Below, piece after piece: positions 1-64,000 of a stretch of 64,000 nucleotides of DNA. The DNA comes from Macrostomum lignano (taxonomy: Eukaryota). The notes below the pieces were generated by a model, which saw only the letters and a list, made by a program, of their open reading frames with translations, did not search any database and was not told where the DNA came from. How positions within the stretch are numbered: position 1 is the stretch's first letter; each line of letters opens with the position of its first letter. The position numbers were made by a program, and so were the translations under genes. Where the stretch lies: the NCBI GenBank assembly GCA_002269645.1, contig NIVC01003728.1, positions 16,219-80,218 on the forward strand, written 5' to 3'.

Positions 1-1100
1 CAGGTTGCGTAGCACCTTACAGACCGTGTCGGTGGTGATGCTTGAAGTCGCGAAGACCTCCAGCCCCTTGCTGTGCAGATCCGTGATGACCAGTAGGAAT
101 CGTGACGACGCCGGCGCTGCCTGCAGTTCACCCACGATGTCGATGGCGATCTCTGTCTAGTGGCACTGGCAGGGGCTGCAGCGGAGCCGATCGCAGCTTG
201 AAATTTTTCTCCACAGTCTCGCAGGCGCCGCAGTCTCTGACGAACGTCTCGACGTCGGCGTCCATCCTCGGCCACAAGGTGAACTCGCGAAGCTGCTGCT
301 TGGTACGCACCGCCCTCGGATGTCCCGCATGCGCGGACTTCAGAAGCTCACGCCGCAGGTCCTGTGGGATGACGGCGCGGTCTTGGAAGGCCAGACAGGA
401 GCCGTCTTGCCAGGTGCTAAAATGCTCTCGGACTTTTAAGTACGGCTGCAACTCCGTGTCCTTGGCCAAACTCCAGTTGCCGGTGGGAACTCGCTGAATG
501 ACTTCGCGCAGGATCGTGTCCTCTGCTTTGGCCGTCGCTAGCCGCTGTGGCGTGACGATTCGGAGTCGAGGCATTGCGGTGTCTGGCAATTGGATGATGT
601 TCATGTCGGACCCGCAGCTCCACCTGGACAGCATGTCGGCCACCAAGTTGCGACTCCCCGGGAGGTAGCGCGCATGAAATTCGTACTGCTGAAATCGGTC
701 ACACATCGGTGAATGCGCAGCAGATTGCCGCTTTAAGCGCCTGGAAGGCTCGCTCGCATTCAGCTGTCCATTTGAACTCGGCATCGCCCTTGAGCAGAGG
801 CCTCAGCGGCGTTGTGACCTCGGCAAAGTGGGGCACGAACCGCATCAGATAGTTTGCCGATCCAAGGAACGCCTGCAGCTCCTTGCTCGTCGGCGCGCGC
901 AGCTCATTGAAAGCCTTGGTTTGAGACTCGGACGGCCGGATGCCCTCCGCCGAGAAGACAAAGCCGAAGAACTCTAATCTCGGTCTGCCGTAGCTCGCAC
1001 TTGTCCTTGTTGGCGGTGAGGCCGGCGTCCTCCAGTCGCTTCAGCAGAGCTCGCAGCATCGAGTCATATTCGGCCTCAGTTGCTCCGAAGACATCCAGTC
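1..1100 (-). mobile_element. Ty3/Gypsy LTR-retrotransposon pol fragment (RT C-terminus, internally deleted RNase H, integrase HHCC and start of core); decayed, runs off the window edge
   Basis: Minus-strand translation gives RT/thumb (FFGFVFSAEGIRP...LQAFLGSANYLMRFVPHFAEVTTPLRPLLK), the RNase H end (YLPGSRNLVADMLSR), the integrase zinc motif (HAGH...WPRMDADVETFVRDCGAC) and the core start (IAIDIVG...FLLVITDLHSK). Frameshifts occur near 990 and 140. Most of RNase H is missing at about 700-715. Confidence 0.9.
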
Positions 1101-1788
1101 AGTTGACCCATCAAGTTACGACACAACAAAAAGTATCTAATTAATTGAATGGGTAGATTCCAAGTGAACAGTGACAGACAATACAAAAAACAAGCACACT
1201 GACACACGCGTATTAATGGGTGCATTGAGAACAAATTACCAACAAGATCAAGCCACAAACAAGTCTCTAAAGTGGTATAATGTTCATAAATTTGTTCCTG
1301 ACATCAGCTGATTCATTTCGTGCAAATGTCATGGCTGCTACCAGTATAGTTCAGGGCTAAGCGATTTTCTTTGACAATTATTTCTTTAAATCAAAATCTT
1401 TTTTAAATTTCAAGGCAATTGTTTCTGCGCAGTGAAAGAAGTGTCTTGTGATCCATTGATAACCTTTTTCCAGTCTTACCGCGCTTAAATTTGTGTGAAA
1501 AATGAGACTGGCTCCGATAGCTAACGAAATTCAAATTTTATGCTGTTGTTGTTAATGCCAATTGAGTTTGCGTCATCGGCGCTGTCAGACTAAATACCAC
1601 TGAGTCACGCAATTAAAAAACGTATATGGTTTTTACTACCACACTCAGTTCCAAACCATAGGAGCCGTCGCAACGAATATAACCCAAAAATTATTTTCGG
1701 AGAGGCCAGAAATAAAATTTCAATTCTTTTCTGAATTTTCAAACTCATATTTTAAACGACGAATGCAGTAAATTTACTGCAAATTGTA

Positions 1789-4700
1789 ATGGCAAGTTGG
1801 GGTGAGTGTGCTTGTAGCATTCATATAATAATGGGCCGTTGTTACGGTCGAAAAGTAGTTTAAACCAAACAAAATAATTGGTCATTTTTAGCGCCCTGGA
1901 AATTCTTCGTAGTCCTGGTTGCCACTCAGGTGTGCTTGGGCAGCGGTGAAGTTAGCAGTAAGTTACACGTGAATATTTTTAAACGTCACAATCTTTAGCT
2001 TATTTTTTGTGACAGAAGGCACTGTAGCTGTAGGCTTTACTATAAGACTTCTTTATTATGGCAAACAGTTTTAAGACACAATAATACGTGTGCATGCACT
2101 TGTTCTTGAGTTGATTGCCACATTGTTATCATAGATATAGCGTCATTGTTAGCAAAACCCTGGAACCGTAGTGTTACAAACGCATCAAGGTACAAACAAT
2201 CTAGTAAAAATTCAACTAACTTAACTCGAGAAGGTACGAGAGAGGCATGAGAAAGAGTCCGCCGAGATTTTCCTGCAGGAGATTTGCCAGTCAGCTCTGA
2301 ATATCTACATGTAAGGGTTGTTACAGAGTGTTGCTCATGCAGGAGCGTCATCTACCCAGATAGTATTCCGTGTTTGAACGTGGCATCCATGAATATGTTG
2401 TTATACAAGTGTATTGTTGCGCTGCTGGCGCAAAATCTATCAAGTTGTTCTCACTTTTTGTTTCAGATTGTCCAATATTTCAACTTCTAAATGTTAGCAC
2501 TCATGGTGCCATTGAAAGCCACTCGAACACTGATGATTACCTGAGCAGTTTGGCCTGCACCTGGCAGATCAACGCTCCTAGAGGCAAGAAAATTGCGGCC
2601 TGGTTCGATTTTGTTCATCTCAGTCCAGGAAATTATTCGTCCGTGACCGTAATCGACGGAGAGAAAGGGTCGCGAGCGATTGGCAGAGTCGATGGGCGTG
2701 ACGGTCGACACTTCTTGTCGCCAAAGTACATCTCTACTGGAAACGTTTTGTTAATCTATTTTCAAAATCCTGAAAGTAAATTCAATAGCGGTTTTCGACT
2801 TCACTACGAGGTTTCGGAAAGCCGTAAGTTTGCTAACTTGGTTTGATCTGTTAGAGATCACCGGACAAAAGCTATTGGTCAAAACCTCTGGAAAAATGCT
2901 GTTAGAGCCTTGGGTTTGCTCATCTCCACTAAATTCCGCTCCTCCTGTGGATAGACAGCCTGTCCTGAAAAATCCTAACTGCTGATGTTTTTAGTGTATT
3001 AGGCGGAAGGGGATATGACTGGGTCAAAAATACTCTGTAGTACAGTTACTGCTTGCACCAATATTTATGGAGGGGTTTGCAGGATCTCCGAGGCTCTGGT
3101 GTCAGTCGCAGCAGTCTACTCCAAGAGGCAAGCGGACTGCTCGAACTTTTGCACAATCTCGGAAAACAGTGGCGAAATCGCGAGCCACTCCAACGGCTGC
3201 AGCCGCCAGCGCTACGGCAATAATTTGGTGTGCAGCTGGCGGATAGCTGTAGCCCGGGGCAAGAGGGTGATGGCCTGGTTTGCTTACGTCGACCTAGAAG
3301 AAGCTTTTGACTGGGTCGCCCTGCTGGACGGTGACGGCGACAGTAAGTCAGGGCTGGTCGTGAAAGTCAGCAAATCTGCAGCTGCCAGATTCCAGTCGCC
3401 GATTTACGTTTCAACCGGTAGCAAAATGCTGGTAAAGTTCAAATCCGACTCCAGCGTTTCAGGGTATGGATTCCGGATGCACTTCAAAACTACCGAGAGT
3501 AGTGAGTACAATTAAAAAATTTTAATCGAGAAAATATGCTTGTCTCTTGACGCTAGTTCAATAGACCCTGGAAAGACGGGACAGGCGGTTCCAAAAATAT
3601 TGATAAGCTATTTGACTGATTGACACAAGCAGGTTTTCATAGCTCTGTTTGCTTTTTAATCAAACAGCAAGGCAATTCTTGGTGCTCTTTGTTTATTTTT
3701 ATCAGCTTCAAACGGCTCGTGCCTGGAAAAGTCGTGGCTGGATGCAGGGCAGACAAGTGGCGTGATCTACAGCCACGGCCAAGTGGACACCGCTCCTTAT
3801 TCACCCAATATGAGCTGCTCCTGGACTCTGCCAGTAGTTTCGGATAGGTATATTCACCTGCTCGTGTTTAATCTGTCGATCGGATCGGGTGATGTGCTGA
3901 GTATGTACGGCCGCTGGAATGGAAGTTCATACAAGAGTTTAGACTTTCCCGGTTGGACTGCAAAGCGCGTACTTCAACTGTTCTCAACTGAGACGGTTAA
4001 AATTGACTTCAAGTCCGATGGCCTATTGGAGTCTACTGGTTTCGTCATACACTACCGATACGATGAGTGTAAGCGACTGCAAGGTCAAACTTGAGCCTTT
4101 GAATTTTGTTATTCTCTGAGTACCCTGCTGACTTGTCCTGAATCAAATTGACAGACTGTACCAGCAACAAGAGACTGACAGCTCCCAGTGGCCAAATTGA
4201 AGTTCATAGTGGAATCGGTTTCATTAAGCATGATTCAAGACGCCATCATCAAGACTGCAGGTGGACCATTGACCAGGCTGAAGGCAACCGCATCGCTATT
4301 CAGTTTGCAGAAATCAGTGTAGCCCCATGGTATTTTTTCATAACAGTACTGAATGCGTCAGGACATCAAGTGCTTTATCTGGACAATTCATCCAACTTGA
4401 CTGATATTTTGCATCGGAAAATCCATATAAATTCGAACCTAGTTGTCGTTGAATTCGTTTCTAACGACACTGATAGCACAGAAGCTGGCTTTAGACTTCT
4501 TTATAAAACGTCTGATCACTGTAAGAAGTCATTAAATTTCTTTTGTTTGTGTTGTTAAACATCGTAAAATAATGCACAGATTCTATTTCGCTTCCGTTTC
4601 AGTTTGCCACAACTTTCAAAATTTAACTGTTAAAAGTGATGGCGAAATTGAAAGCCACGCAGGTGCTGGAGCTACACGTCACCGACACAATACGACATGC

Positions 4701-7700
4701 ACGTGGCAGATCAACGCCCCAGTAGGCAAGAGAATCGCAGCCTGGTTTGTTTACGTAGACCTCGAGAAAACCTACGATACGGTCACTTTTTTCGACGGGA
4801 AAATCGGGTCTCTAAAGATTTCCAAAGTTAGCAGGCCTGCTTACACAAACTACAGCTGCGTGTCCCCGAAGTACATCTCCAGCGGCAATGTTTTATCAAT
4901 GTTCTTCTCCACTGATGTATCCGTGGCTAATACAGGATTTCGAATCCGATACGAGGTCATAGAAAGTCGTTAGTATTTTTTATTTCTTACGCTGTTTAAT
5001 GTAAAATGCCTATCATCACAAGCAAAAAATTCAAGAATCCCTACCCTCAGGGATGGTTTAGCTTTGTTGCCTTAAGTGTTAATGTCAATAATTATAATGA
5101 TGCCTACTAATGCCAAATTTTAGCGGCAAGCAAATCCTGCGGATACGTAATCTTCAACGACTCAACGAATCGAACCGGATCGATAACTAGTCACGCCTCC
5201 TTTGGAAAAACTCCCTATTCATCAAATATGTCGTGCGAGTGGATTTTGCCCGCCGTGAAGGGGCACTTCATCGAGGTGACTCTGAGGAACATGTCTCTTG
5301 GCGGTGGCGACTGCTTTTCGTTTAGCGACTACCAACGAGTCTGCGACTGGTATTGGCTCTGTAATCCATTTGCTTACTGGGCTAGCAACGCAAGCACTCT
5401 ACTACACATAAAGTTCCAGTCCGATATGCAGTTCGAATCGAATGGATTTCTGATAGAGTTTCAGTACACATCAGGTAAGTGGTGCGTTGTCGAATGTATG
5501 AACATTTTGCACCAGCAGACGTGGAAACGAGCGTATTTCCTCTTGGCCATAAATTTCTTTTTCCTCTCGTGAATAAGATATAGAACGTTAAAAACTAAAG
5601 CACCTCACATTTTTATTAGAACCTAAAACTCCTTCACCTCTTTCCAAATCTTTCAACGTAAAGACGTACTTAATTTTTCCTGATAAATTTGCCCTACAGT
5701 GTGCACTTCACTACAGTCGCAAACTTAAAAGCCAAAATAATTCAAGTTGAAGCCGAACTTGAGTAATTCTAATGAGTTTGCTCAATAAGAATCGATGCTC
5801 GTACCTGAAGGTACATTTTAAGAACAACATGTTAGCCAATTAAATTAACATTAACTTGTAATTTTAACTACAGAATAGTACAGGAAGCCATAGTCTCTTT
5901 TAAAGTCTTAGCCAATACGAAAGCGGTTTAAACAAAACCAATTAATAGAAAGCGAGAGACTGACTACCCCTAATGGCACAATCGCGAGCCACTCGGGACA
6001 CCGGATGGCGGCTGGCTACTGGATGAACATGCAGCGCAGCTGGCAGATTGTGGCACCGCTGGGCAGACAGATTTCTGCTTGGTTCACCAATTCATTCGTC
6101 AGCCTCGGCTCGATTAACGACACCGTCGTTCTGTACGACGGTTGGCGAAATCAACTGGCGCTGCTGAGAGGCGGATTCTCACCTGAAGCGATTAATTCGG
6201 CGAACAGAATTTTCAGGACGAGCTCGAATCGGATGCGGATCAGCTTTACCTCCGGGAATTTGCAGCATCCTCTCCATGCGCTAGGATTTGAGCTGGAGTA
6301 CACTTGGTCCGAGAGCTGTGAGTCATTGGAAGTGGCTACTCGCATACGTAAAGACTATTGTTATTGTTGGATAGCTATAATTTTTGTGTGTTCAACCCGA
6401 GTAAAGTCCCTCAGCAACAAATGAAAATATTGGATATGCTGAAACATTGTACGTATCCTGAACTCATTCCAGTCTGCCATGGATTCAAGCTGGTAACAGA
6501 AAGCAATGGCGAGTTGGTCAGCCACAGCGGTGCGGGTCGGTCGCGCTGCCTGAGCAACATGCGCTGCAGGTGGCAGATTTTGGCCCCACAGGGAACTCGA
6601 ATTCAGGCCAGATTCAGTTTCTTGAGCGTGGAGTCTGACTCCGATTCGTTAGTAATACATGACAATTACCCTTCTCAGCTGATATTCAGGTCGAGTCGCG
6701 GAAACAATGCCCCCGACTGGACTGTAGAGTCAAGTTCAAACTTCATGTTCGTGTCCTATCTCACTGGGAGTAGCTTTGGCGCCAGCCACACCTCTTCGCT
6801 GGGCTTCCGACTGAAGTACCAATATCAGGACGCTGGGGATCGTGAGTTCAAACGCTGAAGTGTACTAAAAATTCAACCATAGCCACATCAACTGCAGTTG
6901 GCAGCAAGCAGACGTTCAAAGATTGCATTACGAGCATCTAGCTTACATGTACTTTTCCCTTTGCCCTGTACAAAGTAAACTGACTGAAATAACTGCCACT
7001 TGTGGATACACCCATAAGTATTTTTCAATTTCGTCTAAAAGACACATGGTTGATTTTTAATGCCGTAGATATACGAGAGTATTGTTTGTTTTTTTCAGGG
7101 GTTATTGTAGAACAATATATCAAAACTGTAGGCGTTCAACAAGACGATGACAGGTGCAAATAATTGTTCTAAAAATTCAAATCCCAGACTGCAGCGGAGT
7201 ACGCATAATTAGGAATGAGTCGAAAGGAGAGATCTGCAGCCACACAAATGCCGGCAGAGAAATCTACGCGATACAGGCAAACTGCGAGTGGCAGGTTGTG
7301 GCGCCTAAAGGTCACAGGGTCGTTGTGCGATTCACCTACATGGGCGTGAGCGAGAAAGACCTGCTAGCGTATGTTAGAGTAAGCGATGGGAGCTATGCAT
7401 CCAAAGTGCTGGCTTTCATTGGCGGAGCAGCTCCTAATAGTACTAAAAATATCACCTCCACCGATTTGGTTTCATCTGGCAACTTGCTGCAATTGGAATT
7501 CAGGGCCAGAGCACATTCAAATACGCTGGGTTTCCGATTGAGGTTCGACACGACACGATGTTGTGAGTTGGAATGCCTTTTTACCTGATGTTTATTACAC
7601 TGCTTTATTCTCTGAGTACACATCATGGACACGCAAAAAGTAGATATGTACTAACTATACGCCCGACGCATTTCAGTCTGCCAGCGCTACCAGGTACTGC

Positions 7701-9502
7701 ATGGTAACAGCGGTGAGATCTTCAGCCACAGTGAAGTTGGGGTCAGGCCCTATCTGGACAACATGCTCTGCGAATGGCTGCTAGTTGCCAAACTCGAGGC
7801 TATAAATTATGCGCTCAGATCTCTTACGCTAGCCTGCAGTCCGCTAACGACACTGTGACGCTGCTGCACGGAAATAATGGCACGCTGATAACTGCTGTGA
7901 AAGGTGGGACCGCGTCGGCAGGGCATCACAGACCGACGATATTTTGCGCAACATCCGGCACTATGGCTGTGATTTTCTCTACCGATGGCTCCGGAAGGGC
8001 GTTAGGATTTCGACTCCGATACGAAGCCTTTGCCCAATGGGATTCGCGTAAGTCTAATTGTTATATGGTCACTGTGGCTGTAGCTCTGCGAGTGACCGTT
8101 TTTGAAATAATAAAACAGATAGCATATTGATCGAACAAATGAAGTTACATTTTAATCCACAATAAAAAGCGAAAATAAACTATTATTCTCTTTCTTTGAA
8201 AAACAACTTATCAATATTTCTAGAATATACAAAACAAAAGAATGGCTTCGCACCGTACAATATCTTCATATGCTTCGACATACACATTTCCAGCATCATT
8301 GGATCATTTCACAACGCGAGAATACAGTGCGGATCCGTTTACTACATCTTCTCTGGCAGTGAGGAGTACGATTGCAAGTGAGACTGAAAGTACAAGAGTC
8401 AATGAATTTCCAAATGGAAGTGCGAGTACAAGTTGGAGTTCAACAATTGCGAATACAACTCCAAAAAACATTTCTGTTTCTCCATTGGCTAAACAGAGTG
8501 GTAATTATTATTTATCATGTAGCTTTCATGATAAAAAGTGTGTCAAGTCGTACAGTGGTATGGCCTTAAAGTTTAATACCGTTTTGCAGTCGACGCGAAC
8601 GAATCGTCTGCCCTAAAAGTTTCGCTGAGTACTTTGTCGGCCATTTTTCTCGTCGTTTCGGCTGCTGTTGTGGCGGTGGTGATATATAAGGTACGTAAAG
8701 GTTTGCCAAACCGTATTTTAAACAAAAACACGTTGCTTTACTTGCGAAGCTTCTCAGAGCGGAACCCTCTAACTTGATTCACTTCAGCGCAAATTTGGAT
8801 TGAATATCAGACGAAAACCCTTCATCAGCCGTTTCACTTCTGGTTCCAGACGTTTGGACGAGGTGAGGCAGACCTTGAGAAGTTACTTGATATCCCATAA
8901 GAGTTCAACCACACAAAATTTAGTATCTGCGGTAGCCACTGTCGAGTTTTGCCGCCGAACTCTACTTTCATAACAGATCTGTTTGTTGGTCAAATAAATT
9001 CAAATTATATACTCAAATTTATTGTCCAGAGATCAGGAAACAGAGACTATCAGCATTCATTCCGACCGATATGACCTGCAGCAACTGTCGGTCTATCTCA
9101 GTTTTCACGTTACAAGCATTGTTTCCTCTGAAAAAATCATAAAACTAAAATGCTATTAGCGAAAAAGTGACCCGAATATGGTTTAAAGGTATATTTAAAC
9201 GTAAATTTAGATATTTGTAGATACGTACGAGTATCTATAAGATTTACCAATATAAAAATAGTATTATAATAGTAATAATATATAATAATATAATATAGAT
9301 ACCTTAGATACCCAGCAATGATGTAATGGATTGATCATGTTTTAACCTTGAATGAGAGCAGAATTGCCATGTATTTTGAACACTAAGCAAGCGCTATTCG
9401 ATATGAAAACTTCATAATCATTTCTGTTTTTAGGAAGGCATTGTCAAATATTCGGGTACAAATTCTGTGGAGCTTCCTAACGAAGCCGAGCACGACTCAT
9501 AA
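1789..9502 (+). CDS. Multi-exon type I transmembrane protein: signal peptide, 10 tandem CUB domains, Ser/Thr-rich stalk, TM helix, short cytoplasmic tail (cubilin-like CUB array); one frameshift in CUB10
   Basis: Manually spliced GT-AG exons: 1789-1801, 1892-1957 (MASWAPWKFFVVLVATQVCLGSG signal peptide); CUB exons 2467-2823, 3115-3501, 3706-4068, 4155-4520, 4603-4968, 5124-5474, 5949-6317, 6473-6841, 7188-7562, 7677-8047; stalk 8294-8500; TM 8590-8690 (LSTLSAIFLVVSAAVVAVVIYK); 8788-8862; 9434-9502 (TAA). All CUB exons are phase 1-1 with C-x-W-x-I and GF-x-x-x-Y motifs. The CUB2 acceptor and a possible extra tail exon near 9030 are uncertain. Confidence 0.85.
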
Positions 9503-9892
9503 TTTCATTGAGTCCTGCAGCCCAGCACCGGTTGAATTTGTTATTATAGACAAAGCTGGAGACTGCAGCCAGTCAGCAATATGCTTAAACAGACGTCTAG
9601 AATTGCACTTGTAGTATACTAATCAGACTGTTATGATTTATATAAGATTTCGTTTTGCTTCGAGAAGCGAAATTTAAGTAATCAACTCATTTTACTTCCA
9701 CCTTTATGCTAATCATTGGAACTGTTTTTGTTTAAATTTCGTGTTACGTACAGAGCTTTAATTAGCTTGTTACAGGTAATGAATTCAAGGCTTCCCTGAT
9801 TAATCATACTCTAAATTAACTTTCAAATTGAGTTTTGAGAGACATTGAAATTAGAAACTCATTTTATATGCAATACAATTTATTGGCTATAC

Positions 9893-12800
9893 CAGTGGCG
9901 GATCCAGGATTTCTTAAGTGGGGTGGCGGATATGCGAGTACAGAAACTAGAAACTAAGTAATCCCAATCCATCTATCTTTCATCTATGCTCAATACAAGA
10001 TCTTGAGAGGATATATCAATTTTTGCATACATTTTAATGCCTAGAGTGGTGCAAATGACTCTGACACATGAGGGTAGTAGTAGAAGTTGGCTCGGGTCTC
10101 GGGAAGAACTAACCCGTTTTGGTCAATATTGACAATTATATTTAGTGAGTTATCAAGGCTTCATTTAAAAGAAAGTCAATGACAATGTGAGAAGACCAAC
10201 ACTATAATATTTTAATTTGAAATTTGAATAGAATGTACGTGTTGCAGTGAGACGCGAATAAGCAATCGTTAGTAGCAAATAGAGCGTAGAAGAATGGAAA
10301 TTGGAATTAACGAATTGGAATCACTTAATTGAAGCAGGCACGGCGATTGACATCCTTTGACAGAAACTTCTCCACAGTTGCAGATATTGTACTTGCAGTA
10401 TTACAAATCATGTCCTTGTGGATGAAGGCCAATGCCAGTCCATTCAGCCGCTCTTCTCCCATGGTGCTGCGCAAGTAATTCTTTAGAAACTTCAGCGAAG
10501 AGAAGGATCTTTCTCCAGTGGCAGTGGAGACAGGCAGCGTTGCGTAAATGTTCAAGAGAGTGCTGATGTTGGGAAACAGGCTATGGTCGCAATCCAAGAT
10601 TGTCTTAGTCAAAGTTGTGGGCCATTTCTGTGGATCCTCCCTTTGCCAGAGTCGCATCCACTGGTTAAATTCTGCTTCAACCTCCTCTTGCTCCTGGCTT
10701 GGCAGAACTGAAGCAAAGTGCTGCATTGATGGCTTGAGCTGAATGAATGGATTTGCATGCTTCTTGGCTGTTGCTGGGATAAGGGCACTGAGTCCAGAAG
10801 CAACGTCAGAAAGGCGTGCAAATCGGTCTTGCAGGTTGACCAGTAGTCCATCCAAGAAGGGAACAAAGATTGTCAAACGCCAGTAGTCCTTGGGATCAGT
10901 AGTAGGAAGATTGGCACGATTCGTTTGACGCGCAACTCGCCTAGGAGGAGTCAAGTCGATTTCAATTGCCTCTGCAGTCTCTAGAATCTTCTCCCAGAGC
11001 TCACTGAACTTCTCTGCAGACTCTTCCCGCCACTTCTGCAGTTGCTCTTGCACATCCGCAATTAGAAACCTGGCGCTTAGCAAATCTATTGCACACTTCT
11101 GGAGAGCTTCTGCCAATCCCTTGGTGAGAGTCAAAGTTACATCCAGAACCACGATTGATACCAGAAACTCTGCGTCCATCGAATTAAGCAGAGCTTTTGC
11201 ATTTCTGGATGCTTCTGGGTTGGAATGCTCGCGAACTTCTTCAAGAGCTTGCACGATTGGTATCAGTAGATGTCTTGTTGTTAGAACCGCATCGTGTCTT
11301 TCAATCCAGCGAGTGTCGCATAGGTTCTTCACTCGACGGGTATTGGCCTGATGGTTCTGTGACTTCACTATGTCCTCCAGACACTTCACTCTCTGAGCAG
11401 AACTGTTGAAGAACTTCGCCAGCTCTTGGATGTTTCCCCACGTATTTCTGATGCCAGGGACTTCGCTGCTCTTGCTGATGACCAGATTGAGTTGATGCGC
11501 AGCACAATGAATGTAGATGGCGATGGGGTGCTCTTCTCTGATTATTGCTTGAGCTCCCTTGAACTTGCCGCTCATCGCACTGGCACCATCAAATCCCAAT
11601 CCCACCAGCCGCCCTTCCAAGGGAATGCCGAGAGTGACGAACTGGGACAGAATGTTCCTCGCAAGTCCCGCTCCAGTCATGTCCTCTGCAATGGTGAATC
11701 CCAGAAAGTCTTCACAAATTGCTCCATCAAACACATAGCGAACACATACTGTCAGCTGCTCCTTTGTGGCCTGGTCTGTTGTTTCATCAGCCAGGATGGA
11801 CACAAACTGTGCATTGTTTATCCGCTCCTTCAGGCGGTCCAGAATCACTTCTCCAATGCACTCGATCAGCTCATTCTGAATCGTCTTGCTGGTGTACTTA
11901 GCGTTGCCGGGTCCAGAGCGCAGATGCTCCTCTAGCCTCTTGTCTCCTGTGTCCACCATTGCTCGCAGGATCTCTCGAAAGAGACCATCATTCTGGCCAG
12001 GTCGGTCGGCAGTCTCTAGCACACCATGATCGTCTCGGTGTCCCCTGAGAGCAGAGCCACTCCTTCCACAGACTAGGATGGCACGCACAATGGAGCTGAG
12101 GATATGCCTGTTCTTTGCAATCTGCTCCTGCCTCTGTGTTGCCAATCGACTGTCAATGTGCTGTTCTGGCACCATTCGCTTGAACTCCTGTGCTCTCAGT
12201 ACATTGTCTTTGTGGTAGTTGGTATGCTCGTGAGCGCAGAGATAGCCATCTGCTCCCAAGAGTCTTGCGTACTTTTGCAACGGCTCATGAACTAGTCTTC
12301 CCAATTGGTGACCTTGTTGCCCTTGCTGAGTACCAAATAGCACACAAACTTTGCAGAACAAGCCACTCTTTACATGTGAGTATGCTAACCAGGGTTTGTC
12401 GGCTAGATGACTGTGCCTCAGGAATCTCTTTTCTATTTTGCCCTTTGTCTTTCGCTCTTCAAATGGCATTGGGTAGGAACTGGGGGGCTCCCACGTTTGC
12501 GTCAGGAAGGCTATCTTAGTGGCACTGTCAGCAGCAGGATCGAATAGACCTATGTCAAAGTCAGACAACTTGCTCACTTGTACTTCATTGGCTTCTCTGG
12601 TATCTCCATTGAACTCGGCATCGCATTCAGAGGTGCCGGCTTCAGCTTCGTCTGAATTACGAGTACAAGTTGTAGCAAATTGTTCCGAAACAGCAACAGC
12701 AGAAGAACTAGGTCTCTCAGCAGTGGCAGCAGCAGCAGGAGCAGCAGAAGAAGAAATGAATCGGATCTCAGCAGCAGTAGAAGCAGCAGATAACTTTGCA

Positions 12801-13698
12801 GCAGCAGTGGCAGGACCAGGTGGTGTAACAAAAAAGTGCGTTAGCAATTTTTGTCGCTTTGCGTCACGCTCTAATGGAGAAGATGCTCGCTTCATTCTTC
12901 GTGATTGTGCATCATATGTTAAGACTTGCCAAATGGATTTTACGGACTTCAAGTTCAATTGGTGTTGAGTGTAGACAGATAGCCGGGACTGGCTCAAACT
13001 ATTTGTCCTTTGTAGCAGGCTGTTAAGCTTTCGCTGGTTTTCGCAAGACGCATTGACGCAATGTACATTGCTCTCAAGTCTGAACCCCAAAATGGGGGAG
13101 GAAAAGCCTTTCAACCCCTTTTCATTCCATTCCCCCACCCCAAGTCTCTCTCAGAGTCTCAGTGTCTCTCTCACCCACAGACCAAGAAATATAACTAGAC
13201 TGCGCATGAGGGTAAAAAAAGTTGTGCCTTTTTCCTAGTAGGAAAAGTGGCACCCCAGCGCCCACTCCCCCGCGATCGATAATTGTGCCCGGGCCTTTCT
13301 TCTTACCCTCAGCCAACTCAGCTTGTCGGGGTCTCTTTTTTTTTCCACTGTCATTTGGTCAAAAACAAGCCCAAGCAAGAAATGCGGGATGCGCAGTCTA
13401 GTTATATTTCTTTTCTTGGTCTGTGCTCTCACCCTACTCTTACTATCATAACTTAACTTAGCTTCTCTCTTGCCAATGGTTTGGCTAGAAATAAATAAAA
13501 CCGAACCGACAATGTTCCATGGGATGCAATTCCATTCCAAGGAAAAGCAGACAGACCATAGAAGCAATGGAAATATAATGAAGAACTTGGACTTTGTGGG
13601 TTGAGGAGCCCAAAATTAAAATATCTCCCTTCCATGCAAGTCCAGCCACGGCGAAAGTGGGGGGGCGGCCGCCCCCCCCCCCCCTGGATCCGCCACTG
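9893..13698 (-). mobile_element. Full-length autonomous hAT DNA transposon (P52rIPK/THAP12-related transposase group)
   Basis: Perfect 16-bp TIRs CAGTGGCGGATCCAGG (9893-9908 / 13683-13698). Identical 8-bp TSD GGCTATAC (9885-9892, 13699-13706). Single long transposase ORF. Confidence 0.96.
10325..12895 (-). CDS. hAT transposase (ZnF-TTF, DUF4371-type RNase H core, hATC dimerisation domain), about 856 aa from the first ATG
   Basis: Uninterrupted ORF (frame open to 13138; ATG of MKRASS at 12895). Motifs: WLAYSH..GLFCKVC, ILADETTD, FDGASAM, HCAAHQLNL, DTRW, ATGERSFSSLKFLKNYLRSTMGEERLNGLAL. Confidence 0.93.
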   Translation of the reverse strand: MKRASSPLERDAKRQKLLTHFFVTPPGPATAAAKLSAASTAAEIRFISSSAAPAAAATAERPSSSAVAVSEQFATTCTRNSDEAEAGTSECDAEFNGDTREANEVQVSKLSDFDIGLFDPAADSATKIAFLTQTWEPPSSYPMPFEERKTKGKIEKRFLRHSHLADKPWLAYSHVKSGLFCKVCVLFGTQQGQQGHQLGRLVHEPLQKYARLLGADGYLCAHEHTNYHKDNVLRAQEFKRMVPEQHIDSRLATQRQEQIAKNRHILSSIVRAILVCGRSGSALRGHRDDHGVLETADRPGQNDGLFREILRAMVDTGDKRLEEHLRSGPGNAKYTSKTIQNELIECIGEVILDRLKERINNAQFVSILADETTDQATKEQLTVCVRYVFDGAICEDFLGFTIAEDMTGAGLARNILSQFVTLGIPLEGRLVGLGFDGASAMSGKFKGAQAIIREEHPIAIYIHCAAHQLNLVISKSSEVPGIRNTWGNIQELAKFFNSSAQRVKCLEDIVKSQNHQANTRRVKNLCDTRWIERHDAVLTTRHLLIPIVQALEEVREHSNPEASRNAKALLNSMDAEFLVSIVVLDVTLTLTKGLAEALQKCAIDLLSARFLIADVQEQLQKWREESAEKFSELWEKILETAEAIEIDLTPPRRVARQTNRANLPTTDPKDYWRLTIFVPFLDGLLVNLQDRFARLSDVASGLSALIPATAKKHANPFIQLKPSMQHFASVLPSQEQEEVEAEFNQWMRLWQREDPQKWPTTLTKTILDCDHSLFPNISTLLNIYATLPVSTATGERSFSSLKFLKNYLRSTMGEERLNGLALAFIHKDMICNTASTISATVEKFLSKDVNRRACFN

Positions 13699-15733
13699 GG
13701 CTATACGCTAATCGATGTGAACTTCAGACATTGTTATGGCCACAAAATACTTCATTTTAGGGTCATTAACACAACAACCAATGTACGGCCATAAAATACC
13801 GACTGAGTTTGAAATGAAAAAATGGCTTGTTTGATTGGCGTGTCTACGTACTGACTTTTCTTTTTTCAGTAGAGAGAAAAGTCTACTCTACTGAAGGGTG
13901 TTTTATCCTAATGTGGAAGTAACTAAATTTAAAATTCGAAGTTCCTGGAAAGTACAATAAAATTCTTTTGAAAACATACTGATTTCCCGTTTTAAATACT
14001 TTTCATGCATGCCTGGGATTGGAGCCTTGTGTAATTTGGTCTTCCACATCGTTGCAGCCAGTGTTTCAGAAGTTGATTGTTGTCTGAACGCACTTGAGAG
14101 TCCGCGTAGCGTTGTCTAAAATGCGTCAGTCTCACTGAAAATCGAAGAAATTATCGATGCTGTTCTGTGTAGTCACCGCTTGTGGCTAACTAGTACCGTA
14201 CGAGTAGATGTAGTTAAATGGGAAAGCTCTGATTAAAAAAGCTGTTTCTAATGTTGTTTTTCCAAATTAATTGTAATATAATATGAGATTTCTACAAGTA
14301 TAGTAATTTAAAAACCTACTTCGATAGTGAGGCATTTTCAAGGATTCAGACTAACTTTTGCTTCAACAAAACTAGTTCATATTTAACATTCGAGCAATGG
14401 ATTTCGTTTTAACGAAACCATTTTAACATTGAAGGTCCATGGGTTTTGTTTTAACAAAGCCATTTTGACATTCGAGCCATGGGGGACTACTAAGCACACG
14501 ATGGCCACTACATCATGTATGTAGTGCTACAGGACAACGCAATGTTGAATAGATTTCTGCAGGTCACGGGCAGCAAACCATGCATGCATTACCTATATAT
14601 GTAGGCGGAAGCTCATATATTGACGTGCGCAATTAATTGAAATAATCGACTGAATTCCAGGAGAACAGAAAAAGGGGAAGATTTCCCACAGAAGACGACT
14701 ATCGATGAGGCAGAAAATAATCTCTGCTGCCACCCGCGGTGAGGATTTCAAAGCCTTGGGCCGGGAATTCGCAAAATCTGAGAGAGAATCTGAGACTGTA
14801 GGATCGAAAGGACTTTCCGTTAATTGGCGGTCGATTCTGAGCCCCTCGTGGCAGAATTCTGTAGCCTGAGAGAAAGCTGACTAGCTCGATTTTGCACTGA
14901 GATCCAATCGGAGAGCCAGAAACCAAGCGAGGAGTGGTGATTGCTTAGCCCTCCATCATATTCCCCAGGAATATGAACACTGTGGCAACTTGCACATGTA
15001 AAAATGAGAGAGCAAACATTCAATACTCGGCTAGCAAGTTTGACCTTCCGAAACGCGATTTTGTCAGCTGGAAAGACCGAAGGAAGCCAACTGTCACAGT
15101 CGGTACCAAAAATCATAGCCTCGCTTTTTGTAAGTTCTGATAAGATGGTATTGTTTGTAAATAAAGTTACATATAGGTAATTAGAGTAGAATTTTTTTAT
15201 GACAGGTAAATTGGAGTTTAATTAACTCAGTGGGATTTTCAAAGGCGAGATTATCTACGGTAAGACCTCGATCCAAGGTCGATCTAGCTCGTATAGACGA
15301 AGTTTTTTTAGATACGGTGAGAGTTCTATGGGAAAGACTTTCCGTGCAGAGATTGCTGACATAAATACAGTGAAATTCTTGAGATGTGCTACGGTGAGAT
15401 CGCTGTGAGATTGTGTGTTCTTTTAATCAAGCATCGAAAGGTAGTCTGAACTCTCGATTGCCTGCCCTTTTTGAGAGCGTTTAATTCATATATTTCACAT
15501 GTGAAAGACAGAATCTCTCACAACCTCGCGAAATTTCAAATCATCAAATTAGTTCCTGTTGTGAACTAGCGGAAGTAACCATAACAAGAGTTTTTAACAC
15601 AAAATTTCGAGCTTGTGAAAGTGACCTGATGTTCTTTTAGCACAGAATTTGTAGCTTGTATTTGGACTTCGACAAACCAACGATTGGATCCCACAGATAT
15701 CAACTACTGCAGCAAACAACCTTTAGCTATAGT

Positions 15734-17044
15734 ATGACTTTGAGCTACACTAGTACCGAGTCATCGCTGGAACAACTGCCTCCAGTCAATAACCAGCAAT
15801 CTACGTTTGAGAAAATGCACAGTCACCACGGGAACTCTGAAATCTATCAGGCCTGGCGCTACGCCCAATGCAGCCTCCTCATTATAGTGGGCCTTCTGGG
15901 CATCGTTCTGAACTCGGTCGTGGTGGCAGCCATACTTCTATCGCGACGCTTGCGCAGGACCAGCAACGCATTCCAGCTGCACCAGTGCCTGCTGGACCTG
16001 CTCAGGTCTGCCTACTGCATTGTGTTCGCCAACAGCATCCTGGCTAACCGGGAGCCACCGTTTTGCAACCTACTCGGCGGCTCATTTATCCTGTGCGCCA
16101 CCAGCTCAGCTTTCAACCTGCTTGCCATGGTGATGAGCGAGTCCTACGCCTTCACCGACCTGACCACTGGGCTGGGGGACAGCGGCAATTGCTGCTGCGT
16201 ACTGTTTGGCATCGGCACCGTCTGGTTTGCCAGCTTCATTCTGAACCTTGGCGTGGCCTTGCTGCCGGGCAATCCCAGCTACATGGAGCAGATCGGGCAC
16301 TGCACCTTTCGCTACGGAGAGATGCGCAACTATGTGCTGCACGCACTCTGGGTGTTTGTAGTCACAGCCGCTTTGATCCTGACCGTCATGTACCTCAGGC
16401 GGCTGCACTCGGACATTGTAAACAGTCGGTTGCGCAACGACAGCGAGTTAAGGCAGACAGCACGTCGACTAGCAGGCGGCGACGTCAGCACAGAGTCGGA
16501 TCTGCTGTACAGGGTCGAGAGGTACGCCATCAGCCGCATGTACAGCTTGCTGGCGCTCACTGCAGTGTTCGTGCTGCTCTGGTACCCGCTGTTCGCGCTG
16601 ACCCTCGTTGACGCCGACTACAAAAGCCAGCCAGCGGCGTACAAGGCGCTCACAATGCTGGCTTGTCTGGGCTGCGCGGCCGACCCGCTGCTGTTGGCCT
16701 GTCTGTGTCGGGCCCAGCCACCCGCCGCGTTTGTAGCAAGGACTGCCGTTGTTGTCATGGCAACGGAGACTGATGGAAAAATGCCAGCGCATCGCGGCAA
16801 GCCGGGGCGGCAGAGGCCGCTGATCGGAGGTTCCTGCTGCCTGTCGATGCCGCAGCTGCCAGCGCCGATGCCCCCGACTGACATATTTCAGCGTCATTCG
16901 GAAGCATGCCTCGATCAGCCGTCGGCAATGGAGGATGCCGCATGCAGTGGTGGGACTCTGCCGCCACCTCAACCTCCCCAGTCGTCTTCTTGGTCTCCGC
17001 CGGAGTCGCCTATAAGTGCAGTGCGGCTGCAAACGACACTGTAA
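15734..17044 (+). CDS. Intronless class A orphan GPCR, SREB (GPR85/GPR27/GPR173)-like
   Basis: Seven hydrophobic segments. TM1 GIVLNSVV; TM2 LDLLRSAYC resembles the SREB D-x-LRS motif; Cys at the top of TM3 and in ECL2 (GHCTF); TM6 LLWYP; TM7 DPLL. The start ATG is inferred. Confidence 0.8.
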   Translation: MTLSYTSTESSLEQLPPVNNQQSTFEKMHSHHGNSEIYQAWRYAQCSLLIIVGLLGIVLNSVVVAAILLSRRLRRTSNAFQLHQCLLDLLRSAYCIVFANSILANREPPFCNLLGGSFILCATSSAFNLLAMVMSESYAFTDLTTGLGDSGNCCCVLFGIGTVWFASFILNLGVALLPGNPSYMEQIGHCTFRYGEMRNYVLHALWVFVVTAALILTVMYLRRLHSDIVNSRLRNDSELRQTARRLAGGDVSTESDLLYRVERYAISRMYSLLALTAVFVLLWYPLFALTLVDADYKSQPAAYKALTMLACLGCAADPLLLACLCRAQPPAAFVARTAVVVMATETDGKMPAHRGKPGRQRPLIGGSCCLSMPQLPAPMPPTDIFQRHSEACLDQPSAMEDAACSGGTLPPPQPPQSSSWSPPESPISAVRLQTTL

Positions 17045-17577
17045 TGATGACCCACCGCATTGAATATCACCATCGATAATCTTGTAAGGATTTCACACCC
17101 AAAGTGTCCCAGCCATAACTTTAGTGCATACTTTTCCTTTGAGACTTCGACGGTTTTCGTTGGCGTCGTCTTGAAGTGGCTACGAGTAAGACGCTTATTT
17201 CAATTGCGTCATCTGAAACTTTTATTCAAGTTTATACAGTAGATTGCTTTATCGTCATGCTTTAGGAACAGTTGAGGTTGAGGCATATTTGGAGGATTTA
17301 TTAGGAGGCTAGCTAGGTAATTACCCAGACAACAGGTGACTTTCAGTACCGCGGTCGAAGTGGTTTTTAAAGTGAACTTCCGGACCTTTAGAACAATGGT
17401 TTGTTATACTGCATAATTAGGCAATATGCAATTATTGTACCCTGGAGTTAGGCTAAGTGGAATTCAGAAATCATTTAATGTACATATATGACAGTATTCA
17501 TCATACACGTATACCCAGTAAAATTCTTAGACTACAGCGTACATCTATTTAGGATACGAAAACTGTTTATGCAGCAC

Positions 17578-17760
17578 CAGGGGCGTCGCCATGTATTTTA
17601 TGGTGGGGGCCACAAAGCCAAGAATTCAACATGTACATGACTAAATTCCTACATATTTTAAGAATCGGTGTTGTCACTGCGCATTTTGGCGCCGAAGGCA
17701 CTCATATTGGCGCCGCAGGCGCAGGCACTTATTTTGGGGTTGAAGGCCACAGCCACCATT
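17578..17760. mobile_element. Truncated copy of the hAT-type MITE at 48624-49125 (one terminus only)
   Basis: CAGGGGCGTCGCCATGTATTTTATGGTGGGG...AAGCCAAGAATTCAACATG..ACATGACTAAAT matches the reverse complement of 49125-49040. No second TIR or TSD found. Confidence 0.75.
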
Positions 17761-18473
17761 CATTTGATGTGATTGTACTGCACATGGCCAGGGAATTGCC
17801 TCAGCGCTAGATCTGGATGCACAATTTCATCTAATACTCGTATAACGTACACAAGCGCTTGACAAGCGATTAGCTACTAGCAGTAGTGCAATATTTCTAA
17901 CCACTGTAGCGTACTTTTATTAAAGTCGAAAGTAAAAAAAAACTATAAGAAAAACAATTTTACGGTATAAACGCTTTTGGTTTTCTTTCCAAATGGTTAA
18001 ACAAAGTTTGAAGTCAAACAAAGACACGATTTCCACTTTTATTTACAAAATGGCAATGCCAACAGAAACAAAGTAAGTAGTACGTAGCAATTGATAAATC
18101 GTTTAAAACTGCTCAGCATCAGAGGCTGAAATGCGTGGCATTTAATGTGTAGAATGTAAAAGTAGCGTAAAATTCGTACATACGAATACAGTAACTACTA
18201 CTTAAACGGCTAGTAGTAGCTTACAGCAGATCGACTCTAAAGTCCTACCAATCAAGCCTTCAAACGAGAAACGAATATATAGGACGTTAATAGAGTCAGG
18301 CGGATTCATTCATTTCATAACCGGGTTACTCAGCTGTCAAAATTGAGGTGTTTCCTATTTATTCACTCAGTTAAATAGAAAAGGGATACATTGAATCCAC
18401 AGAGAACAGCAGTAAGCATAGCAGTCATGTATTTACATTTATTTATCAGCACCAGATTTTGCTAAGCATACAC

Positions 18474-18815
18474 TTCTCAAGTTGGCCATCTCGGCATCTC
18501 GGGGGGGGGGGCGATTCTCAGGTTGGCCATCTCAGGGGGGGGCGATTCTCAGGTTGGCCATCTCGGGGGGGGGCGATTCTCAGGTTGGCCATCTCAGGGG
18601 GGGCGATTCTCAGGTTGGCCATCTCAGGGGGGGGCGATTCTCAGGTTGGCCATCTCAGGGGGGGCGATTCTCAGGTTGGCCATCTCAGGGGGGGCGATTC
18701 TCAGGTTGGCCATCTCAGGGGGGGGGATTCTCAGGTTGGCCATCTCAGGGGGGGGGGCGATTCTCAGGTTGGCCATCTCAGGGGGGGCGATTCTCAGGTT
18801 GGCCATCTCGGGGGG
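18474..18815. repeat. About 30-bp minisatellite (G6-10-CGATTCTCAGGTTGGCCATCTCA), 10 full units plus 1 partial
   Basis: Direct reading. Units differ mainly in G-run length. Confidence 0.95.
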
Positions 18816-18954
18816 TCAACCATTCTTAGCTCAGGTGTATTGCTGTTTATAGCGCCTGTTCATTACAAATTAAAACAATTACGCATTAATAGTGTGCTTT
18901 AACATAACATAACTTTGCACAGAGCAATATTACTGGGACAGACAGAAACAGGAT

Positions 18955-19701
18955 TCAGTGTTGAGCTGCAAGCTCATTCTCCAGAGTAGTCCACACGAAT
19001 CCTTTGCCAGCAGAGCCCACAGCTGCACCAGCAGCCGAGTCGCTAAAATAATCAGTCGGACAGTGACACACAAACCTCATACTGCTCAGCGGCCGGTGTA
19101 GAACTTCGTCAGCCGGCCCCAGAGTGTAAGTCGCGGGTTCGAATCCCAATTTCTGATCTATGGAACCGCTGTCACCAGCAGCAGGCCGCTCCAACGGCAC
19201 CAACCAGACCAGCTGACAGCTGGCAGACAATTCGCTGTCGAAGAACAAAGACTTGATCTGACCGAAATACGCGCGAGAATCTTCGGTCACAGCCACCACG
19301 TCGCCCAGCTGATAGTAGCAACCGCCGTGGAACAGCCAGTCCCGGTGCCGGTCGTCACGCGCCACGCCCGACGGTGGCGCCTTCAAGGGCGCGAGAGACC
19401 GACGCAGACGAGCAACAGGGCGCTGCTGCTGCTGCTGCCTGCCAGGCGCCAGCCGGACTCGCCGAGGCTGCTTGGCTGTTGTCGATGCCGCAGTCGCCGA
19501 CTCCACAGCTGCCGCGACGGCTGCCGCGGCGCCGCGGGTGAAAGTTGCCGCAGCGGCAGTGCCGCTGTTGCTGCTGCTGAGACGACTGCGACAGGAACCT
19601 CCGCCATTGCTACCGTGGCCACTGGGCCTCAGTGTTGCTTGGCTTCTGTCTGAATCTTCGGCTTGAGTCTGCTGGGCAATGCTGGCTGCTGGGGCCGACA
19701 T
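18955..19701 (-). CDS. GATAD1: GATAD1 (ODAG) homologue: C-terminal BAH-like domain with a low-complexity N-terminus
   Basis: PLKAP...LFHGGCYYQLGDVVAV...AYFGQIKSL...SCQLVWLVP...FEPATYTLGP.DE...MRFVCHCPTDYF...GKGFVWT aligns by eye with human GATAD1 (PIKAP..IFYKGVYYQIGDVVSV..YYAQIRGF..LTWLIP..FDPASYIIGPEED..EFVCHAPSEYF..KGYIWT). Start at MSAPAAS is inferred; an upstream exon is possible. Confidence 0.85.
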   Translation of the reverse strand: MSAPAASIAQQTQAEDSDRSQATLRPSGHGSNGGGSCRSRLSSSNSGTAAAATFTRGAAAAVAAAVESATAASTTAKQPRRVRLAPGRQQQQQRPVARLRRSLAPLKAPPSGVARDDRHRDWLFHGGCYYQLGDVVAVTEDSRAYFGQIKSLFFDSELSASCQLVWLVPLERPAAGDSGSIDQKLGFEPATYTLGPADEVLHRPLSSMRFVCHCPTDYFSDSAAGAAVGSAGKGFVWTTLENELAAQH

Positions 19702-19849
19702 TTTCAATTGGTCTTGATTAGCTGGATACACGGGTTATCATATTTTAGATAGTAACTTTTCTGTTTAATAGATATTTATAATTTTTTTGAGCTCTACAAC
19801 TAGCAAGAGGTACTTTAAGTACAGTGCATCATGTATGCGAAACACTTGG

Positions 19850-20070
19850 CAAATAATTTGTTTATAGGTTGCAGAGGGGGTGAAGCAAGTTGCAGAGGAG
19901 TGAGCACTGAGCATAGTGAGCATTGAGCAAATAAAGTGAGCATTAAGCAGAGGGAGCAATGAGCAGTGGGAGTGAACACTAAGCAGATAGAATGAGCATT
20001 GAGCAGAGTTAACACTGAGCAATGGAAGTGAGCAATAAGCATTGAGCATAGGGAGCGAGCACTGAGTAGT
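19850..20070. repeat. Degenerate low-complexity repeat (GAGCA-N1-4 units)
   Basis: More than 20 occurrences of GAGCA/TGAGCA at short irregular spacing. Confidence 0.7.
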
Positions 20071-22290
20071 GGGAATAGACAATTTGAAGTCCTAGTATGA
20101 GTGAAGCAAGACATTCTATAAATGTTTAAAATTAAATATAACTGAACTTACTTTTTAATGTCATTTAATGTCATATAAACAAGACATAAAAGTAAGAAAT
20201 GAGAATTATAGTAGTGAAAATGAAGTGATTTTAAGTGAAAAAACTGTAGAGTTACTAAATAATATATTTATTTAAAAAAAGACAACAAAAATTAGGCAAA
20301 AATCCTAGACTAAAAGTTTATGATCTTTTAAAGTTGAATATTTATTAGACTAGGCCTAGAGATACAAAATTCACTTAAAATATTATTGAAGTTTATTTTC
20401 TATATTAAACTTTGGTTTAAGGATATGGCCACACTCCAGATCATATAGTATATGCCCAAAAATTTGGGAGTGCATTGGCCTTGCATGCCTAAATTTAGGT
20501 GTGTACAATTGGCATATATGACTCTTAAGAAAAAAGTATGTGTGCACACCTGGCATGAACTTCATAGAATCATGCAGAAGAGTTAGTGGTAAATGGAAAA
20601 AATATTGAAAATGTTTATATTTTCGTATAAATTTGAAACTTAGATTTTGATTAGAGATTTAGTATATTGTGATTTAAATTTTGATTTTGATATAGATTTT
20701 GAGTGCAGGTATGCTTTAATACTTTTGCATGCATCTGTAACTCTTCAATTTTTGTGCAGGCATATACCCAGCATGATCTAGACTATGGGGATATGGCTCT
20801 ATATATTATACATAGTTATACATAATTTCTGATTTATAAATACTATACTGACTGTATGTGACCAGCAGCACCAGTGCAGCTGCACTGGAAACCACCAACC
20901 TCTGTCTAGCTAAGGTTGGATGCATACCAAGCAAGCCAGCTTGCTAAGCCAAGGGGATTGATATAGTCTATTATGCCATGCCACCTTTTTACACATCACT
21001 AGGCCCCACAATATCGCGCTGTTTATGTAAATATAAATATATGTGCAAAGCAGAGCAAAACTTTGTTGCCATTACATTTAATGAAATAATTAAAGCATTC
21101 TGCCTCATTGGTGAGCCCAATGCCTAGCACAGAATGCTGGGCCTACCTAGTTGGCCCTAAGCAGTCCTAGCAGCCAACTACCAGCCAACAATAGCCAAGC
21201 CCAGCAATACTGCAGCCTAGCAACAACAGTACTACAGCCTAGCAGCACTGCAGCCTAGCAGCACCACAGCCCAATAACCATAGTCAGTACCCTATAGCAA
21301 TAATTGGCCCAGTTAGCTCACCCCCTGGTAGTTCCTGAGGTCTTGCCTTTTGGCCTTCACATTGGACTAACCACTGCCACACGCTGCAGCTCATTCTAAG
21401 TTAGCACCACTGCTGCTAGCCTAATGTCCCTAGCCTCTGTGCAGGAGCCTCGACCTGGCTCATGGTAGTAACTGACTGTCAATTGCCTCTAGTGTGGTCT
21501 GGCCATACCTCTATTGCTTTTGGCGCCTGCCTAGCACCTTCACCTTGCTGCCTTTGGCACCCACCTGGCACCCTGCTGCCTTTGGTGCCTACCTGGCCAG
21601 GATGGAATTCTTGCACAAAAGTTGTTATGTGTTTGTGCATGCTTGTCAAATTTGTGCACGCTTGCATGCTGAAAAGGAGCCTACTTGCGTGCTCTTAAAG
21701 AAGGTGTGTGTTCATTCCATTGTATGCGCTTGGGCAAGAAGCCGTTTGCCACAGAATCACAGATAGGATTTGACTTTTACATGCATTCAACAAGGTTATG
21801 TGCCATGTGGCATATACGCACTCAAGTTCTCCTACTTTTCATAGTCCGAAAGGTTGTTTTTACACCAGAAAATTTCAAAACAAAAGTAAAACAAAGAATA
21901 ATAGTTTTTAGCAAAAACAGTTACTTTAAAGTTTAGTAAAACTCTTATAATTTTTAAAGAATATTTTCTCAAAAGAAATATAGTGTTCAAGCTACTTTAA
22001 ACTTAAAGTACAATTTTTTTAATTTATGTCAGCATAGAATTAAAAAAATAGAAAAATGAAATTTCATTTTTTGCACATAGGCTATGATCTGAATTATTAT
22101 GACTTATTTTTACAGCTAGCATGCACACTTGCATGCTGCTCCAAAAATGTGCACGTGCATTTTCTTATCCCTAAGCAAGAATTCCATCCTGGCCACCTGG
22201 CACCCCTGCTGTCTTTGGCACCTACCTGGCACTCTGCTGCTTTTGATGCCTGCCTGGTGCCCTTGCTGCCTTTGGCACCTGCCTGGTACC

Positions 22291-22698
22291 TAGAGGTCGG
22301 ACAGGATTAAAATCTTCGGGCGGGATCGGGATCGGGAATAATTTTTTTCTTGGGATCGGGATCGGGATCGGGATTCGGGAATCGGGATCAGGTTTTTTAG
22401 TGTATTGTAGCTTGTAGGTCCATATAAAGGTAAACAAAATTGAGCTAAAATGTCAAGATCAAAAAGTAGAATATAACAAAATTGATGCAAAGTTTTGTAA
22501 CTAACAAATTAATAATGTAATGATTACAAGTTAAAGCAAAATACATTCAAGTAATCACTAGTTCTATAAATTTTTAATCAAAAGACCTGTTCCCGTTTCT
22601 CGTGTTTTTTAGGGTCGGGATTCTAGTCCCGCGGGAATCCAATTTTCCTCGGGATCCCAAGATTTCGGGATTGGGATCGGGATCCCGTCCGACCTCTA
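22291..22698. mobile_element. hAT-type MITE with subterminal (CGGGAT)n repeats
   Basis: TIRs TAGAGGTCGGAC/GTCCGACCTCTA (12 bp perfect, 16/18 extended). 8-bp TSD CTGGTACC/CTGGCACC (1 mismatch). No ORF. Confidence 0.85.
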
Positions 22699-24225
22699 CT
22701 GGCACCCTTGCTGCCTTTAGTACCCACTTGGCGCCCAAAGGCAGCTGCCTGATGTCTCTGCCCTGTCTTTGTTTAGTTTATAGGCCTATAAAATTTTATG
22801 ACTGTCCTTAGGCCCTAATTATTTAAAATAACAAAAAAGTAAAGTAGGGCCTCATTGTATTTGTAGTAAAAAAATAAATAAAAACAATAAAAAATTGATA
22901 GGGCCTATGCTATAGCACAAAATATATAGGCCCTATGTGTCAAATGGGGCCTATAAAATTTTAATATATAGGCCCTATGACTTTCATTTTGCTAACAAAA
23001 GGCTAAGTAGGCCTAATGCTTATGTTAAGTACTAATAGTGTAATACTATAATATAGTATTATAGTCTATAGTCTATATTGGATAAAATAATCTTAATCTA
23101 GAACCTAACTAGGGCCTACTAAAGCATTTAGCATGTTAAATTAGGCCCTATGCAGTATGCTTAGTAATATGTTAAAGCTTCCACTCGAAACTATAGTGGT
23201 CAATAAGTGACAGCTTTAATCTAACTCTAGTCACACCAGTCCATAAAGCAAAGCTCTCCTAGTCGGTCGCCTCGCCGGCAGCCTCCGGCTCCACTTCACT
23301 CTCTCCTCTCCTCAGCAGCCTGGGGCTGGGTCTTGTGCCGCAAATGGAATCACACACAGACACAGTTGAGACAGACAGGAACCGCGGGCGTGATGTAAAT
23401 TCTGTCATTTGGGGCTGAGATCTGAGAAAAGTTGACCACGGGTTTCGAGTGGAAACTGTGTTGTTGAATGTTAAATACTCGTACAGATGATTAGGCAATT
23501 TAATTAGGCGCTCAGGTTTCTGCGAAATTTACGGCATGCGTAAATTATTACAACAAATCTTACGGCTTAAAATCTTACAGAGAGAGGCGAGATTAAATTA
23601 GTAGCAGAACACTCAAATTGATACAGCTTTCTTGAATGAAAGGTTTGTAGCCGTTGTAATGGTTCGACCCTAAAAACGCGATTTTGAGGGAGAACGATTT
23701 CTAATTTTTTACCGCATATTCATGGGCTTTTTGAACTGTCGAAGTTTTTTTCCGAAGGACCACTGTAAAACAGGACGCAAAAACTCAAAGATGTGTATTT
23801 TTTAGGAGGCTAATTTCCTGGAAAAAATACACTGCGGGGATTGGAAAAAATTAATCACTTTTTTATTCACTAAATAATTGGCAGGTTGCATTCATCTAGG
23901 GCAGTGTGAAGATGACCAACATATTAGTCTGATATATTTTAATATAGCTGTGTGCTTGAAAGTTTTCTTTTCATTTTGATTTATTTTTTATTTTTTCTAA
24001 TATTTGTTTATTTTTTCATGGAAAACAATATAAAAAACATTCGGTTTGTCCGAATGAACTTTTTCTGCTTGGGGGGGGGGCTTTTCTGCAGGAAGCTTTA
24101 CCACCGTGGTTTCTTTCACAGCAAAGCAATTTACTGTCGAAGTTTTGGGCACCTTTCTGGCGCTTCTGTACATTCTGTACATTCTGTACAGAAGCGCTTG
24201 TTCTTGTTCTGTTCTGTACTTCTGT

Positions 24226-24433
24226 ACCAGATAGCAAGCATCCCCCCAGATAGCAAGCATCCCCCAGATAGCAAGCATCCCCCAGATAGAAAGTATCCCC
24301 CAGATAGCAAGCATCCCCCAGATAGAAAGTATCCCCCAGATAGCAAGCATCCCCCAGATAGCAAGCATCCCCCAGATAGAAAGTATCCCCCAGATAGCAA
24401 GCATCCCCCAGATAGAAAGTATCCCCCAGATAG
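24226..24433. repeat. 18-bp minisatellite array I (CCCCCAGATAGCAAGCAT / CCCCCAGATAGAAAGTAT)
   Basis: About 11 units of two alternating variants. Confidence 0.95.
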
Positions 24434-24565
24434 TTTCCCTTCATCTATACTTTTTCTTTCTCCTGCCCCAGAATCGCACAAAATGAGAGTTTGATAATAT
24501 TAGGATAAACTATAGCAATCTTGTGCCCATTCGGGGCGGCCATAAGCAATTGGGACAAATATTAA

Positions 24566-24997
24566 TATCCCCCAGATAGCAAGCATCCCCCAGATAGAAA
24601 GTATCCCCCAGATAGCAAGAATCCCCCAGATAGCAAGCATCCCCCAGATAGCAAGCATCCCCCAGATAGAAAGTATCCCCCAGATAGCAAGCATCCCCCA
24701 GGTAGAAAGTATCCCCCAGATAGAAAGTATCCCCTAGATAGCAAGCATCCCCAGATAGAAAGTATCCCCCAGATAGCAAGCATCCCCCAGAAAGAAAGAT
24801 CCCCCAGATACATGTAACTGTAGCAAGCATCCCCCAGATAGAAAGTATCCCCAGATAGCAAGCATCTCCGAAGATATAGCAAGCATCTCCGAAGATATAG
24901 CAAGCATCTCCCAAATAGCAAGTATCCCCCAGATAGCAAGTATCCCCCAGATAGCAGGTATCCCCCAGATAGCAGGTATCCCCCAGACAGCAAGTAT
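24566..24997. repeat. 18-bp minisatellite array II (same family as array I, more degenerate at the 3' end)
   Basis: About 23 units. Separated from array I by about 130 bp of unique sequence. Confidence 0.95.
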
Positions 24998-25019
24998 AGC
25001 TAAGTGCAACAAAGTTCCT

Positions 25020-25280
25020 CAGCTAATGTAAAATAATCGCTTTCTCAGGTAGTGCAATAATCCCTTTCTAAGCTAGTGCAATAATCCCTTTCTAAGCTAG
25101 TGCAATAATCCCTTTCTAAGCTAGTGCAATAATCCCTTCTTCAGCTAGTGCAATAATCCCTTTCTATGCTAATGCCAAAATCCCCTTTTTTAGCCAGTGT
25201 AATAAATAATCCAGTTTTTGTCAATGCAATAATCCCTTTTTCATCGAGTGCAATAATCATTGTCTCATCAAGTGGAATAA
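25020..25280. repeat. 24-bp tandem repeat (GCTAGTGCAATAATCCCTTTCTAA), about 10 units, decaying at both edges
   Basis: Direct reading. Confidence 0.9.
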
Positions 25281-26203
25281 TCCGGCTTGTCTTTAATAAA
25301 TACTTAAATAGAAGCTTTTAATAAAAAATTATTTTATACTACCAGGATTCAATCCCGGTTGCTGCATCAGCAGTTCAGTCTGTTCACGTCTAAGGCTCGT
25401 CGAATTTATAAAATGAAGTTTAACACTATTAAATTTAACACTCTCATCAAGTCAGTTAGAGTAAAAGTTACACGATTACACGAAGCAGTTATGACATAAT
25501 CAATTTCTCAGGCAAATCATGAGTATCAGTCTCAATTAAAGTTAGCAATATGGAACTTACGCAATATAAATCAAGTCTGATGCTATGCTTCCACACTGCG
25601 TTTTCAATTCTGTGATGTAATTCAATTCAGTGTCGAAATTCAGCCAGTACACAGACGATAAAAAAGCCTAGTGTGATGCAATCCTTATTCAGAATACAAA
25701 TTCAGCCAGTCAGGTTTTTCTCGAGCATTCTTACAATGCATTTCAAGTCGAAAAGTCTGCTTGACCTTTGCAAAAACGTATGTTTTTCGATTATTTAATC
25801 CCTTTAGCATCGAGCAGTTTCTTAGCGAAGACACATGTACCGTCACAGGAAAATTTCTGATCGAATGGTGCAAGTTTGAAGACAATCGGTTGAGCCGCTT
25901 TTCTGAAATCGATACCCACAGACAACTCAGTTTTAATATGTGGGACTAGCAATCAGCGCCCCCTGTTGGGGAGCCAACAAAGAATGTCGAATGATATATT
26001 TTTAAAAAATAAACTACATGTAGTTTCTTACCATCAGACTTTATATCTTTAGCCTTGACATCCCAGCAATTACCCCCTAAGAGCCACAGCATTTTGCAGT
26101 TTTCCCTTGCCGTTGAGGCAACAATTAATTTATGTAACCAATAAAGATATCGATTTCCGGTCGGAGAAAAGAAATTAGGAAATATCGGAGAGATTTTTAG
26201 AAT

Positions 26204-28194
26204 TGATGGGTTTCGACCTTTCAGGCCCCTTGTGAGGAAAGCCTTCGGGCCTCAGGCCTCAGAAATAAATCACTTAGAGACCTGGCCCCCCACTCCTGTC
26301 AGATGGTCAGCCCCATGGTAGCTTGATCGTGTGGCGAGCAGTCTAGGTCCTATAGCTAAGAGAGGGACAGCGAGAGACAAGCAGGGAGAATTTTGAAGGT
26401 AGAAATTAGCTAATCCGCAGACTAAGCTAACTCGCTGCCACCAGCCCGTGCGTCCTGGCTCACCACACCGGGACTCTTGAAATCGGGCTTCCGACTAGAA
26501 GGGGCTTTGCACTTACCTGCCGACTAGTGTCTTTTTGCTGTCAATCTCGAAGTCATAGCCGATGATAAGGGACACTGCTGGGACTAGATCGCATTGGCCA
26601 TGCAGGTACAGAGGGGGCTTGTGCAGGGGATTCTTGCAGTGGCGAGTCTATGGGGTAGCTACATGTACTATTACATTGCTAAATACGAAGATATGTACTT
26701 TTGGCCTTCAACGCGCCAACTAGCCTCTCATAGCGCTGATGATAGACTAACTCGAACTTTAGAGATCTCGCATGATTCATTACCCGAGCCGCTTGGCTAA
26801 CCTAGAGCGCACAAAGTACATCTCTGGCGCCGATTCTGCACTTCTGGCAGTTTTGCTCACTGATTTGGTAGATTGATAGACTGAGAACTGCCTTGCCATT
26901 GGTCCACTGTGACCGGCGCCTACTAGCTTAGCTACTCATCTGAGCCATCGGCGAACAAAGAAATAAAACCGATAAAAATGACTGTTAGATTTAACCTTCT
27001 CCTTAGTTCACTTCACACTTCAGATTGAATTGGAGTTTTAGACTACTAGCAGTATTATTGAATGATTTCTGCCTCAGCAACAGCACTACTGAACAAAATG
27101 AGCAAAAGTGTGCGCCTAATCCAGCTACTGAAACAGGAGACAGACAGGGAATCACCCAATCAAGCAAGTCTAGGTAGCCTCTCACCCAACCAATCAGAAA
27201 CTCAACAGCCGGAGACCAGGTAATCCACAGTGACCGAATCGGCTTGATGCTCTGTAGCTGTAGACTCGGGATGATGCTGATACAATCTTCGCTAATAGCT
27301 AGCAGGTGATGATCTTCGCTTGATGTTCGCTGCTGACGACCGGGGGATTCGTCCTTGATGATGATGGGGGGAAGTCGCAATCCGGGGATCAAGAAACGAC
27401 GGTCGCGCTCCGGGAACCAGAAGTTGCGTGCTGGACCCGAGCAAGAGTTGCGTCCGAGCGGGCCAAAAACTCCGGTTTAAATAGCCGCCAACTGGACCGC
27501 AGTTTGTTATAATGGAACACGTCGATTCTGATTGGCTGAGCCGTTTTGTTAAAATGAGCGCCGAATTTTCTGATTGGCTAAGCTTGTTGCTACCCAGAAT
27601 CACGTGACCGAGAGATCCTATCAGTTCCCACAGGGTCGTAAAAAGATGACAGGTGCGGCCATAAATCACTCAAAGTCGCAACAAAATGATTTATGACTTT
27701 TCGCGTAGGATTGACAGAAATTAATGAAAAATATACATTAGAAAGCTCTTATTAAATAGAAAGTGAAGATAATGAAGAGAAATTGCTAATCGCTAATCCC
27801 AAAGTACTTTTAGGGGTAAAACGCATAGCTGTCAAAGCTGTCACACGCTTGAGTGAATCCGAACAATAGGCTCCGACCTCGTAAATCTTGATGGCCTGTC
27901 AAAATGATGAGAAAAAAGCTACCGCCCGCATCCTCTCAGACCATCTGGCGCCCGTCTCAACACTGAGTGAGGCGCAGGTGGCTGTCAGACCAACTTCGGA
28001 AGCGATGATTTACGACCCAAAAAGCTACGCCTATGTTATTATGACTACTAGTATGGCCAGACATTATATCTAGTATAGATTCTATGACAATTTGCAGAAA
28101 AAGGATAAAAATGCCCCTTGCCCACTGTTAGTAGGCAAGTAAGTTTAGAGCCCATGTGCTAGCGCGGGATTTGGGAAAAAGTGCGTCCTCATCA
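26204..28194 (-). repeat. 3' LTR (1991 bp)
   Basis: Matches 43357-45347 at a constant offset of 17153. Five substitutions seen (near 26478, 26617, 26808, 26856, 27955), all transitions. Confidence 0.95.
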
Positions 28195-28198
28195 TATG

Positions 28199-28211
28199 CC
28201 CCCCCCTATTT
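28199..28211 (-). other. Polypurine tract of the LTR element
   Basis: Minus strand AAATAGGGGGGGG-CATA lies immediately before the TG of the 3' LTR. Confidence 0.85.
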
Positions 28212-30466
28212 GTGAGTTGATCGCAGATTAACTCAAAAACAAAGAAGAAAAATGAGCGCAGTTTTGTACAAAATCGCAGCTAGCACATCACAAAGTTAGT
28301 AAAAATAATAGTTACTCACAAATAGGTACTAAAATATTAAATTAACACGCATCCCAAGAAAGGAAATCCCGAAAGAGAAAGAATTTGGGGAAGGGAAAGA
28401 ATGAAGAAAGAAAGGGATCAAAAGAAAGGTGCTTAAAAATAGATATCGCATTTGCCAATACAGTATTAAGTGCGAGATACATGTAAGGGAATAATAAACA
28501 GATAAATTATTGCCGCGCGAGAAGACATAGTTCAAAATGTGCGAGATGGGGTAAACAGCGCATGTTCAACGAGACTAAGCTTCATTGTTCGCATTCGAGT
28601 CAGTCTCGATTCTACCTGTTAAGCCTCTTGATGGCTTAATTCTTTTGCCGCGCGGCCGACCCGAGCCAGGATGGGCGAGGAGCCTGGGAAATGCGTTGCA
28701 CATTCTCCCCTTCCGCCTGTGGAATCCACGTGCCAGGGGTTGCCGTGCTCATCTGACGGCTGCTGGCGAATGGCGACCCTCAGAGGATTAAGGGACCCTC
28801 GAGTCATCTTTGCTGACTGGCTGAGACGCTGCTGGGGGAGGATGACCTCAACCGCCTCGAGTTCGCAGGGAGATAAAAGCGACTGACCACTCGGGTCATC
28901 CGCAAATTATCATTTGCATCTCCGAGTCCTGCAACTCTCGCAACAACGTTTCGCGCGCCAGCCAAAGCCTCGCCACTGCCGCATTTGCTGACTTCGCACC
29001 GAGCCAGACCAGCCTCCGTAGACCTCCAATCTCCAACTGGTAAGTCTCATCTCAGCTTTGCGATACTCTACCGTCCACTTCCACTCAATCAGACAATCCC
29101 AGACCCATCCCACAGTCTCAGCAACTTCAGGGTACACTCCCTCCTGCTCATTTGCCCATTCAGTGCTGTGTAGGATATACGTATATACTTTAAGATGTAT
29201 TATGAATAGAGTTTCAGATAAGAGGCGGAATAATTTTTAACACTAATGTTAAGTTTTAAAAGTTTCCTTCAAAGATTTTTGTCTTCAAAACTCCGCTTCA
29301 ATCGCATTCTCTTCCAAGTTTAGTTCACACAATCCTATTTTGTTTTACACTCAGTATTACTACGTATCAGTAGTATCGCACGGCCGCGAGTTAAGTTTTC
29401 GAATACAATTAAGAATTTCGTATTAATTCAGGCGGACCACTTGTACTTTATTTAAGATTTTACTAGCTTAATCATTCCTAATATTCACCTATATTAATCA
29501 TCTAATCTGACCTAGTACTAAATTTTGCTTACTATTAGTCTCTTTCTTCGCTTCGGCTCAGTGAGTTTAGTAACACGAGAAGTCCTACATTTCAATTTTA
29601 ACTCAGGCCAAGAATCAATTCCAAGGCTGGCATTGCATGTTCTAATTTTGAAAACATTCATGTCAAATTAGGCAAAATAAACAAGCAATCACATACACGC
29701 ACACGACACATAGTTTCCGCCACCATTTGATGAACTTTCTACGAAAAAGGAGAAAAAACGCAAAACACTACTGATATGGATACAAATGGCATGACACAAC
29801 ATTTATAAAATGAGCAAGCGAGAAATTAAGCATTTTGGTTTTACGCACATGTAAAATAATGACACAACATAGAAATAAATACGCGGGAATAAATAGTAAA
29901 ACAACAGTGAATATAAATATGGAAATGCATTTTCAAAGCACCAGGGGGGTATTTACAGGGGGATCAGGGAGGGTACCAAAGACATTATGAGAAAGCAATT
30001 GTTCACGCAATAAGAGGATATATTTACAAGGGGCATAGCAGCACAAAAAGAAAAGAATAGGGGGTTGAAATTTTGCTTTGGCATGACAAAAATTTGGTTG
30101 AGAATTGAACATGAAAATAGAGGCACAGCTCGCCTACTAACCACTACTTAAGCCGAACGGTTTGAGAAAAAATAGTTTCGCACAGATTTGTTCCCACTAA
30201 GCTGCAGCATTACTACTATTCATAAATTACTTCTCTAAACAAACTATTACCGTATTAATTTCTTTGTGCCAATATTTCTGTTCTTAAATAAACTGCTTTT
30301 CATAACTTATCATTTCATTCATAATTTTTCTTAAATTCCTAACTATTATTACTGATTAATTTGACCTAATCACTCTAGAAGTCCAACCTGTTATAATACT
30401 TTAGCCAAAGAGGGGTGGGCAAGGGGAAACCGAGTTGGGCCCCAAACCTCAAAGTTCGCAAGGAAG

Positions 30467-30979
30467 TCAACAGAATGGGAGCATTTGCCCCAATACTAGT
30501 AAATTTCTAGTGTGATAGTCCAAGACAGCAGGCGCGGCTGCCAGAAAAGAGTTGCCCAACAGATGCCTCGTGGCGGGGTCACTGGCGACTAAAAACATTA
30601 CTGGCATGGTTTCAGCCCCTAGGGTGACAATCAGCTTGGACTGACCCACAATCTCTAATCTATGCCCGCTATAGGAATAGATAGAGACTGTAGGGGCTTC
30701 CAACCTGTCCATGTCATCATTAGTGGCCGCCACAAAGTCTCTGAAGGGCAAGATGGAGACTGCCGATCCAGAATCAATGAGAATTCGGAGTGGCAATCTC
30801 TCTACTTGAACTTTCACATACACGTCAGCTCGAGAGCTTTTAAATGGCATAGCCTTCCTGGGAACAATGAAGTCGGGTATGCAACTCACTTTCCTTTTGC
30901 CACCATTTGCTAAATTTGCCCTTGAAAGTCCAGAAGAGGGGTGAGTGTGGGCGCCACCCATCCCTACTCTCAGTTTTCC
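30467..30979 (-). CDS. Retroviral-type aspartic protease ORF (-1 frame relative to gag); terminates with no downstream RT
   Basis: ILIDSGSAVSIL active-site motif and RHLLGNSFL C-terminal motif. The frame is open back through the gag stop region. Confidence 0.88.
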   Translation of the reverse strand, partial: GKLRVGMGGAHTHPSSGLSRANLANGGKRKVSCIPDFIVPRKAMPFKSSRADVYVKVQVERLPLRILIDSGSAVSILPFRDFVAATNDDMDRLEAPTVSIYSYSGHRLEIVGQSKLIVTLGAETMPVMFLVASDPATRHLLGNSFLAAAPAVLDYHTRNLLVLGQMLPFC

Positions 30980-32319
30980 GACCCGGGCGGGAGATAGAAA
31001 GAGGGCCGCTGTTTCTGTGCTCCAGGCGCCGGGGTTGGCGGGGGCCTCAAATTCTCTTCTCCTGTACTGCTCTCTCCCTGGGTAGGAACATGCAGGGGAG
31101 GCGGGCGCGCGCGTGCACTGTTGCGCAACTGCGGGGGCCGGTAAACCTCAGTTCTTTCAGTCTGCTTGGCCGAGTCACCATAAATCGCGTTCTGCCTCAA
31201 TAGTGCGGGCTTCGCTGACAGATTTTGAGATGAAGGGGGCGGGGGCTTGCCCTCAGGCGGTTGGCTAGCTCGCTCAGTATCTTCTACCACGGTGAGGTCT
31301 CCCTCCCACTGATCTGAGTGGCTTATCATGGCCTGATCAATCCTCTCCGCAACCTGACTCATAGCGCCGTAAATCTTGCCGACGGTTTCATCTAGGCTGT
31401 TTTGACGCTGCTGTAAATCTGCCAGTGCCTCTTCTACTTCCCTTCCTTCCTCTGACTCTAGCATGCGGACCCACCTGCGTTGATATTCTCTGTCGCTGGG
31501 GCGATTCTGATCTCTGCTTCTATCGTCCCTACGCTGATCATATCTGGGCTGGTCTCGCGCTAAGCGCCGGGAAATCTCATCTGCCTCTTGGAGATTCTGC
31601 TGCGCTGCCAGCACTTCATCAATGCTGCGAAACTGTTGCCCTAGCAGCGACTTGCGCACATCTGGGGCGATGTCAGCTGTTTCCAAGTAGGCAAAGATCA
31701 CCTCCGACTCTAACTGTCTAGGACTCATGTCGGGGTAAGCAGAAGCTATCACACTACGCACCATGGCCGAATAGGCGTGGTGATTCTGGCCTGCCTTCTG
31801 TTTTAGATTCCGGACCTTGTTCCTCTTCGCTAGTTCTGAGCTGGCCTCTCCTACCTGACGACCTAACCTTTCTATGAATTCCTCAAAGTCAAGGCCGGGA
31901 TGGAGGGCAATAGCAAGACTCTGCAGATCTGGGGGGAGGAGCGAGATTACTGTGCTCTTCTTCTGCTCTCTGTCCCTAATCTCTTCAGATCTGAGTTTGT
32001 ATTTGACTCTGTCAACCCACTGGGGGAAGCAGGATTCTGCTGGGTTGAATTTCTCAACGCTAATCTTGACACTCTGTGTCTCTCTGCCCAATCCGATAGC
32101 TGCAAGGGCTTGCGCTAATTGGGCTGCCATGTCGGCGGCTTGGGGTTGAGGTGGGGCTCTTTGCGGGGATGACCCGCACTCTGATCGCTCGGGGGAGCCT
32201 GAGCCCTGGGACAAAAAATCGCAGGCAGCTGCAGCGGCGGCTGCTGATCCGTTCCTATTCCCTCTACCTCTTCTGCCTCTACCTCCTGACTTACTGGTAC
32301 TGGAATTACATGTTTCCAT
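30970..32319 (-). CDS. Retrotransposon Gag-like capsid protein (about 449 aa from ATG 32319), no CCHC knuckle
   Basis: Intact ORF between the PBS and the protease. KFNP...W, an MHR-like LKQKAGQNHHAYSAMVRSV segment, a coiled coil and a Pro-rich tail ending PGSEN*. Confidence 0.8.
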   Translation of the reverse strand: METCNSSTSKSGGRGRRGRGNRNGSAAAAAAACDFLSQGSGSPERSECGSSPQRAPPQPQAADMAAQLAQALAAIGLGRETQSVKISVEKFNPAESCFPQWVDRVKYKLRSEEIRDREQKKSTVISLLPPDLQSLAIALHPGLDFEEFIERLGRQVGEASSELAKRNKVRNLKQKAGQNHHAYSAMVRSVIASAYPDMSPRQLESEVIFAYLETADIAPDVRKSLLGQQFRSIDEVLAAQQNLQEADEISRRLARDQPRYDQRRDDRSRDQNRPSDREYQRRWVRMLESEEGREVEEALADLQQRQNSLDETVGKIYGAMSQVAERIDQAMISHSDQWEGDLTVVEDTERASQPPEGKPPPPSSQNLSAKPALLRQNAIYGDSAKQTERTEVYRPPQLRNSARARPPPLHVPTQGESSTGEENLRPPPTPAPGAQKQRPSFYLPPGSEN

Positions 32320-33992
32320 AGTTCGGGCACAACACCAGTTGCCGGGACAGAACAAAAGAATGTGAATCTGAACCGGGGCGGAAAAAATGAATGCAATTGG
32401 CTATTAGCCGAATTTGGGTATCTGCTTCAAAGCAAGACAATGTCACACTTGACTCAAAATTTTTCACACCTAAATTCCTCTTGTCTCTGCCTTGAATCCG
32501 ATCTCGGATTTTCTCGAATTGCTGCTTTTAAACTCACTGATTCTCAACTGGGCTGAGGCCACAGCTTTCCGCAGGCTACTACAGTCTCAGTCTCTCTTTC
32601 TCTCTGAGCGGCTCTTTTTGCTTCCGAATAATTTTAATGGGCTAGCAAATCATGGAGGGTCTCTTCAGCTCTTATTAGCCTAAATTGCAGGCGCCAATAT
32701 GTGGGCACCTCATGTGTATTAGAGCTCTCCTGCGTGGTATCGCCACTAGGAAACCGTCCGGGTGCTGCTACGGCTAGACAGATTCACAATCCCCATCAAG
32801 GCTGATCTTTTAGCGGAACTTGGACGTCTGACCCAGCGCGCCCAGTGGCCCCTCTGTGTAGCTTTCGTCAGCATTGACCGGTGAGGGCGGATTACACCTA
32901 ATAAACGATACTCGCGAACAGACAGATAATACACAAGGAGTTAAGCAGGTCCGTAGTGTAGTGTTCACTCCGCAACAAAACCTTTTGGCACGGTCCCTAA
33001 GAATTTTGATCATAGAAAAAGCTACGGGCAGCAGGAAAGTTTGTCAAATATTATGACCCTACGTTATCGGGTCGGGTATTTTTATAGCGGCGAACCACAG
33101 AAGACATCTGTGTCTTGAGTCGGTAGAGTCTGTCCAGACAAAGCTGCGCTCCCCTCCTCTTGCTATCATAAAAATGAATAGCCACGGCGTTTTCTGCTCT
33201 CTGCAGAATCGTTAACCAGAGCGGTAGCTGGAATTCGCACATACTACCATGGCACCGTGTGGGTAATTCTCTCCGCTTTCTTTACTGTATTTACATTAGA
33301 TACCCCTCCAATTCTAAGAAAGAACCGAAAGGGCAAAAGCAAACTTCCAAACCCTAAATTCCGCAACCAGGAAAAATTACTTGTGCACTGGCAAACTGTA
33401 CTACTGAAAGTAATACCTACACACTTTCCAGACTCCTAGGCTAAGCAGATGGTAAATGTACGAACTTAAAGTAACTTCAGACCTCACAATTCTGTACCCA
33501 AACCCAAAGTAGCGTGGCTGTTCCCGCGTTCCGGTAGCCATCAACCCCAGACATATTTTTCAGGACATGGATGTCTGACCCAGCGCATCCAGAGGCCCAA
33601 CGGCACAGCACTTGCCATTGTTAGCCGGAATACCGAGAATTGCGGTGGGAATTTGAGCTCTCCGTTGCCACTTAAAGCGATTTATACCACCAAAGCCCGA
33701 ATAGCGGACAAAAATTCGTGAGAAGCACTCAGATAGAACACCCCGATTTAAATCGAAATGATACTATGATCACACAGTTCGCTAATCCGACTGTCCCGTA
33801 CTAATCTGCTCCAGAGTATAACCTTTGAACCCAAAACCCGTGAGGCCCTGCGTATGAAACCAAGGCTTCGCACATCCAAAAAGCTGCCTGATTCTAAATT
33901 TTGCAAACAAGACAAAAACTACGAGCGCTGTCAGCATTCTATAATGAACGTTTTGGCCGAGGAAGCATTACCATTCGGATAATGGCCTCTTG

Positions 33993-36900
33993 ACTACTAA
34001 GGGATTCCGAATGGCGCGATTTTGGAGGTGAGGTGGGTGTCAACCCTCCTCGCCTCTCATTGGCTGGCGCCCCGATCACTAGGTGATCGATACCCGTATC
34101 GATATCGGCGACTCGAACCCGCGACCCTCCCCAGCCGCAGGCGCACCTACCGATATTAGATCCCAATAAATCAATCAGATCCCAAATCAATCAGATCCCA
34201 AATCAATCAGATCCCAAGCGCACCCTCCCGAGCCGCAGGCGCCCATGCAGCAGGCGCCCATGCCGCAGGCACCCCGAGTGTACACTCTCCCGATATGTGT
34301 GTACACCGATATGTAGTCATCGATACGGGCCTCTTCCCCTCTCTCACCTACATCTCAACTAGCGAAATCGAACCCAGGTCGCGCCCATACTAGGACACTA
34401 CACGGTTGTGGGGTATAGGGAGCGAGAAGTTTCAACCCTAACGCTGACGCAGCCCTGTACAGTGAGAGTGTACGGGCAGAGAGGGGTGGGGCGGACAGAG
34501 AACCAGCCACTAGGTTGTTATACTGTTGAAGCATAGGGAGCGAGAAGTTTTAACCCCGATGCTGACGCAGCCCTGTACACTGAGCGTGTACGGGCAGAGG
34601 GTGGGTGGAAAGAGATGTGAATAACACAGCCTGCTGCAGGAGCCGGATAGAGAGGCGCATGCTAGGACAGAGAGGTAGTGTGAGTCACACACACCCCACA
34701 GAGAAAGCCATACAGAGGATAGAGAGCTCCCTCCCCAGTTGCAGGGGACAGAGAGGCAGGCAGGGTATGCAGGGGCATGCGAACCGTCAAGGGGCCACGC
34801 GAGGATAGAGTGGAGGAGCAGAGATGTGTTTGGACAGAGAGCCAGCCACGTGTGCGTAGTGTGAGGGAACAGAAACATATGGAGCAGGAGGGAGATAGGA
34901 AGCAAACGCGCAGGGTAAGGGAGCCATGCAGCAGGGAGCAGTGTACAGTGAGACACGGGCAGGGGTGGAGCCGTGCGTGGACAGAGCTGAACGGCACGGT
35001 CAGCTGCAGGAATAGGATGATAGAGAGGCGCGGAGGGGGACAGAGAGCAGTGTGCAGGGTAGGCAGCCACGCAGGCTGGGGAACAGAGAGGCGCGTGTCA
35101 GCCAGTTACAGCCCGGGACAGAGAAGTATGAAGGGGGGCCTGGGACAGAGAAGTATGAAGGGGGGCCTGGGACAGAGTTGCGAGCAAGGCACAGAGAGAG
35201 GTAGGGTCCGGTAGCTATGTATAGGCAGGGACCCACGCGAGGGCAGGACAGGGCATGCAAGGCATGCAAATTACATGCAAGGGCAGTGAGGTGTGCGCGG
35301 AGGGAGACAGAGAGCAGTGTGTAGGGGTAGGTAACAGCAAACTTTAGTAGAGGCGCGTGCGGGGACGGAGAAACCAGTCTGAGCGTACAGAGACGTTACA
35401 GAGAGGTACACAAACAGAGACCAAAGCGGGCAGAGCACGTGTAGGGACAGAGACGTGAGGGAGAATAGACCAAAACACGCTATGTATTTTCAAAAGTTGG
35501 TTTTAGTGCAGCATATTTAATAGCGGGTAGTATAATAGTATGTACATAGTAGGTATAATGGTAGTAATAATAGTAAGTATATTAGCCCAAAAGGTAGGCT
35601 AAAACAGGCTAAACTGTGTGTACGCATCCTCATCACCCCACAAGCCCCCTCTCCCGCCAGACTCACTCTTCCATACCCTCCTGTATTGCTGTATGAAGGA
35701 AAATATAGTGTAAAAATACAGATCTTAACCGTCAGACCGCTGAAATCAGGGCACACTAGAGGGGTTTCGGGGTCTGCATGCTCTATGTAAGCTGTTTCAA
35801 TTATGTTTTGAAAAAACTAGGGGCTTAAATACAACGTTTTATTCAAAAAGTAGGTTATTTTAATGAAATAGCTGACACAATCATTGTCGAGAGTAGAAAT
35901 TTTTATAAGAAACCAGGCATTTTAGCAAAAATAAACCTTCAAACCACATAAAATTGAATAAAAAGCAGACATTTTCAATTATAAACCGCAAGTATTTTAA
36001 TAGAAAAGTAAGCAAACAAGGCACAAAACCAGCAAATTTTACCTTTTTATTTTAATGTTACTGATAAGGTAGAGAGTAGAAACTTGTGAGCTGTACGGAG
36101 TTAGAAAGTATTAACCATTATGTATCGTATGAATTATTAGTTCAGTACCAGCCATTGGTCAAGCGAGCATTTATGAAGTTATTACGAGTGATGAAGGGAT
36201 AGAGAGCTATATACAGGAAGACAGTATCCTTCTAAACCACCACGAACAGATTGCTAATAGAGATAAGCTTTGTCTGTGTGCAGTATGAGTAAGCGAAGGC
36301 GGGGCAAATACTTTTCCACATGCCGGACAGAACAGTATTGTGCTAGGATTTCTCTCGAAATCACGGTACGTTACTAGTTTTTATCACACCATCCAGATGC
36401 GTCAACTAGTCAGCAGTAGTCATTTATATGTTATTAGAACTTACAAACCCAGGTCAAGTAAATATTACAAAGAGTATATTACGTACACACGCCAACTCCG
36501 AATACCAAGCCATACTAGTCTACTTGCAGTGCTCCTGGAGGGAAGGGACGGCGGGGTGTACACCCGGCAGGGTGGGCGTCCAGCGAGTGTACATCTGACA
36601 GGATGGGTGTTCAGCAAGTGTACATCTGACAGGGTGGGCGTTCAGCAAGTGTACCTTCAGCGTCGAGTAGGTGTACACCCGTCAGTGGGGAACTCCACCC
36701 CTCCCACCAATGTCGTGTGCATGCGGTTAGTCAGTATAGTGGTGGGGTAGACGGTGCAGGAAGGAAACCCAGATGCTGACGCTGCCCTGTACAGCGAGCA
36801 ACCAGCCCCCTGTAGCAGGAGGGGGACAGAGAGTGCGTGGAGGCAGTAGGAGATAGAGGACGCTACCCGGCATGTCGCAGCACGCGGCGCGGGACAGAGG

Positions 36901-39900
36901 CAGTGTGTAAGTCACCCCCGCGGAGAGAGCTCCCCTGGCAGGAGGCGCGGGACAGAGAGGCGGTGAATCACACCCCACGGAGAGAGCCGTACAACGAGCT
37001 TCCCCACCCGAGTCCGGTAAATATTACAGAGTATTACGTGCACACACCAGCCCTGAATACCAAGCCATACTAGTCTATCTGCAGTGCTCCCAGAGGGAAG
37101 GGATGGTCAGGAGTTACACACCAAGAATGCATTCATACAAAGAGTACACAACTCGAGCCCAGACACCAAGTCACAGTCTACTTACAGTAGAGATGGTAGA
37201 TTAATAGCAAGATTATATTACAATTAGACCTCTCTAGCACATGAGGAGTGAAATTCAATAATAATTGAATTCAATAATAATACAACATTTAGACGTAGTA
37301 ATTTAATTACAAAATACCACTAACACTGAGCCAACGAATTGTAGGTTACAAAGGAGTTGCCACTCATATGGAAAGCCAGTATAATGCAGGTGTGTATTAT
37401 TAAAACATAGACAAAAACGATGCAGACGTATATACACACTATTGATTTTGTACATGTACATTTCGGCATATTACCACACATCGCGGGCACATATTATATA
37501 TCGGGGGATAGGTTAAAATACACACATCGTAGATGTAGAAGCAGACACAATGCAGGAAAATTATGATACGAGTGTACATATTAGTGCGTAAAAGTATCAT
37601 ATTATGACACCCTGTAGCACATATTGACATAATGCAGGGGAAAATATTGACAGAAATAGTACACAATTGTAGAGGTAACAACCAGCCAACTAGTAAGGGC
37701 ATCCAGCACTTGTTCAGGTTTTTTTTATTTCGAGACGAGTGTCATGCCCCCGCAAGAGATCTTATCAGAAATTTGTTGAACTCCACTGCAACTCTCCCAG
37801 AGCCTCCAAATGGAGTTTTAACACTTGAGGGGATCCCGCTCAATGTACAGTGCGGACGGAGAGGGGTAACAGAAAGCGCTGCATCAGACCGCGGAGCTGC
37901 ATTCCTCCCCGAGGTAGGCGCGTCAGCTCCCACTCCTCATTTAACCATCAAGTAAACTAAAGAAGTCAAGCAGAAAGCCTTACAATCACCCGCAACCAGC
38001 ACAAGTAAGAGTACTTTCCACTAGAGAGCCATAGTGCAAGATTCGCGAGCCAAGTTGAAGAAGCACACCAAATTACACTAAAGACATATGTATTAAAAAG
38101 CATACCGGCACCTCTACAAAAACACAGTATGTACCGATTAAAGTTGCTTTTGGTGCAGTGTATTTAATAAAAAGCAGGTACCTAACACAAAAGTAGGCAT
38201 CAATGCAGTGCACGGGCTAAACTGTATTTACAAACGCAGGGCAACGAACTACACACAATGTAGCGCATAGACATAATTGTACACATAAATGTACGCAATT
38301 TCCGGTATATAGGACCAAATGTACGCAAATGTACACAATGTACACAAACACACACACACTCAGGCGTATTCACAGCAAGAGCTTCCTGCCGATGGCGCCA
38401 TCGCCTGCGGCGATCGGTGCTGCAGGATGCGCTGCAGGATGCGCCTGAGTGTGTGTGTGTTTGTGTGCATTGTGTACATTTGCGTACATTTGGTCCTATA
38501 TACCGGAGATTGCGTACATTTATGTGTACAATTATGTCTATGCGCTACATTGTGTGTAGTTCGTTGCCCTGCGTTTGTAAATACAGTTTAGCCCGTGCAC
38601 TGCATTGATGCCTACTTTTGTGTTAGGTACCTGCTTTTTATTAAATACACTGCACCAAAAGCAACTTTAATCGGTACATACTGTGTTTTTGTAGAGGTGC
38701 CGGTATGCTTTTTAATACATATGTCTTTAGTGTAATTTGGTGTGCTTCTTCAACTTGGCTCGCGAATCTTGCACTATGGCTCTCTAGTGGAAAGTACTCT
38801 TACTTGTGCTGGTTGCGGGTGATTGTAAGGCTTTCTGCTTGACTTCTTTAGTTTACTTGATGGTTAAATGAGGAGTGGGAGCTGACGCGCCTACCTCGGG
38901 GAGGAATGCAGCTCCGCGGTCTGATGCAGCGCTTTCTGTTACCCCTCTCCGTCCGCACTGTACATTGAGCGGGATCCCCTCAAGTGTTAAAACTCCCATT
39001 TGGAGGCTCTGGGAGAGTTGCAGTGGAGTTCAACAAATTTCTGATAAGATCTCTTGCGGGGGCATGACACTCGTCTCGAAATAAAAAAAACCTGAACAAG
39101 TGCTGGATGCCCTTACTAGTTGGCTGGTTGTTACCTCTACAATTGTGTACTATTTCTGTCAATATTTTCCCCTGCATTATGTCAATATGTGCTACAGGGT
39201 GTCATAATATGATACTTTTACGCACTAATATGTACACTCGTATCATAATTTTCCTGCATTGTGTCTGCTTCTACATCTACGATGTGTGTATTTTAACCTA
39301 TCCCCCGATATATAATATGTGCCCGCGATGTGTGGTAATATGCCGAAATGTACATGTACAAAATCAATAGTGTGTATATACGTCTGCATCGTTTTTGTCT
39401 ATGTTTTAATAATACACACCTGCATTATACTGGCTTTCCATATGAGTGGCAACTCCTTTGTAACCTACAATTCGTTGGCTCAGTGTTAGTGGTATTTTGT
39501 AATTAAATTACTACGTCTAAATGTTGTATTATTATTGAATTCAATTATTATTGAATTTCACTCCTCATGTGCTAGAGAGGTCTAATTGTAATATAATCTT
39601 GCTATTAATCTACCATCTCTACTGTAAGTAGACTGTGACTTGGTGTCTGGGCTCGAGTTGTGTACTCTTTGTATGAATGCATTCTTGGTGTGTAACTCCT
39701 GACCATCCCTTCCCTCTGGGAGCACTGCAGATAGACTAGTATGGCTTGGTATTCAGGGCTGGTGTGTGCACGTAATACTCTGTAATATTTACCGGACTCG
39801 GGTGGGGAAGCTCGTTGTACGGCTCTCTCCGTGGGGTGTGATTCACCGCCTCTCTGTCCCGCGCCTCCTGCCAGGGGAGCTCTCTCCGCGGGGGTGACTT

Positions 39901-42814
39901 ACACACTGCCTCTGTCCCGCGCCGCGTGCTGCGACATGCCGGGTAGCGTCCTCTATCTCCTACTGCCTCCACGCACTCTCTGTCCCCCTCCTGCTACAGG
40001 GGGCTGGTTGCTCGCTGTACAGGGCAGCGTCAGCATCTGGGTTTCCTTCCTGCACCGTCTACCCCACCACTATACTGACTAACCGCATGCACACGACATT
40101 GGTGGGAGGGGTGGAGTTCCCCACTGACGGGTGTACACCTACTCGACGCTGAAGGTACACTTGCTGAACGCCCACCCTGTCAGATGTACACTTGCTGAAC
40201 ACCCATCCTGTCAGATGTACACTCGCTGGACGCCCACCCTGCCGGTGTACACCCCGCCGTCCCTTCCCTCCAGGAGCACTGCAAGTAGACTAGTATGGCT
40301 TGGTATTCGGAGTTGGCGTGTGTACGTAATATACTCTTTGTAATATTTACTTGACCTGGGTTTGTAAGTTCTAATAACATATAAATGACTACTGCTGACT
40401 AGTTGACGCATCTGGATGGTGTGATAAAAACTAGTAACGTACCGTGATTTCGAGAGAAATCCTAGCACAATACTGTTCTGTCCGGCATGTGGAAAAGTAT
40501 TTGCCCCGCCTTCGCTTACTCATACTGCACACAGACAAAGCTTATCTCTATTAGCAATCTGTTCGTGGTGGTTTAGAAGGATACTGTCTTCCTGTATATA
40601 GCTCTCTATCCCTTCATCACTCGTAATAACTTCATAAATGCTCGCTTGACCAATGGCTGGTACTGAACTAATAATTCATACGATACATAATGGTTAATAC
40701 TTTCTAACTCCGTACAGCTCACAAGTTTCTACTCTCTACCTTATCAGTAACATTAAAATAAAAAGGTAAAATTTGCTGGTTTTGTGCCTTGTTTGCTTAC
40801 TTTTCTATTAAAATACTTGCGGTTTATAATTGAAAATGTCTGCTTTTTATTCAATTTTATGTGGTTTGAAGGTTTATTTTTGCTAAAATGCCTGGTTTCT
40901 TATAAAAATTTCTACTCTCGACAATGATTGTGTCAGCTATTTCATTAAAATAACCTACTTTTTGAATAAAACGTTGTATTTAAGCCCCTAGTTTTTTCAA
41001 AACATAATTGAAACAGCTTACATAGAGCATGCAGACCCCGAAACCCCTCTAGTGTGCCCTGATTTCAGCGGTCTGACGGTTAAGATCTGTATTTTTACAC
41101 TATATTTTCCTTCATACAGCAATACAGGAGGGTATGGAAGAGTGAGTCTGGCGGGAGAGGGGGCTTGTGGGGTGATGAGGATGCGTACACACAGTTTAGC
41201 CTGTTTTAGCCTACCTTTTGGGCTAATATACTTACTATTATTACTACCATTATACCTACTATGTACATACTATTATACTACCCGCTATTAAATATGCTGC
41301 ACTAAAACCAACTTTTGAAAATACATAGCGTGTTTTGGTCTATTCTCCCTCACGTCTCTGTCCCTACACGTGCTCTGCCCGCTTTGGTCTCTGTTTGTGT
41401 ACCTCTCTGTAACGTCTCTGTACGCTCAGACTGGTTTCTCCGTCCCCGCACGCGCCTCTACTAAAGTTTGCTGTTACCTACCCCTACACACTGCTCTCTG
41501 TCTCCCTCCGCGCACACCTCACTGCCCTTGCATGTAATTTGCATGCCTTGCATGCCCTGTCCTGCCCTCGCGTGGGTCCCTGCCTATACATAGCTACCGG
41601 ACCCTACCTCTCTCTGTGCCTTGCTCGCAACTCTGTCCCAGGCCCCCTTCATACTTCTCTGTCCCAGGCCCCCCTTCATACTTCTCTGTCCCGGGCTGTA
41701 ACTGGCTGACACGCGCCTCTCTGTTCCCCAGCCTGCGTGGCTGCCTACCCTGCACACTGCTCTCTGTCCCCCTCCGCGCCTCTCTATCATCCTATTCCTG
41801 CAGCTGACCGTGCCGTTCAGCTCTGTCCACGCACGGCTCCACCCCTGCCCGTGTCTCACTGTACACTGCTCCCTGCTGCATGGCTCCCTTACCCTGCGCG
41901 TTTGCTTCCTATCTCCCTCCTGCTCCATATGTTTCTGTTCCCTCACACTACGCACACGTGGCTGGCTCTCTGTCCAAACACATCTCTGCTCCTCCACTCT
42001 ATCCTCGCGTGGCCCCTTGACGGTTCGCATGCCCCTGCATACCCTGCCTGCCTCTCTGTCCCCTGCAACTGGGGAGGGAGCTCTCTATCCTCTGTATGGC
42101 TTTCTCTGTGGGGTGTGTGTGACTCACACTACCTCTCTGTCCTAGCATGCGCCTCTCTATCCGGCTCCTGCAGCAGGCTGTGTTATTCACATCTCTTTCC
42201 ACCCACCCTCTGCCCGTACACGCTCAGTGTACAGGGCTGCGTCAGCATCGGGGTTAAAACTTCTCGCTCCCTATGCTTCAACAGTATAACAACCTAGTGG
42301 CTGGTTCTCTGTCCGCCCCACCCCTCTCTGCCCGTACACTCTCACTGTACAGGGCTGCGTCAGCGTTAGGGTTGAAACTTCTCGCTCCCTATACCCCACA
42401 ACCGTGTAGTGTCCTAGTATGGGCGCGACCTGGGTTCGATTTCGCTAGTTGAGATGTAGGTGAGAGAGGGGAAGAGGCCCGTATCGATGACTACATATCG
42501 GTGTACACACATATCGGGAGAGTGTACACTCGGGGTGCCTGCGGCATGGGCGCCTGCTGCATGGGCGCCTGCGGCTCGGGAGGGTGCGCTTGGGATCTGA
42601 TTGATTTGGGATCTGATTGATTTGGGATCTGATTGATTTATTGGGATCTAATATCGGTAGGTGCGCCTGCGGCTGGGGAGGGTCGCGGGTTCGAGTCGCC
42701 GATATCGATACGGGTATCGATCACCTAGTGATCGGGGCGCCAGCCAATGAGAGGCGAGGAGGGTTGACACCCACCTCACCTCCAAAATCGCGCCATTCGG
42801 AATCCCTTAGTAGT
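33993..42814. mobile_element. 8.8-kb palindromic (fold-back) insertion: arms 33993-38369 and 38439-42814, 69-bp apex spacer, 6-bp TSD
   Basis: The arms are reverse complements throughout (mirror ORF pairs in the ORF track). Termini ACTACTAAGGGATTCCG / CGGAATCCCTTAGTAGT. Flanked by the direct repeat CTCTTG (33987-33992, 42815-42820). No recognisable coding sequence. Confidence 0.9.
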
Positions 42815-43336
42815 CTCTTGTCTACACGACAAAAATTAATAGCTTAATTTCGAGTGATCAGTTCGAAACTTTTCTGTTTAGCAAAAGTACAAGAACTATC
42901 CTAAGTCTCTATTTTCCGCATAATTAGCTGGCTGAAATCAAAACTGGAGAACTAAGCAGAGAGCCTAGATAACTGATCAAGCTGAGAGAGTTATATGTGC
43001 GGGGTTGATTTTTTTATATGCTCTGGCTTTTTGAATTTTTATAATTTTTTTGGTTGATTTTTTTGGAATAGGCATGCATTTAATGGTAAGCAATTCATAC
43101 TAGTAATTTTTTTGGTTCCAGTAGCATAAATTTTCTGTGCATTTTTGGACTCTCATAATTCAGACTTGAAAAGCTATCGCAACTGACTACTTACAGTAAT
43201 CTAAAAGAAACCTAAATTCCCAATTTAGAAATCTAAACGGCGCAACTCGATTCTATTATTTTGTTACAATTTGCCATTTACCAGCCATCACTACCGGTGA
43301 GCACTTTACCACTTCCTACCGGCTAGTGTTTACCAT

Positions 43337-43354
43337 ATCCCACCGCTGCCACCA
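43337..43354 (-). other. Primer-binding site complementary to tRNA-Leu 3' end
   Basis: Minus strand TGGTGGCAGCGGTGGGAT, 2 nt after the LTR CA. It is the 18-nt complement of ...ATCCCACCGCTGCCA-CCA, the 3' end of metazoan tRNA-Leu(AAG/TAG). Confidence 0.9.
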
Positions 43355-43356
43355 TT

Positions 43357-45347
43357 TGATGGGTTTCGACCTTTCAGGCCCCTTGTGAGGAAAGCCTTCG
43401 GGCCTCAGGCCTCAGAAATAAATCACTTAGAGACCTGGCCCCCCACTCCTGTCAGATGGTCAGCCCCATGGTAGCTTGATCGTGTGGCGAGCAGTCTAGG
43501 TCCTATAGCTAAGAGAGGGACAGCGAGAGACAAGCAGGGAGAATTTTGAAGGTAGAAATTAGCTAATCCGCAGACTAAGCTAACTCGCTGCCACCAGCCC
43601 GTGCGTCCTGGCTCACCACACCGGGACTCTCGAAATCGGGCTTCCGACTAGAAGGGGCTTTGCACTTACCTGCCGACTAGTGTCTTTTTGCTGTCAATCT
43701 CGAAGTCATAGCCGATGATAAGGGACACTGCTGGGACTAGATCGCATTGGCCATGCAGGTACAGAGGGGACTTGTGCAGGGGATTCTTGCAGTGGCGAGT
43801 CTATGGGGTAGCTACATGTACTATTACATTGCTAAATACGAAGATATGTACTTTTGGCCTTCAACGCGCCAACTAGCCTCTCATAGCGCTGATGATAGAC
43901 TAACTCGAACTTTAGAGATCTCGCATGATTCATTACCCGAGCCGCTTGGCTAACCTAGAGTGCACAAAGTACATCTCTGGCGCCGATTCTGCACTTCTGG
44001 CAGTTTTGTTCACTGATTTGGTAGATTGATAGACTGAGAACTGCCTTGCCATTGGTCCACTGTGACCGGCGCCTACTAGCTTAGCTACTCATCTGAGCCA
44101 TCGGCGAACAAAGAAATAAAACCGATAAAAATGACTGTTAGATTTAACCTTCTCCTTAGTTCACTTCACACTTCAGATTGAATTGGAGTTTTAGACTACT
44201 AGCAGTATTATTGAATGATTTCTGCCTCAGCAACAGCACTACTGAACAAAATGAGCAAAAGTGTGCGCCTAATCCAGCTACTGAAACAGGAGACAGACAG
44301 GGAATCACCCAATCAAGCAAGTCTAGGTAGCCTCTCACCCAACCAATCAGAAACTCAACAGCCGGAGACCAGGTAATCCACAGTGACCGAATCGGCTTGA
44401 TGCTCTGTAGCTGTAGACTCGGGATGATGCTGATACAATCTTCGCTAATAGCTAGCAGGTGATGATCTTCGCTTGATGTTCGCTGCTGACGACCGGGGGA
44501 TTCGTCCTTGATGATGATGGGGGGAAGTCGCAATCCGGGGATCAAGAAACGACGGTCGCGCTCCGGGAACCAGAAGTTGCGTGCTGGACCCGAGCAAGAG
44601 TTGCGTCCGAGCGGGCCAAAAACTCCGGTTTAAATAGCCGCCAACTGGACCGCAGTTTGTTATAATGGAACACGTCGATTCTGATTGGCTGAGCCGTTTT
44701 GTTAAAATGAGCGCCGAATTTTCTGATTGGCTAAGCTTGTTGCTACCCAGAATCACGTGACCGAGAGATCCTATCAGTTCCCACAGGGTCGTAAAAAGAT
44801 GACAGGTGCGGCCATAAATCACTCAAAGTCGCAACAAAATGATTTATGACTTTTCGCGTAGGATTGACAGAAATTAATGAAAAATATACATTAGAAAGCT
44901 CTTATTAAATAGAAAGTGAAGATAATGAAGAGAAATTGCTAATCGCTAATCCCAAAGTACTTTTAGGGGTAAAACGCATAGCTGTCAAAGCTGTCACACG
45001 CTTGAGTGAATCCGAACAATAGGCTCCGACCTCGTAAATCTTGATGGCCTGTCAAAATGATGAGAAAAAAGCTACCGCCCGCATCCTCTCAGACCATCTG
45101 GCGCCCGCCTCAACACTGAGTGAGGCGCAGGTGGCTGTCAGACCAACTTCGGAAGCGATGATTTACGACCCAAAAAGCTACGCCTATGTTATTATGACTA
45201 CTAGTATGGCCAGACATTATATCTAGTATAGATTCTATGACAATTTGCAGAAAAAGGATAAAAATGCCCCTTGCCCACTGTTAGTAGGCAAGTAAGTTTA
45301 GAGCCCATGTGCTAGCGCGGGATTTGGGAAAAAGTGCGTCCTCATCA
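43357..45347 (-). repeat. 5' LTR (1991 bp)
   Basis: Adjacent to the PBS. TG...CA termini. Near-identical to 26204-28194. Confidence 0.95.
44629..44730 (-). promoter_or_regulatory. Putative LTR U3 promoter: two CCAAT boxes followed by a TATTTAAA TATA-like box
   Basis: Minus strand TAGCCAATCAG (44726-30) ... CAGCCAATCAG (44684-88) ... GGCTATTTAAACC (44629-36). Oriented toward the PBS and gag. Confidence 0.55.
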
Positions 45348-46119
45348 GAATATCGAACGTTTATAGCCTGACGAGTGAATAATTATTAGCCGAATGTGGT
45401 TAACGATTTATCAGACTACTCTTAATTTCAATATAAGATAAATTCTCAGTTTTGCAGCGTCCATAAAAAACTGAACACACCTGGAATACTTTTAGTCAGC
45501 ACCGTCTGGATCGGTGATAGATATCAGAGTTTGCAGTTGCCAATATAAATGTCGCACCAACCCGATGCCGGAGGGCCAACTCTCACAAGTAAAGTTGCTG
45601 CTGCATGTAAATATTTGAGATTTTGTAAAACCTGATCTGAATTCGCTCAAATATAGAAACCCAACCAGGGTTTTATCACGGAAAACTGACTTTAACGGAA
45701 TTTGCACATTTTTTAATACAATTCTGTATATCACTGCATGGGTGCCAATTCTACAGAAATTAAATTCTACAGAAATTCTACAGAAATTGACAAACAGTAG
45801 AGTATTAAATTTATATTAGATTTACTTTTTTTCTAGGAAGTACGATGACTTGTCTAAATTCCAAAAAGCCCTACGAAGTTTGCATGCTTATGGCAATAGT
45901 GTGATTTCATGACGCTTCTGTGAATTTTCACACGTTGTCTAATGTAGAAAAGGTGAATTATATCTTCTTGGTACAGCAATCAGTCAAGCTATGAAGATGC
46001 TTTGAGCTACCAAGAATGTCGCTTTTATCTCTAAAATAATCTCTAAACATGCAGTTTTAAAGATCCTTGTCATTTAGTGCGAGTAAATCGCTTTGACAAT
46101 GAAGGTTTTTTGCGACCCA

Positions 46120-46364
46120 TTTTTTTAACCGGCGAAAGGCATTGACTCCCCCGAGCAGGCACACAAGCGCGCGGATACGTAAGCAGTCTCACGCACAGCC
46201 ACACACTCGCACAGGAGTGTACAGCGGCCCTAACTTTATTTATCGTTAGGCATGTACACTTCACTGTTCCTTGGGGGTTGGGCCTCAAGGGCGTTAACTG
46301 GACGAGCAGAGCCAAGCCGAGATTCCAATTCAGCCTCAAATTAATGTGACTGCACTTGGGATCG
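46120..46364 (-). mobile_element. SINE copy lacking most of the tRNA head (same family as 54659-55018)
   Basis: About 240 bp of clear similarity to 54718-54961. Ends at the B-box on one side and in an A7 run on the other. Confidence 0.8.
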
Positions 46365-46900
46365 TGCCTACTAGGCAATAGCAATTCCCCCATGCATAAG
46401 TCTTTTTTAGTCAGTCGACAGTTGGGGGTTCTTTTATGGTTTTACCCTAGCCCTAATTTAACTCCAATCCTGCTAAAACCTCAGCATTTCAGCCATTCCC
46501 CCATGAGCAAAAGCATTTCAATAATTCCCCACATAAGTCTTGGCATCTCAGCAGCTCGGCCCCCATTTGTCTTGACGTCTTAGCAATTCCCAGTGAGTCT
46601 TATATTCGACAGAGCGCTTCTTTTTTGGTTAACATGGTGATTCTTTTTTCGTTCTTTCTTTCATTAATTTTTCTTTAAAACTAGCTCTTAAATAAATTTG
46701 CCATGGTTCACTAACAGTTTAGCAATGGTTCACCTGCACTGTTTCGCACAATCCCTATGCAGATAGCCACAAGTCTACATATTTCTCAATAAATCGAAAC
46801 CATTTAAAACGTTTGCAACTTGCTAAAAATTGCACAGTTAAAATTGATTTGCAATCTTCTCATACTTATTACTTTTTTGCATAAGTCAGAATAGCACAGC

Positions 46901-47365
46901 TCCCCCAAATCAGTGCTGCTCCCCAAGATTAGCACCACCCCCCAGATTAGCACCACCCCCCAGATTAGCACCACCCCCCAGATAAGCACCACTCCCCCAG
47001 ATTAGCACCACCCCCCCAGATTAGCACCACCCCCCAGATTAGCACCACTCCCCAAGATTAGCACCACTCCCCCAGATAAGCACCACTCTTCCAGATTAGC
47101 ACCACCCCCAGATTAGCACCAACCCCAAGATAAGCACCACTGCCCCAGATTAGCACCACCCCCCAGATAAGCACCACCCCCAGATAAGCACCACTCCCCC
47201 AGATTAGCACCACTCCCCCAGATTAGCACCACTCCCCCAGATTAGCAACACTCCCCCAAATTAGCACCATTCCCCCACATTAGCACCACTCCCCTAGATT
47301 AGCACCACCCCCCAGATTAGCACCACTCTCCCAGACTAGCACCACTCCCCCACATTAGCACCACT
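46901..47365. repeat. 18-19-bp minisatellite (CCCCCAGATTAGCACCAC[T]), about 24 units
   Basis: Direct reading. Confidence 0.95.
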
Positions 47366-47798
47366 TCCTAGGGATTCCTAGGGTGGATAATGGATAACGT
47401 CTTCTTAATGTCTTTCCTTCTAGGTGTGGGTTCGATGCAGCAGGGGATGGAGAAGTGTGCAGGGCTCTCTCGTGGTGCACATCCTACGGGAACTTATTTA
47501 GAACTATTGTTACTGTTATGATTATTTGGTTAAATTCGGCTCATACTCACAACGTCTCATAGTAAATAAGTATAAGCAGACAGAAGCAAACGAGTTGGAT
47601 AGCTAATAAAATAAAGCGGCTGCAGTCACGGACGATCAGTCCAGACGACACGCAACAGGAGGTTAAAGCCAAGGGAAGTTACAGCAGGTTCAGGAAGTGG
47701 TGGCACAGTGGAGGCACAGCCGCACTCAGGGCCAGGGTGAAGGTTCAAAAACCAGCGCCGCTCAGGGCTCAAAACGGGCTCTGATTTATAGACCTGAG

Positions 47799-47836
47799 AT
47801 CACGCGTCACGCGATCACGTGAGCGTGATGCGTGAT
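47799..47836. other. Symmetric 38-bp CACG-rich palindrome centred on TCACGTGA
   Basis: ATCACGC-GTCACGC-GATCACGTGA-GCGTGAT-GCGTGAT. Confidence 0.7.
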
Positions 47837-48623
47837 ATTGAAGGCCGTGACTTGTCCTTGACCTCCGTTGGGTACCCAGTTACCCATGCACCCCATATAA
47901 ATTCATGTAGAACATTGAAAGCCGTCACCCCAGAGCATTGGCATAGCGGTTGACTTCGGCTCATTACACTCTGTACGTTATTTCTGTCTTCTGTAATTAT
48001 CGCTGAAAAGCACTAGGTCTTGGATGACCGTTATCATCAATGTTGCTGAGGATATATCTATATTACCAGATCGATACTATATGCAGGATTTGAATTCGAA
48101 TGCAGAATTTGAATCCCAGTTTGACTCACTGGGATACCATATGCAAATAAGTAATAATAGCTGATAATCGTGCATGTAACTAACCTCCCGAGTGCTTGTA
48201 CAGACACTGGATAAGGACTGACGCTAAAGTACATGTATATATGTATGCAGAGGTAAAATATACTACCTGTACAACAATCAGACGTAGGATCGAGACATCG
48301 GCAGTGTAAATATGCTACTGGTAAATAAAAGTACTAAATTTGCCATGGATTCCTATCGACGCCGCGGTTACTTAGGTGGACGTCGGAATATTGTTGTCCT
48401 AAGATTTTGCAGACCGCACGCACACGGAATCGTCAATGTGTGCCCGCGAATTCATTCCGTGCCTGCTTTAGTTTCGTCTATGGTTAATGCTTAGTGGCGC
48501 CCTTGTAATGATGTGACAATTGCACAACTCTGTCAATGGATTTGAGGCCAGGATCAGAATCAGAGCTCATCACTGCCCAAAATCTATAGACAGAAGCATT
48601 AGTTCGGGCTAGAGGGCTGTATG

Positions 48624-49125
48624 CAGGCGCGTCGCCACCGGGGGGGGGCGACAAGGGGGACATGCCCCCTTAAAGGCTATGGGGTAATGGGGGACATTGC
48701 CAATGCTTTGTCCCCCACCCCACCTTGTGACCCGTTGTGGCAATCAATAATTTTTCTTCCGGGTGCCCTTCGGCGCCAAAATGAGTACCTGCGGCGCTAA
48801 AATGAGTGCCAGTGGCGCTAAAATGAGTACCTGCGGTGCTAAAATGAGTGCCAGTGGCGCTAAAATGAGTACCTGCGGTGCTAAAATGAGTGCCAGTGGC
48901 GCTAAAATGAGTACCTGCGGCGCTAAAATGAGTGCCAGTGGCGCTAAAATGAGTACCTGCGGTGCTAAAATGAGTTCCTGCGGAGCTAAGAGTACCTGCG
49001 GCGCCAAATTGAGCGCTGACAACACCGATTCTAAAATAATGGACATGTAGACATTTAGTCATGTACATGTGCATGTTGAATTCTTGGCTTTGTCCCCCAC
49101 CATAAAATACATGTCGACGCCCCTG
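48624..49125. mobile_element. hAT-type MITE with an internal 21/42-bp tandem array
   Basis: Imperfect TIRs CAGGCGCGTCGCCA / CAGGGGCGTCGACA. Perfect 8-bp TSD GCTGTATG (48616-23, 49126-33). Alternating GCTAAAATGAGTACCTGCGG[CT] / GCTAAAATGAGTGCCAGTGGC units at about 48775-49000. Confidence 0.9.
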
Positions 49126-50328
49126 GCTGTATGCCCACCTCAAGATTAATTGATGGGAAATTCTAACTACATATTCTGCGTACAGGTCTGGGTCTTGGAG
49201 AAATTCCTAAATTCGTTCTCCCTGAGGGCTCCATAAGCTACGAAATTATAAGACAGTCGAGAAGAGTTCAGAGATGAGGCCGGATTTGCAACTACATGTA
49301 TACCAGATCGAGTTTTATCAAAGGGAATCGGGATCCCAGGTAATACCTGGTTCCCAGGCATTACCTGTTAAAATGGGAATTGCCTGTGCAATCAACTTGA
49401 CTGAAATTTAGCAAGTGCACACAACTTTACCATACAAATGTACTTTGTTAGCACAGAGAGGAAACAAAGGGCATTTAGTCAACACTAAGCGGCCCGGAAG
49501 TTACCTGTTGTTTAATTAAACTACAGCTGCTGTATATTATGTGGATGATGAGGACGAGGCCAAATATGAAATGTTTTTCACACATTTGCATGCACTTTTA
49601 GCTGCGGCTGCATTGCTGGAAGCTGTAGCCTCATAATAAACATCCAATTTCGATCCCATTTTCGGACTCAATTATGCTGTTTTCCTGTTATGCAGAAAGA
49701 TGTCAAGGCAGTGCTCTATAATTATTCGACGCTTTTGTAATTAGGTTCTATATTTTTGAAACGGCATTTGGGAACTACATGGAGTATTACTTTAGAGAGG
49801 CCAATGGCAATCCGGTCTATGGCATATGCAGCAAATGCTTATGCACATAGGAAAGATGATAATGTAGCGTATTCACTAAGTATTGTAGCGTATTGCTATA
49901 ATATTCTATAACATGCTTAAATCTTCATATCTAGAAAGTCGTCCAACTAAACAACGCGCGTACACGGTATAAGATAGCGTACAGTACAACACTTGTATTC
50001 TAGAACTTCCGCGTAAGTTACTCACTTACTATATTTGGTATTTCGAACTCCTGCGCACCCTTTCTAGAACTACTTCTCAAACTTTCCGGATTCCGGAATG
50101 TTCTATTAACACGAATATAAACATACAGCACCCTAACACGCAACTATTCAACTCTCTCTTTCTTTTCCACACGGAAAACAATCAAAGCAAAACCAAAGTA
50201 AACGAACCACCGCGTTTTTCGCCTCGATTATTTCCGCAATCCTACAATAAGATTAAAATCATAAATTTTTATTCTTAGTTTACCTAATGATTTTAAAGAT
50301 GGCTACCATTGATTCGACAATGGATGGA

Positions 50329-50373
50329 TAACGCACGGCTTTTGAGTGCAGGGCACTCAAAAGCCGTGCGTTA
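50329..50373. other. Perfect 21-bp-stem hairpin with a 3-nt loop
   Basis: TAACGCACGGCTTTTGAGTGC-AGG-GCACTCAAAAGCCGTGCGTTA. Confidence 0.9.
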
Positions 50374-50513
50374 ACAGCTTTATCAGTTTCCATCTCGATC
50401 TTGGTCTTTATGGACCATAGACTGAAGCGTATCTATCTATAATGTGTCGCTCTTGGCACCTCTCGACCATAGACAGGAGCACTGGGGAAAGAGTTAAAGA
50501 GAGATAGAGAAAG

Positions 50514-50516
<3 letters not shown>

Positions 50517-50565
<49 letters not shown>
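50517..50565. repeat. (GA)n microsatellite
   Basis: About 24 GA units. Confidence 0.95.
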
Positions 50566-50569
<4 letters not shown>

Positions 50570-51566
50570 AGATAGAAAGTTTTTGAGATAGCAAAATGTT
50601 ACCTTAGTTGGTTTCCTAATGACTACATATCTGGCTTAACCATGAACAAAACTCGACTTCAATGTAAGCTAAATGAATGAAACAACAAGGTAGAGAAAGA
50701 AATGCATGAAGATTTGAATAACTCTTGACAAGCTCCGTTTTGCCACTGCCTAACAACTCTGTTTGATTCCCGTTGATCATCTGGAAGCAATAAGAATTAT
50801 ATAAAGGTGAGCAAAATTAGTACATTAACGACACCTGTGATGATCATAATAATAATTCTTTCATTTCTTGGTCTGTTGCGAATTCAAATCAAGGATGTAG
50901 TAAAACTTTACTAATGCCACTTTAATGTCTTTGTCTATCTTTTTGTTGCAATTCTGTCTGTGATACAAGCTGTAGTTTACTTCTTAACTTTGTTTCTTAT
51001 AATTCATCTAGTTACTGGCAAATAAACATCCTACTCAGCTAGTTTGCGTGCCGTTGCCGGGGCACTTAACTTCTGTTGTTGCCCAGCAACAGATAGCACC
51101 ATGCCACACAGCCAAAATTCCAAGAATAAAATGACAGAAAAATAATATCGGAGACCAAAAGCACGCAAACTGTTTGTAATCGAATATTTATTCTCATAGA
51201 CAATTTAGACTAGATAATCCCACAGTAACTGTGAAAACAATACAATAGAAATATGGGAACATCTAATATTCTTGTGCTTAAAAGCTGACGACTTCCTCAT
51301 ATCCTTACTTCCGTCGCTTCCAAAGGTGCAGCGTCATTTATAAATAGCATATAGTTGTACTCGCAGGAGCCTTGTTGGCGCACTGGCGCAACAGCTTCGG
51401 CGGCGACATGGTCTCACAACAACAGCAAAAACCACGTCCCAGAATTATTCCCATTCCTGAGCACATTCAGTCCGTGTTTACCACTGGGCTACCCCCGTCC
51501 CCACATCCAAGTGAATTTTTTATTAACATGAAACCAAAAGCTGTGTTCACGCGCTAACCTTCAGCA

Positions 51567-52646
51567 TCAGGTGCTTTCAAGACGCATGATCACAGTCGGC
51601 CCAACGGCGGTGCTGCGTTGTCGCCAGCACTTTGGGAGCTGCAGCAGCCGCCTGTAGGCGGAGCGGAACTGCGTGCTGGACAGGGCATACACAAACGGGT
51701 TGACGGCGCTGTTGGCGTGGCTCAGCAGAATTGCGCCAACAAGCAGCTCGTACGGGTAGATGCAGGCCTCCGAGCACATCAGGCTGACAGCGTTGAGGCA
51801 GTGCAGTGGCAGCCAGCACAGAAAGAAGAGAAGCACAACTACAGCGAGGCTCCTTGCTGCTCTGCGCTCACTTAGTGAAAGCTTGCCTCCCTGGTTGCTA
51901 TCGTTACTTCCAGCAGCGTCAACTGCAGTTCTATTGGCGGTACAGAACTCAGAATCGCCTCGTTGAGCTTTTACGCTTTCTATTTGAGCACTGGCTCTGC
52001 CTATGAGAGCTTTGAAGATGCAGCCGTACACAACGCCGACAACAAGCAGCGGAGGCAGGACGCACACGAAGAAGTTGAAATAAACCATGAAATTCATGTC
52101 GATGACAGCCACAAAGCTGCACTGACCGTTGGCAGGAGGGCCCAGATTCCAGCCCATCAGTGGCAGGTTCCCAGCCAGTAGGCCTGCCAGCCAGGTCGCC
52201 AGGCAAATGATGGAGATCCACCGACTCGAGCTGAGACGCCGGTACCTCAGTGGCATGAATACGGCTGTGAATCGTTCCAGCGATATTGCCAGCATGCCGA
52301 ATATGCTCACCTGGGTGAGGCTTACTATTAAAGAGTTTAAAATTAGGCAGCCATTGAAATCATTTCTTGGAAAGCCATTCTCTGAGACCAGGGAGATGGG
52401 GATGGCCACGCTGCCAACTAGGAAATCCGTAGCAGCCAGGTTGGCTACCAGGTAGTTGGTTGGCTTGCGCATGGCCGGGTTCAACATTACGACTGCCACC
52501 GTGAGAGAGTTGCCCGCGATGGCGGTGGCCGAGATGACCGCCTCCAAGGCGAGTCGGACAACGTTGAGGGCGCTCAGCGGTGAGGCTTCGGTGGAGCCTG
52601 GCTCGGTCCTGGTTTGAGCAGTTTTAGGACTTAAGACAGATCTCAT
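51567..52646 (-). CDS. AdoR: Intronless adenosine receptor (A2-like), 359 aa
   Basis: Family-diagnostic motifs: PTNYLVANLAATDFLVGSVAIP, LTQVSIFGMLAISLERF, LPLMGWN, CSF..V.DMNFMVYFNFFVCVLPPL, CWLPLHCLN, AILLSHANSAVNPFVY. Confidence 0.93.
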   Translation of the reverse strand: MRSVLSPKTAQTRTEPGSTEASPLSALNVVRLALEAVISATAIAGNSLTVAVVMLNPAMRKPTNYLVANLAATDFLVGSVAIPISLVSENGFPRNDFNGCLILNSLIVSLTQVSIFGMLAISLERFTAVFMPLRYRRLSSSRWISIICLATWLAGLLAGNLPLMGWNLGPPANGQCSFVAVIDMNFMVYFNFFVCVLPPLLVVGVVYGCIFKALIGRASAQIESVKAQRGDSEFCTANRTAVDAAGSNDSNQGGKLSLSERRAARSLAVVVLLFFLCWLPLHCLNAVSLMCSEACIYPYELLVGAILLSHANSAVNPFVYALSSTQFRSAYRRLLQLPKCWRQRSTAVGPTVIMRLEST

Positions 52647-54194
52647 GTGAATAAATGGCCAGACAACTCATTCTTAGTATATACGCCAAGGACTACCAGG
52701 CTAGAAGGACGAAACACTTACAAAACGTAGACAATTAGTTAAAGACCGGTTATTAAAATGTCTTTTCGGTTGCGTGTAGAAAGTTACTTTGGTCGCCAGC
52801 TTGTTTAGATTTTTGTATAAGACAACGAAAATGGGCCTTCAACTATTTTTACACGAATCGAGACTGTAACGTCCTTCTATAACGAAGTATTCCTAGTAGT
52901 CATTGATATACGCTCGTCGAATGGAGAAGCATCTGTTTCATTCGAAGTGCCTGATGAGACAATAGACGTACGATTGCTGTAACTTACGCGTTTGTCATTG
53001 AATCGTTCATTCCGATGCTTGGCTTGGTTTAGTAAGCTGTGTCAGACCCTAATGTTAAATTGAATTAATGGAAGGTCTCGTACAAGTCCAGTTAAATTTC
53101 TCAGAAAGCACAGCACAGGCAAGAAAGTCTTAGAAGTCATGGTAGTAGATGGTTATATGGGAGTTGATTGGTGACAGGATATTTCAACTAACCCCAGTGC
53201 GTGATTGGCAGGAATGATTATTAGGAATTTCATCATTGGAACTGCTGAACCCAATCAAATCTTTCATTTTGCCTTTCACTATGAATTCCTCTTATGAATT
53301 ATGAATCCTTCTTTCGACATAGGCAACGATGATTCAATTCGGACTTCCTCTGGCATGCAATCAATGACATTCATCTGGTCGCTTTTTATCAAACTCTCTA
53401 CATTTTCTAATATTTGTTCATGGCAAATAATCTTGGCTTCTGCCTGCACAAGCCATATTGTATGGAAAGGGAGAGTGTACTGCTAAAAAGGTTTAAAGGG
53501 TTTCGACAATGTAAAAAAAATATTCAGTCCACTGTATCCCCCACTTGCCCCGGGCGAACGTCTATGGTCTCAGTGTAAATTTCATTTATTTGCATCGGTG
53601 CAAATAAACGGTTTATTTCACTCGCCGAAAGACAATACATTAAAACGCTGCTTCTAAATGCTCACTTGGCTACATAGAGAGAATTGTCTAAAACATTCAC
53701 CGCATGTCTGAATCTGCAGAATATGGTATAGATTTGCTATAGACCATAGACATCAAATCATTCTGATGTGATGGATACATCACATATTCCCCGTTAATAC
53801 CAAGTGTCTAGGGCAAAAATGCTTTCGTGCCTCGCTTAACAAGTCACTCAAGCATTTATTGCCCTAGCACTGGTATAAATGGGGAATATATACTGTCCGT
53901 CAAAAGTTCCGGAACCCTTGCTACGATGTCTTCTAGCGGACATAATTTCAGTCCGTTTCAATTGTAACTTGATTCAAATGAAAGCTGCAGATCTCAGCTC
54001 CATGATGTGGTCAAGAAAAAGTTTATTCGAAGGAGCGTGTGTGAACAGGCCAGTGTTATGTACATAAAGGTTAGAGAAAAAAGTGAGGAAAAGACAAACA
54101 AGCAATTGTCTATGGTTGCTGAGTCTATGGAGCAAACACACAGGGCTATTTACACACTTGCTGCCGGCACACAAAAACAGATGGCGTCCTGAAT

Positions 54195-55331
54195 TTAAAC
54201 TGTCGCATTGTCGTCCTGCAGCAGGAACCCCTGACCAACGCTCGCCAGCCCAAAGGGAACCGCAACATCACGTAGAACTGCTGCGTACCTTGCGCCCGTC
54301 ATGGTGCCGTCAATCACTTCGACGGAGGACAGGTGGTTCCATGATGCTGCAGCCCAGACCATCACCGACCCGCCACTGCCACCGCGCCTCGATACCCACT
54401 GCACTGCGTCCTGTTGCTCGTAGCGAGAGTTGCGCTGGCGCCACACGCGAATTCTCCCATCATTCCAATGCACACAGAATCTCTCGTCTCTTGTCTCTCG
54501 TCGGTGAACACCACCAGCCGCCACTGCTGTTGAGCCGACCAAAAGCGATGCTCGTGACACCACTGCAGCCGTGCGGCTCTGTGAGCTGCTGACAGAGCAG
54601 GGAACTTTAAACTTCGATAGCTGTCGAGTCCTGCGGCTCGAAGTCGACGGGAGATGGTTTTTTATTAGAGGCAGGGGGGTTGTGTGCACCCTGGCGCACT
54701 TTAAGCGACATAGGCACACAACCGGCGAGAGGCATTACTACCCATTCCGCCGACTCCCCTGAGCAGGCATACAAGCGCGCGGATACGTACGCAGGCACAC
54801 ACTCACACAGGAGTGTACAGCGGCCCTAACTTTATATTATCGTTAGCATGTACACTTCACTGCGCCTTGGGGGGTTGGCTCTCAAGACCGTTAATTGCAC
54901 GAGCAGAGCCAAGCCGAGATTCCAGTTCAGCCCCAAATTAATGTGACTGCACTTGGAATCGAGCCTGGGTCGCTGGCACACCAGAGCAGCTGCGCTACCG
55001 CTGGGCTACGGCCCCCCTGACGGGAGATGGTGGACTGCGACACCGTGACATGCAAACCGTCGCTCAAATTTCTCTGCAATGTCGGCAGGCTCACGAAAGG
55101 GTCATTCCTGGCAATGTTTGCAACGAAGTTATTGCTGGCTGCATCCATCACACGAGGCCGTCCTGATTTCGGCAAGTTGTCAACAAAGCCACTGGTCGCA
55201 AATTTCGACGCGTAACGCTGCACAGTCGTCAGTGGCACGTCAAGATGAGCAGCGGTTCGTTTCAGCGACCATCCGGCATCCTGTCGTAACGTCACAATTC
55301 TCCACCGCGTCTCAGTGCTAACAACCGGCAT
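54195..55331 (-). pseudogene. Tc1-family transposase pseudogene (HTH, GRPR linker, first two catalytic Asp), truncated
   Basis: KSGRPR, TISRRLRAAGL (restored when the SINE is removed), WRLVVFTDE, GSVMVWAA, FLLQDDNA, then a stop. A small duplication causes a frameshift near 54490. Confidence 0.9.
54659..55018 (-). mobile_element. Full-length tRNA-derived SINE (about 360 bp) with a 13-bp TSD
   Basis: Minus-strand head GTAGCCCAGCGGTAG (A-box) ... GGCTCGATTCC (B-box). 3' AATAAAAAA tail. TSD GACGGGAGATGGT (54646-58, 55019-31). Removing it restores the Tc1 reading frame. Confidence 0.9.
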
Positions 55332-55823
55332 TTTGCTAAGCTGGCTTGTTGACGTAGACCCTGTTTTTTACTCTCCCATGAAAGCTGACTGCACAAGAAT
55401 CCATAAGAGCCTGTTGATTTCAACACAAGTTTTGGCCATAGACTAATGTTAGCCAGGCTGAACACTGCGCGCAAACCGATTCCTTCCCATGTGTGTTTGC
55501 TCCATAGACTCAGCAACCATAGACAATAGCTTGTTTGTCTTTTCCTCACTTTTTTTCTCTAACCTTTATGTACATAACACTGGCCTGTTTTATGAATTTT
55601 ATGAAATCAAACGAAAAATCCTGTATTATTGATATCCTGGTATAATGTTTTGTATATGTTAGTCTATGAAGTTAATTTTCATAGCTAGTGCCCCAAAGCA
55701 AAACACGAAGACGCGATGTTGGCGAAAGCGAAAGCAGCAGTGAGATGTCCAAAGCCACAGCAACGAAGCGGAGGGAAAGCGAACAAAGGAAAAACGGGAA
55801 CTTTGAAAAGTTAAATGTCAACG

Positions 55824-57600
55824 TCAAAAGAGAGTGCCTACACCTCTAGCAAACACGACGGAAGCTGCCAAGCCCTGCTGCGAATTAGGAAGATTCCACT
55901 GCACTGCGTTGCTCTTCCAGTCCCCAATCTGCATAATGTCGGGCACCGGCACACCCAACACCGAAGCCCAGTCGCGCCGCCACGGCGGAGGCTGTGGGCT
56001 GGGCTGACGCTTGAAGCCCTCTGCACCCAACTTGTCAGCTAGGAAGCAATCGAGTTGCCTGCCCGTCAACAGCCGCTTATTGCCTCCGGCGTCGCGTCGT
56101 GAACAGGGGTGCATCCTGTTGTGGCCGCTGGCCAAATGAATGAAATCAATTCACTTGAGACGAAGGAGAGGAGAGGAGAGGTAGCTCTCAGCTATAGTGA
56201 GCTAGCCAATATATATTATCTGACTGATACTCATAGATGTACATCAGTGCGCGTACATTGCATAATAGCATTGAGCATGCACATTCACAACACATCCGCC
56301 AAATGCAGATTATTGAATCGTGCGTGCTGCTCGATCGCCAACACGGGAACGCTCCGCCTCACTAGCCTTGCAAAAGCACCTGGTGCACTCGCTCTTTGAA
56401 CTGGATAGTCTTCCCTTGGTCCAGGCGCAAGATAAGACCCAGCGGATGTCGAAAGACGTCAGCGCAGCGCACACGTGCCGGACCTTTTCCTGAAGTTGGC
56501 AGCACACAAGATTTTTGAAGCATGCCCCACCAACAGCAGATGGTGACTGCCCAGCATGCAAGCAGAAAACCGTCAGAACGACTGACTCGCTGTTGAATCT
56601 CCCGCAACATGAGCGGCGATACTGGTCGTTTTCTCGACACCCGACATCCCAGCTCTCGTTTGGCACCTCGCAGGAGGAGAGTGGTGGCGGCATGCTTTGT
56701 CAGATCTGGTGCAGAGTTGACGCGAAACCATACAGACAGCGAGCTGGAGACAAAAGCAACGCTGCCGTACGCACGCAAACGCATCCCGACTAGGCTGGGC
56801 AGGTAGTCGAGCAGTCTGTTCAGCGGACAGGAGACAGGACTGCAGCTGTTCTGCTTGCAGTAAGCTTCCCACTCACGGATGTGCCTTGCCACCGCCTGTC
56901 TCGACCGTGGTGGAGACGCCTAGCAGCGACGCGGCCTGGCGGCTGAGAGAGTCTGCATGGCGCAGCTGGACGGCCTGAAAATGAAGAAAGTGGGCAGAGG
57001 CAGGGCAGAAAGCATGTCGACGCATTGATTGCAAAGCAAACGGGCACAAGTTGCCATAGCAACGAAATAAAAAATTAATCAACTGACTGCGCTCGTGCAA
57101 CCGAGACGCTGCATCGGCGAGAATTTAAAACTCTCCCGGCACATGAAAGGCTCGAACTCTCAGACCATGCCGTAATGACATCAGCGCAATAGTCTGCAGC
57201 AACCTTTGCACGACGGGACACCTCGAAGTGCCATTGTTGATAATATGACAGGCCGCCATGTTGTCACAATAAACGCTAACATTACAGCCTTCCAGCTCTT
57301 CCCTCCAGCGCAGTATTGACAGCAGAGGAGCCACCGCCTCTTTGTAGTTGATCGGCAGATCAGCGAACACTCCGGCCGCGTCTTGGCTCCAATTGACGTA
57401 GCAAGGCCCGTTTGCTGATCTTGGTTTTGCTCCTTTCAGTTGCTAACAGCTCAGCCAGGTTCCACGCCTTCTCCTCGGGCAACCTCTTGATGCCAGCCAC
57501 CGTATCGAACTCGACACCAAGGAAAGTCATGCGCTGAGTTGGTGCCTGACTTTTCGCGCAGTTCACAGTGAAGCCCAGCCGCGTCAAAAGTATCATTTTT
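55824..57600 (-). mobile_element. DIRS/Ngaro-type tyrosine-recombinase retrotransposon relic (RT end, RNase H, YR)
   Basis: RT: LGFTVNCAKSQAPTQRMTFLGVEFDT. RNase H: PINYKEA...VYCDNMAACHIINNGTSR...HVPGEF*ILADAASRL. YR: WWGMLQKS, GKTIQFKER, HSLRRGGAT, GDWKSNAVQW. Contains stops, frameshifts and deletions. Confidence 0.88.
56139..56297. mobile_element. 159-bp insertion with an 8-bp TSD inside the YR gene
   Basis: Direct repeat GCCAAATG at 56131-38 and 56298-305. Removal joins VPVLAIEQH...NLHL to ASGHNRMHP in frame. No TIRs. Confidence 0.6.
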
Positions 57601-58539
57601 CAATATTTATCTGCGCTGTTTTTTTCGACGCAACTTGCCATGCCTCAGTTCGACATGACACTTAGTGGTATCCGCGACTTGCTTTGCAAAGAGATGCGAT
57701 GACTGAGGCTGGAAGTGAAGACATGGATGTCGCGACTTTTTTTAGTCAATTCTTCAGTTCACCTTCACTTGTCTTTGTTTATTCTGATTTCTCTCCCTCT
57801 CTGTCTAGCTCAAATCTTGTTATTCTTTCTCTCTCCCTCGCTGCCTTCTGATTGGCTCTTCATTCTCGCCTCTTTCCTCAGTCTCGCACTCCATCCCTTG
57901 TCCTATCTTGCACCCAACCCCCACTCCCTAATTTTCAAAGAGTTAAATTCACCGCCAGACTTTGGACGCTTGTTTATTCAGTTTACGTAATGTTTATGTT
58001 GTTTAAAGCTGAAAGTGTTTCTTTTGATTGTCTTGTGTTTGTTTAGAATTTCCTATGTGGTTCTGCAAGTGGAACAGTAAGGAGAGAAAGTCCATAGACA
58101 ATTTTGGCTGACTGAATTGAAAGGGCTCTGTTTGAATATGAAAGAGAGAGTGTCTCAATCGAATTTCTGCAAGCACTGTGTTTCATAGACAGTGTCTGAA
58201 TTGCTGTTCCGATTGTTTGAATTGAAAGGGAGTTTGGTCATAATAGGCGGTAAAATGGTACAAGTACTCGCAGAAAAGCACCCGAAACTCAAACAAATCA
58301 ACCTTGAAAGTCCTTCCTTTTATATTTTCTTTCTCGTAAAAAACGTATAAGGGAAAACTAAAACCTTTATACTCGAATTGTGGTACGGGGCGTGCCCTCG
58401 ACGGCCGCAATGGCGCCGACCTAGAGGAATCGGATCGGATCGGATGAAATCGATGAAAATTTGAAGCTATGGATTTCACTCAGACAGATCTCTAGACACA
58501 TTCATTAGATTACGAGTTGCGCTCGCAATGCACGGGCAA

Positions 58540-58712
58540 CGTATTTTCCCTCAAATTGAAGCATAATATGCCTTTTAGCGATGGAACAGCATCGCATGTC
58601 AGTGCTCAAACGAGCGGTGGAGGCCGCGATGAATGTCATCACCCAACAGAAGTGCATTCAGTGGGTGAGCCATGCACACCGGAGGTTGTCTAGAGCTGGT
58701 CGACATCTGTGA
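58540..58712 (+). pseudogene. Possible C-terminal fragment of a Tc1/IS630-like transposase
   Basis: VLKRAVEAAMNVITQQKCIQWVSHAHRRL, followed by DICD in a shifted frame, resembles the C-terminal W-x-x-H...DIxCD segment of that family. Short and judged by eye only. Confidence 0.35.
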
Positions 58713-59649
58713 CTGAATGACAACCGACATCTCTCTTCATTTCAGTGGCTAATGTGTCTGTGTGCACATATGCTGTGTTCATCGCAGGTTTGGTTTGTCA
58801 ATTGCTCAAGCTGGGGTCGTGATGGGACATTGATAGGCGCGAGTTTCCCCGAGCAAAATACAGTATAGATTACAGTTTTGACAAACTGGATCGTAAAAAG
58901 GTATTTTATAATAAATTCCTACGTTTTCCAACTGTAGCCTAAAGCATTCATTTAAAAACGTTTTTTAGCAAGCATCAAAATGAAACCCAATATTTTGTTT
59001 ACACGAAGAGACTCCATGAGTTTCTACAACTGAGCGTGCTGTCAGTCACAGAGCAGCCCTTAAAGCTGATATAAGTGACTGGGATGTAACGAGCCTTTGA
59101 TGCTCTCGGAGGCCTCCAATTCTTGTTTCTCAAGCATCTACATGTAACTAAATCGGCGCTCGTCTTTCACATTGGCAGATAGTCTTTCGGCCTTGTTGCT
59201 GACCTTGAACTAAAAACGCCCCGGGTTGCTAGTTAAGAGAGGAGACGGGGCAGCTGAGTTGTTTATGCGCCTGACTCCGGCACCAGAGTACCCTGAATCA
59301 AAATCAGGGCTCGTGAATCAAAACTTGCTTGACATGTCTGACGATAAGAAAGTCAGGAACACTGAACACCCTTTGAGAGCGTATGCTTACTCGGCGTCAG
59401 CGGAATCGGCAGGGCTGCTTGCCTCGTGGCTCGTTGTGCGTCAACTGTCCACTTGATTATCGGCAGTTACTGTCACTTCTAGTACACCTGCTTTACCTTA
59501 TATTGAGTGAGGTGCGGGCTTGGGCCTATGTCGGATCCATCTCAGAATGCGTGTGTAAGAATGCTCATCATTCAGAATCGAAAGACTAGTGAAGAGCCCT
59601 ATGTCATTTCAAATACAGTCCAAAAAAACAAAACTCCAAAACTCAATGC

Positions 59650-60400
59650 GACGCACAAGTAAAAGAAATGCCCAGCAGACAATCAGCAAAGATTGAAGAC
59701 ACGAATTCCTTGGCTGCGCTGAATTGGTTTTTCTATTGTATACTTCCTGAGCTCCTCTCTGTGAAATCTGAAATACAGAGCTGATGGCTAGGCATATAAG
59801 ATCAATTGCTGAAATAATAAAAAGATGAAAAAAGGCCATGCTTAGTCTCAGGTTTAACGAATCGATGTTTTGGGAATAACTGATATCCTTGATATTGTCG
59901 ATTGGGTAGCTACTTTAAGCTAGCTATCTTGAATTTCTCGGCAGCCTCTTGACATTGAATAGTGGGGCTAAATCTTTTTTATCGATGTAGCCAATACCCC
60001 AGAATATTTGCTACACTTCATCCACAACTAATAAATAAACCAGAAGCTTTTCACTCATTTCCTTAATTTCCGAAGTAAAGCATCTTAGTAAATTCATAGT
60101 AAATTCACGCATCTAAATTCATGCAAACATCTTAGTAAAACATCTTTCTACTTTCTGTTCAGTAGCAAAGAGGAATAGATAAGCTATTTTATAAAAAAAG
60201 GCTGCTGAAGTGACTTCAATATGTTTAGAAGTCCAAGCTTGCAGGCACAAAACCTTGCTAATTGGTTCAGCAATAATGTACATTAGCCTGTCCACTGACA
60301 TGTACATGGCAGTTTTAGGCTGGAATCCGAGAAAGGCAATAAAAATTGGGGAGTGCAGATAGGTGCGGTTGGAGGGTTTAAGCTGGGGAGTAAGAGCCAA
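59650..60400 (-). pseudogene. Possible highly decayed RecQ-like (SF2) helicase sequence
   Basis: In one frame, broken by stops: IIAEPISKVLCLQ (motif Ia-like), LFLFATEQ, LLVVDEV*QIFWG (DEAH..WG-like). Further downstream: RSQGIRVF. Confidence 0.25.
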
Positions 60401-63052
60401 CAGTTATTGAGCCTTGGATTTGAAAAATACACTAAAATGCTTCTGTTTACTTGCTACTGAACTGAAAGTAGCTAACACGCGAATGTGCTGAGTGGTCCAT
60501 CTAGTTATTCTAGCATCCGTGGGTTCGGTCGGCGGTGCGGCCTTACGTTTCGCGCTCGGGAACTCGTATTGATTGCTTATATATGAATCTAAGAAGAACC
60601 TTGCTAGAATGATTCTATTTTTATGGATGGCACATAACTTCAAGCATAAATGGGCCATTTGTTTTATGCAATTACTTCTTTTAGGCATGTTGTGCGCGAC
60701 CTACGAAGAATTTTGCCATGAAACTTTTTCAGATTCTGTTTTGGCCATAGACAAAAGCTCGGAATCAATGAAAAGCAGAGTAAGAGTAATGCTGAGATGC
60801 TCTTATGCGTGCAAACATATACAAAACGGTGAAGTGGTGCACTGAGTAAGTATATTGATTGTATTCCAATAGCCAGCAGCAAGGCTTTACCTATCTGTAT
60901 GTCATGAGCTCTATGCACGCCGTACAGTTTCATTAACAAATTGACAAACTTTAGATTGTATTGCTTATGCAACAAAGATTCAAAGACTCAGTTTTAGCCA
61001 CAAAAACATTGTATCATTTTGAGGGTTTTTATGGGTCTACCAATGAAGCCAAATTGTGCATGTTTCGAGTGTCTATGGCCAAACCAAACTAACAAAAAAC
61101 TTTATTTATATAACATTATTAAAACAGTATGCAGCAAGGTATGAGTAAAGGAAAATAACAAGGAAACTTCAATAAAAATTTAAGTGAGCCAAAATATCAA
61201 AATATTCAATAGTCTGTAGTGTGAGCATCTTGCTTGAATTTCTGTTGTATTAATTTCTATTAGCTAAGTTGTTGTATTGTTAATAATTATTTTACTCTGT
61301 TTTAGTCACGCGTTTTCAAAGTACTTTTTAGTTAGAGTTTATTGTTGGTGTAAACAGGCCAAAACAACAGACGCAATTTCAAGTCAAGAGTGACTCAGCG
61401 GAGGGTCGACAGTTTTCCAGTGTACCCGGCTTTGCGCGGCCAGCCAATCACAATCGACCTGGACCCCTGGCACGCGGCAAAACAAGTTCTACCCGGCCTG
61501 AGAGAGCGCCGTGGGTTCAATGCAATCTGGATTAGCGAGCGGTCAGCCAGACACCCACCACCCGGCTTGAGGGGGGGTTTGGAAGTGACTATATATTATG
61601 AGAGTGTGTTTTGGCGGTCGGATCTCATTCTTCTGCCTCTTCTGTTTTCGGCTCCTCTGGTTTGTTCCATCTCCCGGCCGTCTGCCGTCTGCCATCTGCC
61701 GCGCTTTGAGGCGCTTATTCGAGTTGAGCCCCGATCTTTACTTTGTTCCCTTGCCCGACCGCAATAGCCTTGCTGGCGTAACACTCTCCATAACCTTGTC
61801 CAGAGAGTGTCGTTGGCAAGCGCGGTTTAGACAGGAACTGGCGGTTTTGACATAGTACGCGACGTCGATCCCGAGGGCCTCAGTGTTGCACTGAAGGGCA
61901 GATCTGGTAGAATTTGGCCAGAGATTCGCTGAACTGTTAATCCGTCAGGGTCCTAGCCTGAGAGTAGGCTTTGGGATTAGGCCAGTGTGTGTGTGGTTTA
62001 AGAACTTTCTCCGTGGTCCTTGTTCGGTTTCTCCTTCTTTTCCCGCTCACCAAGTTGCGTCAATCATACTTATATCAATTATTATCGTTCGAGTTTAACT
62101 GCGCTGCGAATTACGTTATTAAGAATTGTGTAACCTTATATTGATTAAATTAAAGTGTTCAAGTCTCGATTTATCAGTCATTCTTAACCTTAGGATTATC
62201 ACTCTCTAAATCTGCCTGGAATCGTTTTCAATCGTGTTCTTTATTTACCTGTACCGTACCTGCGACTATGGGAGAAAGTCTGGTAGGACTTGCCGACCGG
62301 CGATAGGCAAATAGGACTATTAGCTTTAAAATCTCCAAATGCTCCAATAATAGGTTTGTCTAGGGCCTAAACTATTTGCCGTATTGCATTTAATTCATCA
62401 CAAGTCGTTGGCTTTCAATTTGAAGATTGGAATTCGAAACGTTGATCCTCGATGATATATTGATTCCACGGACACGAAGTACGCTCGTAGGCAGCGAACT
62501 GAATAGCTCAAGCGGTAATCAATAAAGTAGGCGCATAAAATGCGCCATCAATCTTACAAACAAAAGCTTAGAAGATGACTAGATGTGACTAGATATTTTG
62601 AATGCCGGCTGTCGCCAGATTGCAGGAGTGGCTCTTGCGTGACAGAAACTCGCAAAACTTACGAAGCGCCCGATTTTCTTGCACAAGAACAGACTTCGGC
62701 GTATTGTCCAATATTGCATAAGATCCATCTCATTGAGCAGATCTCAATCCTGATCCAGATCCTGACTGAGTAAAAGCACCTCGAGTTCTTTCACGTCTAA
62801 TTGAGCCAGATCGTCCAACATGCTCTGCATAATTGACTCGCGCTGAATACGCTCGCCAATCTCAGCGGAGGAGGCACCTACCACGTCTCCTTGTGAATGT
62901 ACGAGTATAATAGACCACACCAATTCGTTCACCAGATGCCGCATCGTAGATCATGACGATGAGCTTTGGTATACACGGTCCAAATAAAAACAGATACAAA
63001 TATAGAATAGAATGAAAATCATTCCACTTAAGGCTGCTCAACACCAAGTTTA

Positions 63053-63136
63053 GACCATAGATATTTCGAGCGTGCAGCAATGCATCATTGTGCACGCTGA
63101 ACCAACTGATTGTTGCACGCTCAGATATCTATGGTC
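63053..63136. mobile_element. 84-bp miniature inverted-repeat element with GACCATAGATAT ends
   Basis: GACCATAGATATTTCGAGCGTGCAGCAAT ... ATTGTTGCACGCTCAGATATCTATGGTC, 27-bp spacer. Confidence 0.65.
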
Positions 63137-63974
63137 AAACGCCTTCAAAATCATACAATATCGTGAAGAACGGCTACTCGTGCACCAAATGTTTATGACC
63201 TTGGAGCTGCGCGCTCTCGGTATACATATTGATATTTTCATATTAACTATATTATACACATCAGGGACGAGGAGCCAGTAAGTAAACCAAAGGAAAAAAT
63301 GCAGCGAAGTTACTTGTAGTTTATGGAAAACCCGCCTGACGCGTTCACGGATTTAGCCTGAGCCAAGTGAATGATTAACGCGATGCAGATCATATAGTTC
63401 TACATTTATTATTGCTCTACCAACTTTCGAATCTTATAGGATTTCTAAGCAACCATACATGTGTTATGGCGGGAGCGTCAGATAAAACAGACGGTACGAA
63501 CAGCCAATCGAGCAGCTCTATCTACTACGTGTGCCTCTGATTGAACACCTGATTCAAGAGTCACTCCAGAAAGAGACATTTTCAAATGCAATCGATTGGC
63601 GAAGATTTGACCCACACCATCGTGCTGCTGGTCCAGCCGCCCTGCTGCTCATCTACATCTTCTTTGCAGCGATTTTCGTCTTTCGCCATCGGTCAGTCCT
63701 GATTCGCACGACTGTGAAGCCGCCTGAACGACAGAGCGCCAGGCGATTCGCTTTGAGGACATTATTGACACCGTGATTCGCTACCAGCAACTGATGGATG
63801 AAAGCAGGGCTGAAGCTTACAGAAGGCGTAGCATATCATAAAAACAAAACCTGCCATTTGTCATTGTGAGATTTTTACAAATGTTCCAATTAATTAGTAA
63901 ATATTTGGATCAGTTTGTAGCAAACGAATCAAGGTCTTTCAACGAAATCAATACAAATCAACTGACAGAGAAGG

Positions 63975-64000
63975 ACAGACAGGCAGACAGACAGACAGAC
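63975..64000. repeat. (GACA)n microsatellite at the window end
   Basis: GACAGACAGGCAGACAGACAGACAGAC. Confidence 0.85.

What the first reader, a model, noticed from the sequence alone, without database searches (positions are those of the whole stretch)
33993..42814. 8.8-kb almost perfect palindromic mobile element with a 6-bp TSD and ACT-ACT termini: candidate snap-back Polinton/Maverick-like derivative
Seen in the sequence: arms of 4377 and 4376 bp around a 69-bp spacer, only three 1-nt homopolymer indels and three substitutions noticed, termini ACTACTAAGGG...CCCTTAGTAGT, an exact flanking direct repeat CTCTTG, non-palindromic flanks belonging to the host LTR leader, and no transposase, polymerase or capsid ORF. 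Established: 6-bp TSDs, long TIRs and short terminal micro-repeats are Polinton/Maverick hallmarks (retroviral-type integrase, protein-primed PolB with sliding-back initiation), although their usual ends are AG..CT. IS3EU also makes 6-bp TSDs but has TAY..RTA ends. Inference: a fold-back genome made by template switching, analogous to snap-back defective viral genomes, was integrated in trans. Alternatively it is an undescribed family whose TIRs are far longer than normal. A 4-bp TSD (TCTT) reading with GAC..GTC ends is possible but needs more coincidences.
Basis: partly seen in the sequence, partly recalled or inferred. Interest (0 to 1): 0.92.

Follow-up and report, generated by a model that had tools for sequence, protein, structure and literature searches.

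The report
Giant hairpin transposon inside flatworm retrotransposon
An 8.8-kb, gene-less, almost perfectly palindromic mobile element has recently inserted into a young retrotransposon of a flatworm-like genome; it looks like one transposon end copied back on itself, and its 6-bp target duplication and doubled ACT end resemble Maverick/Polinton elements without proving membership.

Summary
Window 33993-42814 is an 8,822-bp palindrome with arms of 4,377 and 4,376 bp around a 69-nt centre. It has ACTACT...AGTAGT ends and an exact CTCTTG repeat on both flanks. It sits 536 bp downstream of the 5' LTR of a minus-strand, non-autonomous LTR retrotransposon in an animal genome whose best protein match is Macrostomum.

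The arms carry no recognisable coding sequence. Outside the centre they show no substitution, so they are younger than the host LTR pair, which differs by 5 transitions. All three substitutions lie in the innermost 70 bp, and the "spacer" itself folds as an imperfect continuation of the stem. This gradient points to snap-back self-priming at a pre-existing short imperfect inverted repeat on a linear molecule ending at ACTACT, followed by integration in trans.

The Maverick/Polinton link is only partly supported. A 6-bp duplication and a doubled terminal trinucleotide fit, and Polinton-type insertions are reported in flatworms. However, the triplet is the complement of the published one, the arms are three times longer than any reported TIR, no Maverick gene or remnant is present, and no relative could be retrieved. 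A 4-bp duplication remains a possible reading. Verdict: a real fold-back non-autonomous element, partner unresolved, moderately interesting.

The parts
33987..33992 (.). Left copy of the flanking direct repeat CTCTTG (6-bp target-site duplication; alternative 4-bp reading TCTT at 33988-33991)
   Evidence: Read directly. Identical to 42815-42820. Chance probability 2.4e-4.
33993..42814 (.). The whole palindromic element, 8,822 bp
33993..38369 (+). Left arm, 4,377 bp, non-coding. Modular: G+C-rich subterminal part, purine-rich GGGACAGAGA-motif zone around 34500-35500, A+T-rich blocks, short tandem arrays
   Evidence: composition and k-mers; tandem repeats; no protein-family match.
33993..33998 (+). 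Terminal ACTACT, a trinucleotide repeated twice. Its mirror AGTAGT is at 42809-42814
   Evidence: Chance of a doubled triplet is 1/64. Compare the Maverick end motifs and the terminal reiteration needed for jumping-back.
34006..34014 (+). Subterminal 9-mer TCCGAATGG (mirror copy 42793-42801). The only other copy in the window is at 33971-33979 (-), 14 bp outside the left end
   Evidence: Post hoc p about 0.01.
34168..34217 (+). Subterminal 16-bp tandem repeat, 3 copies (mirror 42590-42639)
38300..38369 (+). Innermost 70 bp of the left arm. With its partner 38439-38508 it holds all three arm-to-arm substitutions (each T on the left against C in the reverse complement of the right arm)
38370..38438 (+). 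69-nt centre. Not exactly palindromic but largely self-complementary: an imperfect hairpin tip containing a 14-bp perfect palindrome and a 12-bp unit repeated 2.2 times
   Evidence: fold of 38290-38518: -115.4 kcal/mol, z = -22.9, stem continues into the centre.
38439..42814 (-). Right arm, 4,376 bp, reverse complement of the left arm
42815..42820 (.). Right copy of the flanking direct repeat CTCTTG
26204..45347 (-). Host element: LTR retrotransposon on the minus strand, flanked by GAAT (26200-26203 and 45348-45351). LTRs 26204-28194 and 43357-45347. TGG-starting primer-binding-site-like run next to 43356 and purine run next to 28195. Open gag-like ORF 30970-32355 and open protease-like ORF 30467-30961. 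No reverse transcriptase, RNase H or integrase detected
   Evidence: (gag-asp_proteas, E 5e-4, below the Pfam cut-off).

Best explanation
This is a real, very recent insertion of a non-autonomous, non-coding fold-back DNA element, and both of its halves are the same end.

Proposed origin (inferred): a linear progenitor molecule had its physical end at ACTACT... and contained, about 4.4 kb in, a short imperfect inverted repeat with a stem of roughly 70-100 bp. A DNA strand ending just past that repeat snapped back on itself. Its 3' end was then extended along its own 5' part until it ran off the terminus. This yields a hairpin and, once made double-stranded, a palindrome with two identical ACTACT ends. 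Everything copied is identical between the arms, and only the old imperfect repeat keeps its mismatches.

Proposed integration (inferred from the duplication): with two equivalent ends and no genes, the element was inserted in trans by an enzyme that cuts the target with a 6-bp stagger. The site was the leader of an already resident LTR retrotransposon.

The partner enzyme is unresolved. The leading single candidate is a Maverick/Polinton-type integrase and replication system (my estimate about 0.35-0.4), on the strength of the 6-bp duplication and the doubled terminal triplet. An undescribed or cut-and-paste family is about as likely.

Likely consequences (inference): the host retrotransposon copy is disabled. 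Transcription from its 5' LTR, 0.54 kb upstream, would run into a 4.4-kb hairpin.
For: Shown:
- Exact palindrome with defined ends and a 6-bp flanking repeat in otherwise unrelated, unique flanks.
- The flanks are one LTR-retrotransposon leader.
- The arms have 0 substitutions in 4,306 bp outside the centre, where 10.8 would be expected at the divergence of the host LTR pair (P = 2e-5). The palindrome is therefore younger than the host element.
- All 3 substitutions lie in the innermost 70 bp: 4.3% divergence, 17 times the LTR value, with random-placement p = 4e-6.
- The 69-nt centre folds as an imperfect continuation of the stem.
- No coding capacity.
- The same window contains other young elements with clean duplications, for example a hAT with an 8-bp duplication. 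The assembly therefore resolves insertions at base level, and the LTR pair shows no indel errors.

For the Maverick candidate:
- 6-bp duplications and 6-bp end motifs built from a repeated 2-3-nt unit, including one type that starts with AC (PMC8097293).
- A terminal reiteration is what protein-primed replication needs for sliding or jumping back (PMC5175343).
- Orthopolintovirales-type insertions are reported in rhabditophoran flatworms (bioRxiv 10.1101/2025.04.19.649669).
Against: - Only one copy is available. No relative, empty site or autonomous partner could be retrieved, so transposition rests on a single duplication.
- The duplication can also be read as 4 bp (TCTT) with G...C ends.
- Three 1-nt indels between the arms could be true mutations or consensus errors.
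- A palindrome gets symmetric ends automatically, so the 'TIRs' are not independent evidence for a transposase.

Against the Maverick candidate specifically:
- The triplet is ACT, not the published AGT.
- The arms are three times the longest reported TIR (1,447 bp).
- 4.4 kb measured from a Maverick end should contain genes, yet no remnant is detectable.
- No Maverick gene occurs in the 64-kb window.
Confidence: 0.72

Rival explanations
1. It is a fold-back derivative of an ordinary cut-and-paste (DDE) transposon family, either undescribed or one of the few families with 6-bp or 4-bp duplications. It would have formed in place or elsewhere by abortive gap repair. After excision, repair synthesis copied a sister copy from one end, switched template at the internal short inverted repeat, copied back out, and re-annealed through the terminal repeat. 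No protein-primed replication is involved.
For: - The same footprint of a perfect copy outside an old imperfect repeat is expected.
- The arms are non-coding and modular with short tandem arrays, as in classical fold-back elements.
- The window is rich in active-looking cut-and-paste elements: a hAT with an intact 937-aa ORF and a Tc1/mariner-like element.
- The 4-bp reading is possible.
- The ACT triplet does not match published Maverick ends.
Against: - The terminal sequence does not match the hAT in the window (CAGTGG ends, 8-bp duplication).
- By my own knowledge it also does not match the end patterns of IS3EU (TAY..RTA), Ginger (TGTNR), hAT (YARNG) or Transib.
- 6-bp duplications are rare among cut-and-paste superfamilies.
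- The doubled terminal triplet would be a 1/64 coincidence.
Confidence: 0.35
2. It is an assembly artefact. A fold-back chimeric long read, or a mis-join, created or inflated an inverted duplication that does not exist as such in the genome.
For: - Near-perfect long palindromes are a known failure mode of long-read data (own knowledge).
- The three arm differences outside the centre are 1-nt homopolymer indels, typical of consensus error.
- No independent assembly or read data could be consulted.
Against: - An artefact would not end exactly at symmetric bases flanked by a 6-bp direct repeat, with two different unique flanks that together make one retrotransposon leader.
- The centre is a structured, imperfect hairpin with nearby substitutions, not a clean junction.
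- Elsewhere the assembly is base-accurate: the LTR pair has 0 indels in 1,991 bp.
Confidence: 0.07
3. It is not a transposon. Palindromic extrachromosomal DNA, for example a hairpin-capped break product that was then replicated, was captured at a staggered chromosome break, and fill-in produced the short flanking repeat.
For: - Palindrome formation nucleated by short inverted repeats is a general DNA-repair outcome (own knowledge: Tetrahymena rDNA, yeast and mammalian palindromic amplification).
- Symmetric ends follow automatically from a palindrome.
- There is only one copy in the window.
Against: - A clean 6-bp duplication with no deletion or filler at either junction is atypical of end-joining capture.
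- The end carries a doubled triplet and a subterminal motif that recurs next to the target, which looks like a recognised terminus.
- The arm matches no host sequence in the window.
Confidence: 0.06

Closest known systems
Maverick/Polinton (polintovirus-like) elements
   Same: Both have a 6-bp target-site duplication, terminal inverted repeats, and an extreme terminus made of a short unit repeated: (AGT)2, (AG)3 or (AC)3A in vertebrates and (ACT)2 here. The first base is A in all. Elements of this kind are reported in rhabditophoran flatworms.
   Different: The triplet is the complement of the published one. The arms are 4.4 kb against TIRs of 46-1,447 bp. The total is 8.8 kb against 12.7-24.6 kb. 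None of the defining genes or their remnants is present, and almost the whole element is inverted repeat.
Fold-back type DNA transposons (Drosophila FB, Galileo/P superfamily, sea-urchin TU, nematode Tc4; named from my own knowledge, not retrieved here)
   Same: Both are non-autonomous elements whose inverted repeats make up nearly their whole length. They have a modular, partly tandem-repetitive arm structure, are flanked by a duplication, and form a long hairpin as a single strand.
   Different: Those families give 9-bp (FB), 7-bp (Galileo), 8-bp (TU) or TNA (Tc4) duplications and have other termini. Their arms are mostly arrays of short repeats and usually diverged. Here the arms are largely unique sequence and essentially identical over 4.3 kb.
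Snap-back or hairpin derivatives of protein-primed linear replicons (adenovirus incomplete genomes with inverted left ends; hairpin and palindromic derivatives of the yeast killer linear plasmid; own knowledge, papers not held in the library)
   Same: One genome end is duplicated in inverted orientation around a short non-palindromic centre. The resulting molecule has two identical origins or ends and depends on helper functions.
   Different: Those are extrachromosomal molecules observed in infected cells or yeast cytoplasm. Here the structure is integrated in a chromosome with a target duplication, and no link to a polymerase-bearing parent is shown.
Large palindromes nucleated by short inverted repeats (Tetrahymena rDNA palindrome; palindromic amplification in yeast and mammalian cells; own knowledge)
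   Same: Both have a non-palindromic centre of tens of bases bounded by an older short inverted repeat, with perfect arms beyond it.
   Different: Those are products of chromosome breaks or programmed processing, not discrete insertions with a target-site duplication.
IS3EU and Dada superfamilies (6- or 6-7-bp duplications; own knowledge)
   Same: The duplication length is compatible.
   Different: IS3EU ends are TAY..RTA. Dada inserts specifically into small-RNA genes. Neither applies here (ACT..AGT ends, target in an LTR-retrotransposon leader).

Membership tests
Maverick/Polinton | [quoted passage not shown] | tested here: not met
   No Pfam hit in any of the 66 arm segments of at least 40 aa or in the larger ORFs. 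No such gene occurs elsewhere in the window. A non-autonomous derivative need not carry them, so this excludes 'autonomous member' only.
Maverick/Polinton | Capsid-morphogenesis module (major and minor capsid proteins, ATPase, protease) | tested here: not met
   no match.
Maverick/Polinton | 6-bp target-site duplication | tested here: inconclusive
   CTCTTG is exact on both sides. However, a 4-bp reading with G...C ends fits the same bases, and only one copy is available.
Maverick/Polinton | Conserved 6-bp end motif: 5'-(AGT)2//(ACT)2-3', (AG)3//(CT)3 or (AC)3A//T(GT)3 | tested here: not met
   The ends are 5'-(ACT)2//(AGT)2-3'. The architecture is the same (unit repeated, first base A) but the sequence differs from every published type.
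Maverick/Polinton | TIRs of tens to about 1,500 bp flanking a 13-25-kb body | tested here: not met
   The arms are 4,376-4,377 bp with a 69-nt centre and a total of 8,822 bp.
Maverick/Polinton | Non-autonomous membership by the Repbase rule: same duplication length and terminal positions 1-11 matching a family member with at most 1 mismatch | not testable with these tools
   No eukaryotic repeat library or host genome is available. The terminal 22-mer is absent from the viral, metagenome and prokaryote collections.
Fold-back elements (FB / Galileo type) | Inverted repeats occupying most of the element, no coding capacity in most copies | tested here: met
   99.2% of the element is inverted repeat, and it has no coding capacity.
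Fold-back elements (FB / Galileo type) | Family-specific duplication length (9 bp for FB, 7 bp for Galileo; own knowledge) and termini | tested here: not met
   The duplication is 6 bp (or 4 bp).
hAT (the autonomous element present in the window) | 8-bp duplication and shared termini with the resident transposase-encoding copy | tested here: not met
   The resident hAT (9893-13698) has CAGTGGCGGATCCAGG ends and an 8-bp duplication, GGCTATAC. It shows no similarity to the ACTACT ends.
IS3EU / Dada | TAY..RTA ends (IS3EU); insertion into small-RNA genes (Dada); own knowledge | tested here: not met
   The ends are ACT..AGT, and the target is a retrotransposon leader with no tRNA or Rfam match.

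The most novel reading that the evidence does not exclude
The element is an integrated snap-back 'defective genome' of a Maverick/Polinton-like virus-like element of flatworms. During protein-primed, strand-displacing replication of a linear genome, one ACTACT end was copied back on itself. The resulting gene-less two-ended palindrome was then integrated by the helper's integrase. It would be a chromosomal fossil showing that these elements pass through a linear, self-replicating stage in an animal, and that defective-interfering-like derivatives can be integrated. It would also reveal a new (ACT)2 end type.
Probability: 0.33. Interest if true: 0.75.

Novelty: new variant of a known kind. Interest (0 to 1): 0.52.

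Why it matters
Fold-back elements are known, but their origin is rarely visible. Here the footprint is unusually clean. The arms are perfect, mismatches are confined to the innermost 70 bp, and the tip is an imperfect hairpin. The event can also be dated against the host LTR pair. Together these make a textbook-quality record of how a two-ended mobile element can be regenerated from a single end.

If genome-wide copies link the ACTACT termini to Maverick/Polinton genes, this would be sequence evidence for a linear replicative stage and for defective, helper-dependent derivatives of these virus-like elements in an animal. It would also widen the catalogue of their end motifs.

If instead the partner is a DDE transposase, it defines a new family with a rare 6-bp duplication in a poorly studied phylum. 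Either way, an 8.8-kb perfect hairpin just downstream of an LTR promoter is a candidate source of long double-stranded RNA.

Tried and rejected
1. Other copies in the window. The terminal 22-mer (up to 3 mismatches) and 11-mer (up to 1 mismatch) occur only at the two ends, plus one weak internal 11-mer at 37689 and its mirror. A permissive BLAST of the arm against the rest of the window gave nothing.
2. Public collections. The terminal 22-mer is absent from metagenome, viral and prokaryotic genome contigs. The predicted empty-site 26-mer is absent from metagenomes.
3. Exact-protein look-ups of two arm ORFs, the GPCR and the hAT ORF were not on record. A homology search with the longest arm reading frame gave 0 hits. 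The species is evidently not in the collections: the best GPCR hit is Macrostomum lignano at 54%.
4. Coding remnants. Pfam and PHROGs scans of every arm segment of at least 40 aa found nothing credible. The best was the SBP domain at E = 0.002 among 66 queries, which is noise.
5. tRNA and Rfam scans for SINE- or RNA-like modules found none, although short T-arm-like strings are visible by eye around 34113 and 34368.
6. The resident hAT as autonomous partner was rejected because its termini and duplication length differ.
7. The Kapitonov & Jurka 2006 paper could not be read. Maverick end motifs were taken from PMC8097293 instead.
8. The third homology search (gag, to find sister LTR copies with an empty site) was not spent, because the species is absent from the collection and leaders diverge fast.
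9. Resemblance of the centre to sequencing adapters was not tested, because no comparator is available from the tools.

Full report
**1. Observation**

The inverted-repeat scan and a self-BLAST of the window show that 33992-42815 pairs with its own reverse complement at 99.57% identity. A global alignment of 33993-42814 with its reverse complement resolves the structure:
- Left arm 33993-38369 (4,377 bp).
- Centre 38370-38438 (69 nt).
- Right arm 38439-42814 (4,376 bp).
- The arms differ by three 1-nt indels in short homopolymers and by three substitutions.

The ends read ACTACTAAGGGATTCCGAATGG... and its complement. CTCTTG lies immediately outside both ends, which has a chance probability of 2.4e-4.

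One base further out on each side (G and C) also pairs. The same letters can therefore be read as a 4-bp duplication (TCTT) with G...C ends. Both readings predict the same empty site, so only additional copies can decide between them.

**2. Context**

The window is animal DNA. It holds two intron-less rhodopsin-type GPCR ORFs, a multi-CUB-domain gene, a hAT transposase ORF and a retroviral-type integrase fragment. The best database match of one GPCR is a Macrostomum lignano protein at 54% identity, with molluscs and amphioxus following. No near-identical protein is on record. The source is therefore probably a flatworm whose genome is not in the searchable collections.

The palindrome lies inside an LTR retrotransposon:
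- A 1,991-bp direct repeat occupies 26204-28194 and 43357-45347, with TG..CA ends, flanked by GAAT on both sides.
- A TGG-starting run next to 43356 and a purine run next to 28195 place the element on the minus strand.
- An open gag-like ORF (30970-32355) and an open protease-like ORF (30467-30961; weak gag-asp_proteas match) follow.
- No reverse transcriptase or integrase is detectable, so the host element is itself non-autonomous.
- The palindrome sits 536 bp downstream of the 5' LTR, in the leader.

**3. Content of the arms**

There is no long ORF. None of the 66 stop-to-stop segments of at least 40 aa in one arm gives a credible Pfam or PHROG match. The best E-value is 0.002 among 66 queries. 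There is no tRNA or Rfam match.

The arm is modular:
- A G+C-rich subterminal 500 bp with a 16-bp unit repeated 3 times and several CGATA-type short repeats.
- A purine-rich kilobase peppered with GGGACAGAGA.
- A+T-rich blocks.
- A 31-bp unit repeated 3.2 times.
- Many TGTACA motifs.

It resembles nothing else in the window.

**4. Age**

The two LTRs differ by 5 transitions and no indel (0.25%). At that divergence the 4,306 arm positions outside the centre should show about 10.8 substitutions, but they show none (P = 2e-5). The palindrome, or at least its arm identity, is therefore younger than the integration of the host element. That fits an insertion into a resident copy. It also argues against the palindrome having been carried through reverse transcription.

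**5. Footprint of formation**

All three substitutions lie within the innermost 70 bp of the arms. That is 4.3% divergence, 17 times the LTR value, and the probability of this placement at random is 4e-6.

The 69-nt centre is not an arbitrary spacer. Folded as a single strand, 38290-38518 forms one continuous stem that runs on into the centre with bulges and ends in a small loop (-115.4 kcal/mol, z = -22.9). It contains a 14-bp perfect palindrome and a 12-bp unit repeated 2.2 times.

The structure is thus perfect outside, slightly imperfect near the centre, and quite imperfect at the tip. This gradient is what one expects if an older, short, imperfect inverted repeat served as the place where a strand folded back and primed on itself. 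Everything synthesised after that is an exact copy, and only the old repeat retains its mismatches.

For synthesis to stop exactly at the terminal A, the template must have had a physical end there. That points to a linear extrachromosomal molecule: an excised transposon or a linear replicating genome. The alternative is gap-repair synthesis that re-anneals through the terminal repeat. These steps are inference. The gradient itself is shown.

**6. Integration**

The element has no genes and two equivalent ends, so it must have been inserted by a protein supplied in trans. The 6-bp repeat implies a 6-bp staggered cut.

One unexplained detail may bear on target choice. The subterminal 9-mer TCCGAATGG (positions 14-22 of each end) occurs only once more in the 64-kb window. 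That copy lies 14 bp outside the left end, in the orientation of a right end. Post hoc p is about 0.01.

**7. Comparison with known systems**

Points in favour of a Maverick/Polinton link:
- According to Barreat and Katzourakis (PMC8097293), intact vertebrate Mavericks have 6-bp duplications, TIRs of 46-1,447 bp, and conserved 6-bp end motifs built from a repeated short unit: 5'-(AGT)2//(ACT)2-3', 5'-(AG)3//(CT)3-3', and 5'-(AC)3A//T(GT)3-3' in a swamp eel.
- Such terminal reiterations allow protein-primed polymerases to initiate internally and slide or jump back, as with the adenovirus 3'-GTAGTA (PMC5175343).
- Our ends, 5'-(ACT)2//(AGT)2-3', have the same architecture and the same first base.
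- Polinton-type insertions are reported in rhabditophoran flatworms.

Points against membership:
- The triplet is the complement of the published one.
- The arms are three times the longest reported TIR.
- The first 4.4 kb of a Maverick should carry genes, yet no remnant is present.
- No Maverick gene is in the window.
- The Repbase criterion for assigning a non-autonomous element (same duplication length plus an 11-base terminal match) cannot be applied without a repeat library or the host genome.

I therefore rate 'works like, and may be mobilised by, a Maverick-type system' at about one in three and do not file the element as a member.

Other comparators:
- Structurally the closest known kind is the fold-back class of DNA transposons (FB, Galileo, TU, Tc4; own knowledge). 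It differs from these in duplication length, termini and the near-identity and mostly unique sequence of its arms.
- The resident hAT (9893-13698, 8-bp duplication GGCTATAC, CAGTGG ends) is not its partner.
- IS3EU, Dada and Ginger do not fit by ends or target (and own knowledge).

**8. Rivals**

- A cut-and-paste family with abortive gap repair explains the same footprint and is about as likely as the Maverick route.
- An assembly artefact is unlikely (about 0.07). The structure ends at symmetric bases with a duplication between two different unique flanks that together form one leader. The centre is structured rather than a blunt junction. The assembly shows no indel noise in the LTR pair. 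It cannot be excluded without reads.
- Capture of non-transposon palindromic DNA at a staggered break is possible but does not explain the terminal and subterminal motifs.

**9. What could not be done**

No relative, empty site or partner could be retrieved from any collection. The 6-bp versus 4-bp question and the family assignment therefore remain open.

**10. Verdict**

I classify it as a new variant of a known kind (fold-back non-autonomous element) with an unusually legible origin footprint. Interest is about 0.5.

Noticed in passing
window 33971-33979 (-), 14 bp left of the insertion: The only extra copy in the window of the element's subterminal 9-mer TCCGAATGG lies just outside the left end, oriented like a right end (expected 0.43 copies per window; post hoc p about 0.01). 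It may reflect target choice near an end-like motif, or chance.
   Followed up: partly
window 9893-13698 (-): An apparently intact hAT transposon: 17-bp perfect TIRs (CAGTGGCGGATCCAGG...), 8-bp duplication GGCTATAC, and an open 937-aa ORF with DUF4371 and hAT dimerisation domains. It looks recently active.
   Followed up: partly
window 26204-45347 (-): The host LTR retrotransposon has 2-kb LTRs (5 transitions apart) and open gag-like and protease-like ORFs, but no detectable reverse transcriptase, RNase H or integrase. It is a young non-autonomous LTR element with a leader of about 2.2 kb.
   Followed up: partly
window 54044-55589: A Tc1/mariner-like element about 1.5 kb long, with roughly 104-bp inverted ends (97% identical) and an ORF (54927-55331, -) carrying HTH_32/HTH_23/Tc3-type DNA-binding domains.
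   Followed up: no
window 24171-25300: Two adjacent minisatellite arrays (18-bp period, more than 20 copies; 24-bp period, about 8 copies) lie about 0.9 kb upstream of the LTR element. Further arrays occur at 18495-18815, 46887-47371 and 48767-49013.
   Followed up: no
window 2370-8616 (+): A run of at least eight ORF segments, each with a CUB domain, probably exons of one multi-CUB gene. Two intron-less rhodopsin-family GPCR ORFs lie at 15656-17044 (+) and 51567-52646 (-). The latter is adenosine-receptor-like, with a best hit to Macrostomum lignano at 54%.
   Followed up: partly
window 37689-37699 (+) and mirror 39110-39120 (-): An internal near-copy (10 of 11 bases) of the terminal 11-mer, ACTAGTAAGGG, lies about 680 bp from the centre in each arm. 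It is probably chance (0.8 such matches expected per window).
   Followed up: no
window 34113-34131 and 34368-34386: Short strings resembling the reverse complement of a tRNA T-arm (TCGAACCC...) in the subterminal region suggest old SINE-like debris. ARAGORN and Rfam found nothing.
   Followed up: partly
window 38300, 38341, 38367 versus the right arm: All three arm-to-arm substitutions are transitions with T on the left arm, so on the + strand the hairpin would carry three G-T wobble pairs rather than A-C mismatches (1 in 4 by chance).
   Followed up: no
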